Source of the DNA: Haliotis rubra
Lineage: Eukaryota
Length of the DNA: 64,000 bases
NCBI RefSeq assembly: GCF_003918875.1
Contig: NW_025765324.1
Location: 24,041-88,040, forward strand
Direction of reading: 5' to 3'
In this document: piece after piece, positions 1 through 64,000 of the stretch
How positions within the stretch are numbered: position 1 is the stretch's first letter
How the letters are laid out: each line of letters opens with the position of its first letter
The notes under the pieces: generated by a model
Told to the model about the DNA's origin: nothing
The model's database searches: none
What the model saw: the letters and a program-made list of their open reading frames with translations, nothing else
Position numbers and translations under genes: made by a program

Positions 1-2084
1 TTTCTCTTCTCTCTACGGCATGGTTTAACTGCATTTAAACAACTTCCAGTTACCCAACGTTTAACCAGTATTAAGCAAATATTAGATAGTAGTTTGGGAG
101 CTGTGTATCCATTACACATGTAATGGAGCAATGTAAAATCAGACATTATGATATATGTGCCTGAGACGAAATTACAAAATACGGGGCAATTGAAGCAACG
201 CGCTAGTACAGCGTCGCCACACTACAGCAGTATCACTGTGCTACAAGGGGTCACTATGCAAACATCTACGTGTAATACTGCAGCCTGTCCACACGATGAC
301 TGCATGCTTACTATACTGCAGAAATCCCAATACCCTAATATTCTCCCCGAATGTTAACAATCTCACCACACTGAAACAAAATACTACAATAGCTTTATTT
401 CCCAAATGTTATATACATATACTAGTGTCTTTTCACCAAGGGCCTGTCACTATCAATTGTCACAGCACGCATTTAGCTGTGTAAAACAAAGCACCGATGT
501 CTTCTGAAAACAGGATTAGGTTTCCCCTATGACATACAGCATGTTCCCTGGTATTTGTCGACTTTTCTTTGCATGTGTTTCTCACTGGTGTAGCAGAGGG
601 GTTAGGATACACTCACCTCCTTCGCGAACACTTTGTGTCATCACTATTTGATAGAAAGTCATGCACACTTTCCTAGGATATAGTCACAATCGTACAGTGG
701 ACTCTGCCTTTAGTGGATATTCCTGACAATTACATAAAGGGTTGTGTCGCTTTATTTTACACCTATTTTCTTTGAAGTAACTGTGGATTTCTTAATGATA
801 TCGATCTTCTGATGAAACAGAATTCGCTAATCATAAAGGGAACAATTGTACTGAAACATATACTGCTTATTAGCCAAGACACCAGGTGCTAGCCAACAGT
901 TTGTGGCTGTAAATTCGTTTTAATGTTTCATGACCTTTCCATTCGGTCCTTCTTGTGCCAAATTAAATAGATGTTGTCTTTGGATAATGGCTCAACAATT
1001 GCTACAATTCAATGTATATTTAATCACTGTTGCAAGTGATTCACTTCAACTTGTTTTAGGCTTCCGGAGAATGTTTGATCATAAACACCAGTAGAAAGAA
1101 GAAATAGAAAACTCGCCTCTACCCTTTACATATGGCCTTTACATCATGAAAACAGTCTTCTGTGTGTTCATAGATAATGTTACTGTTGCGTTAAAATCAA
1201 TCGTGTCCGATTTGATAAATCTGTACTTTTGATAGTGCATCCAGATAGAAATACTTCTCCTGTTAATTGCATCAGCGGTATGCAAACGGTTAGATTACAT
1301 CATGAAATCAAGAAGTAAACTTCCCATGGAGTGTACAAAATGATTGGTATTGCCATCAACTGTTATCGACTATTCATAGCATGTTCAATAGTAACTTATG
1401 ATTGTAGACCTTTTCATTTTGTTTGTGTGATACATAAACCGATAGCATATGCTAATGTAATGAAATTCCAACTGCTACGCAATCCCTTCTAGTATAGGCA
1501 GTAAGAATACTACAGCATGTGTTTGTTATTTATTCTTCAAGACCATGGTATCAATATTTGTTATCACAGAAACTTAGATATTCATCATCCAAAGGACAAT
1601 GCGTGTTCCGTAAAGAACACTCGCTCAATTTCTAGGACAGGTTACATACTTGCATTCGAATCGAATACTGTGCACACTAGCTACTATTAGATGACTTACT
1701 GCACCCCAACACGGAAATATGACTCAACTCCGGATATTTTCGGATTTCACTATGACATCATCAAGACCCTTCGTGGCAGCACAAATGGTATATTCGCATG
1801 AGACATGGAACCAAGTAAGAGATAGCCTGTATGAAATATGTCAAGCCTAAAATCCCTCCTCTCATATTCAATCTGATTTCGTCAGGACATTCTAAGCATA
1901 TTTCATTAGTTGACACCACTGCTGGAAGCAAAACTGATTACCAGTTAAGTGTTTGGATATCGTTGAATAACACATATATCCAGAGTTAATAATATGGAGA
2001 CATATAGTAACTCGTCCATTTTGTAAACATTGAATTCAGCTTTAAGATTCTCAAACAAAGCACAAATCGTTTGTATTTCAAGTT

Positions 2085-2090
2085 TTATTG
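2085..2090 (-). terminator. AATAAA poly(A) signal of Gly-rich gene copy 1, about 65 nt after the stop. Equivalents lie at 5445-5450 (-), 8788-8793 (-) and 15932-15937 (+).
   Basis: A canonical hexamer in the same position in all four copies. Confidence 0.5.
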
Positions 2091-2155
2091 AACCAATTGT
2101 ATTGTCATGAGTATACAAAATAAATAGTCTTCTTCACACTGCAGGTGACAGTAAC

Positions 2156-2761
2156 TCAGTAGTAGCCGATTCCTGAAACAGAAAAAATAGTTACATATAA
2201 AATTGGGATTTATGGAAAAGTAACATGGAAATGTTGAAACTGCTTGCACCATAAACTATACCAAGCATTTCAAACAGCTGACAACAGTTTTACAGATGTT
2301 TATCAACTGACAACAGCTTATTTGCATAAAATAGTACTAATAAATACATGGGTACATGATATCATTTTATAAAAGTGAAGTTTAAAATGGGATAACAGAA
2401 GAAAGAATGACAGCATGTGTTGTGAAATACCTTTTCCTAGTCCGATTCCGTAGCCTGCCATTCCGTAGAGACCACCATGGCCTCCAAGTCCTCCAAGTCC
2501 TCCAAGTCCTCCATACAGACCTCCCATGCCGTATCCGTATTTGCCTCCGTACAGACCGCCCATTCCTCCGTACAGACCGCCATAGCCTCCGTAAAGACCT
2601 CCCTGCATTCCACCTATTCCGTAGCCTATTCCGCCCATTCCGCCCATTCCGCCCATTCCTCCATACAACCCAGCCATTCCATATGCTCCATACAGACCGG
2701 TTGGCTCAGCAAAGGCGGTAACAGCCAGGCAGGCAACAAGGACGACGACTATTTTCATCAT
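2156..2761 (-). CDS. Secreted Gly/Tyr/Met-rich low-complexity protein (shematrin/prisilkin-like), copy 1. Exon 1 is 2761..2431, exon 2 is 2172..2156, and the product is about 115 aa.
   Basis: ATGATG lies at 2761-2756 (read on the minus strand). The N-terminus MMKIVVVLVACLAVTAFA-EP is a typical signal peptide. The body is GLYGG/GMGG/GLGG repeats. A GT donor sits directly after ...GLGKG (the codon is split g|gt). An acceptor ctgtttcag at 2181-2173 is followed by gaatcggctactactga, which yields ...GIGYY*. The in-frame C-terminus fits the repeat style of the protein. The antisense ORFs over this region are low-complexity artefacts. Confidence 0.7.
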
Positions 2762-3320
2762 TTTGAGTATCTGTTCAGTAACATAAAAATCATCTTCAAG
2801 ACAGGAAAACAACATGTTATCATTACTCGTCTGGAGAATTGACTTCACGCCACTCCTAATGAATAATGTTATCATTTGTCATTTCATATGCATCCACATA
2901 CTGGAAAATTTACAAGAACGGTAAATATTCCTTACTTATTCGTACTTTGATGAATTGGATCAATGTAAAAGTTGAAAAAGGAGAGGTGTGCAGCAGAAGA
3001 ACGAAAACTTCAAAGTATACATGTTTACCACAGGCAAACCTTGACCTGGTACTTACAGTTTGGTGTTAACACGTATCTGTGTCTTAACAGCAGGTGAAAA
3101 TAAGAGATGATAGAATACTTTCCCCTCTCCTATATATATACAATTGGTGGACTATATGTGATTGATTTACCTTGGGCTGGCCACTTCCAGGTAAGCAACA
3201 CACCTTAACGTTAATGATGTAAACTGATCATTCTATTCGCCTCAAAGGTTCTGCCTGAGGTTATCACCCTAAGGCTATACATGTGTGTTGGTATAGATGA
3301 ACGTTCATTTAGGAAGTAGA

Positions 3321-3334
3321 GGGCGGTATATAAT
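3321..3334. promoter_or_regulatory. GC-box (GGGCGG) directly abutting a TATA-like box (TATATAAT) at the unit 1/2 junction. Equivalent motifs lie at 6667-6680, 10017-10030, 14391-14410 and 14736-14750.
   Basis: Perfectly conserved in every unit. It lies about 560 bp upstream (on the minus strand) of the Gly-rich CDS and about 160 bp upstream of a strong donor site (caag|gtaaat, exon end 3171). This suggests a non-coding first exon and a 5'UTR intron. The TATA box is near-palindromic, so the orientation cannot be fixed from sequence alone. Confidence 0.45.
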
Positions 3335-5515
3335 AGGGCGAAGGTGTCTCTTCCTATCTTTCTCTCTCTCTACGGCATGGTTTAACTGCATTTAAACAAC
3401 TTCCAGTTACCCAACGTTTAACCAGTATTAAGCAAATATTAGATAGTAGTTTGGGAGCTGTGTATCCATTACACATGTAATGGAGCAATGTAAAATCAGA
3501 CATTATGATATATGTGCCTGAGACGAAATTACAAAATACGGGGCAATTGAAGCAACGCGCTAGTACAGCGTCGCCACACTACAGCAGTATCACTGTGCTA
3601 CAAGGGGTCACTATGCAAACATCTACGTGTAATACTGCAGCCTGTCCACACGATGACTGCATGCTTACTATACTGCAGAAATCCCAATACCCTAATATTC
3701 TCCCCGAATGTTAACAATCTCACCACACTGAAACAAAATACTACAATAGCTTTATTTCCCAAATGTTATATACATATACTAGTGTCTTTTCACCAAGGGC
3801 CTGTCACTATCAATTGTCACAGCACGCATTTAGCTGTAAAAAAACAAAGCACCGATGTCTTCTGAAAACAGGATTAGGTTTCCCCTATGACATACAGCAT
3901 GTTCCCTGGTATTTGTCGACTTTTCTTTGCATGTGTTTCTCACTGGTGTAGCAGAGGGGTTAGGATACACTCACCTCCTTCGCGAACACTTTGTGTCATC
4001 ACTATTTGATAGAAAGTCATGCACACTTTCCTAGGATATAGTCACAATCGTACAGTGGACTCTGCCTTTAGTGGATATTCCTGACAATTACATAAAGGGT
4101 TGTGTCGCTTTATTTTACACCTATTTTCTTTGAAGTAACTGTGGATTTCTTAATGATATCGATCTTCTGATGAAACAGAATTCGCTAATCATAAAGGGAA
4201 CAATTGTACTGAAACATATACTGCTTATTAGCCAAGACACCAGGTGCTAGCCAACAGTTTGTGGCTGTAAATTCTTTTTTAATGTTTCATGACCTTTCCA
4301 TTCGGTCCTTCTTGTGCCAAATTAAATAGATGTTGTCTTTGGATAATGGCTCAACAATTGCTACAATTCAATGTATATTTAATCACTGTTGCAAGTGATT
4401 CACTTCAACTTGTTTTAGGCTTCCGGAGAATGTTTGATCATAAACACCAGTAGAAAGAAGAAATAGAAAACTCGCCTCTACCCTTTACATATGGCCTTTA
4501 CATCATGAAAACAGTCTTCTGTGTGTTCATAGATAATGTTACTGTTGCGTTAAAATCAATCGTGTCCGATTTGATAAATCTGTACTTTTTGATAGTGCAT
4601 CCAGATAGAAATACTTCTCCTGTTAATTGCATCAGCGGTATGCAAACGGTTAGATTACATCATGAAATCAAGAAGTAAACTTCCCATGGAGTGTACAAAA
4701 TGATTGGTATTGCCATCAACTGTTATCGACTATTCATAGCATGTTCAATAGTAACTTATGATTGTAGACCTTTTCATTTTGTTTGTGTGATACATAAACC
4801 GATAGCATATGCTAATGTAATGAAATTCCAACTGCTACGCAATCCCTTCTAGTATAGGCAGTAAGAATACTACAGCATGTGTTTGTTATTTATTCTTCAA
4901 GACCATGGTATCAATATTTGTTATCACAGAAACTTAGATATTCATCATCCAAAGGACAATGCGTGTTCCGTAAAGAACACTCGCTCAATTTCTAGGACAG
5001 GTTACATACTTGCATTCGAATCGAATACTGTGCACACTAGCTACTATTAGATGACTTACTGCACCCCAACACGGAAATATGACTCAACTCCGGATATTTT
5101 CGGATTTCACTATGACATCATCAAGACCCTTCGTGGCAGCACAAATGGTATATTCGCATGAGACATGGAACCAAGTAAGAGATAGCCTGTATGAAATATG
5201 TCAAGCCTAAAATCCCTCCTCTCATATTCAATCTGATTTCGTCAGGACATTCTAAGCATATTTCATTAGTTGACACCACTGCTGGAAGCAAAACTGATTA
5301 CCAGTTAAGTGTTTGGATATCGTTGAATAACACATATATCCAGAGTTAATAATATGGAGACATATAGTAACTCGTCCATTTTGTAAACATTGAATTCAGC
5401 TTTAAGATTCTCAAACAAAGCACAAATCGTTTGTATTTCAAGTTTTATTGAACCAATTGTATTGTCATGAGTATACAAAATAAATAGTCTTCTTCACACT
5501 GCAGGTGACAGTAAC

Positions 5516-6103
5516 TCAGTAGTAGCCGATTCCTGAAACAGAAAAAATAGTTACATATAAAATTGGGATTTATGGAAAAGTAACATGGAAATGTTGAAAC
5601 TGCTTGCACCATAAACTATACCAAGCATTTCAAACAGCTGACAACAGTTTTACAGATGTTTATCAACTGACAACAGCTTATTTGCATAAAATAGTACTAA
5701 TAAATACATGGGTACATGATATCATTTTATAAAAGTGAAGTTTAAAATGGGATAACAGAAGAAAGAATGACAGCATGTGTTGTGAAATACCTTTTCCTAG
5801 TCCGATTCCGTAGCCTGCCATTCCGTAGAGACCACCATGGCCTCCAAGTCCTCCAAGTCCTCCATACAGACCTCCCATGCCGTATCCGTATTTGCCTCCG
5901 TACAGACCGCCCATTCCTCCGTACAGACCGCCATAGCCTCCGTAAAGACCTCCCTGCATTCCACCTATTCCGTAGCCTATTCCGCCCATTCCGCCCATTC
6001 CTCCATACAACCCAGCCATTCCATATGCTCCATACAGACCGGTTGGCTCAGCAAAGGCGGTAACAGCCAGGCAGGCAACAAGGACGACGACTATTTTCAT
6101 CAT
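5516..6103 (-). CDS. Gly/Tyr/Met-rich secreted protein, copy 2. Exon 1 is 6103..5791, exon 2 is 5532..5516, about 109 aa. It has one fewer GMGG and one fewer GLGG than copy 1.
   Basis: Same structure as copy 1 at an offset of about 3360 bp. It differs from copy 1 only by in-frame 9-nt repeat-unit indels. Confidence 0.7.
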
Positions 6104-8859
6104 TTTGAGTATCTGTTCAGTAACATAAAAATCATCTTCAAGACAGGAAAACAACATGTTATCATTACTCGTCTGGAGAATTGACTTCACGCCACTCCTA
6201 ATGAATAATGTTATCATTTGTCATTTCATATGCATCCACATACTGGAAAATTTACAAGAACGGTAAATATTCCTTACTTATTCGTACTTTGATGAATTGG
6301 ATCAATGTAAAAGTTGAAAAAGGAGAGGTGTGCAGCAGAAGAACGAAAACTTCAAAGTATACATGTTTACCACAGGCAAACCTTGACCTGGTACTTACAG
6401 TTTGGTGTTAACACGTATCTGTGTCTTAACAGCAGGTGAAAATAAGAGATGATAGAATACTTTCCCCCCTCTCCTATATATATATACAATTGGTGGACTA
6501 TATGTGATTGATATACCTTGGGCTGGCCACTTCCAGGTAAGCAACACACCTTAACGTTAATGATGTAAACTGATCATTCTATTCGCCTCAAAGGTTCTGC
6601 CTGAGGTTATCACCCTAAGGCTATACATGTGTGTTGGTATAGATGAACGTTCATTTAGGAAGTAGAGGGCGGTATATAATAGGGCGAAGGTGTCTCTTCC
6701 TATCTTTCTCTTCTCTCTACGGCATGGTTTAACTGCATTTAAACAACTTCCAGTTACCCAACGTTTAACCAGTATTAAGCAAATATTAGATAGTAGTTTG
6801 GGAGCTGTGTATCCATTACACATGTAATGGAGCAATGTAAAATCAGACATTATGATATATGTGCCTGAGACGAAATTACAAAATACGGGGCAATTGAAGC
6901 AACGCGCTAGTACAGCGTCGCCACACTACAGCAGTATCACTGTGCTACAAGGGGTAACTATGCAAACATCTACGTGTAATACTGCAGCCTGTCCACACGA
7001 TGACTGCATGCTTACTATACTGCAGAAATCCCAATACCCTAATATTCTCCCCGAATGTTAACAATCTCACCACACTGAAACAAAATACTACAATAGCTTT
7101 ATTTCCCAAATGTTATATACATATACTAGTGTCTTTTCACCAAGGGCCTGTCACTATCAATTGTCACAGCACGCATTTAGCTGTAAAAAACAAAGCACCG
7201 ATGTCTTCTGAAAACAGGATTAGGTTTCCCCTATGACATACAGCATGTTCCCTGGTATTTGTCGACTTTTCTTTGCATGTGTTTCTCACTGGTGTAGCAG
7301 AGGGGTTAGGATACACTCACCTCCTTCGCGAACACTTTGTGTCATCACTATTTGATAGAAAGTCATGCACACTTTCCTAGGATATAGTCACAATCGTACA
7401 GTGGACTCTGCCTTTAGTGGATATTCCTGACAATTACATAAAGGGTTGTGTCGCTTTATTTTACACCTATTTTCTTTGAAGTAACTGTGGATTTCTTAAT
7501 GATATCGATCTTCTGATGAAACAGAATTCGCTAATCATAAAGGGAACAATTGTACTGAACACATACTGCTTATTAGCCAAGACACCAGGTGCTAGCCAAC
7601 AGTTTGTGGCTGTAAATTCGTTTTTAATGTTTCATGACCTTTCCATTCGGTCCTTCTTGTGCCAAATTAAATAGATGTTGTCTTTGGATAATGGCTCAAC
7701 AATTGCTACAATTCAATGTATATTTAATCACTGTTGCAAGTGATTCACTTCAACTTGTTTTAGGCTTCCGGAGAATGTTTGATCATAAACACCAGTAGAA
7801 AGAAGAAATAGAAAACTCGCCTCTACCCTTTACATATGGCCTTTACATCATGAAAACAGTCTTCTGTGTGTTCATAGATAATGTTACTGTTGCGTTAAAA
7901 TCAATCGTGTCCGATTTGATAAATCTGTACTTTTGATAGTGCATCCAGATAGAAATACTTCTCCTGTTAATTGCATCAGCGGTATGCAAACGGTTAGATT
8001 ACATCATGAAATCAAGAAGTAAACTTCCCATGGAGTGTACAAAATGATTGGTATTGCCATCAACTGTTATCGACTATTCATAGCATGTTCAATAGTAACT
8101 TATGATTGTAGACCTTTTCATTTTGTTTGTGTGATACATAAACCGATAGCATATGCTAATGTAATGAAATTCCAACTGCTACGCAATCCCTTCTAGTATA
8201 GGCAGTAAGAATACTACAGCATGTGTTTGTTATTTATTCTTCAAGACCATGGTATCAATATTTGTTATCACAGAAACTTAGATATTCATCATCCAAAGGA
8301 CAATGCGTGTTCCGTAAAGAACACTCGCTCAATTTCTAGGACAGGTTACATACTTGCATTCGAATCGAATACTGTGCACACTAGCTACTATTAGATGACT
8401 TACTGCACCCCAACACGGAAATATGACTCAACTCCGGATATTTTCGGATTTCACTATGACATCATCAAGACCCTTCGTGGCAGCACAAATGGTATATTCG
8501 CATGAGACATGGAACCAAGTAAGAGATAGCCTGTATGAAATATGTCAAGCCTAAAATCCCTCCTCTCATATTCAATCTGATTTCGTCAGGACATTCTAAG
8601 CATATTTCATTAGTTGACACCACTGCTGGAAGCAAAACTGATTACCAGTTAAGTGTTTGGATATCGTTGAATAACACATATATCCAGAGTTAATAATATG
8701 GAGACATATAGTAACTCGTCCATTTTGTAAACATTGAATTCAGCTTTAAGATTCTCAAACAAAGCACAAATCGTTTGTATTTCAAGTTTTATTGAACCAA
8801 TTGTATTGTCATGAGTATACAAAATAAATAGTCTTCTTCACACTGCAGGTGACAGTAAC

Positions 8860-9455
8860 TCAGTAGTAGCCGATTCCTGAAACAGAAAAATAGTTACATA
8901 TAAAATTGGGATTTATGGAAAAGTAACATGGAAATGTTGAAACTGCTTGCACCATAAACTATACCAAGCATTTCAAACAGCTGACAACAGTTTTACAGAT
9001 GTTTATCAACTGACAACAGCTTATTTGCATAAAATAGTACTAATAAATACATGGGTACATGATATCATTTTATAAAAGTGAAGTTTAAAATGGGATAACA
9101 GAAGAAAGAATGACAGCATGTGTTGTGAAATACCTTTTCCTAGTCCGATTCCGTAGCCTGCCATTCCGTAGAGACCACCAAGTCCTCCAAGTCCTCCAAG
9201 TCCTCCATACAGACCTCCCATGCCGTATCCGTATTTGCCTCCGTACAGACCGCCCATTCCTCCGTACAGACCGCCATAGCCTCCGTAAAGACCTCCCTGC
9301 ATTCCACCTATTCCGTAGCCTATTCCGCCCATTCCGCCCATTCCGCCCATTCCTCCATACAACCCAGCCATTCCATATGCTCCATACAGACCGGTTGGCT
9401 CAGCAAAGGCGGTAACAGCCAGGCAGGCAACAAGGACGACGACTATTTTCATCAT
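8860..9455 (-). CDS. Gly/Tyr/Met-rich secreted protein, copy 3. Exon 1 is 9455..9134, exon 2 is 8876..8860, about 112 aa.
   Basis: Same structure as copies 1 and 2. It lacks the HGG motif and has a different count of Leu-Gly-Gly units. Confidence 0.7.
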
Positions 9456-9989
9456 TTTGAGTATCTGTTCAGTAACATAAAAATCATCTTCAAGACAGGA
9501 AAACAACATGTTATCATTACTCGTCTGGAGAATTGACTTCACGCCACTCCTAATGAATAATGTTATCATTTGTCATTTCATATGCATCCACATACTGGAA
9601 AATTTACAAGAACGGTAAATATTCCTTACTTATTCGTACTTTGATGAATTGGATCAATGTAAAAGTTGAAAAAGGAGAGGTGTGCAGCAGAAGAACGAAA
9701 ACTTCAAAGTATACATGTTTACCACAGGCAATACCTTGACCTGGTACTTACAGTTTGGTGTTAACACGTATCTGTGTCTTAACAGCAGGTGAAAATAAGA
9801 GATGATAGAATACTTTCCCCCTCTCCTATATATATACAATTGGTGGACTATATGTGATTGATTTACCTTGGGCTGGCCACTTCCAGGTAAGCAACACACC
9901 TTAACGTTAATGATGTAAACTGATCATTCTATTCGCCTCAAAGGTTCTGCCTGAGGTTATCACCCTAAGGCTATACATGTGTGTTGGTA

Positions 9990-12900
9990 TAGATGAACGT
10001 TCATTTAGGAAGTAGAGGGCGGTATATAATAGGGCGAAGGTGTCTCTTCCTATCTTTCTCCTCTCTCTACGGCATGGTTTAACTGCATTTAAACAACTTC
10101 CAGTTACCCAACGTTTAACCAGTATTAAGCAAATATTAGATAGTAGTTTGGGAGCTGTGTATCCATTACACATGTAATGGAGCAATGTAAAATCAGACAT
10201 TATGATATATGTGCCTGAGACGAAATTACAAAATACGGGGCAACTGAAGCAACGCGCTAGTACAGCGTCGCCACACTACAGCAGTATCACTGTGCTACAA
10301 GGGGTCACTATGCAAACATCTACGTGTAATACTGCAGCCTGTCCACACGATGACTGCATGCTTACTATACTGCAGAAATCCCAATACCCTAATATTCTCC
10401 CCGAATGTTAACAATCTCACCACACTGAAACAAAATACTACAATAGCTTTATTTCCCAAATGTTATATATAAGGTTCTGCCTAGGGTTATTACCCTAAGG
10501 GCATACAAGAGTGTTGGTATACATGAACAGTCACTTAAGGTTGCTTCACACTTATTTCGAATTTACAGCAATCGGGGAGAATCGGCCAGAAAAAAATAGT
10601 TCCAAAATTCGAACCGCATTCGTGAGACAATTTTTTCAAGCTTTGCTATCTGACGTTTCTGTGACAGATGGTGACGTTTTTATGCGATTCGGCGGTGTTC
10701 TGATGACGGCAGGGCTCATTTGAAGAGCATTCGGGACATTCTGAATGCATTCCAGGTGTATTCGAGGTACATTGGAGCTGTATTTCAACTTCAATCGAAA
10801 TGTTCCGATACATTTGAAGAATATTTGAACTCCAGCAGCAATCAAGATACATTCCGACTCATTCGAGGCATTCTGACAGGATTTGAAGTGGCTTGTCTTT
10901 TCTATTCTCCCTCGAATATGTTCAGATTACTTAGAATGCAGTCAGAATGCAGTAAGAATACTTAGAATGCAGTTCGAATGCACCTCAAAAGCCGGTCGAT
11001 ATTTTTCCACTTCGAATGTACCTCGAAAGTTTTGAACATGTTCAAAACATTCGGGCATATTATATTACATGAATTGACCCGAATAGTTGGAATGCATTCG
11101 GAATGCAGTAAGAAGTTTTAGAATTCAGTTCGAATATCCAGGAATCTCCAGAAATTTTCATTCCGACAGCATTCCGGCTCATTCCGCCGTAATGTACTAC
11201 GAGTGAGACTTTAATAAACCTGTGTGTCTGCCGTATGTACAGCCGGTTAATGAAGCAAAAACAAGTACAATTACCTAATCCGTTATCGATAATTGATGTT
11301 CGGAGTCGGAGACTGAAGCATCGGATTAATGAATCAACAATTGATGTGTTTCTACAGTAAATAAGATTGGTTACAGCTTGAGTCAGTTCAGATAGCGAGG
11401 GAATCGGATTATTGGGGACCGGACTAAGGCGGCCTGACTGTATTATTATTCCGGCGTTTTTACTTCCAATCATAACTCAAGAACCAATTAGATGCGTTTC
11501 CAAAACATCATCAAGGTGCCCCTGCAGTCCCGTAGCACGTAAGAGTAAGGAGAGAAAAGGAAAACATGATTCCTTGAAGCCAAGGAGCCATATTGATTAA
11601 GTCGTATCACCAGCGGGCTGTGCAAACACCGTTCGGTTCAGCTAAGGCCACTAAAGAGAAAGTGCCCTTGACAGTTGGAACAACGGGTTCTTGTTCCTTA
11701 AGAATATTTTTCCCGTGGTATCAAATTATATTCTATGATCCATTATTATGAGCTGTGAAAGAAATTGAATCCAAATCAAATCACATAACTTCTATTTGTA
11801 AATCTCTACACTGGAATCATGTTCCATCTCACAATAACTTTCATATCATCCGAATTCTCAAAGGGTAACCTGGTACTAAAGGACCAATTCACATATAGAA
11901 CACGGAGCCTACATCGCTGCTCTCAGCTATATTTTGACCTGAAATTGAATTATTAAAATCAATTTTGAATTATCTGCCCTTTGTCCTTGAACCTTGAACC
12001 TTGAACCTAGAGATGTTTGTGGTAAGCTTCAGGAACAGGTACACCTTGTTGTTTTTGTGATGAGATTCTGACCTCTGTTTTTTTAGTATGATTGGAACAA
12101 AAAACGGCGGAATAATGATACTAATAAATAATAAATCGAACGATTACAATAGGACTCCTGCCTTTCAGGCATGGAGCCCTAAAAAAATACAGAAAAGGAC
12201 AAAAGACAACACATATGAAAACTATATTCCAACTATCTCTCCAACAAAGGTCGTATCTTCACAAAACAATATAGCGGTATCAGTAACAATTTCTGGTGTC
12301 TCCCGCCGTGATATTGCTGGAATATTGCTAAAAGCGGCGTAAAATCATACTCACTCACTCACTCACTCACAAAACAACATAGCGGTATCAGTAACGATGC
12401 ACATGGTTATAATATCACATATGTAGATGAAAGTTTCTTCTACGTAAAAGAAGGGATCTTCTATGTAGATGAAAGTATCTTGTTTGTTTTAGTTCAACAC
12501 CGCACTCAGCAATATTGTGCACAACCATGTGACTGCTGTCTCTAAATAATCGAGTATGGACCAGATATTGTGTGGACCAGAGACTCACTTCATGGGCATC
12601 GATCTACGCATCTGTAATACGATGTCATGCATCAACCAAGGCGGCGAGCCTGTGACCACCCAATCTCGTGGTCACAGCATGTGTTGATGAAGTCCAATTC
12701 AGACCCGGGAAAGAGAGTGAGTTTAGTTTAACGCTGCACCCAGCAATATTCCAGCTATCTGTAAATAATCGACTCTGGAATTCATACCTGGATCTTCACG
12801 GGTAATCACTTACGTAGATAAAAGTGTCTTCAACGTAGATGAAAGTATCATCTACTTAGACGAAAGTATCTTTAAAGAAGGTGACAAAAACAATGAAGAC

Positions 12901-14428
12901 TATGACCTCAAAAACGGTTCCATAAAATAGTTTATGAAGCGGAGTAAAATGTCCGTCTTCGGTTCATTGAAATTAGCGAGGGGACAGAAAGTTGACTTCG
13001 ACTGCCGCTGGTGTCGAGCCTGATAACAACGTGTCAACGGGGCCAAGTTCGAATCTAAGGCTTAAGGAACTGCCACTCCGAGAGAAAATTCTTGTACCAG
13101 GAGTGAATCCCACGAATAGGGTAGAGTCTAACATTGCCAGAAAACTACTCATCCGCTGGTGCCTCAGAAGCCCTGATCGAGATGCTCTATTACATACCGC
13201 CCTCTACTTCCTAAGACCCCCGTCACACAATTACGGCGGAATGAGCCGGAATGCTGTCGGAATGAAAATTTCTGGAGATTCATGGAAATTCGAACTGAAT
13301 TCTAAAACTTCTTACTGCATTCCGAATGCATTCCAACTATTCGGGTCAATTCATGTAATATGCCCGAATGTTTTGAACATGTTCAAAACTTTCGAGGTAC
13401 ATTCGAAGTGGAAAAATATCGACCGGCTTTTGAGGTGCATTCGAACTGCATTCTAAGTATTCTTACTGCATTCTGACTGCATTCTAAGTAATCTGAACAT
13501 ATTCGAGGGAGAATAGAAAAGACAAGCCACTTCAAATCCTGTCAGAATGCCTCGAATGAGTCGGAATGTATCTTGATTGCTGCTGGAGTTCAAATATTCT
13601 TCAAATGTATCGGAACATTTCGATTGAAGTTGAAATACAGCTCCAATGTACCTCGAATACACCTGGAATGCATTCAGAATGTCCCGAATGCTCTTCAAAT
13701 GAGCCCTGCCGTCATCAGAACACCGCCGAATCGCATAAAAACGTCACCATCTGTCACAGAAACGTCAGATAGCAAAGCTTGAAAAAATTGTCTCACGAAT
13801 GCGGTTCGAATTTTTGGAACTATTTTTTTCTGGCCGATTCTCCTCGATTGCTGTAAATTCGAAATAAGTGTGAAGCAGCCTTAGTGACTGTTCATGTATA
13901 CCAACACTCTTGTATGCCCTTAGGGTAGGTAATAACCCCAGGCAGAGCCTTATATATAACATTTGGGAAATAAAGCTATTGTAGTATTTTGTTTCAGTGT
14001 GGTGAGATTGTTAACATTCGGGGAGAATATTAGGGTATTGGGATTTCTGCAGTATAGTAAGCATGCAGTCATCGTGTGGACAGGCTGCAGTATTACACGT
14101 AGATGTTTGCATATTGACCCCTTGTAGCACAGTGATACTGCTGTAGTGTGGCGACGCTGTACTAGCGCGTTGCTTCAATTGTCCCGTATTTTGTAATTTC
14201 GTCTCAGGCAAATATGTCATAATGTCTGATTTTACATTGCTCCATTACATGTGTAATGGATACACAGCTCCCAAACTACTATCTAATATTTGCTTAATAC
14301 TGGTTAAACGTTGGGTAACTGGAAGTTGTTTAAATGCAGTTAAACCATGCCGTAGAGAGAGGAGAAAGATAGGAAGAGACACCTTTCGCCCTATTATATA
14401 CCGCCCTCTACTTCCTAAATGAATGTTC
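9990..14428. repeat. Large palindrome. The left arm (about 9990-11192) and the right arm (about 13226-14428) are inverted copies. The spacer (about 11193-13225) is about 2 kb.
   Basis: Identical ORF pairs appear on opposite strands: 10720..10965(+) = 13453..13698(-), 10636..10845(-) = 13573..13782(+), 10202..10411(+) = 14011..14220(-), and 9907..10200(-) = 14222..14422(+). The symmetry centre is about 12209. Each arm consists of unit-junction sequence plus a ~727-bp GAATG/CATTC-rich low-complexity segment (10466-11192). Confidence 0.9.
12478..12812 (-). mobile_element. Two diverged, partly deleted SINE-A copies in the palindrome spacer. A SINE tail fragment (ctggaatattgctaaaagcggcgtaaaa + (ACTC)n) also lies at 12312-12370.
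   Basis: They match the SINE-A consensus seen at least 12 times in the window. Short gtagatgaaagt subrepeats flank them. Confidence 0.6.
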
Positions 14429-14633
14429 ATGTATAAATGCGAGTAGTGACTATTGTTAGTGACAGTCCATTTTGGTAAAATAGATACCTGTACATGTATG
14501 TAACATACAGCCAGTATAGTCGTGGGATTGTTGACATTCAGGGTGAATATCATGCTGTTGGGATTTCTGCAGAGTAGTAAGCAGGCGGTCATCGTGTGGA
14601 TTGACTGCAGCATCAAACGTAGTGATACTGCTA

Positions 14634-14727
14634 GAGAGAGAGAGAGAGACAGAGAGAGAAGGAGAGAGAGAGGGAGAGAGAGAAAGAGAGAGAGAGAATG
14701 AGAGAGTGAGTGATAGAGAGAGAGAGG
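14634..14727. repeat. (GA)n microsatellite.
   Basis: A direct run of agagagag. Confidence 0.95.
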
Positions 14728-15294
14728 AGCACTCTATTATATACCGCCCTCTACTCCCGAAATGAATGTTCATGTATACCAACACACATGTCCACCCTCA
14801 GGGTGATAACCTCAGGCAGACCCGTTGAGGCGAAAACAAATGATCAGCTTACATCATTAACGTTAAGGTGTGTTGCTTACCTGGAAGTGGCCAGCCCAAG
14901 GTAAATCAATCACATATAGTCCACCAGTTGTATATAAAGGAGAGGGAAAAGGTATTCTATCATCTCTTAATCACCTGCTGTTAAGACACAGATACGCGTT
15001 AACACCAAACTGTAAGTACCGTTTCAAGGTTTGCTGTGGTAAATATGTATACCTTGAAGTTGTCGTTCTTCTGCTGCACAACTCTCCTTTATCAACTTTA
15101 CATTGGTCCAATTCATCAAAGTGCGAATAAGTAAGGCATCTGTACATTTGGAAGTATGTGGATGCACATGAAATAAAAAAATGATAACATTATTCATTAG
15201 GAGTGGCGTGAAGTCAATTCTCCAGACGAGTAATGATAACATGTTGTTTTCCTGTCTTGAAGATGATTTTTATGTTACTGAACAGATACTCAAA

Positions 15295-15866
15295 ATGATG
15301 AAGATAGTCGCCGTCCTTGTTGCCTGCCTGGCTGTTACCGCCTTTGCTGAGCCAACCGGTCTGTATGGAGCATATGGAATGGCTGGGTTGTATGGAGGAA
15401 TGGGCGGAATAGGCTACGGAATAGGTGGAATGCAGGGAGGTCTTTACGGAGGCTATGGCGGTCTGTACGGAGGAATGGGCGGTCTGTACGGAGGCAAATA
15501 CGGATACGGCATGGGAGGTCTGTATGGAGGACTTGGAGGACTTGGAGGCCATGGTGGTCTCTACGGAATGGCAGGCTACGGAATCGGACTAGGAAAAGGT
15601 ATTTCACAACACATGCTGTCATTCTTTCTTCTGTTATCCCATTTTAAACTTCACTTGTATAAAATGATATCATGTATTTATTAGTACTATTTTATGCAAA
15701 TAAGCTGTTGTCAGTTGATAAACATCTGTAAAACTGTTGTCAGCTGTTTGAAATGCTTGGTATAGTTTATGGTGCAAGCAGTTTCAACATTTCCATGTTA
15801 CTTTTCCATAAATCCCAATTTTATATGTAACTATTTTTTCTGTTTCAGGAATCGGCTACTACTGAG
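15295..15866 (+). CDS. Gly/Tyr/Met-rich secreted protein, copy 4, in the inverted unit. Exon 1 is 15295..15598, exon 2 is 15850..15866, about 106 aa (MKIVAV variant).
   Basis: ATGATG at 15295-15300. Donor g|gt at 15598/15599. Acceptor ctgtttcag at 15841-15849, then gaatcggctactactga. AATAAA at 15932-15937. A candidate 5'UTR acceptor ttactgaacag ends at 15285, 10 nt before the ATG. Confidence 0.7.
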
Positions 15867-17079
15867 TTACTGTCACCTGCAGTGTGAAGAAGACTATTTA
15901 TTTTGTATACTCATGACAATACAATTGGTTCAATAAAACTTGAAATACAAACGATTTGTGCTTTGTTTGGGAAATCTTAAAGCTGAACTGAAAATTCACA
16001 AAATGGCCAAGCCATCTAGGTTTCTTGATAGAGAAAGAGATTGGCAGTTGAGTGAATTAATTTCATTTCATCAATAAATGGACCCACACTCGGGAATACC
16101 CCACCGCCCCTCATCAATGGATGGACCCATACTCGTCAAATACGACTGACTGCTACATAAAACAACATTTACTCACAATTGTGTCATAATGACATTGAAA
16201 ATGACAAAGCCATGATCGCAAATTGGAACAATTTATTTACTTTATAATATTTCAGAAAGACTGGACAAGTTCAACAGCAGTATTCTAAAGCATCGGAGAT
16301 GGTTTATCATGATAACTAATGAAATGTTGTTTCTAAAATGTTTGACAAATGAGGAACCAACATGCAGTAGTGTGGAGGCTAATATACTGATTATATATTT
16401 ATCAAACAATTGTTGAAAAGAATAGGCCTGAGCAAGGTAAACAGTATAGGAGTTCTCTCCCTTGATCCACAACAGCCTCAGTCCTGCAAAATGAAGTAAA
16501 CAGGCCAAAAGCAACTAAAAGATTTCTAACACATGACAGGAACAAGCACTGAAATTGCATTGTGTAACACAATAATAATTAAAAGGCACTCCATGCACCA
16601 TTTAAAAATGATATTAAATATTGATGTAAGATATGAAATAAATTAATACTTTTCGTCTACCTATTTCTTCAGGCAGCAACTGACATGTTTACTGACTTAA
16701 ACACTCTATTATTATTGAATTTAGTAATATGGAACAAAACATAGAACAAAAAGCTATCAGTTAATTTGTTTAAATAACTGTTCAAATCCAAAGTAAACCT
16801 GTAGTTTCAGTTCCAACACAACACTACCACTTAAAGCCTTTCTCTGAGATAACGAATATTTCTTCATAACACCCCCAGATATATCCAATGTTTGTCTTGT
16901 TAACCTGATCAACAAATACAATGTATACACACAAACAAAATATGGCCTACCCACTCTAACCATCCAAGAAACATTTGGTAAGTCTAACATTTTTCGATAT
17001 CGATTTCGATCTGCTGTTACCTTTTCTTAAAAACTTTGACTCTTCTTTAGCACTATAGTGTGTGCAAACCCTGAGACAA

Positions 17080-17492
17080 CATCGACAACCCATCTGCAGA
17101 CAACCCATCTGCAGACAACCCATCTACCCATCTACAGACAACCCATCTGCAGTCAACACATCTGCAGACAACCCATCTGCAGACAACCCATCTACAGACA
17201 ACCCATCTGCAGTCAACACATCTACAGACCATCTGCAGACAACCCATCTACAGACAACCAACTGCAGATAACCCATCTGCAGTCAACGCATCTGCAGTCT
17301 ACCCATCTGCAGTCAACGCATCTGCAGACAACCCATCTGCAGACAACCCATCTGCAGACAACCCATCTGCAGTCAACCCATCTGCAGACAACCCATCTGC
17401 AGACAACCCATCTGCAGTTAACCCATCTGCAGACAACCCATCAGCAGTCAACCCATCTGCAGACAACCATCTGCAGACAACCCATCTACAGA
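17080..17492. repeat. Minisatellite with a 15-bp unit (cagacaacccatctg), about 27 copies.
   Basis: Visible periodicity. The ORFs 17058..17630 and 17053..17247 are artefacts of it. Confidence 0.9.
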
Positions 17493-17681
17493 GAATTCAC
17501 GAGTACAAGACACAACCAAGGCACTGGAAAGTCAGTCAGATGTTTCCCAGATTCAACAGCCAGACTGATTGGCATATCTTGTTATCACAATGTCTGGTCA
17601 TGTTTCAAGATAATATCTGCTGGTGTTTGATAATGTCTATTGGCAACATCTGGTGTTTCTGTTTTGTGATAATGTCAGCAA

Positions 17682-18480
17682 TTATTGCCGCCTGATCCTG
17701 CGTCTCTGTCCACCATTGTAAGGCTGGTACCGACAACGGTTGAAGTCCACATGCCGAGCCATCTGTTCAAAGTTGTTGTTGCTGTAGGGATGCCACTGGA
17801 AGTTGTCCCTGGATCCAAGGTCTGTCACAAAGCTGCTGTTATCCATGATTTGGCCATACCCACAATCATTTCTCAGCTTCCTGTTGGTGTCCATTGTCTG
17901 TCTGTTTAGAGTGCCACGGTTTATGTTCATGGGGTTGATGTCCTTCAACATTCGGTTCACATCAAGGTTTAGTGGGCGACGTTGGGGCCGAACAGGCTGT
18001 TCCTGTCTGTTCAAAACCTGAGGCAATGCTCGGGAAGGAATGGTGTTACATCCAAAACGAAATATCTCCGGGTTCTTTTCCTGGTTTTTCTGGACATTGC
18101 CAGGGAGATGGAAGCCCCAGGCATCCGAGATGTGAGTCAGCAGCAGGTTGGTAATGCGCCGATGAGCTGTCATGTCCCAGTGTATGCCGTCATCGGCACG
18201 GCGGTGAAGCTGATACCGCAGGAAGTAATGCAGGTCAAGAACATCAAAGTCATTTTCAACCACAACCTTGGCTGCATAATAGTTGGCTTCCAGGATGTCC
18301 AAACGCAGAGTGGAGTTCATGAATTCAATCTCAGGGATTATGAAACCACCCCGAGCATTCTTTGAAATGGGAAGTGTAGTGTTCCAGATGACCAGAGAGT
18401 CAGCAGGCAGCACCTCCTTGAACCGCCTGAACAATGTCTTCAGGTTCTCTTTGTACTCATCGATAGCTTTCACACCATAC
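17682..18480 (-). CDS. PCED1: PCED1-like terminal exon. It encodes (R)YGVKAIDEY…LVIWNTTLPI…FDVLDLHYF…DGIHWD…LLLTHISDAWGFHLPG plus a long C-terminal tail and stop.
   Basis: Acceptor ctgtgttgcag| with a phase-2 start at 18480. It carries conserved SGNH/PC-esterase block III (VIWNT) and the DxxH catalytic motif (DGIHWD). The stop is at 17684-17682. Confidence 0.85.
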
Positions 18481-19639
18481 CTGCAACACAGAAACGTATG
18501 ATCTAACCAAACACATACATTTGCACACAATCACTGAACAGGTCACTAAGTGTGGCAGCTCTTGGTCTGTACAGGTCCCAAGCAACCAAAGCTGGACAAC
18601 GTAACAGATGAGGTAGTCGGGCAGGGTGACCTGGTTGCTTGCATGTCATCATACACCATTGGTAAAGATCTTTGCTCATGACATCAATAAATGGATTGTA
18701 TGGTTTGGACTTAAAGGGACACAGACCTTTGTATTTCTCCAAGACTGGTTGTTGCCTTTGTTGTATTTTTAATGTTGACCAGCAAATCGACCAAGGGCAG
18801 CTAATGAGACCTCTCTGGCAGCTATAGACAGCCTGGGTAAAGCTTGGGATTAGTGCCCCTTTAATTATAATAATTACAGGCTTTATGATGTCACTGGAAT
18901 ACAGCCAAGTGTAGATGCTAACACTGTTATCAAGCAAGTGATAACGATGTTAGAATATACACTGAAACAGCACATCTATTGCAAAAAAGAAGTTGTCTAT
19001 CCATGAAATTATACCAGCTTCTAAATGCCACTTAAAGAAGTTATACTGCAAAGTGTGGCATTAGATCACACACAAACCCACAAACGAACAGCTTATCATT
19101 ATCTGTGAAGGATGAGGTGGTTGAACACTTAACAAGAATATTTTAAGATTGTAGTATTCATGTTAGGATAACAATCATTTCTGGATATGACCCGATGTAT
19201 CAGTGAATTACTAGTATTTACTTGGTCAGACACTAAAAAGACCCTCACCAAATCACAGCCATTTAGTTCGGTGTGGGTGGTAAAAAACTATGCTAGTTAA
19301 AGATGAATTATACAAGTTTGTTGGTTAGTTAATGTCACACTCAGCCGCATTCCAGATATATGACAGCATTTTCTAAATAATCAGTGACAGACTTCATGAG
19401 CATCGATCTACACAGCTGACATAACAAATACATTTAATCAGCGAAGTCACCAAGTCCTGTTAACTGCCTCTTTGGACAAACAAGGGTTGATGAGAAATAT
19501 TCTAACCAAGATTACCACTGACCGCCAAATTCAGTTGCCTCTTATGACCCTTTCAACCCAAGGCTCTTCAAGGCCTAGATTCATAAGCATTATCATTATC
19601 ACACAATACTTTAAGATTGACAATCATCATCTAAGTTAC

Positions 19640-20000
19640 ACTTGGTTGAGGTGAGGTGAAATTGGGTTTAACGTCGTGCTTGAGAATATTTCGCTCATAT
19701 GACGACGTGCATGCATGTGTATGTGTATGTGTATGTGCGGCTGCTTGTAATAGCCCAGACTTAAGCTGGTTTTATAGTGCTAGCCCACTGAGATACCATG
19801 CCGCAGTGAAGCATGAATACCCCACTCAGACACAGTATACTGACTCCGAGCCGACCAGTCCTTGCTGTACCAATTAATGCCGAACGCCAGGCAGGGACCA
19901 ACAAGTACCATACTTTAACGTCTTGTGGTATGACGCGGTCGGGGATCGAACCCGCGACCTTCCGCTCTCTGGGCGGACGCTCTAACCACTACACCACGGA
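19640..20000 (-). mobile_element. SINE-C, a tRNA-derived SINE of about 360 bp. It has a tRNA-like head, a (CATACA)n-like region and a ttcacctcacctc tail.
   Basis: A second copy at 55300-55665 is about 90% identical. Fragments lie at 47825-47915 and 58085-58130. The head carries an A-box TGGTGTAGTGG and a B-box GGTTCGATCCC. Confidence 0.7.
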
Positions 20001-20169
20001 GGCGGTCTACACTTGGTTGAGACCGGTTACAAGAGTAGGCTACAGTGGTGACATAATTTAATCACTATGAAAGCACAATGCCATTTAACAAGAGTCATCA
20101 GAAGATGGCATATCCCCCCGGCCTCCACATCTTTGAAAGAACAAATCATCTGACAGTTACTTTAAGTCC

Positions 20170-21720
20170 AGCTTGATTTTAGACTAAGTGCAAATCGTTT
20201 CCATGGAAATCATGAAAAAAATAAATGACAAAAATCTGCGAATAGCAAAAGGCACCACTTTGGGATCTGCCTCACATATCTGCCAAGTTTTGCTGAAAGA
20301 TATCGAGATGTTTTTGAGTTGTGCTCCGGAAACGAAGCCCACCCCTCACTTTTGGGACTAAGTCCGAATCGTTTCCATGGAAACCGAAAATAAAAATGCC
20401 AAAATCTGCAAATAGCAAAAGGCACAACTTTAGGATGTGTTTGATATATCTACCAAGTTTTGTTGAAATATATTATAACGGTTTTTGAGTTGTGCTCGAA
20501 ACGAAAAGCAATCCTTACTTTTGAGACTAAGTCCAAAAATGTTTCCATGGAAACCAAGAAAAATAAAAATGCCAAAATCTGCAAATAGCAAAAGGCACAA
20601 CTTTAGGATCTGTTTGATATATCTACCAAGTTTTGTTGAAATGTTTTGAATGGTTCTTGAGTTATGCTCCGGAAACAAAGCCCACCCCTCACTTTTGGGA
20701 TAAAGTCCGAATCGTTTCCATGGAAACCGGGAAAAATAAAAATACCAAAAATCTGTGAAGAGCAAAAGGCACCACTTAAGGTTCTGTTTGATATATCTAC
20801 CAAGTCTTGTTGAAAAATATTAAACGGTTCTTGAGTTATGCTCCGGAAACGAAACCCGGCCCTTCCTTTTGAGACTAAGTCTGAATCATTTCCATGGAAA
20901 CCAAAAAAATAATAAATCACAAATATCTGCAAATAGCAAAAGGCACCACTTCAAGATCTGCCTCACATATCTGCCAAGTTTTGCTGAAAGATATTGAGAA
21001 GTTTTCGAGAAGTGCTCCGAAACGGCTTCCACCCTCACTTTTGGGACTAAGTCCGAATCGTTTCCATGGAAACCGGAAAAAATAAAATGCCAAAATCTGC
21101 AAATAGCAAAGGCACAACTTTAGGATGTGTTTGATATATCTACCAAGTTTTGTTGAAATATATTAAACGGTTCTTGAGTTATGCTCCGAAACAAAGCAAT
21201 CCTTACTTTTGAGACTAAGTCCAAAATGTTTCCATGGAAACCGGAAAAATAAAATGCCAAAAAATCTGCAAATAGCAAAAGGCACCACTGTAAGGTTCTG
21301 TTTCATACATCTACCAAGTTTTGTTGAAAAAATATTAAACGGTTCTTGAGTTATGTCTCGAAACGAAGCCCCACCCTCACTTTTGGGACTAAGTCCGAAT
21401 CGCATTCCATGGAAACCGGAAAAACATAAATGCCAAAAAATCTGTGAATAGCAAAAGGCACCACTTTAGGATCTGTTTGATATATCTACCAAGTTTTGTT
21501 GAAAAATACTGAACAGTTCTTGAGTTATGCTCCGGAAACGAAGCCCACCCTTCTTTAAGACTAAGTCCAAAACGTTTCCATGGAAACCGAGAAAAATAAA
21601 AATGACAATAATCTGTAAATAGCAAAAGGCACCACCTTAGGTTATGTTTGACATATCTACCAATTTGGGTTGAAAAATATCGAACGGTTTTTGAGTTATG
21701 CTCCGGAAACAAAATGATTA
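20170..21720. repeat. Satellite with a ~172-bp unit (…gtttccatggaaacc…ctgcaaatagcaaaaggcac…), about 9 copies, inside a PCED1 intron.
   Basis: The motif gtttccatgg recurs at 20196, 20371, 20541, 20714, 20889, 21061, 21228, 21404 and 21574. Confidence 0.9.
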
Positions 21721-21783
21721 CGGACGGACGGACAGACGGACGGACAGACGGACAGACGGACAGACGGACGGACAGACGGACGA
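21721..21783. repeat. (GACGGACAGACG)n microsatellite.
   Basis: Visible repeat. Confidence 0.9.
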
Positions 21784-22653
21784 GGCGACGACTATATCCC
21801 ACCGCATTACATGCCGGTGGGATAAAAAGTGGTAAAATGTAACACATTATATTTTGGATTACACTTTCCCAGTAAAGTACATATTCTAGTGCTTTTGTTA
21901 GGTTGAGTCCCACCTAATCCCCAGCACACAAAGGCAGAGATCTATCAAACTCAACCACATGGAAGCCGGACAACTGGTAGTCTAGATCACATACTTTGTT
22001 TCCTCTCTGACTTGTGTAAAAACTATGAATACACAATGCTAGAGGCACTACTCCCAGTACTAAGCTGGTTCTCGGCTCCCTTTGCATGTGCCAACTTGCG
22101 ATATGCGGGATGGGGACCAGCTTACTTCCTGTACAAGATTTCCAGTAACAAGCGTATATTCAAGAACCAGTTCTGGTTCCAAATTGCGAGACCGCCAAAT
22201 ACGACTTTACCAGACCGGACCAAGTGTACGTTGTTTGTCCCCAGGAGTACTAACGCTCGCAAAGTGCTATGACCTACTTACGGGCCCTATCTAGAAAGTG
22301 GTCAAATGTAACATAAGTAATATATATGGGATAGCTTTCAGACATGGGATCTGTGCCTATTTACACTAGTCAGAAGGATACAAAGTAAAAATACAGTATA
22401 TTTCTAAAACAGCATACTTATGGACAGACAACTTCTTTACTGCAATGGATGCAATAATCAAGACCAATCAAGATTAAGAGGCCCCAACTCTTTGTCCATC
22501 TCACTTCATACCATTATCTATTAGTAGCTATTAGTAATGTAATCACACTGTACATCAACCTTGTACCCATGTGGGGAATCAAACCCAGGTCTTTGGTGTG
22601 ATGAGCAATCGTTTTAACCACTAGGCTACCCCCACAGGTTGTCAAAAGCATAC

Positions 22654-22886
22654 CTGCTGATATCCCACAGACAGGAGTTGAGGATCACAATATCAGGCCT
22701 TGGTTCATCACTCAGGTCAGCCAGAATGCTCTCCATGTAAGCGTTGTAGCAGCGGCATACAAAGTAGAATCGGACGAGGTGGTAGTCCGACAGGTACTGT
22801 CGCACCTCACGGTAGTTGATGCCATTACTCATCTTGCCCTTCTTCCCTTCCTCGATCAGCTCATCCCTCTCAAAGGTCATCTCACC
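22654..22886 (-). CDS. PCED1: PCED1-like exon 3. It encodes GEMTFERDELIEEGKKGKMSNGINYREVRQYLSDYHLVRFYFVCRCYNAYMESILADLSDEPRPDIVILNSCLWDIS(R).
   Basis: Acceptor tatgcag| with the exon starting at 22886. Donor ag|gtatgc after 22654, ending in phase 2. The segment aligns with PCED1A GELNFEQDELVDGG…DLVIMNSCLWDVSRY. Confidence 0.85.
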
Positions 22887-22934
22887 CTGCATACAGGTGA
22901 AAGTTCACAGGTAGAGAATACAAGAATTGTAAAG

Positions 22935-23165
22935 GAGTGAGTGAGTGAGTGAGTTTAGTTTTACACCGCATTCAGCAATATTCCAGCTATATGGTGGCAG
23001 TCTGTAAATAATCGAGTCTGGAATGGACAATCCAGTGATCAACAGCATGAGCATCGATTTGCGCAATTGGGAACCGATGACATGTGTTACCCGATCCTGT
23101 TAGTCACCTCTTACAACAAGCATGGGTTACTGAAGATCAATATTCTAACCCAAACCTTCACCGGT
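22935..23165 (-). mobile_element. SINE-A copy. (GTGAGT)n is at the left, meaning the element's (ACTC)n 3' tail reads on the minus strand.
   Basis: It matches the consensus …gtgaaggtccgggttagaat…gacacatgtcatcg…gatcactggattgtctggtccagactcgat.atttacagaccgccgccatatagctggaatattgctgagtgcggcgtaaaac…(actc)n. Confidence 0.8.
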
Positions 23166-23865
23166 CAGAACTGTAAAGGAAGAAGCAGATAATGGAGCAT
23201 ACAACATTATGGATGACAAACTACGGTTTGGTGTAGATTTTTACACCATTATCAAGCTAAAAGCTACACCAAAACGTCACACTATGCAATAAACAAGAAG
23301 TTGTCATCTATAAAGTTTCTGACAGATATCAATGTCTTAAAGTCAGCTGATATTTCAAGTCATATTTTCAAGTTGTTGTTGATGAGTTGGTTCAATATTG
23401 ATGTTTTTGCTTGTCTTATTGTTGTCTGAAATTATCAGTTCTATCAACAACAAAAAAAAACGGTTCTCTATGCTAAACAGTTCAAATGACAAACATTGAC
23501 ATGCTAGTCCAATTCATTTAGTTGCCTATTAAATCCAAAACATATGGGAAAGATTGTATCTCATTATCATCAAAGTGTCAATTACATCCAAAATCCATTT
23601 GACCATAACTTGGTCTGCAAAGAAAATCACCTGTTAGAACACAACACAAACTACCCAGACATTGTATTGCCCTTCATGTCTAAGTCATCTCAAGTTTCTT
23701 CAATGCTACACTCTCCATTATCCCAGTCCTATCACAACAGCTTTTAAATATATGAGTCTGGACCAGACAATCCAGTGATCCAATATTGTGAGGAATGATC
23801 CACACAATCGGGTTACAATGGCTTTCAACAATGTCAAGGAAGCTTACATATCTTACAAGCCTAGA

Positions 23866-24125
23866 CCAGTAGTGAGTGAGTGAGTGAGTTTAGTTTTACG
23901 CTGTGCTCAGCAATATTCCAGCTATATAGCAGTGGTCTGTAAATAATAGAATCTGGACCAGACAATCCAGTGATCAACAGCATGAGCATCGATCTGCGCA
24001 ATTGGTAACCGATGACATGTGTCAACCAAGTCAGCAAGCCTGACCACCCGATCCCGTTAGTCGCCTCTTACGACAAGCATGGGTTACTGAAGATCAATTC
24101 TAACCTGGATCTTCACGGGTTCCTC
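23866..24125 (-). mobile_element. SINE-A copy.
   Basis: Same consensus. Confidence 0.8.
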
Positions 24126-24707
24126 AACCAGTAAAGGTGCAAGGTAGAATTGCTCTCAGGAATCTATGCTTGTCACAAGAGGTGACTAACTGCATCTGGT
24201 GGTCAAGCCCTCTAACCTGATTTAAGCATGCCATCGTATGCCACCTGCGGACATCAATGCTCACTCTACTAATCACTTGATTGTGCGGTCAAGACTATAT
24301 TATTTACAGACTGCTTTATTACATCCTGGAATACAGACAGTGATCAACAAACTACCAGCAACAGTTGCTAGGCAGCTATTCAAAGCCAGCATCTTCTGTG
24401 GGCATGTCAGGTATGGTCAGGTATGGTCAGGCAATGGTTACCTTGTTGCGGAGGTTGCTATCAGACAGGTATCGGTTCTTCTGGAGCAGCAGCACCATAT
24501 CCTTGTACACAGCTCGCTGTACTGCAGGAAACAATAACATGGGTATTTGTATCATTTAAGCTACCACTTACAACCCTTGAGCAGCCTAGTCAACTTCTCA
24601 CTTTATGTTCAAAGCACTACATTCTTCTACCACATACAGTTATAGATAAGGGGTGGCCTTCAGCCTCTCACCTGATGACTGTGGACGACTCTAAGGTCCA
24701 AATCAGG

Positions 24708-24995
24708 AGTGGAGTGAGTGAGTGAGTTTAGTTTTACGCCGCACTCAGCAATATTCCAGCTATATGGCGGTCTGTAAATATATCGAGTCTGGACCAGACA
24801 ATCCAGTGATCAACAGCATGAGCATCGATCTGCGCAAGGCGGGGGAACCGATGACAGCGGAGTGTCAACCAAGTCATTTGTTCTTTAAACTGACCTATAG
24901 CAGGGTTTCGATCCCGTTAACTCTATAGCCTCTTACGACAAGATAGTCACCTTTATTTATGGCAAGTCACTCTATTATGGGTTGCTGAAGACCTA
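24708..24995 (-). mobile_element. SINE-A copy with an internal insertion and divergence.
   Basis: Same consensus. Confidence 0.7.
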
Positions 24996-25124
24996 TTTGT
25001 CTCCAATTCTTTCAGGATAGCATTATAAAATCAATGACTTTCTTTTGGGAATAATAAATTCCTTCTGTATAGGAGTTTCTGATTATAGCTAACAGTATTT
25101 TGCTTTGGTCCTCACCATCTAAAG

Positions 25125-25995
25125 CAGGGTCTCAATGACTTTCTTTACAGTGAGTCACTCATTAGGGTTTCAGATTTGTTCTATTACAGTGAGTCACTCT
25201 AACAGGTTTCAGATTTGTTGAAATTACAGTGAGTGACATAGCAGGGTTTCTGATTTGTAGCAATACAGTAGTCTTTGTCAGACAGAGTTTGTCTACAAAC
25301 TCTATGACAGTTTCAGATTTGTTCTTTTACAGTGAGTCACTCTATAGCAGGGTTTCAGATTTGTTCTTTTACAGAGAGTCACTCTATAGCAGGGTTTCAG
25401 ATTTGTTCTTTTACAGAGAGTCACTCAACTTCAGTATTTCAGATTTGTTCTACTACAGAGAGTCACTCTATTGCAGGGTTTCAGATTTGTTCTTTTACAG
25501 AGAGTCACTCAACTTCAGTATTTCAGATTTGTTCTACTACAGAGAGCCACTCTATAGCAGGGTTTCAGATTTGTTCTTTTACAGTGAGTCACTCTATAGC
25601 AGGGTTTCAGATTTGTTCTTTTACAGAGAGTCACTCTATAGCAGGGTTTCAGATTTGTTCTTTTACAGTGAGTCACTCTATAGCAGGGTTTCAGATTTGT
25701 TCTTTTACAGAGAGTCACTCTATAGCAGGGTTTCAGATTTGTTCTTTTACAGTGAGTCACTCTATAGCAGGGTTTCAGATTTGTTCTTTTACAGAGTCAC
25801 TCACTCTACTTCAGTATTTCAGATTTGTTCTATTACAGAGAGTCACTCTATTGCAGTATTTCAGATTTGTTCTACTACAGAGAGTCACTCTATTGCAGTA
25901 TTTCAGATTTGTTCTTCAACAGTGTCCCTATCTCTATAGAAGAGTTTCAGATTTGTTCTTTTTCTGTGAGTCACTCTTCAGCAGGGTTTCACTAA
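25125..25995. repeat. Minisatellite with a 42-bp unit (agcagggtttcagatttgttcttttacagagagtcactctat), about 20 copies, inside a PCED1 intron.
   Basis: Visible periodicity. The ORFs 25229..25939, 25332..26096 and 25515..25760 are artefacts of it. Confidence 0.9.
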
Positions 25996-26072
25996 CATAT
26001 ACAGAGACACTAACCAGAATTGCGTCCTACAACTGTCTTAGGTCTATGTTTAGGTATGGGAGTTACAATCAC

Positions 26073-26154
26073 CTTGGTGCTGAGATCTCTTCGTAACAAC
26101 AGCACTCTGTGCTGCTCTTCAGTTCAAGAAGGCCAAAAATGTTTTGAACTGTTT
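26073..26154 (-). CDS. PCED1: PCED1-like exon 2 (tentative). It encodes (K)TVQNIFGLLELKSSTECCCYEEISAPR.
   Basis: Acceptor cttacag|. The frame is fixed by the phase-1 end of exon 1. It resembles the AVYKDLVLLLQKD segment of PCED1A. The only donors available (aag|gtgatt) end in phase 2, which cannot join exon 3, whose start is phase 0. The boundary is therefore unresolved, or a micro-exon or alternative exon exists. Confidence 0.35.
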
Positions 26155-26237
26155 CTGTAAGCGTCATGTCAAGGACCCCCTGGCTTTCATGGTTTAGTTT
26201 GGACATTGATTGCAGTATATATGGTGGGAACACTTAC

Positions 26238-26313
26238 TTGAGTCCCCAATAATGACCACAAACTTGTTGTAAAAGAGTTTCTCTGCATCCTGGCGAAAGA
26301 ATATGTCCCCCAT
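26238..26313 (-). CDS. PCED1: PC-esterase domain protein (PCED1/FAM113-like), exon 1. It encodes MGDIFFRQDAEKLFYNKFVVIIGDS and ends in phase 1.
   Basis: ATG at 26313-26311 (minus). The GDS catalytic motif matches the N-terminus of vertebrate PCED1A (…NKFVVILGDS, recalled from memory). There is a strong donor caa|gtaagtg. Confidence 0.7.
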
Positions 26314-28055
26314 GGCTACCTGAAACAAATATTACAAAGTATCTGATTCTGAAGTTGCAGGTTTCACTTTAATTAAAACACCTAAGGATTGTGTAGTTTC
26401 ATACGTCCTTACAATGAGATCAACGTAATGAACCACAGGAAAATACATAATTCCGGAAATATTAGGATTCGTAATTTAAATAAATAAACACCATTTATGA
26501 TTCTCCTAATTTTGATACAAAATCATAAAAAGACAAGGAATAACTATCTACCTTGCCCAATATAAAACCAAAAATAAGTGTTTCCTTTGCAGAAAGTAGT
26601 TATCTGTACATGCCCTAAAGTATACACCAATGTGAAACTGCTACTGTCGCCTGTTCATATTCAACTAAAACTAACCCGACAGATCAAATCGGTCAAGTAT
26701 TCAGGCGGTTCCCGGTCAACTGATCGCCTGTCGCCTATGTGAAACAGTAGGATTTAAAATCACTCGATTTTGAGAGAAAACATTACTAACATTTTGTTGT
26801 AAGTCAGTGACTGTGTAATCATGACAATTCCCAGTAATTCAAGGGAAAATGTAGGCTCCAAATTGTCAGCCATAAAGACGACGAGTGGCAGCATGCCAAG
26901 TGGTCGACAGTCTTTCTGATGACAGACGACTGGCTGGAAAACTAACTATCAAAAGCAACTTCTAAAACTATCGCGTAAGCTAAAAAACGTTCACAAGTCC
27001 TCTTCTCTTACCTGCAAAGTGGATTAACGTAAGAGACAATCGCAACCGACATTTGAATATGTTCAAAAACACAAATTGTGTACTGTCAGTATGACACTGA
27101 CAGGCCTTGGGTAGCCCATGGACGCACTTTGGCAACAAGGCTTCATTGGTGTTTAGCATTGTATACTTTGATCTCATTAAACTGGCGCTGGTAGCGCTGA
27201 CAACAATTAGAACAGCATGCATATTTCAACAAGTGGAACAGCACACATACACGGATTTACTTACCTATTGTATGTGATGTCACTCGTTTCTTTGGGATTT
27301 ACGAACATCGAAAGAAGTTCGGATGATATAACCTTGGAAGAGTCCATTTTGACAGCAGGGAGCGAGGGATAGTGAGTGTCACCTGTCATTCATCTTGGAC
27401 CGCTGTTCCATTACAAACATTGACATACGAACTTTACGTTACAAATTACTCAGGAATATATTCAAGTTTTGTTTTACCAAACTTAGGTGACCTGTCTTGT
27501 CTTTTTTAGAAAAAGCAGAATATGGGAGATTTCAGTTTTGAATAGGAATAGCACAGTGGACACAAGGTTCGGAACGGAGACTGTGCGTCAATCTTCAACG
27601 TAATGCATCTCAGTGAAGAACAATAACTCTCACAAATAAATTAATACATAATGGTCTTACATGCTGAAAATTGAAACAAACTAAATACTAGGATGTATTT
27701 AACGATGTTACCCAATTTCCGGGAAGTGTGTCAGAATACTTTAAAATCATCTCTTTTCTATCGGTGTAGAACTTAAAAACTCGATCTTTTATGTTTTTTT
27801 CATGTGACTGATATGAGATATATGAGATATTGGCTCAGCACCAACTAACATATAAAATATCCAAATCGGTTAGAAAGAAGACCGGTTCTCTGTGTGCCAA
27901 CTGTGGGACCGAAATTTGAAAAGCAATAACTATAATTGCTGTTGATTGTTGAAAGAAAACTATGCATACACTTGACCTTTCGCTTCAATTTCAAAGTTTT
28001 ACAACTTTCACTGTTACAGTGCAATATCTGTAAATATACTCATAGAAATGAATGA

Positions 28056-28171
28056 GGGAACACATGAAAGTACAAGTGTTCCTTTATTTAATTCCACTCA
28101 CAGTGCAATACATACCTTGTGAGGAAAACTTGGAAAAGAATAAAGGAACACTTGTACTTTCATGTGTTCCC
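28056..28171. repeat. Perfect 33-bp inverted repeat (gggaacacatgaaagtacaagtgttcctttatt, then 50 bp, then the reverse complement), giving a long hairpin.
   Basis: Left arm 28056-28088, right arm 28139-28171, with no mismatches. Confidence 0.85.
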
Positions 28172-29295
28172 TTATTCGTGTCCATGAGTTTATCAATGTA
28201 GACTCGTTAAGTGCCTGAATATTTATAGTTTTGCAAGTAACAATTAATCCCATTTGAATTAGGCACAAGTGAGATGTGTAATCTAGGTTTGCTTCATTAA
28301 ATTATATATTTAAGTTTATGTTATTGTCTGATACTTTCTTATCAAAGTTAGGTTTAATGTGTTTTAAGATGTTTTATCGTCGCAAATGTTTAAAGCATAT
28401 TTCAACTCGTTCAAACTAGTCATTATATATCATATTTAATTATTTTATGTGTCTATATTAATGTACTGTTATCTTACCTTTCTGAAAATATGTATATTTT
28501 ACAGTTTGACAACGTGTCTCCTCGGCCTATTGAGGCCCTGCATAATCAATGTTTATCTTTGTATATTTGCTATGTGTGTTAACCTTGTAATTTTATGCTG
28601 ACACGTAAATAAACAATTCATTCATTCATTCATATCACCGCAGCTAGGGTTCAACAGATAAGCAATTGTTACATATTAGAACCCCACATCAACATCCCTC
28701 AAACTAGTCTAGAAAATCATGTTCTATCTGTAGTCACTAGCATAGACTGTTACTGTGTATACAGTGGAGCAAAAACAAATATATACCTTCGTGTGAGATG
28801 TTTAATCGGCGGTGATGAAAATTTGGAGATTGTACGTGCGCATTCTACCACGGTGCTTATTTCACGCACAGGTACGCCAGGCTTAGTCTGTCTCAGTCCC
28901 TGAACCATATTATTTTCCCTACAGCCTAGCCCTTAGTCTGTCTCACAGTACCTGAACCATATTATTTTCCCCAATGCTTAGCACTCCCTGCAATGCTAAA
29001 GCCCTAAATAAAGCAAGTCTAGATTTCCTCAGGTTCAGGCTGAATCTCTGGTCTTCCTGGGGCTCCTTTTAATTTAAATGGGTTTGTTTGTTACTGATCA
29101 AAATGAAACATACAATTTATGGATGACAACCTAGTTATCGCTAGACGTCTCGATTTAGATTCTTACAGCGTTATCAAGCTAAATTAACGACTTAATATCG
29201 GTGTATGAATTCAACATTGAAACGTCGCTCTAGATTTCCGATATCTGATCTGCCCCTTTATATAACAACTGCTGCCTTTCAATTTAAATTTGTTT

Positions 29296-29302
29296 ACACA
29301 CT

Positions 29303-29354
<52 letters not shown>
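29296..29354. repeat. (CA)n microsatellite.
   Basis: A run of cacacaca. Confidence 0.95.
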
Positions 29355-29359
<5 letters not shown>

Positions 29360-30889
29360 CCAGCATGAACAGTTGAATTACTACTGCGTCTACATCGAGG
29401 ACACTTGTTCTTTTCTCAAACCCCAATCCCGACCCCGCACTGACATCACCCTTTACCCAATCCCGGCCACGTCAAACGCCCCCCACCCCAACCTTCCACG
29501 CACCCCCTCCTCCCCCGACTGTTTTGTAACGCAAGGTGTGACGTTTTGATGACAACGTTGACCACAGCCAAGATTCCTGCTGTCCCGCACCCCGCTGCTT
29601 CTCACAACCGAGGGGAGATGGGAACAGATATGTGGTAACTAAACCCCATAAATTACAAGATTGGACACAAACTGGACACATTGGAACAACTGTCGTAAAC
29701 AGGCAGTCACGGGCAATTTGGCTGTATAAACATATTGTAGGTGTCATTCAAATTGGATTATCAGGAGTTGGGATGAAGGATCTCCCGTTGTCAGTCTCTT
29801 ACAGTTATACAAGCAAGACTTTAAACAAGCACATCCCATCTTTCAACATACTCTCACAAGGGAAGTCTCTGGTGTCAGATGTGTCATAAAACCGACCTAC
29901 ATTTTTTCCCCATGCACTATCTATCTATCTAATCTAGCTATCTAGCTAGCTATGCCGGTATATAATACACGTATTGATACAACTTCGAACAGGAAGTATA
30001 TGAACGTATCGCTGCATTTGTATAGCTATTCCATTTTGCATGGCAAGTTTTCCATACGGCCGATAATGTGATAATGCTAAAACGAGCCACCATGGTCTCC
30101 AGATTGACATCTGAAGATACACGTATATACACTGCATAAGAAACACAAGAAACTATTCCTTTCAGTTGATTTCATAATAGGGATCGTGTGGTTGCAAATA
30201 CACTATAGCCCAGAGAGAGAGAGATTTGTGTGTGTATGTGTGTGTGTGTATTGGGGAGAGGAGATACGCTAGATGTATATTTGGGGTAGCGTGCCGTGGG
30301 GCAGGTGTAGGGATGGGACGCAAGGGAGGGAGGTTTATTGCGTTAGAGGGGACAATTTGAGAGAATGCAAGATTAATTTGTATTAAGGCTGACATCATCA
30401 GCTCCCACGGGGCACGTCCTCTACCTCGCGTGTGTCACCTCAGTGACGACACCCAGATAGCATTCGGACGTTGTCCCAACGTTGGCAATGTTGGCACAGT
30501 CGTTAAACGTAATATTCTTATTGACCCAAAATATTATACAGCGATCTTAAAGTTCAAAGTATGTATAAATAATTCACTTGTTAAAACCGGCCATAGGAAT
30601 ATTGTAGCGAAACAACTTGATCGTCTATGGGAACATTACTACTCTTATTCAGTTGCACTTGAATATTCTTTTTATTTCCATCTTTGACAGAAAATCTTCA
30701 TATTTACCAAATAATCTACCAAAATATACACTGAAAAGTAATTAGGCCGTCACACATTCGGAGCAGTGCTGAATGCGGTGTTAAATAACAAGCATTTGAG
30801 CGGTTAGAGAGATCTTACAAAAACATATCGAGATGTATTACTGAAATATCCAGTGATGAAGGATCAGATAATGATACAGACATAGTTAC

Positions 30890-31180
30890 TATAATACATC
30901 CCTCATGACATGCTGTCATCGTATCACCCGTGAAGGTCCGGGTTAGAATATTGGCCTTCAGTAACCCATGCTTGTCGTAAGAGGCGACTAACGGGATCGG
31001 GTGGTCAGCCTCGCTGACTTGGTTGACACATGTCATCGGTTCCCAATTGCGCAGATCGATGCTCATGCTGTTGATCACTGGATTGTCTGGTCCAGACTCA
31101 ATTATTTACAGTCCGCCGCCATATAGCTGGAATATTGCTGACTGCGGCGTAAAACCAAACTCACTCACTGTCATCGTATC
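30890..31180 (+). mobile_element. SINE-A copy, near full length.
   Basis: It matches the consensus, and the tail (actcactc) is at the right. Confidence 0.8.
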
Positions 31181-32227
31181 ACATAATTAATGTAAATGTG
31201 TTACAACAAAGTTAATAAAATAATGAAAACTTTTGAAATAGTGAACACGACTAAATGTAATTTATCTACCATGAATAAACTCCAGTCAAAATGTGAAGAC
31301 ATGTTCAAGCATTCATTAAGTGATTCTCCTACATCAAATAACAAATTAAGAACATACAGATTGGTGAAGTCATCTATAAAACTCGAGAATTAAAGATTGC
31401 ATTGTTAAAACAAAGCTCAAAAATAACATTTCTCAAAACTACGGTTGAGTAATCATAAACTCAAAACTGAAACTGGAAAATATGCAAAACCTGCAACCCT
31501 GTTAGAACAACGTATCCGTGAAATGTGTAATGTCTTAGAAGATGAGCTACACCATGTAATATCAAAGAAGGAGAATCACTACTACAAACAATGCTTAATC
31601 ATGATCAAGAATTTGCTACACTCTCTAAAAAAAGAACAATTCTTGACAATTTTCACAAATAGAAGTCCTGAAACAATTTCCAAAATATGTCATCATATTT
31701 ACAGTTTAAATGAATTCTGTGTATTACCATAGTATTACCATTCTGTGCATTACCATAGCACCCATATTGTTTCCATATCATTATACTACATATGATTTGT
31801 GAAATTGTTCTAATGAACATCATTTACATGTGAAATATATCTGTATTTCAATATCTTTGTTCCCTTCCGTGTTTATATTTATAGTTTATAGAATATTGCC
31901 ACTGTTCCTTCGTGGAGTGCTATGCAATAAATATCTCAACTGTTTAGAGACTTGTGTAAGTCTACGTTTTCCCTTCCACGCAGCCCTTTCTGCAATGATA
32001 AAACCCTAAATGGAGTCTAGATCTCCCCAGGTTCTGAATCTCTCATCTCACTGAAGCTCCGTTTTAATCTAGAAGGTATTATTTGTTTCTATCAAAATTA
32101 TGTATATTCATTTACGGAAGCGTTATGTTGTATAGTGTCCAGAGCGCCGCCTGTTGAAAGTCCGTCACGCACTGGTGCCCAGTACCATCAGATATCCCCG
32201 TGTCTCACGTGCAAGTCATGGGCATGG

Positions 32228-32597
32228 TGCTCCCGGTGCAATAAAACCACTGTTATACAATTCCCGGCCGCCGTAATTGCCGGGTCTGTCGCAAAGAGCC
32301 AAGAGATATCAGACTGCATATCTGAGTTTTGTTTATTTGTCTGGGAGAGAATATACTCGACTCTGACCATGTGTTTTGCCCTCAATATGCAAACTGGGTT
32401 CTATGTCCGCGTGCTCCCGGTGCCATAAAACCACTGTTATACAATTCCCGGCCGCCGAAATTGCCGGGTCTGTCGCAAAGAACCAAGAGATATCAGACTG
32501 CATATCTGAGTTTAGTTTATGTGTCTGGGAGAGAATATACTCGACTCTGACCATGTGTTTTGCCCTCAATATGCAAACTGGGTTGTATGTCCGCGTG
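32228..32597. repeat. Two tandem copies of a ~185-bp unit (gctcccggtgc.ataaaaccactgttatacaattcccggccgcc…).
   Basis: The units run 32228-32412 and 32413-32597 and are near-identical. The overlapping ORFs are artefacts. Confidence 0.85.
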
Positions 32598-33145
32598 GGG
32601 CGGTAAAAGTGAGTGAGTGAGTTTAACATGACTAACCGATCACATTGGGTCGTTGTATATATAAAAAGACACAGTTTCATTGCACAAACACCCTTGATGA
32701 TGGGCGAAACAGAGTATTGTGTAACTTCTTTGAGAGGCATGTAGAAGATGGACCAGTAAAGAAGGATAACAATATATAAATGAACAACTTCTGTATTACA
32801 GTGACGGAGCGACGTACCGGCGTTGGTTCCAACAGGGAGACTATATGTTGTAGAGTATCCCTGGTTCCAACCTCCACCGAACGTCGCTCTCACTGTAATA
32901 CCGAAGTTGTTCAGCCCTGTGTTGTCATCCCTCCTTACAGTATTTTGTAGTAGAGCATTATATTATAACAACTTCGACAGCACAGAAAGGCCTGTCCTCT
33001 GAGGATTTTGATATGTTCAGAGTCATATGGGTGGAAAAATGTGAAACTAGTGCATACATCATCACCCATCATTTATAATCGATGGTTATCATGGCCCGAC
33101 TCTCAATCCATATATCGACGTTAAATAAATGAAATGAAACTAAGT

Positions 33146-33175
33146 GACTGACTGACTGACTGATTTTTCTCTCTT

Positions 33176-33224
<49 letters not shown>

Positions 33225-33256
33225 GCAACCTACTCACTCACTCACTCACTCACTCG
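33146..33256. repeat. Compound microsatellite: (GACT)n at 33146-33164, (CT)n at 33183-33222, and (ACTC)n at 33232-33256.
   Basis: Visible. Confidence 0.95.
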
Positions 33257-34439
33257 AAGAATTACAGTTTAGATATGTGTCACTGTTACCCACAATCAAT
33301 GACATAGGTCAGGACGTTGCCTCACATCTCTGTAGGAAGCGCAACATGCGGGGGCGGACTGCTTGACGGGGTGGTCGCATTGTCCAAGGTCACACAGCCC
33401 AGCACTCCTCCGCCTGCACGTACTCACCACCATCCTGTGTATGACTGGAATGCAGATGCTCGCTGATACAGTACAAGTTCAATTTAGATAAAAACTATCC
33501 CCGTTTCTACACGTTGTCATGGTATTAGTACAGGCGCTAACAACCCTGACCTCACGGATACAATGCGGTCAGAGGTCGATACACCAGGAGTCTGAGATCC
33601 CGATCCTTCTGCTCCAAGTCGTCCTGCGAGAGCGGTGCTGTGACACATTCCACGACTCAAAGATTACCTTTGCCCTGCTCAAACTAATGACAAAGCAACA
33701 CATACATATGGATGCGCCTTTAAACATGCTGCACACATCTACACAAAGAACTTAATTAAGCAACCCCTGTGTTTTTGCAATGGTAGGTTTTCAACACGTA
33801 CATAAAACTTCTCATGGTGACCACGATGGAAAAACATGGGGTTTTCTGACCCGTATGATCCCTTGACTCATAACAAAATCATTGGAATCCATGTTGATTT
33901 TATGATAATTGTTCATTTTAAAAACACACACTGATTTTGATACAAAACCATGTCAAGTATGGCTCTGGAATGTCTGACGCTGAATTTATGAGTGAATGTG
34001 AACATTCAAAATGTCATTTTGCGTGTCTTAAACGATTCAAGGTCAATGCCGAGTGTAACCTCAATGTGACTGTATGGCAGCCAGCACTCTCCTCTTCATA
34101 CCTCCTGTCAGCCTCCTGATCCTCAGAAGGGCCAGACTGCGCCATTCCTCGTGTAAATCAGCTTCCAACGGGCCAGGTTCTGTACACGAGGGTCCCATTG
34201 TTGCACACAACGACCAATCATATTCCAGATATGCTCAAACAGGTTAAGATCGGGATTCATTCAATTGTGCGATATGTCAGGGGGTGCTTAACTAAGTTCT
34301 TTGTATATATTATTAATTTCTTTTTAAATTCACGAAAACCGTTTTTCCCGTGAAGGTTGTGAAAATGATTCACAGGTATATACGCGATGCTTTTATACAA
34401 GGAAACACTGATTTCACAAATTTCTCTTTGAGTAACGTG

Positions 34440-37020
34440 TACACTCTGACCCACACAGCAGTAGTTGGTGTACTGTCTGACTCACACAGCGGTAGTAGGT
34501 GTACAGTCTGACCCACACAGCGGTAGTAGGTGTACAGTCTGACCCATACAGCAGTAGTTGGTGCACAGTGAGACCCATACAGCAGTAGGTGTAGTCTGAC
34601 CCACACAGCGGTAGTTGGTGTACAGTCTGACCAACACAGCGGTAGTAGGTGTACAGTCTGACCCACACAGCGGTAGTTGGTGTACAGTCTGACCCACACA
34701 GCGGTAGTAGGTGTACAGTCTGACCCACACAGCAGTAGTTGGTGTACTGTCTGACCCACACAGCGGTAGTAGGTGTACAGTCTGACCCACACAGCGGTAG
34801 TAGGTGTACAGTCTGACCTACACAGCGGTAGTAGCTGTACCGTCTGACCCACACAGCGGTAGTAGGTGTACCGTCTGACCCACACAGCGGTAGTAGGTGT
34901 ACAGTCTGACCCACACAGCGGTAGTTGGTGTACAGTCTGACCCACACAGCGGTAGTAGGTGTACAGTCTGACCCACACAGCGGTAGTTAGTGTACAGTCT
35001 GACCCACACAGCGGTAGTAGGTGTACCGTCTGACCCACACAGCGGTAGTTGGTGTACAGTCTGACCAACACAGCGGTAGTTGGTGTACCGGCTGACCCAC
35101 ACAGCGGTAGTAGGTGTACAGTCTGACCTACACAGCGGTAGTAGGTGTACAGTCTGACCCATAAGCGGTAGTTGGTGTACAGTCTGACCCATACAGCAGT
35201 AGTGGGTGTACAGTCTGACCCACACAGCGGCAGAAGGTGTACAGTATGACTCATACAGCAGTAGTTGGTGTACAGTCTGACCCATATAGCAGTGGTTGGT
35301 GTACAGTCTGACCCACACAGCGGATGTAGGTGTACAGTCTGACCCACACAGCGGTAGTAGGTGTACCGTCTGACCCACACAGTGGTAGTAGGTGTACAGT
35401 CTGAGCCACACAGCGGTAGTTGGTGTAGTCTGACCAACACAGCGGTAGTTGGTGTACAGTCTGACCCACACAGCGGTTGTTGGTGTACAGTCTGACCCAC
35501 ACAGCAGTAGTTGATGTACAGTCTGACCCACACAGCGGTAGTAGGTGTACAGTCTGACCCACACAGCGGTAGTAGGTGTACAGTCTGACCCTTACAGCGG
35601 TAGTTGGTGAGGTGTACAGTCTGACCCACACAACATGCAGCAGTTGGTGTACAGTCTGACCCACACTGCGGTAGTAGGTGTACAGTCTGACCCACACAGC
35701 GGTAGAAGCTGTACATTCTGACCCTCACAGCGGTAGTAGGTGAGGTGTACAGCCTGACCCACACAGCAGTAGGTGTAGTCTGACCCACACAGCAGTAAGA
35801 GGTGTACAGTCTGACCCACACAGCAGTAGGCGTACAGTCTGACCAACACAGCAGTAAGAGGTGTACAGTCTGACCCACACAGCATGCAGCAGTAGGTGTA
35901 CAGTCTGACCCACACAGCAGTAAGAGGTGTACAGTCTGACCCACACAGCAGTAGGTGTACAGTCTGACCCACACAGCGGTAGGTGTACAGTCTGACCCAC
36001 ACAGTATGCAGCAGTAGGTGTACAGTCTGACCCACACAGCGGTAGTAGGTGTACAGTCTGACCCACACAGCAGTAAGAGGTGTACAGTCTGACCCACACA
36101 GCGGTAGTAGGTGTAGTCTGACCCACACAGCGGTAGTTGGTGTACAGTCTGACCCACACAGCGGTAGTAGGTGTACAGTCTGACCCTCACAGCGGTAGTA
36201 GGTGTAGTCTGACCAACACAGCAGTAAGAGGTGTACAGTCTGACCCACACAGCGGTAGTAGGTGTACAGTCTGACCCATACAGTGGTAGTAGGTGTAGTC
36301 TGACCCACACAGCGGTAGTAGGTGTAGCCTGACCCACACTGCGGTAGTAGGTGTACAGTCTGACCCACACAGTGGTAGTAGGTGTACAGTCTGACCCACA
36401 CTGCGGTAGTAGGTGTACAGTCTGACCCACACAGTGGTAGTTGGTGTACAGTCTGACTCACACAGCGGTAGTAGGTGTACAGTCTGACCCACACAGTGGT
36501 AGTAGGTGTACAGTCTGACCCACACTGCGGTAGTAGGTGTAGTCTGACCCACACAGTGGTAGTAGGTGTAGTCTGACCTACACAGCGGTAGTTGGTGTAC
36601 AGTCTGACCCACACAGCTGTAGTAGCTGTACATTATGACCCTCACAGCGGTAGTAAGTGTAGTCTGACCCACACTGCGGTAGTTGGTGTACAGTCTGACC
36701 CACACAGCGGTAGTAGCTGCACATTCTGACCCACACAGTGGTAGAAGGTGTAGTCTGACCTACACAGCAGTAGGTGTAGTCTGACCCACACAGCAGGAGG
36801 TGTACAGTCTGACCCACACAGCAGTAGGTGTACAGTCTGACCCACACAGCAGTAGGAGGTGTACAGTCTGACCCACACATCAGCAGTTGGAGGTGTACAG
36901 TCTGACAAACACAGCAGTAGTTTGTGTACAGTCTGACCCATACAGCAGTAGGAGGTGTAGTCTGACCCACACAGCGGTAGTAGGTGTACAGTCTGACCCA
37001 CACAGCGGTAGTAGCTGCAC
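34440..37020. repeat. Satellite with a 31-bp unit (ctgacccacacagcggtagtaggtgtacagt), about 83 copies.
   Basis: Regular periodicity. The 686-aa and other long minus-strand ORFs exist only because the repeat lacks stop codons in most frames. 31 is not a multiple of 3. Confidence 0.95.
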
Positions 37021-37199
37021 ATTCTGACCTAGTCTCTCGTACAGACCCTGAAGCAATTATATCCAAGAAAGCCCACGCAAGTCTAGAAAATGTGGCAAGT
37101 CTAGATTTCCTCAGCTTCAGGGCTCCTTTTCATTATATTATATTTTTCTTTACTATGAACATTTTTCAGTAAATTATGTTCATTTCAGAGACTAGTTGT

Positions 37200-48060: not shown

Positions 48061-49890
48061 GTGTATAACTGCAACAGCCTATACTCATCCCCTTCTCAAC
48101 TACTACAGCTTATACCCACCCCCATCTCAAGTACAACAGCCTACATTCATCCCCATCTCAACTATTACAGCTTATACTCACCCCCATCTCAACTACAACA
48201 GCTTATACTCACCCCATCTCAACTACAACAGCTTATACTCACCCCATCTCAACTACAACAGCTTATACTCACCCCCATCTCAACTACAACAGCTTATACT
48301 CACCCCATCTCAACTACAACAGCTTATACTCATCCCCATCTCAACTACTACAACAGCTTATACTCACCCCATCTAAACTACAACACATTATACCCACCCC
48401 GTCTCAACGACAACAGCTTATACTCACCCCATCTCAACTACAACAGCTTATACTCACCCCATCTCAACTACAACAGCTTATACTCACCCCATCTCAACTA
48501 CAACAGCTTATACTCACCCCATCTCAACTACAACAGCTTATACTCACCCCCATCTCAACTACAACAGCTTATACTCACCCCATCTCAACTACAACAGCTA
48601 ATACTCACCCCATCTCAACTACAACAGCTTATACTCATAGCCCCCATCTCAACTACAACAGCTTATACTCACCCCCATCTTAACTACAACAGCTTATACT
48701 CAACCCCATCTCAACTACAACAGCTTATACTCACCCCATCTCAACTACAACAGCTAATACTAACACTTTATACACCCTATCTACTACTTCAATACTCACC
48801 CCCATCTCAACTACACAGCTTAATTATATACTCACCCCATCTCCTACTAACAGCTTGTACTCACCCCATCTCAACTACAACAGCTTATACTCACCCCATC
48901 TCAACTACAACAGCTTATACTCACCCCATCTCAACTACAACAGCTTATACTCACCCCCATCTCAACTACAACAGCTTATACTCACCCCATCTCAACTACA
49001 ACAGCTTATAATCACCCCATCTCAACTACACAGCTTAATTATACTCACCCCATCTCAACTACAACAGGTTATACTCACCACATTATACTCACATCACCCC
49101 ATCTCAACTACAACAGCTTATACTCACCCCATCTCAACTACAACAGCTTATACTCACCCCCATCTCAACTACAACAGCTTATACTCACCCCATCTCAACT
49201 ACAACAGCTTATACTCACCCCATCTCAACTACAACAGCTTATACTCACCCCCATCTCAACTACATACACCCCAGCTTATACAACAGCTTATACTCACCCC
49301 ATCTCAACTACAACAGCTTATACTCACCCCATCTCAACTACAACAGCTTATACTCACCCCATCTCAACTCTACAACAGCTTATACTCACCCCCCTCCTCA
49401 TCTCAACTACAACAGCTTATACTCACCCCATCTCAACTACAACAGCTTATACTCACCCCCATCTCAACTACAACACTCACCCCATCTCAACTACAACAGC
49501 TATACTCACCCCATCTCATCACCATCCTCAGCTACAACAGCTTATACTCACCCCATCTCAAACTACAACAGCTTATACTCACCCCATCTCAACTACAACA
49601 GCTTATACTCAACTACAACAGCTTATACTCACCCCATCTCAACTACACAGCTTATACTCACCCCATCTCAACTACAACAGCTAATACTCACCCCCATCTC
49701 AACTACAGCAGCTTATATACTCACCCCATCTCAACTACAACAGCTTATACTCACCCCCATCGCAACTACAGCAGCTTATTTACTCACCCCATCTCAACTA
49801 CAAGAGCTTATACTCACCCCATCTCAACTACACATCTTATACTCACCCCATCTCAACCACAACAGCTTATACTCACAACTGCTTAACTGC
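48061..49890. repeat. Minisatellite with a 30-bp unit (tactcaccccatctcaactacaacagctta), about 60 copies.
   Basis: Regular periodicity. 30 is a multiple of 3, so long open frames arise (316 and 343 aa, SPHLNYNSLY repeats). These are judged to be artefacts. Confidence 0.9.
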
Positions 49891-50108
49891 AGCAGCCTAT
49901 ACTCACAACCGCTTCATCTATGAATTATCTAGTTTAAATACATAGCGTTAGGTTAGTGTATCGCCGTTTCGTTATTTCATATCTTTATTCCCGTTATATT
50001 AGTGAAGGTCGACCACTCCTCCACCCGCTTTGTCTTGTTTGTTGAAAACATTCTATCTCACAAAGCTTTGCTTCTACCGCTTCCTTTGTCCGTTTTCAGA
50101 TTGTGAGA

Positions 50109-50822
50109 ATGCAGCGCTTATATTCTGTCGACATCCGGGTCAGTGAGTTAGAGCGCATGCGCGTAATATGGAGCGTAAACATTGGAACAGGAAGGACTAC
50201 TTTCGCCTCTGACAACGACGACATAGATGGTGGTTCTGTGTTGTTGTATTACCTCGGCACCATCTACATCAGTCTTTCGGGGGTTGATGGTGACGCAGTG
50301 TCGACGTTGCTAGCCGTTAGAGAAGACGGCTCGAAGGGAACCGTAGTGTATACAACCAGTTATCCCCCGTCAGATTTCGCTATTTACGATGACGTCACGT
50401 TTTGTCATGACGGCACTGTTCAGATGCCCGTAGTCTGGGTTGCTCAGCAACGGGGTTCTGTTATTTCAGCTCTTGACTCTAAAACTAAAGTAATGTTTAT
50501 GAACATTACTTTAAATACCTTACTGAATGTGAAGCACGTCAGGTTATCCTCAAAACTAATGGTACATAAAGATACTGCTGATAGGTTTGTACTCATGTTC
50601 GCATTGAGCGTTGCAAACACCACTGCCGAAAGGTACTCTCAACACCTCGTGACGCTGCAAGGTGTTCTGTCTTCTAAGAAAGCGCCTACCGTGATGTGGA
50701 GTACTCCCTTACCCGATTCGTTTCAGGTTAGAGGCCAAATCAGTCTTGTTAGCGGATCCTATGAGACATTCGTCGCAACTGCTAGGAATATGACCGGTGT
50801 GTATGCTTTTGGCGTCCATTAA
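50109..50822 (+). CDS. Unknown-function protein A (237 aa from the ATG): MQRLYSVDIRVSELERMRVIW…MWSTPLPDSFQVRGQISLVSGSYETFVATARNMTGVYAFGVH*.
   Basis: The ATG is at 50109; the track ORF starts at GTG 50103. A strong acceptor-like tract ccgttttcag ends at 50100, so this may be the last large exon of a spliced gene. It is a paralog of the adjacent ORF B, sharing N- and C-terminal blocks. Confidence 0.4.
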   Translation: MQRLYSVDIRVSELERMRVIWSVNIGTGRTTFASDNDDIDGGSVLLYYLGTIYISLSGVDGDAVSTLLAVREDGSKGTVVYTTSYPPSDFAIYDDVTFCHDGTVQMPVVWVAQQRGSVISALDSKTKVMFMNITLNTLLNVKHVRLSSKLMVHKDTADRFVLMFALSVANTTAERYSQHLVTLQGVLSSKKAPTVMWSTPLPDSFQVRGQISLVSGSYETFVATARNMTGVYAFGVH

Positions 50823-51578
50823 ATGTCGATTGAATAAAATTTAAAATGATTAGTTTTGCCATATTACGAGTGATTCATTAGTGTTTTCCCCTAAATAAAA
50901 CATGTTTTCAATAGAAGCGGTCATGTTTTCATTCAAATGTTGATTGCGAATGTATGTTATCTGTCGTAAAAGCGTTGATCTTATTTGACTGCTTCCTACT
51001 GTGACCTACATTCAGCAACATCTCAGCTTTCCCTTCCCTTCTCACAGCATTCACTGTACCTACAGATGAGCTTGTCCTTCTACTCCACAACCCCTCACAC
51101 GCTGTACAACTGACCTGTCCCTCCCTACCCCACCCCTTGTCATGCAACACCCACTGTACTTACAGCTTACCTGTCTCTCCCCACCCTATCTCTGAAGTAC
51201 CCCTTCATCTGCCATCGTCTCTGTCCTGTGACATGCGCACCTGCTGTCACTGTGACGTATTTGAACAATCCACAATAAAGCCTTTGCTGGCAGATTTTGT
51301 ACTGCAGAATACTGAGAGACCGATATTGTCTGACCTCACTGCAGGGTACCGGGCGGGCGCTGACAGCCGTATTCATCCCTGTCCTAGTAGCACAACATCA
51401 CCCCAACTCTGTAGTTGAGCATTTCCCTTCGATTGTTTGTATAGAGAGACTTTACTGAGCCTATCGGCTATCCTTGCATCGCAAAGGCAAGGTAAAACAC
51501 TGGCTTTTAATGAATGACATATTGTATCACTGATTATATCAGGTTCTTCCATATTTTCCACAGTTGGGCACTCTAGCT

Positions 51579-52967
51579 ATGCAACGTCTGTACGCCATGG
51601 ACATCTTGGATCGCATGGTGAAGCCTATCGATATCGTCTGGTACTTGAACCTGGAACTAGAGGTCAAGGTCAACTACCGGGAACCAGTGAAATCCAAGAA
51701 ATCGCCCCAGTATGAACCGAAACAAACCAGTAAGGACATAGATGGTAGTAAACAGAGGCCAATAGCCAGGATCTCGCGTGAAGCAGTACACCCGAGGAAC
51801 CCGGACAAAATGAATCAGTCTCGTCTATCCAGAAACAAACATGCCACACTAGAGCACGACACGAGATTAAAGTATAAGACGGCTGATCGGGCAGAACGTA
51901 ACTCCTTCGTGCTAGACATGCTAAAACGATCTATAGCAAAGGGTGGCAAAAGCTTTAGGGAACCTACCAACAGTTTGCGTAATCCAGCACATCGACATGA
52001 CGTGTCTTCCGACGTACTTGAAATGGTTCAGCACGAGTCTATACAATTCATCGGTACAGGAAACACAAACAAGTATCAAAACTCTGGTACTTCCCGTACA
52101 GGAAACACAAAGTCTGGTACTTCCGGTACGGGCGGTTACCAAAAGGACCGCCATCCCCCCAGCAACATTCGCCACCAATGGTCTCAGCAGACAAGTGAAC
52201 AGTCAAGTTTGAGCTACTTCTTTGGAACAGTGATGGCCAGCGTGGCTCCCCCTATCGGGATCTGTGACATGCTGACATTGGAGGAACATCGTCAGAGTTG
52301 CCTGGAAAGCTCATTTTCCAGACTGGTAGGCATTCAAGATCTAGGAACCAACATGAGTCTGTTATACAGCAACAACTTCTCTCTATCTCACATGTCAGTC
52401 TATGACTCATCGTACGGCAGAATGGGGCTGCACTCGTCCTGGAACACTTCTATTAAGCAAGAAGACGCGGATCCCAAACACGACAAAACACAAGCTACGC
52501 ACACACAGCAACGGACCAGGCTTGGCGAGGGAAGTCTGGTGTGGGCTGTCACTCAGTTTGGGGACACCATTAACGGATTCGATCAAATCTCAAGCCAGGT
52601 CCAACAAATCGCTAACGTTTCCCAAATGCTGAACACCACAGTACAAGTGACGTCAAGGGTGATGGTAGCCTTAGATCCAAAAACGCACGCTGACCTCCTT
52701 CTGTTCGCCGTAAGACGGGTGAATAAAACTGAGCCCCACTCTTCATTCAATGCCACGAATTACCTAGTTGCCTTGGATACATCCTTTGGTGACGGAGAGG
52801 CAAACATTATGTGGACATTTCCAGTTCCCTATGATTATGAAGTTCAAGGTCAGATTGCCGTGTTGGAAGTTCCATGGGTGAATAGTACCTCACCGCTTTT
52901 AGTCGCAACAGCCCAGGGCCCAGTCAGCCAGATAGCATTCGCATTTAACTTCACCCAGACTCTGTGA
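51579..52967 (+). CDS. Unknown-function protein B (462 aa from the ATG): MQRLYAMDILDRMVKPIDIVW… a long S/T/N/K-rich low-complexity middle …MWTFPVPYDYEVQGQIAVLEVPW…AFNFTQTL*.
   Basis: The ATG is at 51579; the track ORF starts at TTG 51564. The acceptor-like tract tattttccacag ends at 51563. It shares blocks with ORF A (MQRLY.(V/M)DI; MW(S/T).P(L/V)P…(V/E)(R/Q)GQI). Codon usage is GC-richer than the surrounding DNA. Confidence 0.4.
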   Translation: MQRLYAMDILDRMVKPIDIVWYLNLELEVKVNYREPVKSKKSPQYEPKQTSKDIDGSKQRPIARISREAVHPRNPDKMNQSRLSRNKHATLEHDTRLKYKTADRAERNSFVLDMLKRSIAKGGKSFREPTNSLRNPAHRHDVSSDVLEMVQHESIQFIGTGNTNKYQNSGTSRTGNTKSGTSGTGGYQKDRHPPSNIRHQWSQQTSEQSSLSYFFGTVMASVAPPIGICDMLTLEEHRQSCLESSFSRLVGIQDLGTNMSLLYSNNFSLSHMSVYDSSYGRMGLHSSWNTSIKQEDADPKHDKTQATHTQQRTRLGEGSLVWAVTQFGDTINGFDQISSQVQQIANVSQMLNTTVQVTSRVMVALDPKTHADLLLFAVRRVNKTEPHSSFNATNYLVALDTSFGDGEANIMWTFPVPYDYEVQGQIAVLEVPWVNSTSPLLVATAQGPVSQIAFAFNFTQTL

Positions 52968-53529
52968 ATAAACCATTCCAATCTGATATAACGATCCGCC
53001 CAAGACCAATTTCTTGAAGGTTATGGCACCATTTGATGCTTTCGTCTAATTTATGATGAATGTCTCCCACTCGCTTCTTGATTGATACATCCGGTGAAAT
53101 CTCACAGCAAACTGTGAACAAATAGTTTTTATAGAAAAAAATATCTTGGGAGACGTTTTCAAGAATTGTATGCTCTCTCATCATTTGGAGAAGATACCCC
53201 CAGATTATCTTGTTCCCAAACTTACTTTGTTCAGTATAGGTAAAATCAATTTAACGTAATGATACTGTATTATAAGTATATATTTTCTGGTACGATTAGA
53301 AAGGATACTGCGATAAGTTGACGGTGCCAAATGAAGTGTGGAGCCGTGGTGTCGATAAAAGAATATTTGTGATTTCCATTAACTTTTGTACATGTGTAAT
53401 CATTGATACATTGATTTCTTTCCCTAATAAACTACATGTGTTGTCACAAAGGACCGATTGGAGCATTCGTGTTTTCATGAACGGATGGTCAAGTTAAACA
53501 GTTCAGTTAATTTGGATGAGCGTTTCAGA

Positions 53530-53690
53530 TTCTAACTTTGTGTTGTTGTTGTATCTTACTTTATGTTGTTGTTGTATCTTACTTTGTGTTGTTGTTGTAT
53601 CTTACTTTGTGTTGTTGTATCTTACTTTGTGTTGTATCTTACTTTGTGTTGTTGTATCTAACTTTGTGTTGTTGTTGTTGTTGAAAATAG
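53530..53690. repeat. Tandem repeat of about 23-25 bp (gtgttgttgttgtatcttacttt).
   Basis: Visible. ORF 53516..53698 is an artefact. Confidence 0.85.
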
Positions 53691-54774
53691 CTTCATAAAT
53701 GTGGATCAATTTGAGCAGGAATGGTTTTGATGGGGATGCGTAATATATTATGTAAGTGAAGAGCTTTGCGTCTGAAAAGATAATGAACCTCTAGTCTCAT
53801 TCAAACAAATGACTGCATAAGGGTTATTACTAGCATAGTAAAAACAATATTTGTGAGTTTCATAAAAATGTACTTATGACAATTCATGTACTTAGATAAA
53901 TTTTGACATACAGCGCATTCTGGTCATGTCATTTGATGTGGATTTTGATGTTCAATTATCTTTGTATTATCTTACACACATATTTCTGCTGAACCATAAA
54001 TTCAATTTGATACCATCATAACACTAATGGTACAAATATACAGGCAAACTGTAAATCGGCATTTCGTCTTTACGTGGCTTCTGTTGCATTTTCTACCAAA
54101 GACTTTATACTAGATATAATTGTTTTAGCCCTATGTAACTTCATACATAACTATTTAGCATCAAGATATCTTTATCAGCATGATAGAGTGATAATATTCT
54201 TTTACTTGCCCTGTCTCCCCAAAATACGACAACTCCAGTTACTATGCTCTTGTTTATGAGGTCATCGACTGGAGTGGCGGACAATTATACTCGGTTTATT
54301 GTTTCACGCTTCACTTGGTAATATTCTAACTGGATCAGACTTGTCTGCGAAAATCCGATCACAACATTGGTGCCACTTTATGGTCAGCGTCACAAGGTGC
54401 CCACGATGACGCCACAATGGTGACGTCACAGAGAGTTAGCCATAAAGGAACCTATTACTTACATGCTATGGGTGAATAGTCCTATCTATGTTGTGACGTT
54501 AAACAATCACAATGTCAAGGTGTTGAGGACAAATGCTGAGGAAAACGTGAGCCTGCAGGTGTAGCAGGGCTGAAAATGAAACGATATATAAGACGGGTGC
54601 ATGTTGTCTTTAATTCATTCATTCATTCATGTCTCACTCTAGAATAGGTGAATTCAGTAACGCCACTCAATCCAGCAACACAATGTAGTAGGTCGCGGAG
54701 ATGCAACAAATTGTTTACGATTATTATCAAAACGTAAATTGACTTTCAGCAACACGCTGTCATAATGCACAGTC

Positions 54775-55300
54775 GAATCTCATTGACTTTCGGTTAGAAG
54801 TTAGGTCTTGTCATGCCGAGGACCCGGGTTTGATTCCCTACCATGGCACAATGTGTTGAGCCTTTTCTAGAGTCCGCCATTGTGACATATCCTTAAAGCG
54901 ACGTAAAACAAATATTGGTGCTTCCATAGACTAGCTAACGCTTAATCTCTGAATATATATGATTTTGACAGCAACAAATAAACACATTTAAATTGAAAAG
55001 GCGCCCCAGTGAGATGGGAAATTGAACCTGAGAAAATCTAGACTTGGTTCATTTATGGCTTTGGCATTGCATGGGAAAATAATGTGGTTGAGGGACTGTG
55101 AAACAGACTAGTCCTTCCGGTGTGCCTGCTGATGCTTGTTCATTAATAATCGTTGGGGTAAAGTTTCTGAATATATATATAGTTTGTTTCTGAAACAAGT
55201 GTTGAAAACAGTTAACTCGATTTGAATTAAAGAGGAGTCCCTGCTGTTACTGAGAAATATCTAGACTTGCTTCATTTGTATTGTCGAAAAGGCTCGCCAA
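54775..55300 (+). mobile_element. SINE-B head (54775-54905) followed directly by two D-module copies (54925-55110 and 55150-55300).
   Basis: Consensus matches. This arrangement shows that the head and the D-module can be contiguous. Confidence 0.65.
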
Positions 55301-55665
55301 AGGGGGTGAGGTGAGGTGAAATTGGGTTTAACGTCGTGCTTGAGAATATTTCGCTCATATGACGAAGTGTATGCGTGTGTATGTGTATGTGCGGCTGCTT
55401 GTACTAGCTGGTTTTAGAGTGCAAGCCCATTGAGATACCATGCCGCAGAGAAAGCATGAATACCCCTCTCAGACACATTATACTGACTCCGAGCCGACCA
55501 GTCCTTGTTGTACCCATTAATGCCGAGCGCCAGGCAGGGACCAACAAGTACCATATTTTAACGTCTTTTGGTATGACGCGGTCGGGGATCGAACCCGCGA
55601 CCTTCCGCTCTCCGGGCGGACGCTCTTACCACTACAGCATGGAGGCGGTCGGCTCGCCAAAGGGA
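55300..55665 (-). mobile_element. SINE-C, second copy.
   Basis: It aligns with 19640-20000 along its whole length. Confidence 0.7.
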
Positions 55666-56117
55666 ACAAAACATATCCATATTAGGTACGCTGGTCTAGA
55701 TTAAAAACAATAATGGTGAATATAAAAATGTATATTTTGTTATAGTAATTTGAATTCATTTTATTTCAGCAATTTAGCTTCATACTTACCACGTGTTTTA
55801 AGCATCGTGTTCAGAAGACACTTGTTCTGCCTTTGCGTGTTGAGTGATATCTGATGTAACTTTCAGGTTTATGAGTGAGTGCATATGGTTATATATTATA
55901 AGGAATAATCCAGCACGGCGGAGCGACACTACAAATGGGCCTCACACATTGTCCCATGTGGGGAATCGAACTCGGGTCTTCGGGTTGACGAGCAAACGTT
56001 TACCACAAGGCTACCCCACCGCCTGTTTATGTCAAGAGGTTGTCGGGATTCAGGGACGAGGAAATAAGTATCAGAATGTGAAAAAAGATGGTCTTCGGGA
56101 TTAAAGACAGGAAATGT

Positions 56118-57122
56118 TGGCATACTCTGAGGCGGCAACCTGAAGTTAGCAACGAGTTCGTTATTCACTATATGTCTCATCAGATCTATCTAATATAAGA
56201 TAGTGTAAATCCCAGCAACTGTTTAGTTATTCAGCACCTCTGAACAACGAAAAACTAACCAGCACCGGGTTTGTTATTCAGACTCGGACTAGTGTTGAAT
56301 AACGAATAGCGTGCTAGCAGCGGGTTCGTTATTCAAACGCTCTACATGGAATATCTATAGTAATGTCGCCATTGAAACGCATGTAACAAAAGACAGCAGG
56401 TGTATTAATGTGAAAGAGATGTTGAGTTGTTAAGAAGTTCTGATAGAATAACTAAACAGCGCCGGAATATCTATAGTAGTGTGGCCATATACACTGCACG
56501 TTTCTTTTACAAGTGTAGGACTGTGCAAGAGCTGTTTAGTTATTCAGCACTTCCGAATAACGAAAAACTAACCAGCGCCGGGTTCGTTTTTCAGTGTATG
56601 CCCATTAATTCTATCAAATGTAAGATATATATAAAATACCGTATTTCCAGAGGGTTCGTGTATCGTTATTCGTCTTCCGAATAACGAATAACGTGCTAGC
56701 AGCGGGTTTCGTTATTCGGTTTTGAATAGCGAAACACGGACCTGCTGGAAATTCGGTATGTTGAATTTGTTATCATATATTTGATAGAATTGATGGGCAT
56801 AAACTGAATAACGAAACAGGTGCTTGTTAGCTTTTCGTTATTCATGAATGTTGAATAACTACACAGCTCTTGCATAGTAGTACACCTGTAAAATGAACCT
56901 GCTGTATTCCATTACATAGGTATCAGTGTATATGACCCCACCGCTGTAGATTTTTCATGTATAGCCTTTGAATAACGAACCCGCTGCTAGCACGTTATTC
57001 GTGATTTGAAAAACGAATAAAGATTAACGAACCTGTTGCTAGCACGGTATTCGTTATTCGAAAAATGAATAACGAATAACGAACCCGCTGCTAACTTCAG
57101 GCTGCTCTCTGAGGCATACTCA
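56118..57122. mobile_element. Foldback-like non-autonomous element of about 1 kb. Its termini are inverted (gcatactctgagg…cctgaagttagcaacgagttcgttattc / gaataacgaacccgctgctaacttcagg…ctctgaggcatactc). Its interior is built from gaataacgaa-type and gctagcagcgggttcgttattc-type subrepeats in both orientations.
   Basis: The terminal inverted repeat of about 30 bp and the internal inverted subrepeat pairs (for example 56540-56600 against 56800-56860) were read directly. There is no coding capacity. Confidence 0.6.
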
Positions 57123-57169
57123 AAAACAAAAATAACCTGAAATATTTGTTTTCCATGTTTTTAAACATC

Positions 57170-57385
57170 TTACCCATGCTTCTTGTAAGAGGCGACTAAC
57201 GGGTTCAGGTGGTCAGGCTCGCTGACTGGGTTGACACATGTCATCGGTTCCCAATTGCACAGATCGATGCTCATGTTATTGATCACTGGATTGTCTGGTC
57301 CAGACTCGATCATTTACAGACCGCCGACATATAGCTGGAATATTGCTGAGTACGGCGTAAAACTAAGCTCACTCAATCACTTAAA
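57170..57385 (+). mobile_element. SINE-A copy.
   Basis: Consensus match. Confidence 0.8.
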
Positions 57386-57639
57386 CATCTTAATCCTTGA
57401 ACAGACGGAGCTCGTCCAAAATAGGTAATGCTATTTTATTAACGGCATTAGATACGTAAAGAAGTATACAAACGTAATAATAAGTTAATGTAACGAAATA
57501 TATATATAAGGTAATATACTGGTCATTCTACCAGTAATTCTCTATTCATTGTAAACGACTTTAAGGACCGGCTTGCTGAAAGTACGTGTGTGTAAGCACG
57601 TGCTGACTATCGTAAATTCGACACCACACAACCTGTCTC

Positions 57640-57790
57640 GCTTTTAAGCCCCGCCCACTTCTCGGCAATAATCACGTGCAGGTTGTGCAGAGCTGTCTGT
57701 GTTTTGTCTGTCACGCGACGCTCAAAGCGGCTGCGCGACCTTGCACGGACTGTAAATGACAGAAACTTCTTGGTCGGGGCGGGAATCTGG
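57640..57790. promoter_or_regulatory. GC-rich island. It has two inverted Sp1-type GC boxes (gccccgccc at 57648-57656 and ggggcgggaat at 57775-57785) and an E-box CACGTG (57674-57679).
   Basis: It is a local CpG-rich patch in AT-rich DNA with a palindromic arrangement. It may be a bidirectional or CpG-island promoter. The target gene was not identified. Confidence 0.3.
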
Positions 57791-58269
57791 AGGTTCACAT
57801 GATTATATCAGTATAAATATTGGTGCAGTATAGAAGAAGTTTCTCGGTCATCTGCTTTTAACTATAAAATCTGGGAGAGGGGGGGGACAATTTGTATCAA
57901 AATACAAAACCACATTGTGGAATCTGTCATCCCTTCACTGAAGTCTTCACTATCTTGAGATATTGCTGTTGGCAAATTTTGTTAATCACGAGACTCATTT
58001 AGCAAAGCACCTCGTTCCAACTAAAGGAATGTCTGTTTGGTTTCAAGACATTGTTTAGATTTTTAATGTTTAGCTTACATATTTTCTCTGGACGGACGCT
58101 CTAACAACTACACCACGGAGGCGGTCTTTCAAACATGAACAGGTGCAGAGTTACTGTATTAAAATATACTAGAAGTATCGAAAACTGAAATCGTAGAATA
58201 TCTCTCCGCTACTGAGGCTGGTTTTATAATGCATGCCGATTGAAATATCATCTCGCAGTCTGACGTGAG

Positions 58270-58440
58270 TGAATAAGTTTAGGTTTACGCCGCTTTTTCC
58301 AATATTCCAGCAAAATCACGGCGGGGGACACCAGGAATGGGCTTCACACATTGTACCCGTGTGGGGAATGGAACCCGGGTCTTCGGCGTGACGAGCGAAC
58401 GCTTTAACCACTAGGCTACCCCACAAGTCCGTGCGACGCA
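58270..58440 (-). mobile_element. SINE-B copy. Further copies are at 58690-58860(-), 59635-59805(-) and 55935-56035(-).
   Basis: The reverse complement gives the tRNA-like head ggggtagcctagtggttaaagcgttcgctcgtcacgccgaagacccgggttccattcc plus the shared tail. Confidence 0.7.
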
Positions 58441-60560
58441 ATGTATTGTATAAACGTGTAGTATAGACATTGCGGTATATATTCCAAATGTTTTTGACTC
58501 GTCCCAAACTGTAAATGCATGTTTAACGCCGCCAAACTCTATACTGTTACAGACATGCTTGTAAATTAATTATAAAAATCTGCCAAGCTTGAACAGCACC
58601 TCCACGATGGTGAATACACTTGTTAAGCACTGACCCCGCTAATCTGGAAATCCTTTCAAGACAGATCTCCTGGACACACCCACCTGTATGAGGGAGTGAG
58701 TTTGGTTTTACGCCGCTTTTAGCAATATTCCAGTAACATCACGGCGGGGGGGACGCCAGAAATGGGCTTTACACATTGTGCCCATGTGGGGAATCGAACC
58801 CGGGCCTTCGGCGTGACGAGCGGACGCTTTAACCATTAGGCTACCCAACCACCTGTATGAATTGTCAGACATTTCACTCAGTAGCTATATTTCATTAATC
58901 TTGAAATGTCTCCGTGGGAATGCAACCGTCCGTATTATGGTGGTATGCTGCAATAAACATCCTCAGGCAGGGCTGGACGGGGTTGAGTGAATGCTATTTA
59001 GCGCCGCAGTGAGCAATGTTCCAGCGTTATTACTTATGACGGACTGTAATTAACCCAGTCTGGACAATTCGATCCAGTGATCAAGGGAAATATGTACGAT
59101 CGTTCCTGCCTTATGGGGTGGTCTGGGTTAAATTAATTTATTCAAATCCGAACTTAGTGGCTTTTACATTTATTTTCTTAAATTAAATAAACATAATATA
59201 TAGTGGAACGATCGGAAGTATTACCCCACCGGATCCATTTGTCAGTGACTGGACGATCCCGTTGGCATCTGCATGCCAATATTGCTTGACTGTGTAGACT
59301 GAGTCGACTGCAAGGGATTCACATTATGCGACAAATCTGAAAGATCTCTTTTCCCGCTTGAGCGGGCATCCCATTGTGAACTATCATACATTGTAACTAT
59401 GTATTGTGAATAACGAATTGCGTGCTTTTGAATTTAGTGCATTGTCATTTTCTGTTTTTTAATAATAATGTAATGAATATATATGCTTTTAAAATAGAAC
59501 TCATTTGAGCTTTGTACTTAAAAGGTGTATTAATTCAAACTTGATCTCGTCACTACATGGCTGGAATAATGCCGATGTTACATAAAACCCAACTCAACTC
59601 AACAGCTGCTCAGACAGCTATCGAGTGCAGGGTACAGCGAGTGAGTATATTTAATGCCGCTTTTAGCGATATACCAGGATTATCGCGACAGTACACCAGA
59701 AACTGGCTTCCAACATTGTAACCATGTGGGGAATCGAACTCAGGTCTTCGGCGTGACGAGCCAACGCTTTAACCACTAGGCTAGCCGACCGCATTGGGTA
59801 CAGTTATCACCCACCCTTTTAGTCGTCTCTTCCGACATGCAACATAACCGTTACTATCACGGTAAAGTCAGTTGACAAAGCAAAACATAACACTCGGGTA
59901 GGAATTACATCTATATTCTATGGTACTAAAACTACTTTTCAATACAGAAGTGTCTTTACAAAGTCGACCTATTTACAGGAGTCATATTCCATCAATATTA
60001 CATACTGACGGTCATAAAATAACATCAATAAAACTGTCGGAAACTTCTAAAATTTCAAATTTACAATGACGTATAATCCTACATGCTAAAGCATCATAAA
60101 TAAAAGCATTTAAATGCACAATAAGATCTACTAGATACTCAACAAAAAATCTGAAATCTTAAAATGATGTAAAATTTCAGGCTATTTCTTGAAACGTACT
60201 ATTTTAAACTAAAATGTCTATTAAGTTTGACAGTCATTGCACCAAAACACGTTGCTAAAATGTCCCCGCATTTTAACACATAGCACTGCAAGCTTTCTGT
60301 CAAAACGGTAAATTCGTTTCGAGCACAGCACTCTTGTTAACACATTCACGTGTTCCTAGACTAAACAATAAACAGAACTAGATAGTATATATCATACACA
60401 ACACGGTGAGTTCATCAATTCCTCAATGAGTCAATATTAAAATCAGTTGCGAATAAAAACAGCTCCTCATCTGGAAAACTGGATTCATGACGAGTCCCCG
60501 TCACAACAACATACACTTGAAATGTGGAATGTAACAGTATACACAACGCAGGTAAACTCT

Positions 60561-61628
60561 CTATGTACGCCGCTTTTTACCTGTGGCCATGCGCGTTGTG
60601 CGGAGAGGAGAGGGGCTGGTTCGAAACTCGGAGTCGTTGTTGAAGGGGCAGTATTTGATGGTGTGGGCGTGGTCCCCGATGGCTTGGCAAATTGGACACG
60701 GGTACTTCCGCAACACTGGGCACGCCGTATAGCCACGAGAATCCTTCAAAACATGCCCGGTGTACACATGTGGTGGTTCCTTGTTGTTCTTGCAAAATAC
60801 ACAGATCAACTTGGATTTTTTCTTCCCCTGCACCTGTAGTTGTGTAACATCGCCACGGGCGGTCTTGCACTGTTTCAGCCACAGGTATTCCTTGATCCGA
60901 TCATTTGGAACGACCGGGATCTCCCGGGTGGGGGGTTCGTGTCCGCGCACTTTCTGCTGTATGATGTCATACTCGTCCAATTCGTATGTAGTTCCGTTCC
61001 TTTCGAATTCCGCAGTTGTTAAAGCACGAAGTCTTTCCTGGTCTAACTTGCTGAAATTCGAATTCACAAGCGGTGGATTTGAAGCTTGGAAAGTTACATA
61101 CTTGAAGCTGTCGCTACTTTCATCCGATGACAGGGAAATATCGGAACTGGGGCTCAGCTCGCCCCGGCCCCCGGCGAACTCCTGACACAATCCAAAGTAG
61201 TCCTGGTAGGGGTCGTAGATGTGGTCGTTGCCCAGACATAACACGTCGCTAAACGCGGAGTCATTCCTACCTGTGAAGTCTTCTTTGGTAGATAAGATTT
61301 TCTTCTTGGCGAGCTGTGGCGTGAATTTGGGGATCTGAGGGAGAAGTAAGCTTTGACTGTATGGAACTTCATCCCCAGCCAGTAGTTCGAAGTCGTCAGT
61401 TGTACGACAATCCCCGGAGTCAGGTTCAAGCACAGGGTGTAGTAGCATTGTGAAATCAGCCACAGGTCGCCTCCGAGTTGAAGATGGTAGCCTCGGTCTA
61501 TGGTGCGCCGCCTTGGATGATACAAATTGGCAGCACTGACGACTCTCGCACCCGGCGCGTGTGACAGTGCACGAAGTCCACGTGCGTTTTATAACTTGCC
61601 ATACGTCCAGGCCGCCAACGACTTTCAT
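60561..61628 (-). CDS. nanos: Nanos-family RNA-binding zinc-finger protein (355-aa ORF, intronless).
   Basis: The C-terminal [53 protein letters not shown] matches the zf-nanos pattern C-x2-C-x12-H-x10-C-x7-C-x2-C-x7-H-x4-C exactly. The real ATG is at 61628. The true start could instead be the internal Met at aa 61 (MLLHPV…). Confidence 0.9.
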
Positions 61629-62479
61629 TGGCTTAGGTTTCTCCCGTCAAATTAACAACGGGGCGGAGCTTACATTATTTGTAAACATAAATCACGTGAC
61701 ACGATAGAACTTGGGGAAACGAAGCAACTTTTTACCAGAAATGTTGATTAAGTTAATATCTTGCATTCCAACCATGGATCTTGATTTAGGAAATACATTG
61801 ATGATGTTTTGGTACGTGAATGCTCAAAGTAAATTGTTTTCAGGCTGAAGGATGAGGACTATTTTTCTAAAAAAAAGATTTAATGGATATACAACTTTTT
61901 TATTCTGTATAGGCGACGTTTCGACATAGATTCTAATGGTGTTGTCAAGCAAGTGATGACAACGACATTAGACAACGACATTAGAATCTATGTCGAAACA
62001 TCGCCTATACAGAATAAAGAAGTTGTATATCCATTAAATAAATTTATTTTTAACATAGTCCTCATCCTTCATCCTTCATCTACCCAACTTCTAGAATGCC
62101 AATCAAAGAACTGTTTTCAGGGTGACATGGAAAAATAACTTTTAAAAATATTGGAAACAATATCGATGTGTAATGCTTATGCTGTTAATTGTATACAAAC
62201 ATATACAGTTAATTACATATTACATAGCATCAACTTGACCTACCACACAAGGAATGTGGGACCAGCCTGGGAGGACGGACAACAGTGACACATTGTAACA
62301 CAACATGTGTGATATAACAACAGTATTGCTACGAGGTTTCAAACACGGCGGTTATGTTTGAAGAGTATCACAGTGAGGGACAGTTCTTGGAAACCAATAC
62401 TCGCAATGCAATGTCATGCTATATAAAATAACCCGTGAAAAGGGGTGTTTGAAAGTGTTTTGTTTAACGCAATATTCCA

Positions 62480-62658
62480 GGTGATCGGGTGGTCAGACTC
62501 ACTGACTTGGTTGACACATGTCATCGTATCCCTATTGCGTAGATCGATGTTCATGCTGTTGATTCCTTGATTGTCTGGTCCAGACTCGATTATTTACAGA
62601 CCGCCGCCATATAGCTGGAATATTGCTGAGTGCGGCGTAAAACTCAACTCACTCACTC
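62480..62658 (+). mobile_element. SINE-A copy. An inverted copy at 62728-62905(-) sits about 70 bp away.
   Basis: Consensus match. The two copies form a head-to-head pair. Confidence 0.8.
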
Positions 62659-64000
62659 ACTCCAGGTGAATGCAGTTCTACGTAAATGTTGATCATTTTG
62701 ATTCTATCAAAATATTTTGCTTGATTTGTCAAGCTATATGGTAGCGGTCTATAAATAATCGAGTCTGAACCAGACAATCCCGTGACTGACATCATGAGCA
62801 TCGATCTGCGCAACCCGAATACGATCACATGCATCAACCAAGTCAGCAAGCCTGACCACCCGATCCTGTTAGTCGCCTCTTGCGACATGGGTTACTGAAG
62901 ATCAGATTTTACACGGATTGTAACGGATGGCATTTGCTGGAAAGGGTAGTGGTTGTAGTGCCTGATGTGGATGAGGGGAATGAGCGAATGTTGCACAACG
63001 CCGTAGTTTGGGCTATGTCACGGCTGCATCACGGTAACTACCCTGTCAGTAACATACGTATATCATTCGGGTCCAGGCAGTGGTGGATGGGTGCACTTAA
63101 CACACAACATCCCAGATAATAACACAGACCTTCTCAAAACCCACGCGTTCAAGTGAAGTGGTATATTCAAGAGCATATCAAGTAATCTGCATCAGAGTTT
63201 CAGTTCCGAGAATATGAGTCAAGGTTTGATGTCCTCACAGATACACACACAGACACCTGCGCCGAACTCTGCTTTGATGTGCTTAAATCTGGATACTCTG
63301 TTCAACATGACGTCAATTTTAATGTAGGTTAGTTGTGCCATGCATGGGCGGGTCCAGGAATTGTCAAAGGGTAGGGGGGCGGATGTGTGGTAGTTTGGAA
63401 CAAACCCCACCCCACCCCTCAATGCATAACATTAACTTCAATGTGGTCTTTAGTCATTTTCAAGGGGGCGCCTCCTTGGATCCGCCAGTGCCATGAATAT
63501 TTTGGTTCCTTTTTCCGACCACGAAATTTATTTATTAGTTTTATGCATGAATGATTGGTTAAGATTCCATCATTGGAGTGTGTCGAAGTGCGAGGCGACA
63601 TATACACACTCACCCTCGACACGAATGTTTTTAAAGTAATGAAACATTACAAGAGGAAATAACCCAAGTTTCGGATTGAAATCATTGTACAAATTCCAGT
63701 CACAACTGACGTGTTCGGTCATGTTGTTATACGCCGAAGGCAGGAAATGTGCAGTATATCACCTGAAAGGCTGGAGCAGAGAAACCAGGGTTTGATAAAT
63801 CAAGGGGGACCACCAAGCGTCACTTATTACCACGACATACAACCAACCACTTGCTCTGTCCTAGTTCAGTCCTAGACTAATGCTTAGCCTCTGAATATAT
63901 ATTATTTTGATTGTAACAAATAAACAAATTTAAATTGAAAAGGAGCCCCGGGGAGTCCTGGGGAAATCTAGACTTTCCTTATTTAGGACTTTGGCATAGT

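Follow-up and report, generated by a model that had tools for sequence, protein, structure and literature searches.

A tandem array of glycine- and tyrosine-rich protein genes in Haliotis rubra with signs of concerted evolution and slippage-type length variation

Which described systems come closest to the small glycine-rich genes of this locus? Within the genus there is Has-tsfgr1 of H. asinina, a secreted protein of 114 aa with Gly/Leu/Tyr repeats that belongs to the shell field and the mantle edge (PMC2034539). For repetitive low-complexity shell proteins more broadly, replication slippage has been proposed as a factor in their evolution (PMC4897951). The shematrins and KRMPs of pearl oysters are RLCD shell matrix proteins (Yano 2006 and McDougall 2013, as summarised in PMC4897951); according to the same summary they make up multigene families in which divergence comes about as repeat motifs are gained, lost and shuffled, and slippage is again the proposed process. 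Silk-like structural proteins (SLSPs) are secreted, Gly-rich and repetitive, and have evolved independently (PMC4944945). Finally, localised gene conversion maintains sequence identity in the silkmoth chorion clusters, as stated in a title cited in PMC4944945.

The window analysed here, a stretch of 64,000 nucleotides of Haliotis rubra DNA, contains four intact two-exon genes, A, B and C in direct tandem and D inverted (Table 1), and no further copies or fragments of the gene lie within it. Each copy has a GT donor, an intron of 250-258 nt and a 17-nt exon 2 (GA ATC GGC TAC TAC TGA), a model supported by the H. asinina orthologue, which terminates in ...GLGKGIGYY. The spliced products of A, B, C and D are 115, 109, 112 and 106 aa, exactly the lengths given in a preliminary description of this DNA, provided that these are read as whole spliced proteins; the outer limits of the four copies in that description, 2431 and 15598, are likewise the exact edges of exon 1. 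The protein is small, of low complexity and rich in Gly, Tyr, Leu and Met, and it lacks Cys and Asp. A putative signal peptide of 18 aa, read by eye from the N-terminus (MMKIVVVLVACLAVTAFA, cleaved before EP), precedes a mature part that in the four copies has 88-97 aa, a mass of 8.4-9.1 kDa, 49-51% Gly, a pI of ~8.2 and 15 Tyr; the net charge of the protein is ~+1. The mature region carries GLYGG, GMGG and GLGG repeats, with 9- and 21-nt repeats in its coding sequence, and ends in ...GIGYY. To the reading that combines these gene models with concerted evolution of the array and a slippage-type origin of the length differences we assign a probability of roughly 0.75.

How does this protein compare with the systems above? 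Has-tsfgr1 resembles it in genus, size class, a signal peptide of 17-18 aa, a mature part with more than 50% Gly and a Tyr end. However, its published description sets it apart, with eleven GGYGLGL repeats and a GYKGY end in place of GIGYY; the GGYGLGL motif is absent from the window proteins, and homology searches did not recover Has-tsfgr1. Similarly, the shematrins and KRMPs are secreted and Gly-rich, and their repeats of the X-Gn-X type and their Tyr at the C-terminus may have counterparts in the repeats and the GIGYY end of the window proteins. The shematrins are larger, and their family is marked by mantle-edge expression and a place in the prismatic shell layer; for the window family a role in mantle and shell is putative. 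The shematrin C-terminal motif (described in PMC2034539) contains basic residues, whereas the window C-terminus has no basic cluster, and an exhaustive phmmer and profile search detected no shematrin homology, the matches being to Haliotis only. With its putative signal peptide and Gly-rich repetitive mature region the window protein fits the SLSP class by composition, not by homology.

The phmmer search covered 1.84 billion representatives and, like the profile search, matched only Haliotis proteins. No Pfam family covers the protein, the exact window proteins are absent from a collection of 15 billion proteins, and the literature open to search yielded no peptides of this protein. The family thus appears to be a glycine-rich, uncharacterised one restricted to Haliotis. 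Its H. asinina members bear the name 'glycine-rich protein-like', which is a computational NCBI name. The protein of the H. asinina P0001 array matches at E=5.3e-24 with 82% identity over residues 1-110 (phmmer). The similarity is significant over the full length and takes in both the signal peptide and the GYGIGLGKGIGYY at the C-terminus, and in the alignment the N- and C-terminus are invariant. H. asinina also shares the gene structure of two exons, in which a phase-1 intron follows ...GLGK(G) and exon 2 has 17 nt that encode (G)IGYY*, and homology to the H. asinina array runs through the entire 3.2-3.35 kb unit at 81-82% (blastn). That array has at least seven tandem copies. H. cracherodii has a paralogous array of seven copies, equal in length, in which synonymous differences break up imperfect 27-nt repeats. 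The locus thereby draws attention to an uncharacterised, apparently secreted Gly/Tyr-rich family, of which three or more abalone species carry many copies and which is a candidate component of the shell, the periostracum or another extracellular matrix. A dispersed, 5'-truncated copy (P0002/L003) also occurs in H. asinina.

What might the protein do? We tentatively propose, at somewhat less than even odds, that it is a dosage-amplified, silk-like structural matrix component, which would go into the shell or periostracum after secretion by an epithelium, most plausibly that of the mantle edge; its Tyr residues could serve cross-linking and its Gly-X spacers flexibility. The shell-related role is suggested by composition and analogy. 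Small Gly/Tyr-rich antimicrobial peptides are encoded by the nlp and cnc clusters of C. elegans and are represented in arachnids by acanthoscurrin and the ctenidins. These resemble the window genes in their small secreted Gly/Tyr-rich products, tandem clusters and recent paralogues; they have no homology to the window protein. A defence peptide, with the tandem array providing rapid, high-level induction, would suit a small, secreted, mildly basic (pI 8.2), Gly/Tyr-rich product of a tandemly amplified, lineage-restricted family. However, a net charge of only ~+1 and the absence from the protein of any amphipathic or Cys-stabilised motif argue against it, as does Has-tsfgr1, a gene of the mantle and shell field that among the characterised Haliotis analogues comes nearest in architecture; we consider a defence role unlikely.

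Table 1. Positions of the genes, repeat tracts and array elements in the window, with the location of the H. asinina array
Feature	Position	Strand	Remarks
Gene A exon 1	2431..2761	-	331 nt, phase 1; signal peptide (putative) and Gly/Tyr-rich region
Gene A intron	2173-2430	-	
Gene A exon 2	2156..2172	-	finishes Gly codon, then Ile-Gly-Tyr-Tyr-stop; supported by H. asinina orthologue
Gene A poly(A) signal	2084-2089		AATAAA
Gene B exon 1	5791..6103	-	313 nt
Gene B exon 2	5516..5532	-	
Gene C exon 1	9134..9455	-	322 nt; without GGH unit
Gene C exon 2	8860..8876	-	
Gene D exon 1	15295..15598	+	304 nt
Gene D exon 2	15849..15865	+	
MGG tract, gene A	2633..2659	-	perfect tandem (GGAATGGGC)x3
MGG tract, gene B	5984-6001		(GGAATGGGC)x2
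MGG tract, gene C	9327-9353		(GGAATGGGC)x3
MGG tract, gene D	15397-15405		(GGAATGGGC)x1
GGL tract, gene A	2468..2512	-	(GGAGGACTT)x3, then degenerate units GGAGGCCAT and GGTGGTCTC
GGL tract, gene B	5846-5863		(GGAGGACTT)x2
GGL tract, gene C	9180-9206		(GGAGGACTT)x3; GGAGGCCAT lost
GGL tract, gene D	15526-15543		(GGAGGACTT)x2
Direct tandem units, ~3.35 kb	1-3357, 3358-6704, 6705-10054	-	three units; 99.1-99.3% identity, gaps counted
Partial fourth unit	10055-10469		
Head-to-head junction	10037..14385	.	between direct array and inverted copy D
Inverted-repeat arms	10037-10494/13928-14385 and 10590-11072/13346-13828		both 98% complementary
Homogenised tract of copy D	15179..15973	+	putative gene-conversion tract
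H. asinina 'glycine-rich protein-like' array (P0001)	CM074540.1 ~7.28-7.30 Mb		GCA_037392515.2

A tandem array ends in this region of the Haliotis genome and probably extends beyond the left edge of the window. The copies are ~99.8% identical, introns included, with substitutions at only ~0.1-0.3% of positions, and the non-coding parts of the 3.35-kb units show a few substitutions along with indels of 1-4 nt, mostly of single bases. Unit identity is 98.6-99.9% within species as against ~82% between the window species and H. asinina. Similarity within species far exceeds that between species and identity runs through the introns, and this comparison of sequences identifies the array as one that evolves in concert. 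The H. asinina array is likewise orthologous, tandem and homogenised within its species. Copy D lies beyond a head-to-head junction with a centre of 2.27 kb. Over a stretch that starts at -115 and takes in exon 1, the intron, exon 2 and the poly(A) signal, its identity to A-C is 99.3-100%, and the inverted repeat that spans its exon 2 and 3' end is 100% identical; the sequence upstream of this tract (14734-15178) is only ~90% identical, and homology stops at 16006. Relative to B, for example, the upstream part of D is 92% identical with seven gap events, exon 1 99.3% and the intron 99.6%. Because D, otherwise diverged and inverted, matches A-C across a tract of ~800 nt that corresponds to the transcription unit, homogenisation with the other copies points to gene conversion, much as localised conversion is credited with keeping copies identical in the silkmoth chorion clusters (by the title cited in PMC4944945). 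Could the units, or the 9-nt differences among them, instead be misassembled haplotypes or errors of a long-read consensus? The ~99.8% identity of the units would fit such an artefact, as would the many non-coding differences that are 1-nt indels, an error class typical of long reads. However, whole-unit differences of 9 nt are atypical of consensus error, discrete substitutions occur between the units as well, the flanks of copy D are distinct and diverged, and other Haliotis species, in two independent assemblies, have arrays of at least seven family copies, all of which makes an artefact improbable.

Within these almost identical copies, fast change is confined to two perfect 9-nt tracts in exon 1, which gain or lose whole units. 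DNA alignment and tract mapping gave 3/2/3/1 units of GGAATGGGC (M-G-G) and 3/2/3/2 units of GGAGGACTT (G-G-L) in A/B/C/D, and copy C is without the degenerate unit GGAGGCCAT (G-G-H) next to the GGAGGACTT tract, which is its HGG loss. The coding differences among A-C consist solely of 9-nt indels in the two perfect tracts or the removal of GGAGGCCAT, with no substitution in exon 1. Copy D carries two further substitutions in the signal peptide, AAA>AAG (synonymous Lys) and GTC>GCC (Val>Ala, V6A), so that the preliminary statement that all differences are repeat blocks or loss of HGG holds for A-C and fails for D. Nor are the blocks the four residues G-M-G-G or G-L-G-G of that account, since 9 nt are three codons, MGG or LGG. 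The exon 1 alignment of the four copies proposed there yields whole-unit indels and no frame-breaking indel. The 54 nt of perfect 9-mer tracts and the sequence next to them account for at least four independent unit-indel events, a clustering that is not due to chance. The repeats are perfect and head-to-tail, and the edges of the indels are the edges of units, as in slippage at a coding minisatellite or VNTR.

Slippage or out-of-register exchange, already suggested in the preliminary description, is well supported as the origin of the length differences because each change is that of a whole tract unit or of the adjoining degenerate unit, because the imperfect 21-nt repeat in exon 1 does not vary among the copies, and because related genes lacking the tracts are constant in length. 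The H. asinina array differs from that of the window in that (GGAATGGGC)n and (GGAGGACTT)n tracts are absent, and the seven copies covered are all 101 aa; likewise, the seven H. cracherodii paralogues, with their interrupted 27-nt repeats, are equal in length. Gain and loss of whole units has yielded paralogues of 106-115 aa that differ in the number of G-G-M/G-G-L spacers and in one G-G-H; the mechanism, we infer, is replication slippage, out-of-register gene conversion or unequal sister-chromatid exchange, which are inseparable by sequence. The HGG loss in C, where the microhomology read from the sequence is only 3 nt (TGG), could instead be a unit-replacement event. The locus is a clean, small case of concerted evolution, including a transcription-unit conversion tract, together with slippage in a coding microsatellite-like tract. 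Both processes are already well known, and the pattern is ordinary in kind.

Does the preserved frame show selection? The preliminary description took it to imply a selected protein rather than pseudogenes, and this argument fails. The unit is 9 nt, or three codons, and therefore any gain or loss of a whole unit stays in frame, so in-frame indels do not show selection. Likewise, the absence of decay is uninformative because too little time has passed or homogenisation has been too thorough for it, the intron being as conserved as the exon. The main import of the locus is this correction of the logic that in-frame indels imply selection; it opens no new question. In a strong form of the selection proposed in the preliminary description, the length variants might themselves be selected as graded isoforms of 106-115 aa whose spacers adjust a material or widen a range of defences. 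All four copies differ in length, Tyr number and positions are invariant while the spacers change (15 Tyr in each copy, as also in H. asinina), and dN/dS is below 1, as such selection would have it. However, besides the automatic preservation of frame, length heterogeneity is absent from the seven H. asinina copies and the seven H. cracherodii paralogues, and is thus not a conserved property of the family, and the variation is confined to perfect tandem 9-mers, as mutational bias predicts. We regard selected isoforms as very improbable. The same small probability attaches to the idea that the 9-nt tracts are built-in hypermutable modules, by which each array member, and each individual, would express its own spacer-length isoform of a cross-linkable Gly/Tyr protein, and the resulting deliberate mixture would tune a secreted material or diversify a defence peptide while gene conversion held the rest constant, the 15 tyrosines included. 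With a structural-matrix role, small changes in length would be nearly neutral.

On evidence other than the frame, the genes are probably functional. Open reading frames are intact in 4/4 window, 7/7 H. asinina and 7/7 H. cracherodii copies, and the window genes and those of H. asinina have kept the same splice sites and poly(A) signal. Against H. asinina, dN/dS is ~0.45-0.55 (Fisher p=0.044) with dS of 0.17-0.20 and an intron divergence of 0.143. Could the copies nevertheless be non-functional or decaying, and look intact through youth? Divergence within the array is indeed too low to reveal decay, and the truncated H. asinina copy would be in keeping with it. However, over ~17-20% synonymous divergence and at a dN/dS of ~0.5, the open reading frame has been conserved together with its splice sites, the signal peptide, the C-terminus and the poly(A) signal, which leaves decay very improbable. 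All of the variation in the H. cracherodii paralogues is synonymous (5/5 variable codons), and conservation across species peaks at -75..+45, so that the proximal promoter/5'UTR and the signal peptide form the most conserved part of the unit.

What accounts for the length differences among the four near-identical glycine- and tyrosine-rich genes, A to D? All four lie between window position 1 and ~16000, A, B and C in direct tandem on the minus strand and D on the plus strand, and tblastn and blastn found no further copies or fragments of the gene in the window. Each gene has two exons, which are joined across the donor AAAAG/GTATTT, an intron of 250-258 nt and the acceptor ...TTTCAG; the 17-nt exon 2 reads GA ATC GGC TAC TAC TGA, with AATAAA ~67 nt past the stop codon. 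Exon 2 was placed there because P0001, the H. asinina orthologue annotated as 'glycine-rich protein-like', ends in ...GLGKGIGYY. The spliced proteins of A, B, C and D comprise 115, 109, 112 and 106 aa; the preliminary description had arrived at the same lengths, which are exact for the whole spliced protein and not for exon 1, and its interval of 2431-15598 is delimited by the outer exon 1 boundaries.

A four-way DNA alignment with tract mapping traces these differences to whole repeat units. Copies A, B, C and D carry 3, 2, 3 and 1 copies of GGAATGGGC (Met-Gly-Gly) and 3, 2, 3 and 2 copies of GGAGGACTT (Gly-Gly-Leu), and C lacks exactly the next, degenerate unit, GGAGGCCAT (Gly-Gly-His), a deletion flanked by a 3-nt TGG microhomology that can be read directly from the sequence. 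No fewer than four unit events must have occurred independently to give these counts, all of them within or next to the 54 nt of perfect tandem 9-mers. Gly, Met, Leu and a single His are the residues that the indels affect; Tyr stays at 15 in all window copies, as it does in H. asinina. There are no frame-breaking indels in the exon 1 alignment, and the non-coding differences between units are indels of 1-4 nt, mostly single bases, and a few substitutions. The preliminary description is thus confirmed with minor corrections: the indels are whole units that keep the frame, as it stated, but the block is three codons and not four residues, and its assertion that all differences are of this kind holds for A to C, which share exon 1 without a single substitution, but not for D, whose signal peptide also differs by two single-base substitutions, a synonymous AAA>AAG and a GTC>GCC that exchanges Val for Ala.

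Three natural controls bear on mechanism. First, exon 1 also contains an imperfect 21-nt repeat (82% matches by TRF), which is invariant among the copies. Second, H. asinina has GGAGVLG and GSLYGGYGG at the sites of the Met-Gly-Gly and Gly-Gly-Leu tracts, and its seven tandem orthologues all encode 101 aa; its units are more diverged from one another (98.6-99.9% identical) than those of the window, yet protein length is constant. Third, a paralogous array of seven copies in H. cracherodii (GCA_022045235.1, identified through PMC9709981) contains six 27-nt repeats broken by synonymous differences, and no length variation is found among the seven. Together, the controls suggest that the length changes stem from a bias of mutation towards perfect tandem repeats, and with H. 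asinina as outgroup both tracts originated and grew in the lineage of the window. Slippage or unequal exchange within a coding repeat, as originally proposed, is supported by the confinement of the unit indels to the tracts and the unit next to them and by the controls; the original observation is accurate and its mutational mechanism sound. The sequence fits replication slippage as well as it does unequal exchange or out-of-register conversion.

Recombination certainly operates in the array. The window species and H. asinina share homology, at 81-82% identity, across the entire 3.2-3.35 kb unit, whereas units within a species are ~99% identical, a pattern of concerted evolution; orthology of the two arrays rests on this whole-unit DNA homology and not on flanking genes. 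The clearest case is copy D. Upstream it shares 92% identity with B, with seven gap events, but from -115 it matches the direct copies at 99.3% in exon 1, 99.6% in the intron and 100% in exon 2 and the poly(A) signal (repeat I6), and homology stops at 16006. Equal conservation of intron and exon between diverged flanks indicates a conversion tract of ~800 nt, 15179-15973, coincident with the transcription unit. At the head-to-head junction of the direct array and D lies a large inverted repeat with a centre of 2.27 kb, and the ORFs in its arms have no Pfam match. Upstream of D there is also an insertion that the direct units lack, and the flanks of D at 14436-15178 and past 16006 are unique to this copy. 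A two-unit higher-order repeat (U1 closer to U3 than to U2) was considered and dropped; the partial fourth unit breaks the alternation.

Positions of features in the window
Feature	Position	Strand	Remark
Direct tandem units, ~3.35 kb (A, B, C)	1-3357, 3358-6704, 6705-10054	-	
Exon 1, gene A	2761..2431	-	
Exon 1, gene B	6103..5791	-	
Exon 1, gene C	9455..9134	-	
Exon 1, gene D	15295..15598	+	
Upstream open-frame stretches	2762-2875, 6104-6217, 9456-9569, 15181-15294		in the H. asinina array locus L001, e.g. 9887-10000
Inverted repeat	10037-14385		
Inverted-repeat arms	10037-10494/13928-14385 and 10590-11072/13346-13828		both 98% complementary
ORF in inverted-repeat arm	11060-11473	-	
ORF in inverted-repeat arm	12992-13456	+	
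Insertion upstream of D	14436-14733		
Partial duplicate of unit sequence in insertion	14519-14622		diverged, 82% identical
(AG)47 microsatellite in insertion	14633-14726		
15-nt unit tandem array	17084-17492		x28
Long ORF, 282 aa	17682-18530	-	
174/343-nt satellite	20177-21710		x9/4.5
42-nt unit tandem array	25310-25991		x16
Dispersed ~210-nt repeat	30950-31169, 23875-24098, 57172-57381, 62452-62655	both orientations	82-93% identity
4-kb minisatellite, 31-nt unit	34437-38406		~129 copies, 83% matches
1.8-kb array, 30-nt unit AACTACAACAGCTTATACTCACCCCATCTC	48067-49906		extreme strand asymmetry, GC skew -0.76
Long ORF, 239 aa	50103-50822	+	
Long ORF, 467 aa	51564-52967	+	
Nanos-like gene, single exon	60561-61628	-	zf-nanos domain, E=1e-22

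Are the genes under selection? The preliminary description reasoned that preservation of the frame implies selection rather than pseudogenes. This does not follow, because gain or loss of a 9-nt unit can never shift the frame and because at ~0.1-0.3% substitutions between copies decay would be invisible as yet. Its conclusion is nevertheless probably right, on other grounds. Intact reading frames are found in 4 + 7 + 7 copies of three species, and the window and H. asinina share conserved splice sites, C-terminus and poly(A) signal. Against H. asinina, dN/dS is 0.45-0.55 (dS 0.17-0.20; intron divergence 0.143), which is marginally significant (Fisher p=0.044), and the variation among the H. 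cracherodii copies, at five codons, is synonymous throughout. In the cross-species profile, conservation is highest (93-95%) in a 120-nt segment that surrounds the start codon and spans promoter/5'UTR and signal peptide; a 3'UTR block is also among the best-conserved segments, and the Gly-rich core is less conserved (62-88%). These observations favour function. An open frame of ~38 codons precedes the MMK start in both species (MITLFIRSG...EQILK and MIISLITCAV...EQILK), and conservation between them is 95% over the ~75 nt that immediately precede the ATG; since translation from further upstream would leave the signal peptide internal, this stretch is probably core promoter and 5'UTR rather than coding.

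Judged by eye, the N-terminus MMKIVVVLVACLAVTAFA/EP reads as a putative signal peptide. The mature chain of 88-97 aa is 49-51% Gly and 15-17% Tyr, plus Leu and Met, with two Lys, one Glu, no Arg, Cys, Asp or Ser, and a pI of 8.2. A Pfam scan gave no family for the protein or its relatives, and neither the four spliced proteins nor the four read-through ORFs have an exact match among 15 billion proteins. Exhaustive phmmer against 1.84 billion representatives returned three relatives, all from Haliotis, and a profile search added one, a fragment on a 557-nt contig. A literature search found the four diagnostic peptides in no paper, and an H. laevigata shell proteome paper and an abalone copy-number-variation paper contain no matching mention. 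The family is uncharacterised and appears to be restricted to Haliotis; variation by in-frame units is itself ordinary for low-complexity secreted proteins.

Two gene models among the relatives require comment. The 346-aa H. cracherodii model P0003 (locus L002, 10001-18891, JAJLRC010000001.1) fuses three adjacent tandem genes and is an annotation artefact; the locus contains seven separate copies at a spacing of ~4.1 kb, every one of which has a signal peptide of its own, and a neighbouring 979-aa model probably has the same fusion problem. The 123-aa H. asinina model P0002 ('glycine-rich protein-like'; locus L003, 10001-11465, CM074540.1 ~4.82 Mb) is a dispersed copy in which exon 1 is reduced to its 3' two-thirds, followed by the intron and exon 2, and which takes its N-terminus from unrelated sequence beside transposase-like ORFs. 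A truncated pseudogene or a chimeric model is the likely explanation. P0002 was rejected as the counterpart of D, being 5'-truncated, dispersed and 2.4 Mb from the array.

By architecture, the protein belongs to the secreted, repetitive, low-complexity, silk-like Gly-rich class, of which silk-like structural proteins (PMC4944945), Has-tsfgr1 and the pearl-oyster shematrins and KRMPs are known examples. Has-tsfgr1 of H. asinina (GenBank DW986319), a secreted protein of 114 aa with Gly/Leu/Tyr repeats, is found in the larval shell field and in the mantle edge of juveniles (PMC2034539), but its motif and C-terminus differ from those of the window protein. The shematrins and KRMPs form families that, according to PMC4897951, diverge as repeat motifs are gained and lost, a process for which replication slippage has been proposed; the shematrins show no homology to the window protein. 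By these tests the window protein is neither a Has-tsfgr1 nor a shematrin, and the likeness to both is functional, not one of membership. We propose a structural matrix protein whose dosage is amplified by the array, in which Tyr residues would cross-link and Gly-X spacers would give flexibility. The main functional rival, a Gly/Tyr-rich defence peptide, seems to us unlikely. For a matrix protein, one to three added spacers would be near neutral.

Finally, minisatellites are unusually abundant in the window; the 4-kb array of the 31-nt unit lifts local GC content to 0.51 and contains long spurious minus-strand ORFs. Rfam and tRNA scans of the window gave no match, and the three long ORFs have no Pfam match. 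The C-terminal segments of the 239- and 467-aa ORFs are visibly alike (...VRGQISLV...VATA... and ...VQGQIAVL...VATA...), which suggests that they may be adjacent paralogous exons of one uncharacterised gene. The dispersed ~210-nt repeat is probably a short interspersed element. The nanos-like ORF is 97% identical over 295 aa to the H. asinina nanos-like protein C7EAA0; with the Haliotis-only homologues of the Gly-rich protein, this places the window in an abalone that is congeneric with H. asinina and distinct from it. The true start of the gene is probably Met61 of the ORF, at about 61448.

Follow-up and report, generated by a model that had tools for sequence, protein, structure and literature searches.

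Candidate core promoters and a likely 5'UTR intron upstream of a tandemly repeated abalone gene for a Gly-rich secreted protein

The window (the whole 64,000-nt stretch of DNA that was analysed) has a Haliotis-like sequence and carries a tandem array of units of ~3.35 kb. Each unit holds a three-exon gene whose product is a secreted Gly/Tyr/Met-rich protein. The units are repeated at 98 to 100% identity (~99%) throughout; the promoter-distal part of unit 4 is diverged (83%). Units 1 to 3 carry the gene on the minus strand, and unit 4 is inverted, with the gene on the plus strand and its ATG at 15295. The region between the coding exon and the unit junction is the ordinary 5' flank and control region of this repeated gene. 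The features are collected in Table 1.

In H. asinina, the orthologues of this gene form a tandem array that has been annotated ("glycine-rich protein-like", NCBI annotation, CM074540.1; P0001). The two arrays are alike in the signal peptide (89% identity, 24/27, in that region), the Gly/Tyr-rich repeats, the GIGYY C-terminus and the landmarks upstream of the gene. Exon 2 closes at the donor AAAAG/GTATTT (the slash marks the splice junction) at a position common with the annotated H. asinina CDS, so that the CDS intron is shared, and exon 3 agrees with the C-terminus and gene structure of P0001. The unit size is also similar (~3.2 to 3.35 kb, with a spacing of ~3.18 kb in H. asinina). The arrays differ in repeat number and share about 84% identity in non-coding sequence; this value, taken over ungapped columns, is the background for all comparisons below. 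An added inverted duplication and orphan promoter copies are found in the window only. A neighbouring PCED1A-like gene lies on the same H. asinina chromosome as the array, ~50 kb from it. In H. cracherodii, 10 kb downstream of the syntenic PCED1A-like gene, there is only a gene-less remnant of a unit, which is without the segment 3565 to 1918. From the homologue search came just two proteins, both H. asinina entries at NCBI, and nothing from Logan or RNA-seq; the second of them (P0002) is a 5'-truncated copy within transposon-like sequence, without the promoter. Metagenome scans with the exon-2 start and the signal-peptide coding sequence gave no match, an exact-product lookup of the nanos ORF gave no record, and a full-text literature search for peptide strings gave no match. 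The gene is not mentioned in the papers on abalone shell proteomes or on the H. iris genome.

Table 1. Features of the first unit and copies of the GC box plus TATA motif in the window. All start sites, both 5'UTR splice junctions and any factor binding are predicted.
Feature	Position	Strand	Remarks
Exon 3	2084..2172	-	codes ..GIGYY; stop 2158-2156; AATAAA 2089-2084
Exon 2	2431..2770	-	9-nt leader, ATG at 2761, signal peptide, Gly/Tyr/Met-rich repeats
Candidate 3' splice site ttactgaacag/	2771..2781	-	exon 2 from 2770; pyrimidine tract moderate
Candidate first exon, proximal TATA	3057..3108	-	predicted start at A of TCATCT (3108); donor ACT/GTAAGT
Proximal TATA box TATATATATA	3131..3140	-	TATAWAWR match; inside the intron first proposed
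Candidate first exon, distal TATA	3171..3298	-	predicted start at TCA, 34 nt after TATATA
Alternative donor AAG/GTGTGT	3204 (last exon base)	-	top generic score in the interval
Distal 30-nt core TTAGGAAGTAGAGGGCGGTATATAATAGGG	3309..3338	ambiguous	promoter element of the first-pass annotation
GC box + TATA copy, unit 2	6667..6680	+	exact 14-mer
GC box + TATA copy, unit 3	10017..10030	+	exact 14-mer
Degenerate copy GGGCGGTATGTAAT	13189..13202	-	1 mismatch (TATGTAAT); isolated ~30-nt core
Orphan GC box + TATA copy	14393..14406	-	exact 14-mer; end of right palindrome arm
GC box + TATA copy, unit 4	14736..14749	-	exact 14-mer; (GA)n expansion adjoins far side

The first-pass annotation had described a GC box directly adjoining a TATA box at every unit junction. 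The 14-mer GGGCGGTATATAAT is indeed present at 3321-3334 on the plus strand, with GGGCGG at 3321-3326 and TATATAAT at 3327-3334, and an ETS-like AGGAAGT at 3311-3317 completes the parts of the distal core. Six copies of the core were found in the window. Two are orphans (14393 and 13189), and the copy at 13189 has neither a gene attached nor any flanking homology. At up to two mismatches the 14-mer has seven matches against 0.34 expected, an excess that arises only because it is located inside the ~3.35 kb repeated unit. The motif recurs in every unit as had been claimed, but its invariance is uninformative: since it sits inside a unit repeated almost without change from end to end, the copies are not independent and their agreement is no evidence of constraint.

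The acceptor proposed earlier was found as described. The sequence ttactgaacag ends at 2771, 10 nt before the ATG, and is followed by atactcaaa. A 31-nt run over acceptor and ATG (2784-2754) is identical in all eight gene copies of the two species. The 100 nt before the acceptor contain four to five ATGs, so that stretch is unlikely to be part of the mature leader, and the ATG of the gene has no TATA at a workable distance. These features make it likely that a 5'UTR intron ends at 2771. If the coding exon is entered via this 3' splice site, the mRNA would therefore start with a short non-coding exon. The earlier proposal of a non-coding first exon spliced to the coding exon thus keeps its downstream half, likely splicing into 2771; its pairing of the distal TATA with a donor at 3171 is unsupported as stated. 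Trans-splicing to the acceptor was set aside as improbable, as gastropods are not known to use spliced-leader trans-splicing.

Two TATA-type core promoters 195 bp apart could each supply the first exon. We take 2771-3340 to be the 5' control region plus first intron and favour, tentatively, the proximal TATA for the main mRNA. The TATA at 3140-3131 would direct transcription from near 3108, the A of TCATCT; a first exon of ~50 nt would end at the donor ACT/GTAAGT after 3057, and an intron of ~286 nt would be removed to 2771, giving a leader of ~60 nt without upstream ATGs. The distal core at 3321-3334 would then act as an upstream alternative promoter or as the outward-facing half of a divergent pair, and the ~190-bp block between the TATAs may be shared regulatory sequence. 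In 8/8 copies the A of the invariant TCATCT (TCTATCATCTCTT) is preceded at 30 to 33 nt by a TATAWAWR match, despite (TA)n length variation; the box reads TATATAAA(GG) in unit 4 and in H. asinina. The predicted spliced leader (59 to 64 nt) has no ATG in any of the eight copies, even though its sequence has diverged considerably between the species (exon body 69% identical). Its donor, GTAAGT, is conserved and scores 6.1 (5.8 in H. asinina) with a generic matrix untrained on molluscs, which was used for all donor scores. By inspection, an unrelated H. asinina secreted-protein gene (L004, ATG at 15318) has the same layout: TATAAAA, ATCAGTC 31 nt later, the donor AAG/GTGAGT, an intron of ~330 nt and an acceptor 20 nt before the ATG.

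Other observations speak against the proximal TATA. Cross-species identity is not in its favour, as the exon at 69% compares with 90% for the distal core and for 3243-3141 and with the 84% background, none of these differences being significant with two species. The exon side of its donor is poor (ACT or ATT) and the generic score is below those of the two upstream donors. The proximal TATA doubles as a variable (TA)n microsatellite, and an ATG-free stretch of 60 nt arises without selection with a roughly 1-in-3 chance. On balance, the second TATA, nearer the gene, appears to fit at least as well as the distal one, and the pairing proposed first is not the sole consistent reading and probably not the best. 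The layout resembles that of TATA plus initiator Pol II promoters with a non-coding first exon (beta-actin-type), in which the TATA stands ~30 nt before a TCA-type sequence, as here, and in which a short leader exon is followed by an intron of a few hundred nt ending a few nt before the ATG, as with either TATA. It differs in the two competing TATAs at 195 bp, in the GC box on the start-site side of the distal TATA, and in that the layout here is a predicted one. With the start and the 5'UTR intron mapped, this abalone family of tandemly amplified structural-protein genes would have a complete gene model, and mollusc transgenesis would gain a compact TATA promoter a few hundred bp long, possibly including an intron. 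Otherwise the result is routine annotation with no bearing on any open question; its main value is that the promoter-donor pairing of the first-pass annotation has alternatives.

That pairing makes the core at 3334-3321 the promoter of the gene, with a start near 3298, an exon of ~130 nt to 3171 and an intron of 400 nt to 2771. We regard it as doubtful. In its favour, the distal TATA is intact in 8/8 gene-linked copies of the two species, and the nearest initiator-like TCA is always 34 nt away, with varying bases after it (TCATCT, TCATGT and TCAAGT). The segment missing from the H. cracherodii remnant includes the distal core. The minus-strand donor caag/gtaaat is present with the exon end at 3171, has a conserved GT and scores 7.5; AAG/GTAAAT and aacag/ at the two ends of the intron 3170-2771 are both present in both species. 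Around this donor, identity between the species reaches 90% over 3243-3141, and one run of 28 nt there is perfect. The donor sequence claimed earlier is present, but it occurs at chance frequency and is neither unique nor the best-scoring. Elsewhere in the window each strand has 1.69 donors per kb that score at least as high; over the 560 nt from TATA to ATG this predicts about 0.95, and two were observed. The donor at 3204, 33 nt upstream, scores 9.4 (7.9 in H. asinina) and lies inside the 28-nt run identical between the species, and the conserved alternatives to 3171 comprise exon ends at 3204, 3057 (GTAAGT), 3029 and 2936. In unit 2 the donor at 3171 reads GTATAT and scores 4.5. The TATA-to-TCA distance of 34 nt also counts against this pairing, a start about 28-33 nt downstream being expected, and the predicted leader (137 nt) has two to three upstream ATGs, one of them conserved, and the exon is 86% identical to H. 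asinina against the 84% background. A full set of TATA, TCATCT and GTAAGT also lies inside the proposed intron.

The GC box weighs against the same pairing. It had been called conserved, which does not hold across species: two units of H. asinina read GGGTGG and two read GAGTGG, and GGGCGG is kept in the window species only. By comparison with Sp1/KLF elements, the GGGCGG of the window equals the GC-box core, and the GGGTGG of H. asinina matches the GT/CACCC-box variant bound by the same factor family. Unlike those elements, the box here abuts the TATA without spacing, is downstream of it for the minus-strand gene, and has decayed to GAGTGG in two of the H. asinina units. What separates the species is a CpG-to-TpG change, of the kind that neutral decay would produce. 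In gene orientation the box follows directly on the TATA and precedes the predicted start. Only for a plus-strand transcript, and not for the minus-strand gene, would it be upstream of the core promoter. Read on the gene strand, the sequence is TATTATATACC, in which TATATACC departs from TATAWAWR at positions 7-8, and TATATAAT on the plus strand fits better. TATA boxes can work in either orientation. The position of the GC box relative to the TATA would suit plus-strand transcription better.

The distal core may be read as a plus-strand promoter forming a divergent pair with the proximal promoter, which is compatible with the proximal TATA serving the main mRNA. AGGAAGT and the GC box would act upstream of TATATAAT, and a non-coding transcript would run from near C3358 into the ~2 kb spacer. 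We consider this unlikely. The ETS-like site, GC box and TATA are in the usual upstream-to-downstream order on the plus strand, TATATAAT is closer to the consensus than its reverse reading, and a pyrimidine-rich ATCTTT 31 nt downstream is retained in H. asinina. The orphan at 14393 has no gene and retains only ~38 nt on the gene side, whereas its plus-side flank is whole at 98%. Against this, the spacer has no ORF longer than 78 aa on the plus strand and no Rfam family match, no protein-coding gene is called in the H. asinina spacer, and spacer identity between the species is 70% with gaps, not above background. The adjoining CT/GA tract is a variable microsatellite.

It is quite unlikely that the GC box plus TATA motif is functionless, kept by the recent duplication of the units and by a divergence of only ~16% between the two species. 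The 98 to 100% identity of the units throughout would fit this, and the core is 90% identical (27/30) to H. asinina, which is not significant with two species because the background is 84%. TATAWA hexamers also occur at 1.4 per kb per strand in this AT-rich genome. On the other side, unit 4 retains the core through its diverged (83%) promoter-distal part, and no gene-linked copy has a change in the TATA octamer, while the bases flanking it vary.

Very unlikely, in our view, is the absence of a 5'UTR intron, with a TATA-less promoter in the conserved block 2850-2771 and a start a few tens of nt from the ATG. The species share 90% identity over this block, which has two conserved GATA-like sites (TGATAAC) and holds 2837-2807, one of the two longest perfect runs of the unit (the other being 2784-2754), and the pyrimidine tract of the acceptor is only moderate. 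There are, however, four ATGs in the 60 nt upstream of 2771, so a start more than ~20 nt upstream would give a leader laden with upstream ATGs. Neither a TATA nor an initiator is at a workable distance, and cag/AT stands exactly 9 nt before a well-contexted ATG, an arrangement that is conserved.

Three further candidates were rejected. A dispersed repeat or transposon end was discarded, the core being absent from the other three Haliotis loci. For a structured-RNA or Pol III gene, there was no Rfam match at the gathering score or at E<=1 save a chance SCARNA7 fragment, and there were no tRNAs. Finally, the spacer has a hairpin-like run of 28 conserved nt (4381-4408), but its fold is no better than that of shuffled sequence (z = 0.53).

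Highly improbable is the idea that the 30-nt ETS/GC/TATA core is a recurrent breakpoint or seed of locus rearrangements, or the outward promoter of a spacer lncRNA in every unit; under either role, if true, amplification and inversion of a structural-protein gene array would be linked to the activity of a promoter. The core does lie at the inner end of the inverted duplication, whose arms are 1.15 kb; it adjoins an expanding (GA)n tract in unit 4, and the isolated 30-nt fragment lies 15 nt outside that arm.

The first 10.4 kb of the window (~40% G+C; animal DNA) hold three head-to-tail units of ~3.35 kb with 98 to 100% identity, and a fourth unit, inverted and partly rearranged, lies at ~14.7–16.0 kb. 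Every unit contains a single small gene, which in units 1 to 3 lies on the minus strand. The product of 115 residues begins with a signal peptide, continues as Gly/Tyr/Met-rich repeats and has no match to a Pfam family. The coding exons of the four copies (2431-2761, 5790-6103, 9130-9455 and 15295-15600) vary in length by 9-nt indels in GGM and GGL repeats, the units being otherwise near-identical. The only database relatives are two H. asinina proteins named "glycine-rich protein-like" by NCBI (24/27 identity in the N-terminal signal-peptide region). The H. asinina gene likewise forms a tandem array (spacing ~3.18 kb) and its CDS intron is identical in placement. The family is uncharacterised but already annotated in abalone, and the outcome here is routine gene-structure annotation.

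Features of unit 1, copies of the distal core and identity between the window and H. asinina (slash, exon-intron boundary; scores from a generic metazoan donor matrix)
Feature	Position	Strand	Remark
ATG	2761	-	
Coding exon	2770-2431	-	ends at AAAAG/GTATTT
CDS intron	2430-2173	-	
Last exon	from 2172	-	encodes ..GIGYY; stop 2158-2156; AATAAA 2089-2084
Donor AAG/GTGTGT	exon end 3204	-	score 9.4
Donor ACT/GTAAGT	exon end 3057	-	score 6.1; conserved
Other conserved donor candidates	exon ends 3029, 2936	-	
Exact GGGCGGTATATAAT copies	6667, 10017		
Exact GGGCGGTATATAAT copies	14393, 14736	-	
TATGTAAT variant of core motif	13189	-	
Distal core	3338-3309		90% identity
Conserved segment	3243-3141		90% identity; includes 28-nt perfect run
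Candidate proximal exon	3105-3058		69% identity
Segment before acceptor	2850-2771		90% identity

The first-pass annotation proposed a TATA promoter whose short non-coding exon is spliced to the coding exon, here at 2770; this outline is reasonable and probably right. The acceptor ttactgaacag does end at 2771, followed by nine leader bases and the ATG. Four to five ATGs are found in the 100 nt upstream of 2771 (four of them in the nearest 60 nt), neither a TATA nor an initiator lies at a workable distance from the Gly-rich ATG, and cag/AT is placed nine bases ahead of a well-contexted ATG in all copies. On these grounds a 5'UTR intron ending at 2771 is probable. The upstream 720 nt were aligned for eight genes, four from the window and four from H. 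asinina, and one whole unit was aligned per species; background identity was 84% in ungapped columns, a comparison of two species having little power. The longest perfect runs in the non-coding unit (31 nt apiece) are 2837-2807, within the conserved segment before the acceptor, and 2784-2754, which covers acceptor and ATG. Segment 2850-2771 carries two TGATAAC motifs, and its strong conservation could reflect a regulatory element, either intronic or proximal; some room is also left for a TATA-less start near the ATG.

The pairing of the distal GC-box/TATA core (3321-3334) with the donor at 3171 is not established. A rival candidate promoter 195 bp closer to the gene is equally good or better. 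Inside the proposed intron, the gene strand reads TATATATATA at 3140-3131, with TATATAAA(GG) as the counterpart in unit 4 and H. asinina. In 8/8 copies a TATAWAWR match precedes the A of an invariant TCTATCATCTCTT by 30–33 nt, though the (TA)n length varies. From this A (3108) to the ACT/GTAAGT donor is ~50 nt; the intron would be ~286 nt, and the spliced leader would be 59–64 nt and free of ATGs in every one of the eight copies. An unrelated H. asinina secreted-protein gene (locus L004, CM074540.1 ~4.82-4.84 Mb; ATG 15318) has by inspection the same predicted layout: TATAAAA, ATCAGTC 31 nt on, AAG/GTGAGT, and a ~330-nt intron whose acceptor precedes the ATG by 20 nt. Its annotation gives CDS ranges only. 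However, the candidate exon (3108-3057) is the least conserved segment and the donor is weak on its exon side, and we put this assignment forward only tentatively.

The distal pairing is doubtful and the less likely of the two. Its elements are at the positions claimed: GGGCGGTATATAAT on the plus strand, and the minus-strand caag/gtaaat with exon end 3171, ~160 nt from TATA (GTATAT in unit 2). The donors at 3171 and 3057 and the 2771 acceptor are each conserved in H. asinina. Donors were scored with a matrix generic to metazoans and untrained on molluscs, and the background was measured over the 47 kb of the window outside the repeats. Donors scoring at least 7.5 (the score at 3171) occur at 1.69 per kb per strand, so ~0.95 is expected in the 560 nt from TATA to ATG; two were observed, the other being the higher-scoring donor at 3204. 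TATAWA hexamers occur at 1.4 per kb per strand. Given these frequencies, neither the distal TATA alone nor the 3171 donor alone is above chance.

The core was described as invariant in all units. The motif is present as described, but this invariance is uninformative on constraint, since the 3.35-kb unit is repeated whole; the excess in the window (seven matches vs 0.34 expected) merely mirrors that repetition. The gene is absent at two of six core copies: the 14393 copy has the entire plus-side flank and only ~38 nt on the gene side, and the 13189 copy is a lone ~30-nt core. The TATA octamer is undamaged in 8/8 gene-linked copies (four window, four H. asinina). The GC box, contrary to the proposed model, is not a conserved element (GGGTGG in two H. 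asinina units, GAGTGG in two), and the second GGGCG, across TATA from it, is GGGTG in H. asinina. Both differences are CpG-to-TpG changes, as expected from neutral decay. In gene orientation the element reads cgccc-TATTATATA-CCGCCC-tctACTTCCT, which puts the GC box and an ETS-like site downstream of TATA and ahead of the predicted start. The plus-strand order (AGGAAGT, GGGCGG, TATATAAT) is the usual upstream-to-downstream one, and TATATAAT is a closer match to the TATA consensus than TATATACC. On the gene strand, every copy has its nearest TCA 34 nt from the first T of TATATA, a slightly long spacing, and the sequence following this TCA differs between copies. The leader would be 137 nt with two to three ATGs, one of them a conserved uATG opening a short uORF. 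The remaining weight falls on other donor/promoter combinations or on no intron.

A divergent non-coding plus-strand transcript starting near C3358 is possible; C3358 is 31 nt past the T at 3327 and its ATCTTT context is retained in H. asinina. On the plus strand, where the first-pass annotation found no ORF, none downstream of TATA exceeds 78 aa. Searches found no Rfam family match and no tRNA, the H. asinina spacer has no annotated protein-coding gene, and spacer conservation between species is at background level. A 28-nt run, AGGTGTGTTGCTTACCTGGAAGTGGCCA (3178-3205), is identical in 8/8 copies of both species; it holds a T-box-like motif (AGGTGTG) and an ETS-like one (GGAAGTG), and on the plus strand reads as a perfect splice donor, CCAG/GTAAGC.

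An inverted duplication (10037-11193/13230-14385; 98% identity, ~2 kb spacer) begins right at the unit 3 GC/TATA core. Its right arm ends in the orphan core with just ~38 nt of the gene side (14389-14445), and the unit 4 upstream region is joined on there. The 28–30-nt core copy TTAGGAAGTAGAGGGCGGTATGTAATAGAG (13185-13214, minus strand) sits 15 nt beyond the right arm end, with no counterpart at the left arm and flanks lacking homology on both sides; it looks like a rearrangement footprint. Unit 4 (14590-15300; gene on the plus strand, ATG 15295) is 99% identical to units 1 to 3 from ~15179 on and only ~83% identical in its promoter-distal ~140 nt, a contrast which suggests that gene conversion homogenises the gene body but leaves the distal upstream part aside. 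In unit 4 a (GA)n tract of ~100 nt adjoins TATA.

A PC-esterase-domain (PCED1A-like) exon at 17682-18530 (87% identity to H. cracherodii, 85% to H. asinina) neighbours the array; these values place the window in a third abalone species. In H. asinina the PCED1A-like gene shares its chromosome (CM074540.1) with the Gly-rich array, in the same relative orientation. At H. cracherodii locus L002 (JAJLRC010000009.1), matches to window 3723-3565 and 1918-1719 directly abut (26668-27011), and the ~1.65-kb promoter and Gly-rich gene segment is missing at this site, 7–8 kb downstream of the PCED1A-like gene. One of the two H. asinina proteins (P0002, 123 aa; L004 10001-11465) comes from a 5'-truncated Gly-rich gene (3' half of the coding exon, intron and last exon) fused to unrelated upstream exons beside transposase-like sequence, and is therefore probably an annotation chimera or pseudogene.

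Elsewhere in the window, a 355-aa single-exon ORF (60561-61628, minus strand) has a Pfam match to the Nanos-type zinc finger (PF05741, E = 1e-22); the exact product has no record in the assembly collection. Long minisatellite arrays occupy 34437-38406, 48067-49906, 20177-21710, 25310-25991 and 17084-17492. One, in a block of 51% G+C, has a period of 31 and 129 copies; another, of period 30, shows an extreme skew in GC (-0.76). Further arrays have periods of 174, 42 and 15. Spurious long ORFs arise from these arrays.

Follow-up and report, generated by a model that had tools for sequence, protein, structure and literature searches.

A probable lineage-specific inverted segmental duplication bordering a tandem gene array in abalone

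The right-hand edge of a tandem array of glycine-rich protein genes in the abalone Haliotis rubra carries a long inverted repeat, which probably represents a lineage-specific interstitial inverted segmental duplication with patchy gene conversion. It was analysed in a 64-kb stretch of DNA, referred to below as the window. The two arms carry intact genes and differ from each other in a mosaic manner, the inverted copy is absent from the orthologous locus of Haliotis asinina, and the DNA distal to the repeat has been kept. The inverted segmental duplication is real but of an ordinary kind, neither a fragile palindrome nor a flipped array, and it offers a small, clean example of a tandem gene family growing and rearranging at its edge.

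The direct array and its genes

A direct tandem array, repeating about every 3350 bp, occupies positions 1..10469 of the window, with units starting at 1, 3359, 6705 and 10055, the fourth of which is cut at unit position 415. The first-pass annotation had let the array end inside unit 4 at 10465, in agreement with the end of 10469 found by self-BLAST. The same comparison gave 99.2-99.5% identity between units (99.2% for 1-7119 against 3359-10469, 99.5% for 1-3772 against 6705-10469). Each full unit contains one minus-strand gene for a glycine-rich protein, and tblastn located these copies at 2761-2417, 6103-5777 and 9455-9120. Their closest protein is the 'glycine-rich protein-like' protein of H. 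asinina (E = 3e-24), and the units encode small secreted Gly/Tyr/Met-rich proteins of this Haliotis type. Exact-protein look-ups with unspliced ORFs of the window retrieved no record. All four gene copies of the window, the inverted one included, splice into intact products of 106-115 aa. With head-to-tail units, intact homologous genes and an orthologous array in a related species, the locus is a tandem gene array, in which internal units are 99.2-100% identical while the copies at the edges are diverged or rearranged.

The last complete gene of the array, U3, lies on the minus strand with CDS exon 1 at 9455..9134, exon 2 at 8876..8860 and an AATAAA signal at 8793; this splice structure was derived from the H. 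asinina gene model together with the sequence. Gene U3 and its 5' region form the left outer arm of the inverted repeat (8752..9987, minus strand, delimited by global alignment of the arms). The 5' region would correspond to a putative intron 1 and a non-coding exon 1, and the promoter and exon 1 of the array genes are likewise presumptive assignments. For a TATA-driven exon 1, positions of about 9995-9967 and 14765-14800 are predicted.

Anatomy of the inverted repeat

The inner part of the repeat pairs 9988-11193 with the reverse complement of 14435-13230. These arms of 1206 bp each differ by 13 substitutions (98.9% identity) and 5 small indels, BLAST identity being 97.9% when gaps are included, so that the earlier figure of at least 99% was slightly too high. 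The repeat is centred on 12211.5, in line with the mirror point of about 12209 noted before, and its arms enclose a single-copy spacer of 2036 bp (11194..13229). Each inner arm is made of 482 bp of unit DNA and a 724-bp GAATG-rich segment, which also bears out the initial description (unit DNA plus 727 bp). The arms of about 1.2 kb proposed there do form a real inverted repeat, but the inverted homology is about twice as long, with mosaic identity, and pairs 8752-11193 with 15973-13230 (2442 and 2744 bp by global alignment). Having reverse-complement arms and a unique spacer, the structure is a spaced inverted repeat or inverted segmental duplication.

In the left inner arm, the unit-derived part (9988..10469, plus strand) runs to unit position 415, is 98.3-98.8% identical to 14435-13953 and includes a TATA-containing 28-bp motif, a putative promoter, at 10005-10032. 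Its counterpart in the right inner arm is an apparently young inverted unit copy (13953..14435, minus strand), which spans the DNA between unit position 415 and the promoter motif (14391-14418) and is 98.3-98.8% identical to all units. The right outer arm (14779..15973, plus strand) consists of a 5' region and an intact inverted gene copy, R. The CDS of R (15295-15865, plus strand) comprises exon 1 at 15295..15598 and exon 2 at 15849..15865, is followed by AATAAA at 15932 and specifies a product of 106 aa. The body of R is 99.2-99.5% identical to the units and its 5' region 90-91%. The right arm alone has an additional 343 bp, an (AG)47 tract, an in-frame deletion of 18 bp and a V6A change. 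Unit homology ends at about 16006 and nothing unit-like is found further out, with gene R placed between the old array flank and the neighbouring PCED1A-like gene. The array therefore does not continue in inverted orientation, as had been thought: a single partial unit with one gene is inverted. Of the head-to-head flip that had been proposed, what stands is the head-to-head placement of two genes; the orientation of the array itself is unflipped.

The 343-bp right-arm-only segment (14436..14778, minus strand) is an old copy of unit positions ~250-476, degraded to 73.7% identity with the units; it contains the (AG)47 tract, which has expanded (14633-14726), and, at 14734-14761, a second right-arm promoter motif. 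The segment crosses the unit 415/416 tandem junction uninterrupted, like the internal units, and was therefore copied from an already tandem array.

The non-array segment X of the left arm (10470..11193, plus strand) differs by 6 substitutions from its inverted copy X' in the right inner arm (13230..13952, minus strand). It holds 20 GAATG/CATTC pentamers in its 724 bp, the density over the whole window being 3.1 per kb. The first 60-67 bp (10471-10537) resemble the putative exon 1 of the unit at 84% identity. For the rest of X, nhmmer and Smith-Waterman searches with shuffles found no homolog in the unit, the rest of the window or the H. asinina and H. cracherodii loci, and further copies of X are absent from the 64-kb window and from about 98 kb of four other Haliotis loci. 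GAATG-dense spots in loci L002 and L004 were rejected as X homologs, as they are unrelated micro- or minisatellites. Segment X also contains an 81-aa ORF (10720..10965, plus strand) with a twin on the minus strand at 13453-13698. The identity of the two ORFs on opposite strands, pointed out in the first-pass annotation, is genuine and is due only to their position inside a 453-bp identical block. The ORF is not taken as a gene because it begins with TTG (a start in the bacterial code), has its first in-frame ATG only at residue 66 and, like the other ORFs of the arms and spacer, matched no Pfam family.

Mosaic identity and gene conversion

Identity between the arms differs from part to part, at about 99% over the complete gene, about 90% over the gene 5' region and 98.9-100% over the inner 1.2 kb. 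Expressed as differences, these are 6/790 for the gene body, 35/401 for the 5' region and 13/1194 for the inner arm, and both the gene body (Fisher p = 5e-12) and the inner arm (Fisher p = 2e-12) depart from the 5' region. The old upstream piece, with 51 differences in 194 positions, stands apart from the young one, with 7 in 480 (p = 7e-23). As the near-identical gene body takes in an intron of 250-258 bp and the 3'UTR, selection is no explanation for it. A 453-bp block within the non-array segment (10604-11056) is 100% identical to the other arm, and with 18 differences distributed along 1206 bp a perfect run of this length would arise by chance with p = 0.0035. The opposite arm is the sole possible donor of this block within the window, and the block marks a recent exchange within the arm. 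The mosaic supports gene conversion from arm to arm, for which mosaic identity and the perfect block are the two signs found. Homologous exchange between the arms is plausible as conversion and possibly also as inversion of the spacer.

Judged by divergence, the inverted copy has two age layers. The old layer comprises the 5' region (~9% diverged) and the degraded upstream unit piece (~26%). In the young layer, divergence is 0.5-0.8% for the gene body and ~1% for the inner 1.2 kb, which includes the GAATG-rich segment. The three-way site count for the old upstream piece is 19/9/37, with 37 changes specific to the right arm versus 9 specific to the array; so long a private branch is unexpected, and a simple clock does not account for it. 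An origin of this piece before the split from H. asinina, suggested by its 73.7% identity against 82.6% for H. asinina, was considered and rejected in view of the site count and the absence of the copy from that species.

Comparison with Haliotis asinina

The orthologous array of H. asinina (locus L003) lies on the same strand with a period of about 3.18 kb, is about 81% identical to the window units and ends in a gene-less last unit. The core blocks of the spacer (11524-11824 and 12452-12859) match L003 at 21204-20902 and 20888-20475, colinear with the PCED1A side, and represent ancestral array flank common to both species. The same colinearity holds beyond the repeat, where the distal flank with the last exon of a PC-esterase domain-containing 1A-like (PCED1A-like) gene (16192..18631, minus strand, ORF 17682-18530), convergent with gene R, corresponds to L003 18099-17175 and 17140-16123. 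At L003 there is no inverted gene copy, no X and no promoter motif. Since H. asinina lacks both the inverted copy and the GAATG-rich segment at this locus, the duplication is lineage-specific, a comparison which rests on H. asinina as the one informative outgroup locus; in H. cracherodii no array is present within 10 kb of PCED1A. In the 5' region, both arms agree against H. asinina at 55 sites, the right arm and H. asinina against the left arm at 10, and the left arm and H. asinina against the right arm at 21. These patterns group the inverted copy with the array of the window, after the split from H. asinina.

Origin of the inverted copy

In the preferred explanation, the last array gene would have been copied in reverse orientation together with its promoter region and some flank, and placed beyond about 2 kb of pre-existing array flank, before the PCED1A-like gene, leaving two intact genes head to head. 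The young layer would stem from non-reciprocal exchange, that is, gene conversion of the inverted copy with the array or the left arm, and in addition from one of two events, a second, small inverted duplication covering 9988-11193 or a deletion within an inverted copy that was at first longer. As a second duplication and a deletion with conversion both predict the present-day sequence, the copy may have arisen in one step or in two, presumably by replication-based template switching or by fold-back. Past 11193 the left arm continues with GTACTACG and the right arm, read inwards, with TGTGTGAC, so that 0 bp are shared. The signature of a fold-back is lacking, as no inverted microhomology was found at this inner junction (11193/13230); the older junction is no longer readable.

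A variant nested within this explanation, which we consider possible though rather unlikely, assumes a single older inverted duplication of about 1.7 terminal units and the GAATG-rich flank. Within the right arm, an internal deletion would then have removed the inner gene and joined unit position 476 to the promoter-proximal 17 bp, and all near-identity would be owed to later conversion. The right-arm-only segment does have the structure of a unit's upstream end joined to the promoter and upstream end of the following unit, the 45 bp around the two right-arm promoter motifs are 96% identical, with the outer 17 bp closer to each other than to the left arm, and the 453-bp perfect block shows that arm-to-arm conversion occurs. 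Yet conversion would have to homogenise about 2 kb and spare about 0.75 kb, and the 26% divergence of the old upstream piece is explained no better than by two steps. Near-identical repeats at array edges assemble poorly, and a mis-join or a fold-back chimeric read could yield an apparent palindrome; such an artefact is nevertheless very unlikely here. Chimeric fold-back reads give perfect palindromes without a spacer, whereas 13 substitutions and 5 indels distinguish these arms, which have 2 kb of unique DNA between them. The right arm has its private features and about 9% divergence in the 5' region, the spacer and distal flank keep their expected order and are colinear with H. asinina, and the window contains no Ns.

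It is highly improbable that the structure is an unstable long palindrome produced by breakage-fusion-bridge cycles or fold-back at an amplifying locus and now acting as a fragile site through its secondary structure, even if the locus is amplified as a tandem array and fold-back inverted duplications typically have a single-copy spacer of a few kb (PMC3907307). Because the spacer core and the distal DNA (16192-18631) are colinear with H. asinina, nothing distal has been lost, contrary to what breakage-fusion predicts, and the inner junction lacks inverted microhomology. Of the two origins named in the first-pass annotation, inverted duplication is accordingly kept and breakage-fusion dropped. 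Its view of the repeat as an unstable hotspot is overstated for a spacer of 2036 bp, which lies far outside the range for fork stalling or breakage at eukaryotic inverted repeats. Palindromes fragile through secondary structure have no spacer in eukaryotes or one of only tens of bp; according to a review (PMC7999016), hairpin formation is limited by an Okazaki initiation zone of 100-200 nt, fork stalling was already lost with a spacer of 52 bp, and Ty inverted repeats of 6 kb are stable in wild-type yeast when 280 bp apart. The older layers have, moreover, lasted long enough to diverge by 9-26%. With a 2-kb spacer, the arms are expected to be a substrate for homologous exchange and not a hairpin or cruciform fragile site. 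It is scarcely credible that X, spacer and X' together (10470-13952) are a foldback-like transposable element with terminal inverted repeats of about 0.7 kb inserted in the array. Long terminal inverted repeats, an internal region with other repeats and the untraced origin of X would suit such an element. Its flanks, however, are inverted unit DNA with the same degree of similarity between them as between X and X', no target-site duplication is seen, no further copy of X occurs in the window or the four Haliotis loci, and the spacer core is ancestral, lying at the orthologous H. asinina position without X. A simple transposon insertion had already been dismissed, correctly, on the grounds that the unit DNA flanking the GAATG-rich segment is inverted rather than direct.

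It is a long shot that the inverted repeat is transcribed across the spacer, for example rightwards from the nearly palindromic TATA motif at 10005-10032. The transcript would then fold back through a stem of about 1.2 kb into a hairpin RNA, giving small RNAs against the promoter-proximal region shared by all array genes. Such self-regulators (hpRNAs) are known from inverted duplicates in Drosophila, and if the idea were true, the hairpin RNA would be a regulator of this type for the amplified gene family. In a milder variant, arm exchange may flip the 2-kb spacer, as a polymorphism.

Relation to known systems

Human fold-back inverted duplications have spacers of 766-70,466 bp (median 3.4 kb) and, like breakage-fusion products, are accompanied on their distal side by a terminal deletion or a translocation (PMC3907307). 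The abalone locus resembles those of Hermetz et al. 2014 (PMC3907307) in having inverted copies around a non-duplicated spacer of about 2 kb, within their range of 0.77-70 kb. They are, by contrast, terminal, with distal deletion and a dicentric intermediate, whereas the distal DNA in abalone is intact. Template-switch inverted duplications (FoSTeS/MMBIR-type, as in the human DUP-TRP/INV-DUP class; PMC4352052, PMC11293582) also place an inverted copy a few kb from its source, keep the distal sequence and have complex junctions, possibly paralleled here by a short templated insert (the 28-bp motif at 13187-13214). Unlike them, the abalone locus has no triplication and no microhomology at its one cleanly readable junction; they are de novo clinical rearrangements and it is an evolutionary structure, fixed or polymorphic, whose mechanism is deduced from the end product alone.

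In mammals, the arms of X/Y palindromes are far longer than 2.4-2.8 kb. They share with the abalone repeat the inverted arms with intact multi-copy genes, the unique spacer and a conversion-type identity pattern. The differences are that the abalone arms measure only 2.4-2.8 kb, that their identity is patchy (74-100%) and not uniformly above 99%, that the structure is not conserved in the one comparable species and that one arm is the end of a direct array, itself a possible conversion donor. Two reports (PMC3723533, PMC8327919) attribute arm identities above 99-99.9% in X/Y palindromes to conversion. Tandem arrays under concerted evolution have homogeneous internal units and diverged or rearranged edges, as do the right arm of the window and the gene-less last unit of H. 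asinina. The abalone edge copy differs from these in being inverted and still converted in patches.

The abalone inverted duplication opens no new question. It adds an inverted extra copy with two age layers and statistical support for conversion between inverted copies in a mollusc region of autosomal type. For annotation it yields four intact glycine-rich protein genes, of which one lies on the opposite strand, and it cautions that a 'palindrome' does not equal fragility when the spacer spans kilobases.

The spacer and its repeats

The spacer had been described as 2 kb long with SINEs. It measures 2036 bp, carries only a weak internal inverted repeat besides SINE fragments, and includes three fragments of an interspersed repeat with at least 10 other copies in the window. 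This repeat qualifies as a SINE by its dispersed copies of ~250 bp (at least 10 in the window), its simple-repeat tail and its consensus end (GAGT)n/(ACTC)n; for a Pol III (tRNA-like) head, Rfam at gathering thresholds and ARAGORN gave no matches on the whole window. One fragment is a 5'-truncated SINE tail with a (CTCA)n end (12285..12372, plus strand), where 32-bp direct repeats (12259-12290 and 12367-12398, 94% identical) surround the truncated element at 12291-12366 as a target-site duplication, seen for this one copy only. The other two are old SINE-like fragments of the same family (12476..12790, minus strand), ~70% identical to the window consensus and situated inside a 21-bp minisatellite, at a locus common to H. 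asinina.

An isolated copy of the promoter motif (27/28; 13187..13214, minus strand) lies in the spacer, separated by 15 bp from the right arm's inner edge and without flanking unit homology, and is not accounted for by the main explanation. The adjoining spacer was considered as an older decayed unit and rejected as such, as the match is confined to the 31-bp motif, which scores 27 where shuffled sequences reach at most 15. In H. cracherodii, a different element shares the tail of the SINE (L004 7200-7500) and has, by eye, what appears to be a tRNA-like end.

Structure of the array edge

The edge of the abalone glycine-rich-protein gene array in this window is a genuine inverted segmental duplication with evidence of conversion between the inverted copies. 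In a self-comparison of the window, the array is a direct tandem one of ~3350-bp period; its units start at 1, 3359, 6705 and 10055, are 99.2-99.5% identical and end at 10469, i.e. at position 415 of unit 4. By the same comparison, 9988-11193 is the reverse complement of 14435-13230, with arms of 1206 bp each on either side of a 2036-bp spacer (11194-13229, centre 12211.5). Between these inner arms there are 13 substitutions and 5 small indels (98.9% identity by substitutions, 97.9% with gaps), and each arm is made up of 482 bp of unit DNA and a 724-bp non-array segment with 20 GAATG/CATTC pentamers, ~9 times the window average. The first-pass annotation had described this 1.2-kb repeat of unit DNA and GAATG-rich segment essentially correctly, coordinates included, but missed the outward extension of the inverted homology that a global alignment shows, as far as 8752 in the left arm and 15973 in the right.

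Identity across this alignment is a mosaic. It is ~99% between 8752-9568 and 15973-15182, 83-97% (~90% overall) between 9569-9987 and 15180-14779, and 96-100% in the inner 1206 bp, which contain a 453-bp perfect block at 10604-11056, while 343 bp of the right arm (14436-14778) have no colinear partner. The outer end of the homology lies ~35-40 bp beyond the AATAAA signal, which implies that the whole gene was copied, and the two terminal genes stand head to head with both 5' ends facing the spacer. The array itself does not continue in inverted orientation, as had been proposed, because self-comparison of the window finds no unit-like sequence past ~16006 and a protein-level scan detects no more than four copies of the gene, of which just one is on the plus strand and the other three are on the minus strand; there is a single inverted partial unit.

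The 81-aa ORFs in the GAATG-rich segment start with TTG in an ORF tool using the bacterial code, have their first in-frame ATG at residue 66 and match no Pfam family. As the 453-bp perfect block covers most of each, their identity is uninformative beyond that of the arms.

Genes of the array

Each unit carries one small two-exon gene, and the encoded protein opens with a signal-peptide-like stretch (MMKIVVVLVACLAVTAFA) and goes on with GLYGG/GMGG repeats. Its closest matches among proteins are two Haliotis asinina "glycine-rich protein-like" entries (E = 3e-24), the first of which is encoded in a same-strand tandem array on chromosome CM074540.1 with a period of ~3.18 kb and DNA ~81% identical to the window units. 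With splicing modelled on the H. asinina gene, all four window copies yield intact products (115, 109, 112 and 106 aa), the length varying within one array with the number of in-frame 9-bp repeats encoding GMG and GLG triplets. The minus-strand copies lie at 2156-2761, 5516-6103 and 8860-9455, the last of them having the coding sequence 9455..9134 + 8876..8860; that of the inverted, plus-strand copy is 15295..15598 + 15849..15865. A 28-bp motif with TATATAA is found ~550 bp upstream of every ATG, with 25 of its 28 positions kept in H. asinina; it is a putative core promoter, followed by a putative short non-coding exon and a putative intron. At a second H. asinina locus 2.5 Mb away (CM074540.1, 4.82-4.84 Mb), a related glycine-rich gene of 123 aa and three 148-aa genes occur in mixed orientations, so that opposite-strand paralogs are also present elsewhere in the neighbourhood of the gene family.

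Comparison with H. asinina and content of the spacer

Distal to the inverted copy, the minus-strand ORF 17682-18530 represents the final exon of a PC-esterase domain-containing 1A-like (PCED1A-like) gene; the identity of its product is 85% with the protein of H. asinina and 87% with that of H. cracherodii, which makes the source of the window a third Haliotis species. The H. asinina PCED1A locus shares its chromosome and strand with the array and lies ~45 kb (7,304,160 to 7,349,623) beyond the array locus. Followed in the window's direction, it holds pieces of array units at 27037-26668 and, at 21542-21438, a small unit relic whose end is unit position 474; then come homologs of the spacer blocks 11524-11824 and 12452-12859 at 21204-20475, a homolog of window 16192-17117 at 18099-17175 and finally the PCED1A exon. 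This locus carries no gene copy, GAATG-rich segment or promoter motif. Because these homologs are colinear there without an inverted copy, the core of the spacer is old array-flank DNA. On this sequence comparison, the inverted copy is an insertion between the array flank and PCED1A; the window lineage has it and H. asinina lacks it. Spacer orientation in this haplotype matches that in H. asinina.

If continuous, the H. asinina array may extend over ~66 kb (7.284-7.350 Mb). The gene is missing from its last unit near PCED1A, where unit position 1918 is joined to 208, and together with the unit relic beside the spacer homolog this indicates edge decay there too.

The earlier statement that the spacer holds SINEs is reasonable: three fragments (12285-12372, 12476-12708 and 12709-12790) belong to a ~250-bp interspersed family with a (GAGT)n/(ACTC)n end and at least 10 other copies in the window, and 12259-12398 comprises a 76-bp 5'-truncated SINE tail between unusually long 32-bp direct repeats (94% identical). 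ARAGORN and Rfam scans of the window gave no hit to a tRNA-like head. The H. asinina ortholog lacks much of 11825-12451. A weak inverted repeat inside the spacer (11440-11524 / 12036-12121, 72% over 88 bp), bracketing ~680 bp, may be an old MITE-like element. A lone copy of the promoter motif (13187-13214, minus strand), matching at 27 of 28 positions, lies in the spacer 15 bp short of the inner edge of the right arm, with no other unit homology nearby and no counterpart at the orthologous H. asinina locus; template switching at a rearrangement junction might have left it as a templated insertion.

Age layers and gene conversion

In three-way site patterns with H. asinina as outgroup, the 5' region has 55 sites at which both arms agree against H. 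asinina, 10 at which the right arm agrees with it against the left and 21 at which the left agrees with it against the right; the same patterns number 82/4/1 in the gene body and 77/4/2 in the young unit part. These counts place the origin of the inverted copy after the H. asinina lineage had split off, and its 5' region has diverged by ~9% since. By comparison, the gene body, including a 250-258 bp intron and the 3'UTR, has 4-6 differing sites in ~800 (p = 5e-12 against the 5' region) and the inner arm 13 in 1194 (p = 2e-12). Selection was rejected as the cause of the near-identity, since it cannot make an intron nearly identical beside a 9%-diverged 5' region, and gene conversion or more recent copying is required. 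Moreover, the 453-bp perfect run in the non-array segment is longer than expected from the arm's 18 differences (p = 0.0035). As the other arm is the sole possible donor for this segment within the window, the run points to recent exchange between the arms.

An older layer is preserved in the 343 bp private to the right arm. Read in the left arm's orientation, these contain, in turn, another promoter motif (14761-14734), a CT/AG tract expanded to 47 repeats and a strongly diverged copy, with 73.7% identity to the units, of unit positions ~250-476. The old copy crosses the 415/416 junction like internal units, so it was templated on an already tandem array; it ends at ~476, near the end (474) of the H. 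asinina relic beside the spacer, and meets the young 1.2 kb at 14435/14436. This old fragment of upstream unit DNA (14436-14632), which adjoins the expanded (AG)47 microsatellite, carries 37 right-arm-private changes versus 9 array-lineage changes at the same sites, an acceleration on the right-arm side. Two histories would fit: either the terminal gene underwent an old inverted duplication and 9988-11193 then a second one, or a single larger inverted duplication of ~1.7 units plus flank was followed by internal deletion; patchy conversion comes last in both.

Origin and stability

An origin by breakage-fusion had been suggested for the repeat. Products of terminal fold-back or breakage-fusion show a deletion or translocation on the distal side (PMC3907307), and since the distal DNA is retained here, such an origin is excluded. 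Nor is the repeat the fragile palindrome it was taken for, because 2036 bp separate the arms and the old layers have lasted to 9-26% divergence. Secondary-structure instability of inverted repeats drops steeply as the spacer lengthens: fork stalling at inverted Alus in eukaryotic cells is already abolished by a 52-bp spacer, and in wild-type yeast, Ty inverted repeats of 6 kb are stable when 280 bp separate them (PMC7999016). The behaviour expected here is homologous exchange between the arms, i.e. conversion and possibly spacer inversion. A mis-assembly is very improbable, as the window contains no Ns, the two arms are not identical, numerous features are private to the right arm, and the order of array, spacer, distal flank and PCED1A is the same in another species; all of this argues for a real structure. 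Of the palindrome first described, the inner 1.2-kb structure thus stands, without the flipped array, the breakage-fusion or the instability. The locus is a new instance of known phenomena, namely tandem-array edge rearrangement, interstitial inverted duplication and conversion between inverted repeats.

Other features of the window

Two large minisatellite arrays occupy 34437-38406 and 48067-49906, one with a 31-bp unit repeated ~129 times and the other with a 30-bp unit repeated ~60 times and an extreme GC skew of -0.76. Further tandem repeats lie at 17084-17492 (15 bp x 28), 20177-21710 (174 bp x 8.9) and 25310-25991 (42 bp x 16). Sequences homologous to the 174-bp repeat occur within or close to the PCED1A locus of both H. 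asinina and H. cracherodii, at differing positions relative to the last exon. An intron-less 355-aa ORF on the minus strand (60561-61628) has a Nanos RNA-binding zinc-finger domain (PF05741, E = 1.1e-22) and is therefore a nanos homolog. Two long plus-strand ORFs of 239 and 467 aa (50103-50822 and 51564-52967), without a Pfam match, resemble each other at their starts and in their C-terminal regions and may represent exons of uncharacterised paralogous genes.

Follow-up and report, generated by a model that had tools for sequence, protein, structure and literature searches.

The window, the stretch of 64,000 nucleotides of Haliotis rubra DNA that we analysed, contains the RefSeq gene LOC124268518 on the plus strand, from 39013 to ~53000. 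Two plus-strand open reading frames, ORF1 and ORF2, are present where the original prediction had placed them. ORF1 (ATG at 50109, stop codon at 50820-50822) is inside the last intron of this gene and ORF2 (ATG at 51579, stop codon at 52965-52967) is its annotated last exon. The coordinates of all features are given in Table 1.

Table 1. Features of the LOC124268518 locus (positions in the window)
Feature	Position	Strand	Description and basis
Exon 1	39013..39263	+	start codon, signal peptide MFLLWVAVVTACTCVQFVVSQ, Cys motif GCPSYGCTPTGSFS; tblastn, splice-site reading, exon join
Exon 2	43013..43210	+	propeller blades, YGYVGIDADTGRVLW...; tblastn, splice sites, exon join
Exon 3	44322..44392	+	tblastn, splice sites, exon join
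Exon 4	46948..47105	+	ends ...IPQEK, gtaggg donor, phase 0; splice sites, exon join
Minisatellite	48067..49906	+	30 bp, ~60 copies, sense strand C-rich, in last intron; TRF, alignment
ORF1 polypyrimidine tract and AG acceptor	50060..50099	+	nearly identical in three Haliotis genomes
ORF1, proximal terminal exon	50100..50822	+	240 codons and stop, phase 0; alignment, HMM
Two AATAAA poly(A) signals	50833..50899	+	at 50833 and 50894, shortly 3' of ORF1 stop
ORF2, distal terminal exon	51564..52967	+	467 codons and stop, phase 0; annotated last exon of X1 and X2
Insertion of ~185 aa	51654..52205	+	X1 residues 257-440, between blades 4 and 5; alignment, structure model
Second, shorter loop insertion	52401..52535	+	blade 6, X1 ~506-550; pLDDT <50 at 515-524 and 536-547
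AATAAA poly(A) signal	52967..52972	+	overlaps ORF2 stop, TGAATAAA; sequence

Gene model and terminal exons

The annotated products of the gene end in ORF2. Exons 1-4 (39013-47105) joined to ORF2 gave a protein identical over 693 aa to XP_046559460.1 (isoform X1), and XP_046559461.1 (isoform X2) matched ORF2 with 100% identity and 100% coverage. The two isoforms differ solely in a 4-nt shift of the exon 1 donor: the donor GTGGGT follows 39263, and that of X2 is 4 nt further on. ORF1 was absent from the protein sets of both H. rubra and H. asinina. A search of the literature for the gene symbol and its protein accessions found nothing.

The last intron also contains a minisatellite region with a GC skew of -0.76. 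Its 3' end is ~190 bp upstream of the ORF1 acceptor, and its position is kept in alignments with H. asinina and with contig DRR299178, which comes from a third, more distant Haliotis-like genome. The downstream nanos gene is part of the synteny between H. rubra and H. asinina.

ORF1 and ORF2 are paralogous, as had been proposed. They matched each other by BLASTP (45.8 bits, E 3e-10, 23% identity over most of ORF1), and the N-terminal MQRLY block gave a separate BLASTP match. The motif blocks that had been noticed at both ends (MQRLYSVDI/MQRLYAMDI, and MWSTPLPDSFQVRGQI/MWTFPVPYDYEVQGQI) are indeed present. The two copies are ~25% identical. In a multiple alignment they were collinear end to end, and ORF1 covered positions 2-267 and ORF2 positions 1-271 of an HMM of the C-terminal domain (271 positions). 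By alignment, ORF1 is a full-length counterpart of the C-terminal domain of ORF2, comprising the end of blade 4 and blades 5-8 of the propeller described below. Because the copies are only ~25% identical, we believe that the duplication is old and not recent.

Both ORFs lie directly behind polypyrimidine-AG acceptors and are stop-containing terminal exons, in agreement with the original prediction. The ORF1 acceptor reads ...ccgcttcctttgtccgttttcag then ATT, with 82% pyrimidine at -25..-4, and that of ORF2 reads ...ttccatattttccacag then TTG, with 73% pyrimidine over the same positions. By phase, the exon 4 donor at 47105 is common to both terminal exons. The reported GC enrichment was real and modest (0.463 for ORF1 and 0.484 for ORF2; the window as a whole has 0.417 and the immediate flanks 0.35-0.39).

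The open frames are not due to chance. Base composition gives an estimate of ~6% stop codons per codon at 42% GC, and chance ORFs were ruled out by length (240 and 467 codons being unexpected by chance), by homology, and by the dN/dS values given below.

The long S/T/N/G low-complexity insertion described in ORF2, a region of 10-aa repeats at ~52053-52140, was found to be part of the larger ~185-aa insertion. Most of this insertion is predicted to be disordered (pLDDT <50 at X1 280-335 and 352-434); it evolves fast (dN/dS ~0.6), and its length differs among species.

Predicted fold

The gene product is, according to the structure model, a secreted eight-bladed PQQ-like beta-propeller. AF2 run on isoform X1 with a 66-sequence family alignment gave a model with pLDDT 75.6, pTM 0.74, and 32 strands, or 8 x 4; a run with a 5-sequence alignment reached pLDDT 28 and was discarded. 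Foldseek searches with the X1 model had BamB, PQQ alcohol dehydrogenases, tetrathionate hydrolase, and YxaL as top matches (E 1e-9 to 1e-5, probability 1.0, TM ~0.7 normalised to BamB). Among solved structures, the family profile matched Cake9 (E 3e-15), 3hxj (3e-6), and also Scone. Based on the X1 model and the alignment, exons 1-4 supply ~3.5 blades and either terminal exon supplies ~4.5.

Searches with single sequences did not reveal this fold. Pfam had no match to ORF1 or ORF2 alone even at E 10, phmmer of ORF1 against the PDB returned nothing, and full-length X1 scored 19.3 bits against Pfam PQQ_2, below the gathering cut-off of 27.6. PQQ_2 was matched by eight of the 66 family members at E up to 0.01, the best being 1e-14. 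The original statement that no known domain could be recognised thus held for single-sequence searches of both ORFs, and not for the family profile and the AF2 model, which indicate a PQQ-like propeller.

The resemblance to characterized propellers is in fold and repeat type. These propellers are BamB, the quinoprotein alcohol dehydrogenases, tetrathionate hydrolase, YxaL, the M. maripaludis structure 3hxj, and the designed Cake and Scone proteins. Sequence identity of the abalone protein to solved PQQ-like propellers is 8-10%, and to quinoprotein dehydrogenases 7-9%. Unlike all of these, the abalone protein is predicted to be a secreted glycoprotein of a eukaryote, and it has both a GCPxYGC motif in its N-terminal part and large insertions predicted to be disordered. 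BamB is a bacterial lipoprotein with a lipobox Cys in its signal that acts as a partner of BamA, and the abalone protein does not belong with it by that definition; the abalone gene has introns, the signal peptide that it encodes is of eukaryotic type and precedes QPVSGCPSYGC, and the likeness is in fold only. By analogy with the non-catalytic BamB and YxaL, the protein might act in extracellular binding or as a scaffold, with two alternative binding surfaces, a role that we propose with low confidence.

Family distribution

The family is not lineage-specific, contrary to the original prediction. An exhaustive HMMER search found 148 representatives spanning Holozoa, with members in gastropods, bivalves, the annelid Owenia, the brachiopod Lingula, amphioxus (Branchiostoma), a sponge, and choanoflagellates; all of these members are uncharacterised. 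Word-indexed homology searches returned Haliotis sequences only, and the distant relatives surfaced only with exhaustive HMMER. One entry in the HMMER list, a receptor tyrosine phosphatase (P0069), was treated as a low-complexity artefact. In every homologue examined, the C-terminal domain is one exon with the same junction to the N-terminal exons. Only one terminal exon is present in Gigantopelta, in the bivalves examined, and in amphioxus.

Conservation of ORF1 in Haliotis

Both copies of the terminal exon are maintained by purifying selection. We compared H. rubra, H. asinina, and the DRR299178 contig. At the syntenic locus of H. asinina (orthologue XP_067656856.1), ORF1 is intact at L002:18952-19674, with exon 4 before it and the ORF2 exon behind it, and has 84% amino acid identity. 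The DRR299178 contig has an intact orthologue with 81% amino acid identity. The dN/dS of ORF1 was 0.16-0.29 at dS 0.28-0.64 (Nei-Gojobori, three Haliotis genomes), that of the folded part of ORF2 was 0.12, and all ORF1 indels among the three genomes were multiples of 3. Outside the ORF1 frame conservation drops, except in the acceptor region. The acceptor itself, ccgttttcag followed by AT(T/A)GTGAGAATG, is conserved in the three species, each of which also retains at least one ORF1 AATAAA. Judged from these sequence comparisons, ORF1 is functional DNA.

We considered whether ORF1 is an unused relic of the exon duplication, a pseudo-exon that is never spliced in and has survived by chance or is of recent origin. 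Consistent with this, ORF1 is unannotated in both H. rubra and H. asinina though isoform models exist, and no protein joining ORF1 to exon 4 or the other upstream exons was found in Haliotis annotations or assemblies (5.8-billion-cluster database). However, a relic would not be expected to keep an open frame in three species at dS of up to 0.64, with low dN/dS and in-frame indels only, or to keep its acceptor, its N-glycosylation sequons, and its poly(A) signals, and the low identity between ORF1 and ORF2 argues against a recent origin. We consider this explanation improbable. ORF1 is probably an unannotated, conserved copy of the last exon that provides an alternative ending.

Probable dependence of ORF1 on the upstream exons

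The sequence of ORF1 suggests that it is probably not a gene by itself. An independent gene nested in the last intron would have its own promoter there and would use the ATG at 50109 to make a 237-aa protein. This ATG is conserved in all three species, the ~100 bp upstream of ORF1 are partly conserved, and ORF1 has its own poly(A) signals, all of which could be expected of such a gene. However, what is conserved upstream is a pyrimidine tract with an AG at its end, and the Met equivalent to the ORF1 start is replaced by L in ORF2 of H. asinina, which indicates that the ORF1 Met is an internal residue of the motif. The product would have no signal peptide despite three sequons that are conserved in three of three species, and it would be an incomplete propeller of ~4.5 blades, a domain that in every homologue examined is joined to N-terminal exons at the same position. 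Because ORF1 lacks a signal peptide of its own yet has conserved sequons, and because it encodes only part of a propeller, we believe that it needs the upstream exons. A nested gene is therefore quite unlikely.

Least likely is the original reading, in which ORF1 and ORF2 would be terminal exons of two separate tandem paralogous genes of a lineage-specific family, both having upstream exons of their own. In its favour, both C-terminal domains are complete and have their own stop codon and poly(A) signal. However, the gap between the ORF1 stop and the ORF2 acceptor is only 741 bp long and contains no coding sequence for the N-terminal domain, exons 1-4 occur once in the window (tblastn), and the family spans Holozoa. 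In the annotated transcript exon 4 is joined to ORF2 and ORF1 is skipped, and the exact match to that RefSeq model already refutes this reading for ORF2. A single set of upstream exons appears to serve both C-terminal exons, and ORF1 and ORF2 are most likely duplicated last exons of one gene for a secreted propeller, not parts of two genes.

Proposed mechanism

We propose that LOC124268518 is one gene with two alternative terminal exons, ORF1 and ORF2, encoding a secreted propeller, and we put the probability of this at roughly 0.7. Exons 1-4 encode ~3.5 blades in addition to the signal peptide and a small Cys-rich motif, and one large terminal exon encodes the remaining ~4.5 blades. Both copies start in phase 0 and at the same place in the structure, in the RLYAxD strand of blade 4, so that either could be joined to the exon 4 donor at 47105. 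Splicing of exon 4 to ORF2, as in the RefSeq model, gives the annotated 693-aa isoform, a propeller with the mostly disordered insertion. Splicing to ORF1, with polyadenylation at ~50850-50920, would give a compact isoform of 466 aa, a typical length for the family. The alignment to ORF2 and the family HMM suggest that the ORF1 isoform would close the propeller, and the signal peptide and sequons predict that the protein is secreted and N-glycosylated.

Which ending is used would depend on how the distal acceptor competes with the proximal 3' splice site and its poly(A) site. The switch would replace over half of the propeller surface and keep the N-terminal blades.

Doubled terminal exons in limpets

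Homologous genes of two limpets have the same arrangement as Haliotis, with a phase-0 junction before the RLYAxD strand and two tandem terminal exons. In Patella vulgata, the terminal exon of LOC126815720 is present as a tandem pair of paralogues (L006:17084-18040 and 18838-19614), both of which follow this phase-0 junction. Each exon is used by one of the gene's two annotated isoforms, which are 534 and 475 aa long (217 + 258 = 475). The LOTGIDRAFT_231717 locus of Lottia gigantea has the same pair of terminal exons, the second of which is unannotated.

NJ trees of the C-terminal domain resolved four exon groups at 90-100% bootstrap, with weakly supported relations among the groups. Neither species' exon pair was monophyletic, also with weak support, and orthology of the limpet and Haliotis pairs had NJ bootstrap support of 10-15% for either arrangement. 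We did not rely on the affinities seen in the trees, which were ORF1 with Gigantopelta (38-42%) and ORF2 with the bivalve sequence P0039 (31%) or with the limpet A exons (15%). The Haliotis and limpet pairs may come from a single ancient duplication. It is conceivable, though we regard it as doubtful, that the doubled terminal exon is an old, maintained device of gastropods (Vetigastropoda and Patellogastropoda), by which one gene would make two secreted eight-bladed propellers with blades 1-3.5 in common and different blades 4.5-8.

Mutually exclusive exons and alternative sets of 3'-terminal exons, e.g., those of Drosophila lola and mod(mdg4), are likewise homologous tandem exons of the same phase that are used one at a time. 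The Haliotis copies differ from those in that they would be terminal exons, each selected along with its poly(A) site, and in that each copy encodes more than half of one closed domain, not a small segment or an autonomous domain.

Significance

The analysis adds to the gene models of H. rubra and H. asinina a conserved coding exon that they lack; a second isoform of 466 aa is probably also missing from them. Two ORFs that seemed to be orphans are placed in a widespread, unnamed family of predicted secreted PQQ-like propellers of animals and choanoflagellates. The locus alone opens no major question. It is a possible example of a closed repeat domain that was diversified by duplicating the exon for half of the domain, and if both forms are expressed, their comparison would be a practical entry to the function of the family. 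If the doubled exon is indeed an old gastropod device, then alternative splicing would replace over half of one closed domain, and would do so in a family that extends across Holozoa and has no studied member.

A duplicated terminal exon in LOC124268518

ORF2, the distal of the two open reading frames, was already known as an annotated exon, and ORF1, in the intron upstream, is an unannotated, conserved duplicate and a probable alternative to it. A protein search with ORF2 found the uncharacterized protein LOC124268518 isoform X2 (Haliotis rubra) at 100% identity and coverage, and, from H. asinina, an orthologue of 712 aa that has a signal peptide. The upstream coding exons were each placed once in the window. 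Because exons 1-4 joined to 51564-52967 give 693 aa identical to RefSeq isoform X1 (XP_046559460.1), ORF2 is the terminal exon already annotated. X1 and X2 differ solely in their exon-1 donors, which are 4 nt apart (39263-39267). The second donor shifts the frame, so X2 has a short alternative start, at an ATG further downstream, and no signal peptide; X2 is perhaps a minor splice form or a non-productive one.

ORF1 and ORF2 are paralogous, as the original prediction held. BLASTP aligned their products across nearly all of ORF1 (23% identity, 45.8 bits, E 3e-10), with the N-terminal MQRLY block as a separate match, and in a multiple alignment they were collinear over the full length of ORF1. 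Relative to ORF1, ORF2 has an insertion of ~185 aa behind the first strand pair, another of ~45 aa, and some small ones. The two motif blocks noticed originally are the family-wide RLYAxD strand and the blade-8 motif LW..P.P....GQI. Also borne out were the position of both ORFs directly behind polypyrimidine tracts ending in AG (pyrimidine content at -25 to -4 was 82% for the ORF1 acceptor and 73% for that of ORF2) and their higher GC content (0.463 and 0.484; the window has 0.417 and the immediate flanks 0.35-0.39). Within ORF2, the S/T/N/G low-complexity stretch is a tandem repeat in coding sequence (unit 30 bp, 10 aa), with 3.6 copies in H. asinina versus ~2 in H. rubra.

Features of the window and of homologous loci (L001, DRR299178 contig; L002, H. 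asinina; L006, Patella vulgata; L011, Lottia gigantea)
Feature	Position	Strand	Remarks
Exon 1	39013-39263	+	tblastn, splice sites read
Exon-1 donors	after 39263; after 39267		GTGGGT (X1); GTAACA (X2)
Exon 2	43013-43210	+	tblastn, splice sites read
Exon 3	44322-44392	+	tblastn, splice sites read
Exon 4	46948-47105	+	tblastn, splice sites read; ends ...IPQEK/gtaggg, phase 0
ORF1	50100 to stop 50820-50822	+	ATG 50109
ORF1 AATAAA	50833; 50894		
ORF1 orthologue	L002:18952-19674		
ORF2	51564 to stop 52965-52967	+	ATG 51579
ORF2 repeat	~52053-52140; L002:21424-21532		
Patella terminal exons	L006:17084-18040; 18838-19614		tandem paralogous
Lottia terminal exons	L011:15741-16625; 16680-17411		tandem paralogous
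31-bp minisatellite	34437-38406; L002:9233-9492		129 copies; 8.4 copies
AACTACAACAGCTTATACTCACCCCATCTC minisatellite	48067-49906; L002:18564-18851; L001:1-60		~60 copies; 9.6 copies; contig edge
15-, 174-, 42-bp minisatellites	17084-17492; 20177-21710; 25310-25991		
Gly/Tyr/Met-rich ORFs	2318-2875; 5678-6217; 9021-9569	-	
Gly/Tyr/Met-rich ORF	15181-15684	+	inverted copy
282-aa ORF	17682-18530	-	
nanos-type gene	60561-61628	-	Pfam zf-nanos, E 1e-22

Conservation of ORF1

Sequence comparisons show that ORF1 is conserved coding DNA. It lies in the last intron of the X1 model, 2994 bp past the exon-4 donor, with its stop 741 bp ahead of the ORF2 acceptor. In protein searches it matched no annotated protein; the sole match was an ORF on a 1.4-kb genomic contig from a third Haliotis-like genome (DRR299178, 81% identity), and a composite query of exons 1-4 plus ORF1 found no joined protein. 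H. asinina has an intact, syntenic orthologue (84% amino acid identity) between exon 4 and the ORF2 exon. Among the three species, all ORF1 indels were multiples of three, and dN/dS was 0.16-0.29 at dS 0.28-0.64 (Nei-Gojobori; for H. rubra and DRR299178, 42.8 non-synonymous differences over 551 sites and 63.2 synonymous over 169), compared to ~0.12 for the folded part of ORF2 and ~0.6 for its insertion. Nucleotide conservation fell on either side of ORF1, except for ~60 nt ending in the conserved acceptor, ccgttttcag/AT(T/A)GTGAGAATG, and at least one AATAAA 3' of the stop was kept in each species. With frames that stay open, these dN/dS values and signals that are conserved, ORF1 is unlikely to be a dead pseudo-exon.

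The exon-4 donor could be joined to either ORF, since both start in phase 0. Both terminal exons are thus phase-compatible with a common donor; both are under purifying selection, and both have a separate stop and poly(A) signal. ORF1 lacks its own signal peptide yet keeps three N-glycosylation sequons in all three species, consistent with its product entering the secretory pathway through exon 1. As a nested single-exon gene, ORF1 would encode a partial, non-secreted propeller whose glycosylation sites are conserved, and the methionine of ORF2 corresponding to that of ORF1 is leucine in H. asinina; we regard such a gene as improbable. That the upstream exons occur as one set, and that RefSeq splices across ORF1, excludes two separate genes. 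There is one gene, and its annotated isoforms use the distal exon.

Predicted fold

The product is a secreted propeller, which structure prediction shows to have eight blades. The original finding of no known domain stood for single-sequence searches, which detected none in ORF1 or ORF2, but not for a 66-member profile, which matched solved PQQ-like propellers (designed Cake9, E 3e-15; Scone and a PQQ_3 protein, E 1e-14 to 6e-12; 3hxj, E 3e-6). Pfam PQQ_2 was matched by 8 of the 66 members (best E 1e-14), with the abalone protein below threshold (19.3 versus 27.6 bits). AlphaFold2 failed with five sequences only (pLDDT 28), and we used the run with the family alignment (pLDDT 75.6, pTM 0.74, 354 residues at pLDDT of at least 90). 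This model has 32 beta strands, the number expected for eight four-stranded blades, and its low-confidence residues are confined to 280-335, 352-434, and 515-547. A Foldseek search of the PDB returned eight-bladed propellers (E 4e-9 to 1e-5, identity 8-10%); the fold resembles BamB (TM ~0.7 normalised to BamB), quinoprotein alcohol dehydrogenases, tetrathionate hydrolase, and YxaL.

The junction of exon 4 with the terminal exon (residue 226/227) falls inside blade 4, in a region of pLDDT 84-97, just before strand MQRLYAMD (233-240). A count of strands assigns two in blade 4 and the whole of blades 5-8 to the terminal exon. Because ORF1 covers positions 2-267 of 271 in the C-terminal-domain HMM, it is predicted to encode a complete alternative version of this part.

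Family distribution and duplicated exons in other species

With the H. asinina protein as query, exhaustive phmmer searching gave 148 cluster representatives at E <=1e-3, including 24 at E <=1e-30; full-length members are mostly 460-610 aa. Named members, all labelled uncharacterised or hypothetical, are from gastropods (Gigantopelta, Patella, Lottia, Littorina), bivalves (Saccostrea, Ylistrum, Mactra), the annelid Owenia, the brachiopod Lingula, Branchiostoma, the sponge Corticium, and the choanoflagellates Monosiga and Barroeca. It follows that the family is not, as had been suggested, lineage-specific; it is a widespread yet unnamed PQQ-like propeller family.

Every examinable locus (Gigantopelta, bivalve assembly GCA_016746295.1, Saccostrea, Ylistrum, and Branchiostoma) shares the intron position of the abalone gene, with one large terminal exon that starts just before RLYAxD and is single within 10 kb. 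Both abalones, H. rubra and H. asinina, have this exon doubled, as do the limpets Patella vulgata and Lottia gigantea. Both Patella copies follow phase-0 acceptors, and the record has 534-aa and 475-aa products sharing one start, the length of the latter equalling the sum of 217 N-terminal residues and the 258 of the distal copy. At the level of annotation, this sets a direct precedent for a homologous gene that uses its duplicated terminal exons as alternatives. The second Lottia copy is unannotated and begins 55 bp past the end of the annotated exon. Neighbor-joining bootstraps supported each exon group (ORF1 100%, ORF2 100%, limpet A 90%, limpet B 100%); monophyly received 10.5% for ORF1 with ORF2 and 14% for limpet A with B, leaving relationships between groups without resolution. 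At a minimum, the duplication predates the split of the three Haliotis genomes.

Repeats and neighbouring genes

A strongly C-rich (sense strand) 30-bp minisatellite, unit AACTACAACAGCTTATACTCACCCCATCTC, occupies much of the last intron and ends ~190 bp before the ORF1 acceptor; the unit recurs at the equivalent place in H. asinina and on the DRR299178 contig. A 31-bp minisatellite (GC ~0.53) lies directly upstream of exon 1, equally placed in H. asinina with far fewer copies. Downstream lies the nanos-type gene; H. asinina and the scallop Ylistrum balloti also have a nanos gene next to their homologous propeller gene, suggesting that this microsynteny is conserved across molluscs. Four near-identical ORFs form a tandem array with one copy inverted; their products have a signal peptide, are Gly/Tyr/Met-rich (MKIVVVLVACLAVTAFAEPTGLYGAYGMAGLYGGMGG...), and resemble structural or matrix-type glycine-rich proteins. 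Neither these nor the 282-aa ORF had a Pfam match.

Discussion

The finding is real and partly known, and what remains of it belongs to a familiar kind; its least certain point is the use of ORF1 as an exon. We propose that ORF1 is an alternative last exon, and that the choice would be a competition between its 3' splice site and poly(A) site and the distal acceptor. Use of ORF1 would give a compact 466-aa propeller, in contrast to the 693-aa form, whose insertions are largely disordered. Both forms would have blades 1-3.5 in common and differ at ~75% of positions in the rest, and so may present two binding surfaces. By analogy with non-catalytic PQQ-like propellers, we tentatively suggest, with low confidence, that the protein might have an extracellular binding or scaffold role.

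Follow-up and report, generated by a model that had tools for sequence, protein, structure and literature searches.

The nanos locus of Haliotis rubra: a probable single-exon orthologue of HasNanos with a conserved 3′ flank

Described Nanos proteins and the H. rubra locus

The closest described system to the locus reported here is HasNanos of Haliotis asinina (ACT35656.1/C7EAA0; Kranz et al. 2010, J Exp Zool B 314:267, as cited in PMC8871563). PMC8871563 lists ACT35656.1 as HasNos and, summarising Kranz et al., describes its mRNA as maternal and localised to micromere lineages, subsequently concentrated in the D quadrant and, later still, present in the mesodermal bands and primordial germ cells. 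More distant points of reference are the vertebrate and Drosophila proteins. In human Nanos1, residues F40, W43 and Y46 of the NIM enter a pocket of CNOT1, and D45 and L49 are invariant (Bhandari et al. 2014, PMC4003280); the NIM occurs in all vertebrates and in some invertebrates (PMC4003280). Drosophila Nanos is without a NIM and has instead a 187-aa effector domain, the NED (PMC5207322).

In the window (the whole 64-kb stretch of DNA that was analysed), the program-made list of open reading frames contains an uninterrupted 355-codon ORF with an ATG start on the reverse strand (60561–61628), exactly as the first-pass annotation had described it. We consider it highly probable (roughly 0.93) that this locus is the H. 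rubra orthologue of HasNanos, a functional nanos gene whose 295-aa protein is encoded by a single-exon CDS at 60561–61448 (−). The CDS consists of 295 codons and a TAG stop, and its product (60564–61448) proved identical, by exact-sequence look-up, to the H. rubra RefSeq protein XP_046559469.1. The latter is the existing gene model for the locus and is labelled ‘uncharacterized protein LOC124268527’; it differs from the product described here in name alone, the automated annotation having made no nanos call. A search of 5.8 billion proteins matched the 295-aa H. asinina ‘Nanos-like protein’ (C7EAA0/ACT35656.1) with an E-value of 6e-196. The two proteins share their start, stop and length, the H. 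asinina protein beginning exactly at Met61 of the ORF, and 287 of the 295 residues (97%) are identical with no gaps; all eight substitutions lie N-terminal to the zinc finger. The 90% cluster to which the product belongs also holds the H. asinina, H. rufescens and H. cracherodii proteins, each of 295 aa. At the DNA level, the H. asinina genomic locus is orthologous to that of H. rubra, with promoter and 3′ flank alignable; H. rubra differs in having a 250-nt inverted-repeat insertion and in lacking an upstream in-frame stop.

Collinearity with the H. asinina protein shows that the CDS is without an intron, in agreement with the intronless ORF originally proposed. A GT following ACAG near the stop codon (60588) was considered as a splice donor and rejected, since the orthologous proteins all end in MATGKKRRT.

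The zf-nanos domain, comprising two CCHC zinc knuckles, occupies 60645–60803 (−), which corresponds to residues 216–268 of the protein (residues 276–328 of the ORF). As read from the translation, its spacing is C-x2-C-x12-H-x10-C, a 7-residue linker and C-x2-C-x7-H-x4-C, with all eight ligands present, and this is the exact arrangement that had been reported for the C-terminal part of the ORF. The profile comparison that had been named beforehand as the test of the nanos call returned 80.5 bits with Pfam PF05741, a score three times as high as the curated threshold of 27 and far outside chance (E 1.1e-22; profile positions 1–53 of 54), and no other Pfam family was matched in the ORF. Solved Nanos structures were matched as well, namely Drosophila 5kl1_B and 5kl8_B (E 2.3e-16) and 3alr_A, a ‘Nanos protein’ (E 4.1e-14). 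Together with the identity to the RefSeq protein and the 97% identity to H. asinina Nanos, these matches bear out the assignment as a nanos homologue.

We aligned the window with three further abalone loci: L002 and L003, the two assemblies with the protein that H. rufescens and H. cracherodii have in common, and L004 from H. asinina. Within the zf-nanos codons of the four loci, only one of the 106 first and second positions is variable, compared with 15 of the 53 third positions. No second zf-nanos sequence was found in the 64-kb window.

Vertebrate Nanos1–3 (zebrafish structure 3ALR) have in common with the abalone protein the zinc-finger architecture and an N-terminal Ar-x2-Ar-x-D-Y-x2-L spacing, and outside these two elements similarity is undetectable. 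The finger of Drosophila Nanos (5KL1, a Nanos–Pumilio–RNA complex) aligns to that of abalone over 59 residues. This alignment ends right after the finger, the abalone tail having no match to the Pumilio-contacting tail, nor is there similarity between the abalone protein and the Drosophila NED or the C-terminal region past the finger.

It is likely, by analogy with the family (PMC4003280, PMC5207322), that the zinc finger would bind target mRNAs, probably together with Pumilio on UGUA-type 3′UTR elements, while an N-terminal motif would recruit CCR4–NOT via CNOT1 and so bring about translational repression and deadenylation. The Pumilio partnership of the abalone protein is assumed here from the other Nanos proteins. 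Judging from the reports on the 97%-identical orthologue, H. rubra nanos mRNA would be supplied maternally and become restricted to mesodermal and primordial germ cell lineages.

The first-pass annotation had also spoken of a ‘posterior determinant’, which is a role of the Drosophila gene and specific to insects; the roles reported in gastropods concern the 4d/mesodermal lineage and the primordial germ cells. A related reading accepts the gene as a true nanos and takes its main role in abalone to be somatic, in 4d-derived mesoderm and posterior growth, such that it would not be a specific germline marker. Knock-down of nanos in Tritia/Ilyanassa removes mesodermal and endodermal tissues (PMC8871563), and HasNanos is, according to the same source, broadly maternal and present in mesodermal bands as well as in primordial germ cells. 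However, that source also reports expression in putative primordial germ cells; the sequence does not separate a somatic from a germline role, and the two roles are compatible. We regard a mainly somatic role as possible, if rather unlikely.

On the preferred reading, an orthologue of HasNanos, the gene itself is already known, both through its RefSeq model and through the characterised orthologue cloned in 2010. What the analysis contributes is the correct name for an H. rubra gene that RefSeq calls ‘uncharacterized’, a fixed start codon and the limits of its likely promoter and 3′UTR, which may be of use for germ-cell marker probes. Reproductive-sterility work in abalone aquaculture is another possible use. 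No new biological question is opened, the expression of the orthologue having been described in 2010 and the architecture being that of a textbook Nanos. The added value is modest and lies in the candidate NIM-type CNOT1 motif in a mollusc and in the visible constraint on the 3′UTR.

Translation start, selection and promoter

The four-species alignment shows that the protein is the 295-aa form, starting at the internal Met at 61448, and that the 60 codons upstream of it (61449–61628, −) are non-coding, made up of the core promoter and a predicted 5′UTR that happen to be open in H. rubra only. The first-pass annotation had raised the possibility that these codons are 5′UTR, and the internal Met is borne out as the true start by the 295-aa length of every orthologue, by stops upstream in the three other species and by the lack of codon-phase bias. 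In the 180 nt upstream of the Met, the variable sites fall 13, 5 and 8 in the three phases, with no third-position bias and one indel column, whereas in the CDS they fall 13, 8 and 66, with no indel column in 885 nt. Upstream of the annotated Met the frame is interrupted by stops in L002, in L003 and in L004 alike, and L002 and L003 additionally carry an indel there.

The placement of the promoter elements points in the same direction. An invariant TATAAAA box lies at 61587–61593 (−), identical in all four abalone species, and from its position transcription is predicted to start ∼25–35 nt downstream, at ∼61555–61565. The ATG at 61628 with which the 355-codon ORF begins is the tail of a CCAAT box at 61627–61631 (−; AGCCAATGAA) that is likewise invariant in the four species, the last three bases of the box and the G that follows holding this ‘first ATG’, 35 nt upstream of the TATA box. 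From this box down to 61448 the sequence is free of ATG. At position −3, Met61 has an A in each of the four species, compared with a C for the first ATG. It is from the stops and indel in the relatives, the absence of phase bias, the placement of the CCAAT and TATA boxes, the lack of an intervening ATG and the −3 context that we assign the extension to promoter and 5′UTR.

It is very improbable, by contrast, that the full 355-aa ORF is translated as an N-terminally extended Nanos specific to the H. rubra lineage. The frame is indeed open from 61628 in the H. rubra genome, where one T-to-A substitution, as compared with the other species, has removed a TGA 17 codons upstream of Met61 (CAT-AGA-CCG in the window, CAT-TGA-CCG in the relatives). 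However, the ATG at 61628 is probably untranscribed, since it lies within the CCAAT box and upstream of the conserved TATA box, and its context is poor compared with that of Met61. The stops and the frameshift in the three other species, the absence of third-position bias upstream and the 295-aa length of the H. rubra RefSeq model likewise speak against it. In the exact-sequence look-up the 355-aa version was absent from all databases. Exact look-ups of the window protein and of the H. asinina protein in assembly collections gave no hit. One Logan contig (L001, DRR299178) includes sequence upstream of the TATA box and thus looks genomic rather than a transcript.

The distribution of variable sites over the 295 codons shows that the nanos CDS is under purifying selection across the four abalone genomes. 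The intronless CDS might suggest a processed pseudogene or inert nanos retrocopy, but this is very improbable, given an ORF that has stayed intact at one locus in all four species and has alignable flanking blocks, strong purifying selection (third positions make up 76% of the variable sites, and indels are absent), a conserved promoter, no other zf-nanos in the window and an H. asinina orthologue that is an expressed gene. Several animal nanos genes are intronless.

High conservation of the functional nanos gene and its flanks is unbroken in the four-species alignment from ∼61820 to ∼59870 and collapses on either side. Upstream of the CCAAT and TATA boxes, a block of 45 nt is almost invariant and includes the motifs CACGTG and CCGCCC. 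The conserved upstream promoter block at 61661–61698 (−) reads GTGTCACGTGATTTATGTTTACAAATAATGTAAGC.CCGCCC and is invariant in the four species apart from one position, with the E-box CACGTG at 61693–61698 and the GC box CCGCCC at 61661–61666. Both motifs are putative transcription-factor sites.

Two further features lie upstream of this region. A MITE-like hairpin at 61842–62075 (element ∼61848–62100), ∼230 nt upstream of the nanos CCAAT box, has 105-nt inverted arms that are 88% complementary and a 24-nt loop; the three other abalone genomes lack this 250-nt inverted-repeat insertion at the orthologous position. Near-identical CCTGAAAACA(G/A)TT sequences on either side of the element form a possible target-site duplication. 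An Rfam scan of 59000–62600 returned nothing near a gathering score, the best match, a miRNA-precursor family (MIR9481, 34.7 bits; gathering score 130), being only the MITE-like hairpin. Upstream of the inserted element, at 62120–62388, there is a second conserved non-coding block (57–63% four-way identity and ∼85% to H. asinina), which may be a distal regulatory region of nanos.

The N-terminal motif and the 3′ flank

The N-terminal two thirds of the product had been characterised as unique, low-complexity and S-rich. The description of its composition was overstated, as serine enrichment is confined to a 21-aa low-complexity acidic segment rich in Ser, Asp and Glu (61098–61160, −; 43% Ser); the N-terminal 215 residues as a whole contain 8.8% Ser, and their commonest residue is Leu (11%). 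As to uniqueness, an exhaustive HMMER search of residues 1–215 against 1.84 billion representative proteins matched only the H. asinina orthologue and P0010, a 159-aa fragment (E 6.6e-5). With just these two matches the region is largely lineage-restricted, though on account of P0010 not entirely unique.

Within this region, residues 78–91 (61176–61217, −) form a NIM-like short linear motif, a candidate CNOT1-binding site of the form aromatic-x2-aromatic-x-D-Y-x2-L. At the key NIM positions the abalone residues are Y, Y, D, Y and L, with the exact spacing, and the motif carries no substitutions among the four abalone proteins. It differs from its vertebrate counterpart in having Y/Y in place of F/W (Phe40 and Trp43) and in lying 78 residues into the protein, whereas the vertebrate motif is near the N-terminus. 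Related sequences occur in two other proteins: P0002, a zf-nanos protein, has YNPFSDYLGL near its N-terminus, and P0010 has three blocks in common with the abalone protein, one of which aligns the NIM-like motif to YSPFHDYFGL. A search of PDB sequences with the motif, covering chains of at least 20 residues, such that the 17-residue NIM peptide may be absent, yielded a chance match only (AP-3 mu-1, E 1.5). The NIM-like motif is the best-supported route to an effector mechanism for the abalone protein, as a candidate for binding CNOT1.

The 3′ flank is the other element of the locus in which constraint is visible. Over the 671 nt that follow the stop codon, 14% of ungapped sites are variable, compared with 22% of CDS third positions and 61% of the next 260 nt, and because the flank varies less than either of these it appears to be under purifying selection. 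The conserved segment (59890–60560, −; ∼670 nt) is predicted to be the 3′UTR. Its conservation collapses near 59870. Just one poly(A)-signal-like hexamer, AATATA (59912–59917, −), is conserved throughout the four species; it is followed by the GU-rich stretch GTGTTATGTTTTGCTTTGT, which sits where conservation ends, and cleavage is predicted to occur near this hexamer; the canonical AATAAA was not found in the 3′ flank.

The suggestion that the 3′UTR be searched for localisation elements thus had a mixed outcome, with constraint evident and specific elements not. A match to the Pumilio-response-element (PRE) consensus, UGUAAAUA at 59970–59977 (−), is invariant in the four species, but as a single occurrence it is not significant against Markov-simulated sequence (P ∼0.15). 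By the same comparison, four conserved CPE-like UUUUAU motifs are not significantly enriched (P 0.056), and no Rfam family was hit. The fold energy of the 3′UTR (z = −2.1 on 20 shuffles) is no more than suggestive. Our claim is accordingly limited to constraint on the 3′UTR and does not extend to specific elements.

The conserved 3′UTR would be a likely site of the post-transcriptional control behind the expression pattern of the orthologue. Tentatively, and with somewhat less than even odds, localisation, stabilisation or translational gating of the maternal nanos mRNA in an equally cleaving mollusc could be the work of the flank, acting as a dedicated cis-regulatory module through elements matching no Rfam family. 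If this were so, then together with the NIM-like motif it would imply that the CCR4–NOT docking mode and 3′UTR-based control of nanos date to the common bilaterian ancestor.

Directly past the conserved 3′ block, at 59727–59783 (−), there is a tRNA-like match that stays below threshold (21.7 bits; gathering score 29). H. asinina has this sequence as well and L002 and L003 do not, a pattern suggestive of the insertion of a tRNA-derived SINE.

Other features of the window

The remainder of the window is rich in repeats. A unit of ∼3.35 kb is present as three tandem repeats of 98–99% identity (2000–3400, 5360–6747 and 8704–10097) and as an inverted fourth copy of 92% identity (14700–16006). The ORFs at 2318–2875 and 9021–9569, within these repeats, encode a signal peptide, MKIVVVLVACLAVTAFA, followed by Gly/Met/Tyr-rich repeats (GLYGG, GMGG); neither has a Pfam match, and they may represent a secreted structural or shell-matrix-type gene family.

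Two minisatellites yield long spurious ORFs. That at 34437–38406 has a 31-bp unit in ∼129 copies and raises the GC content to 0.51, and that at 48067–49906, built of ∼50 copies of a 30-bp unit, shows a strong enrichment in C on the forward strand, which accounts for the GC skew of −0.76 at 48–50 kb. Further tandem arrays lie at 20177–21710 (174 bp, 8.9 copies), 25310–25991 (42 bp, 16 copies) and 17084–17492 (15 bp, 28 copies).

A Pfam search of five neighbouring ORFs gave no match. Long ORFs without a Pfam match are found at 50103–50822 (+), 51564–52967 (+) and 17682–18530 (−). The first two have similar beginnings, MQRLYSVDI and MQRLYAMDI, and could represent exons, or else paralogues, of a gene that lacks annotation.
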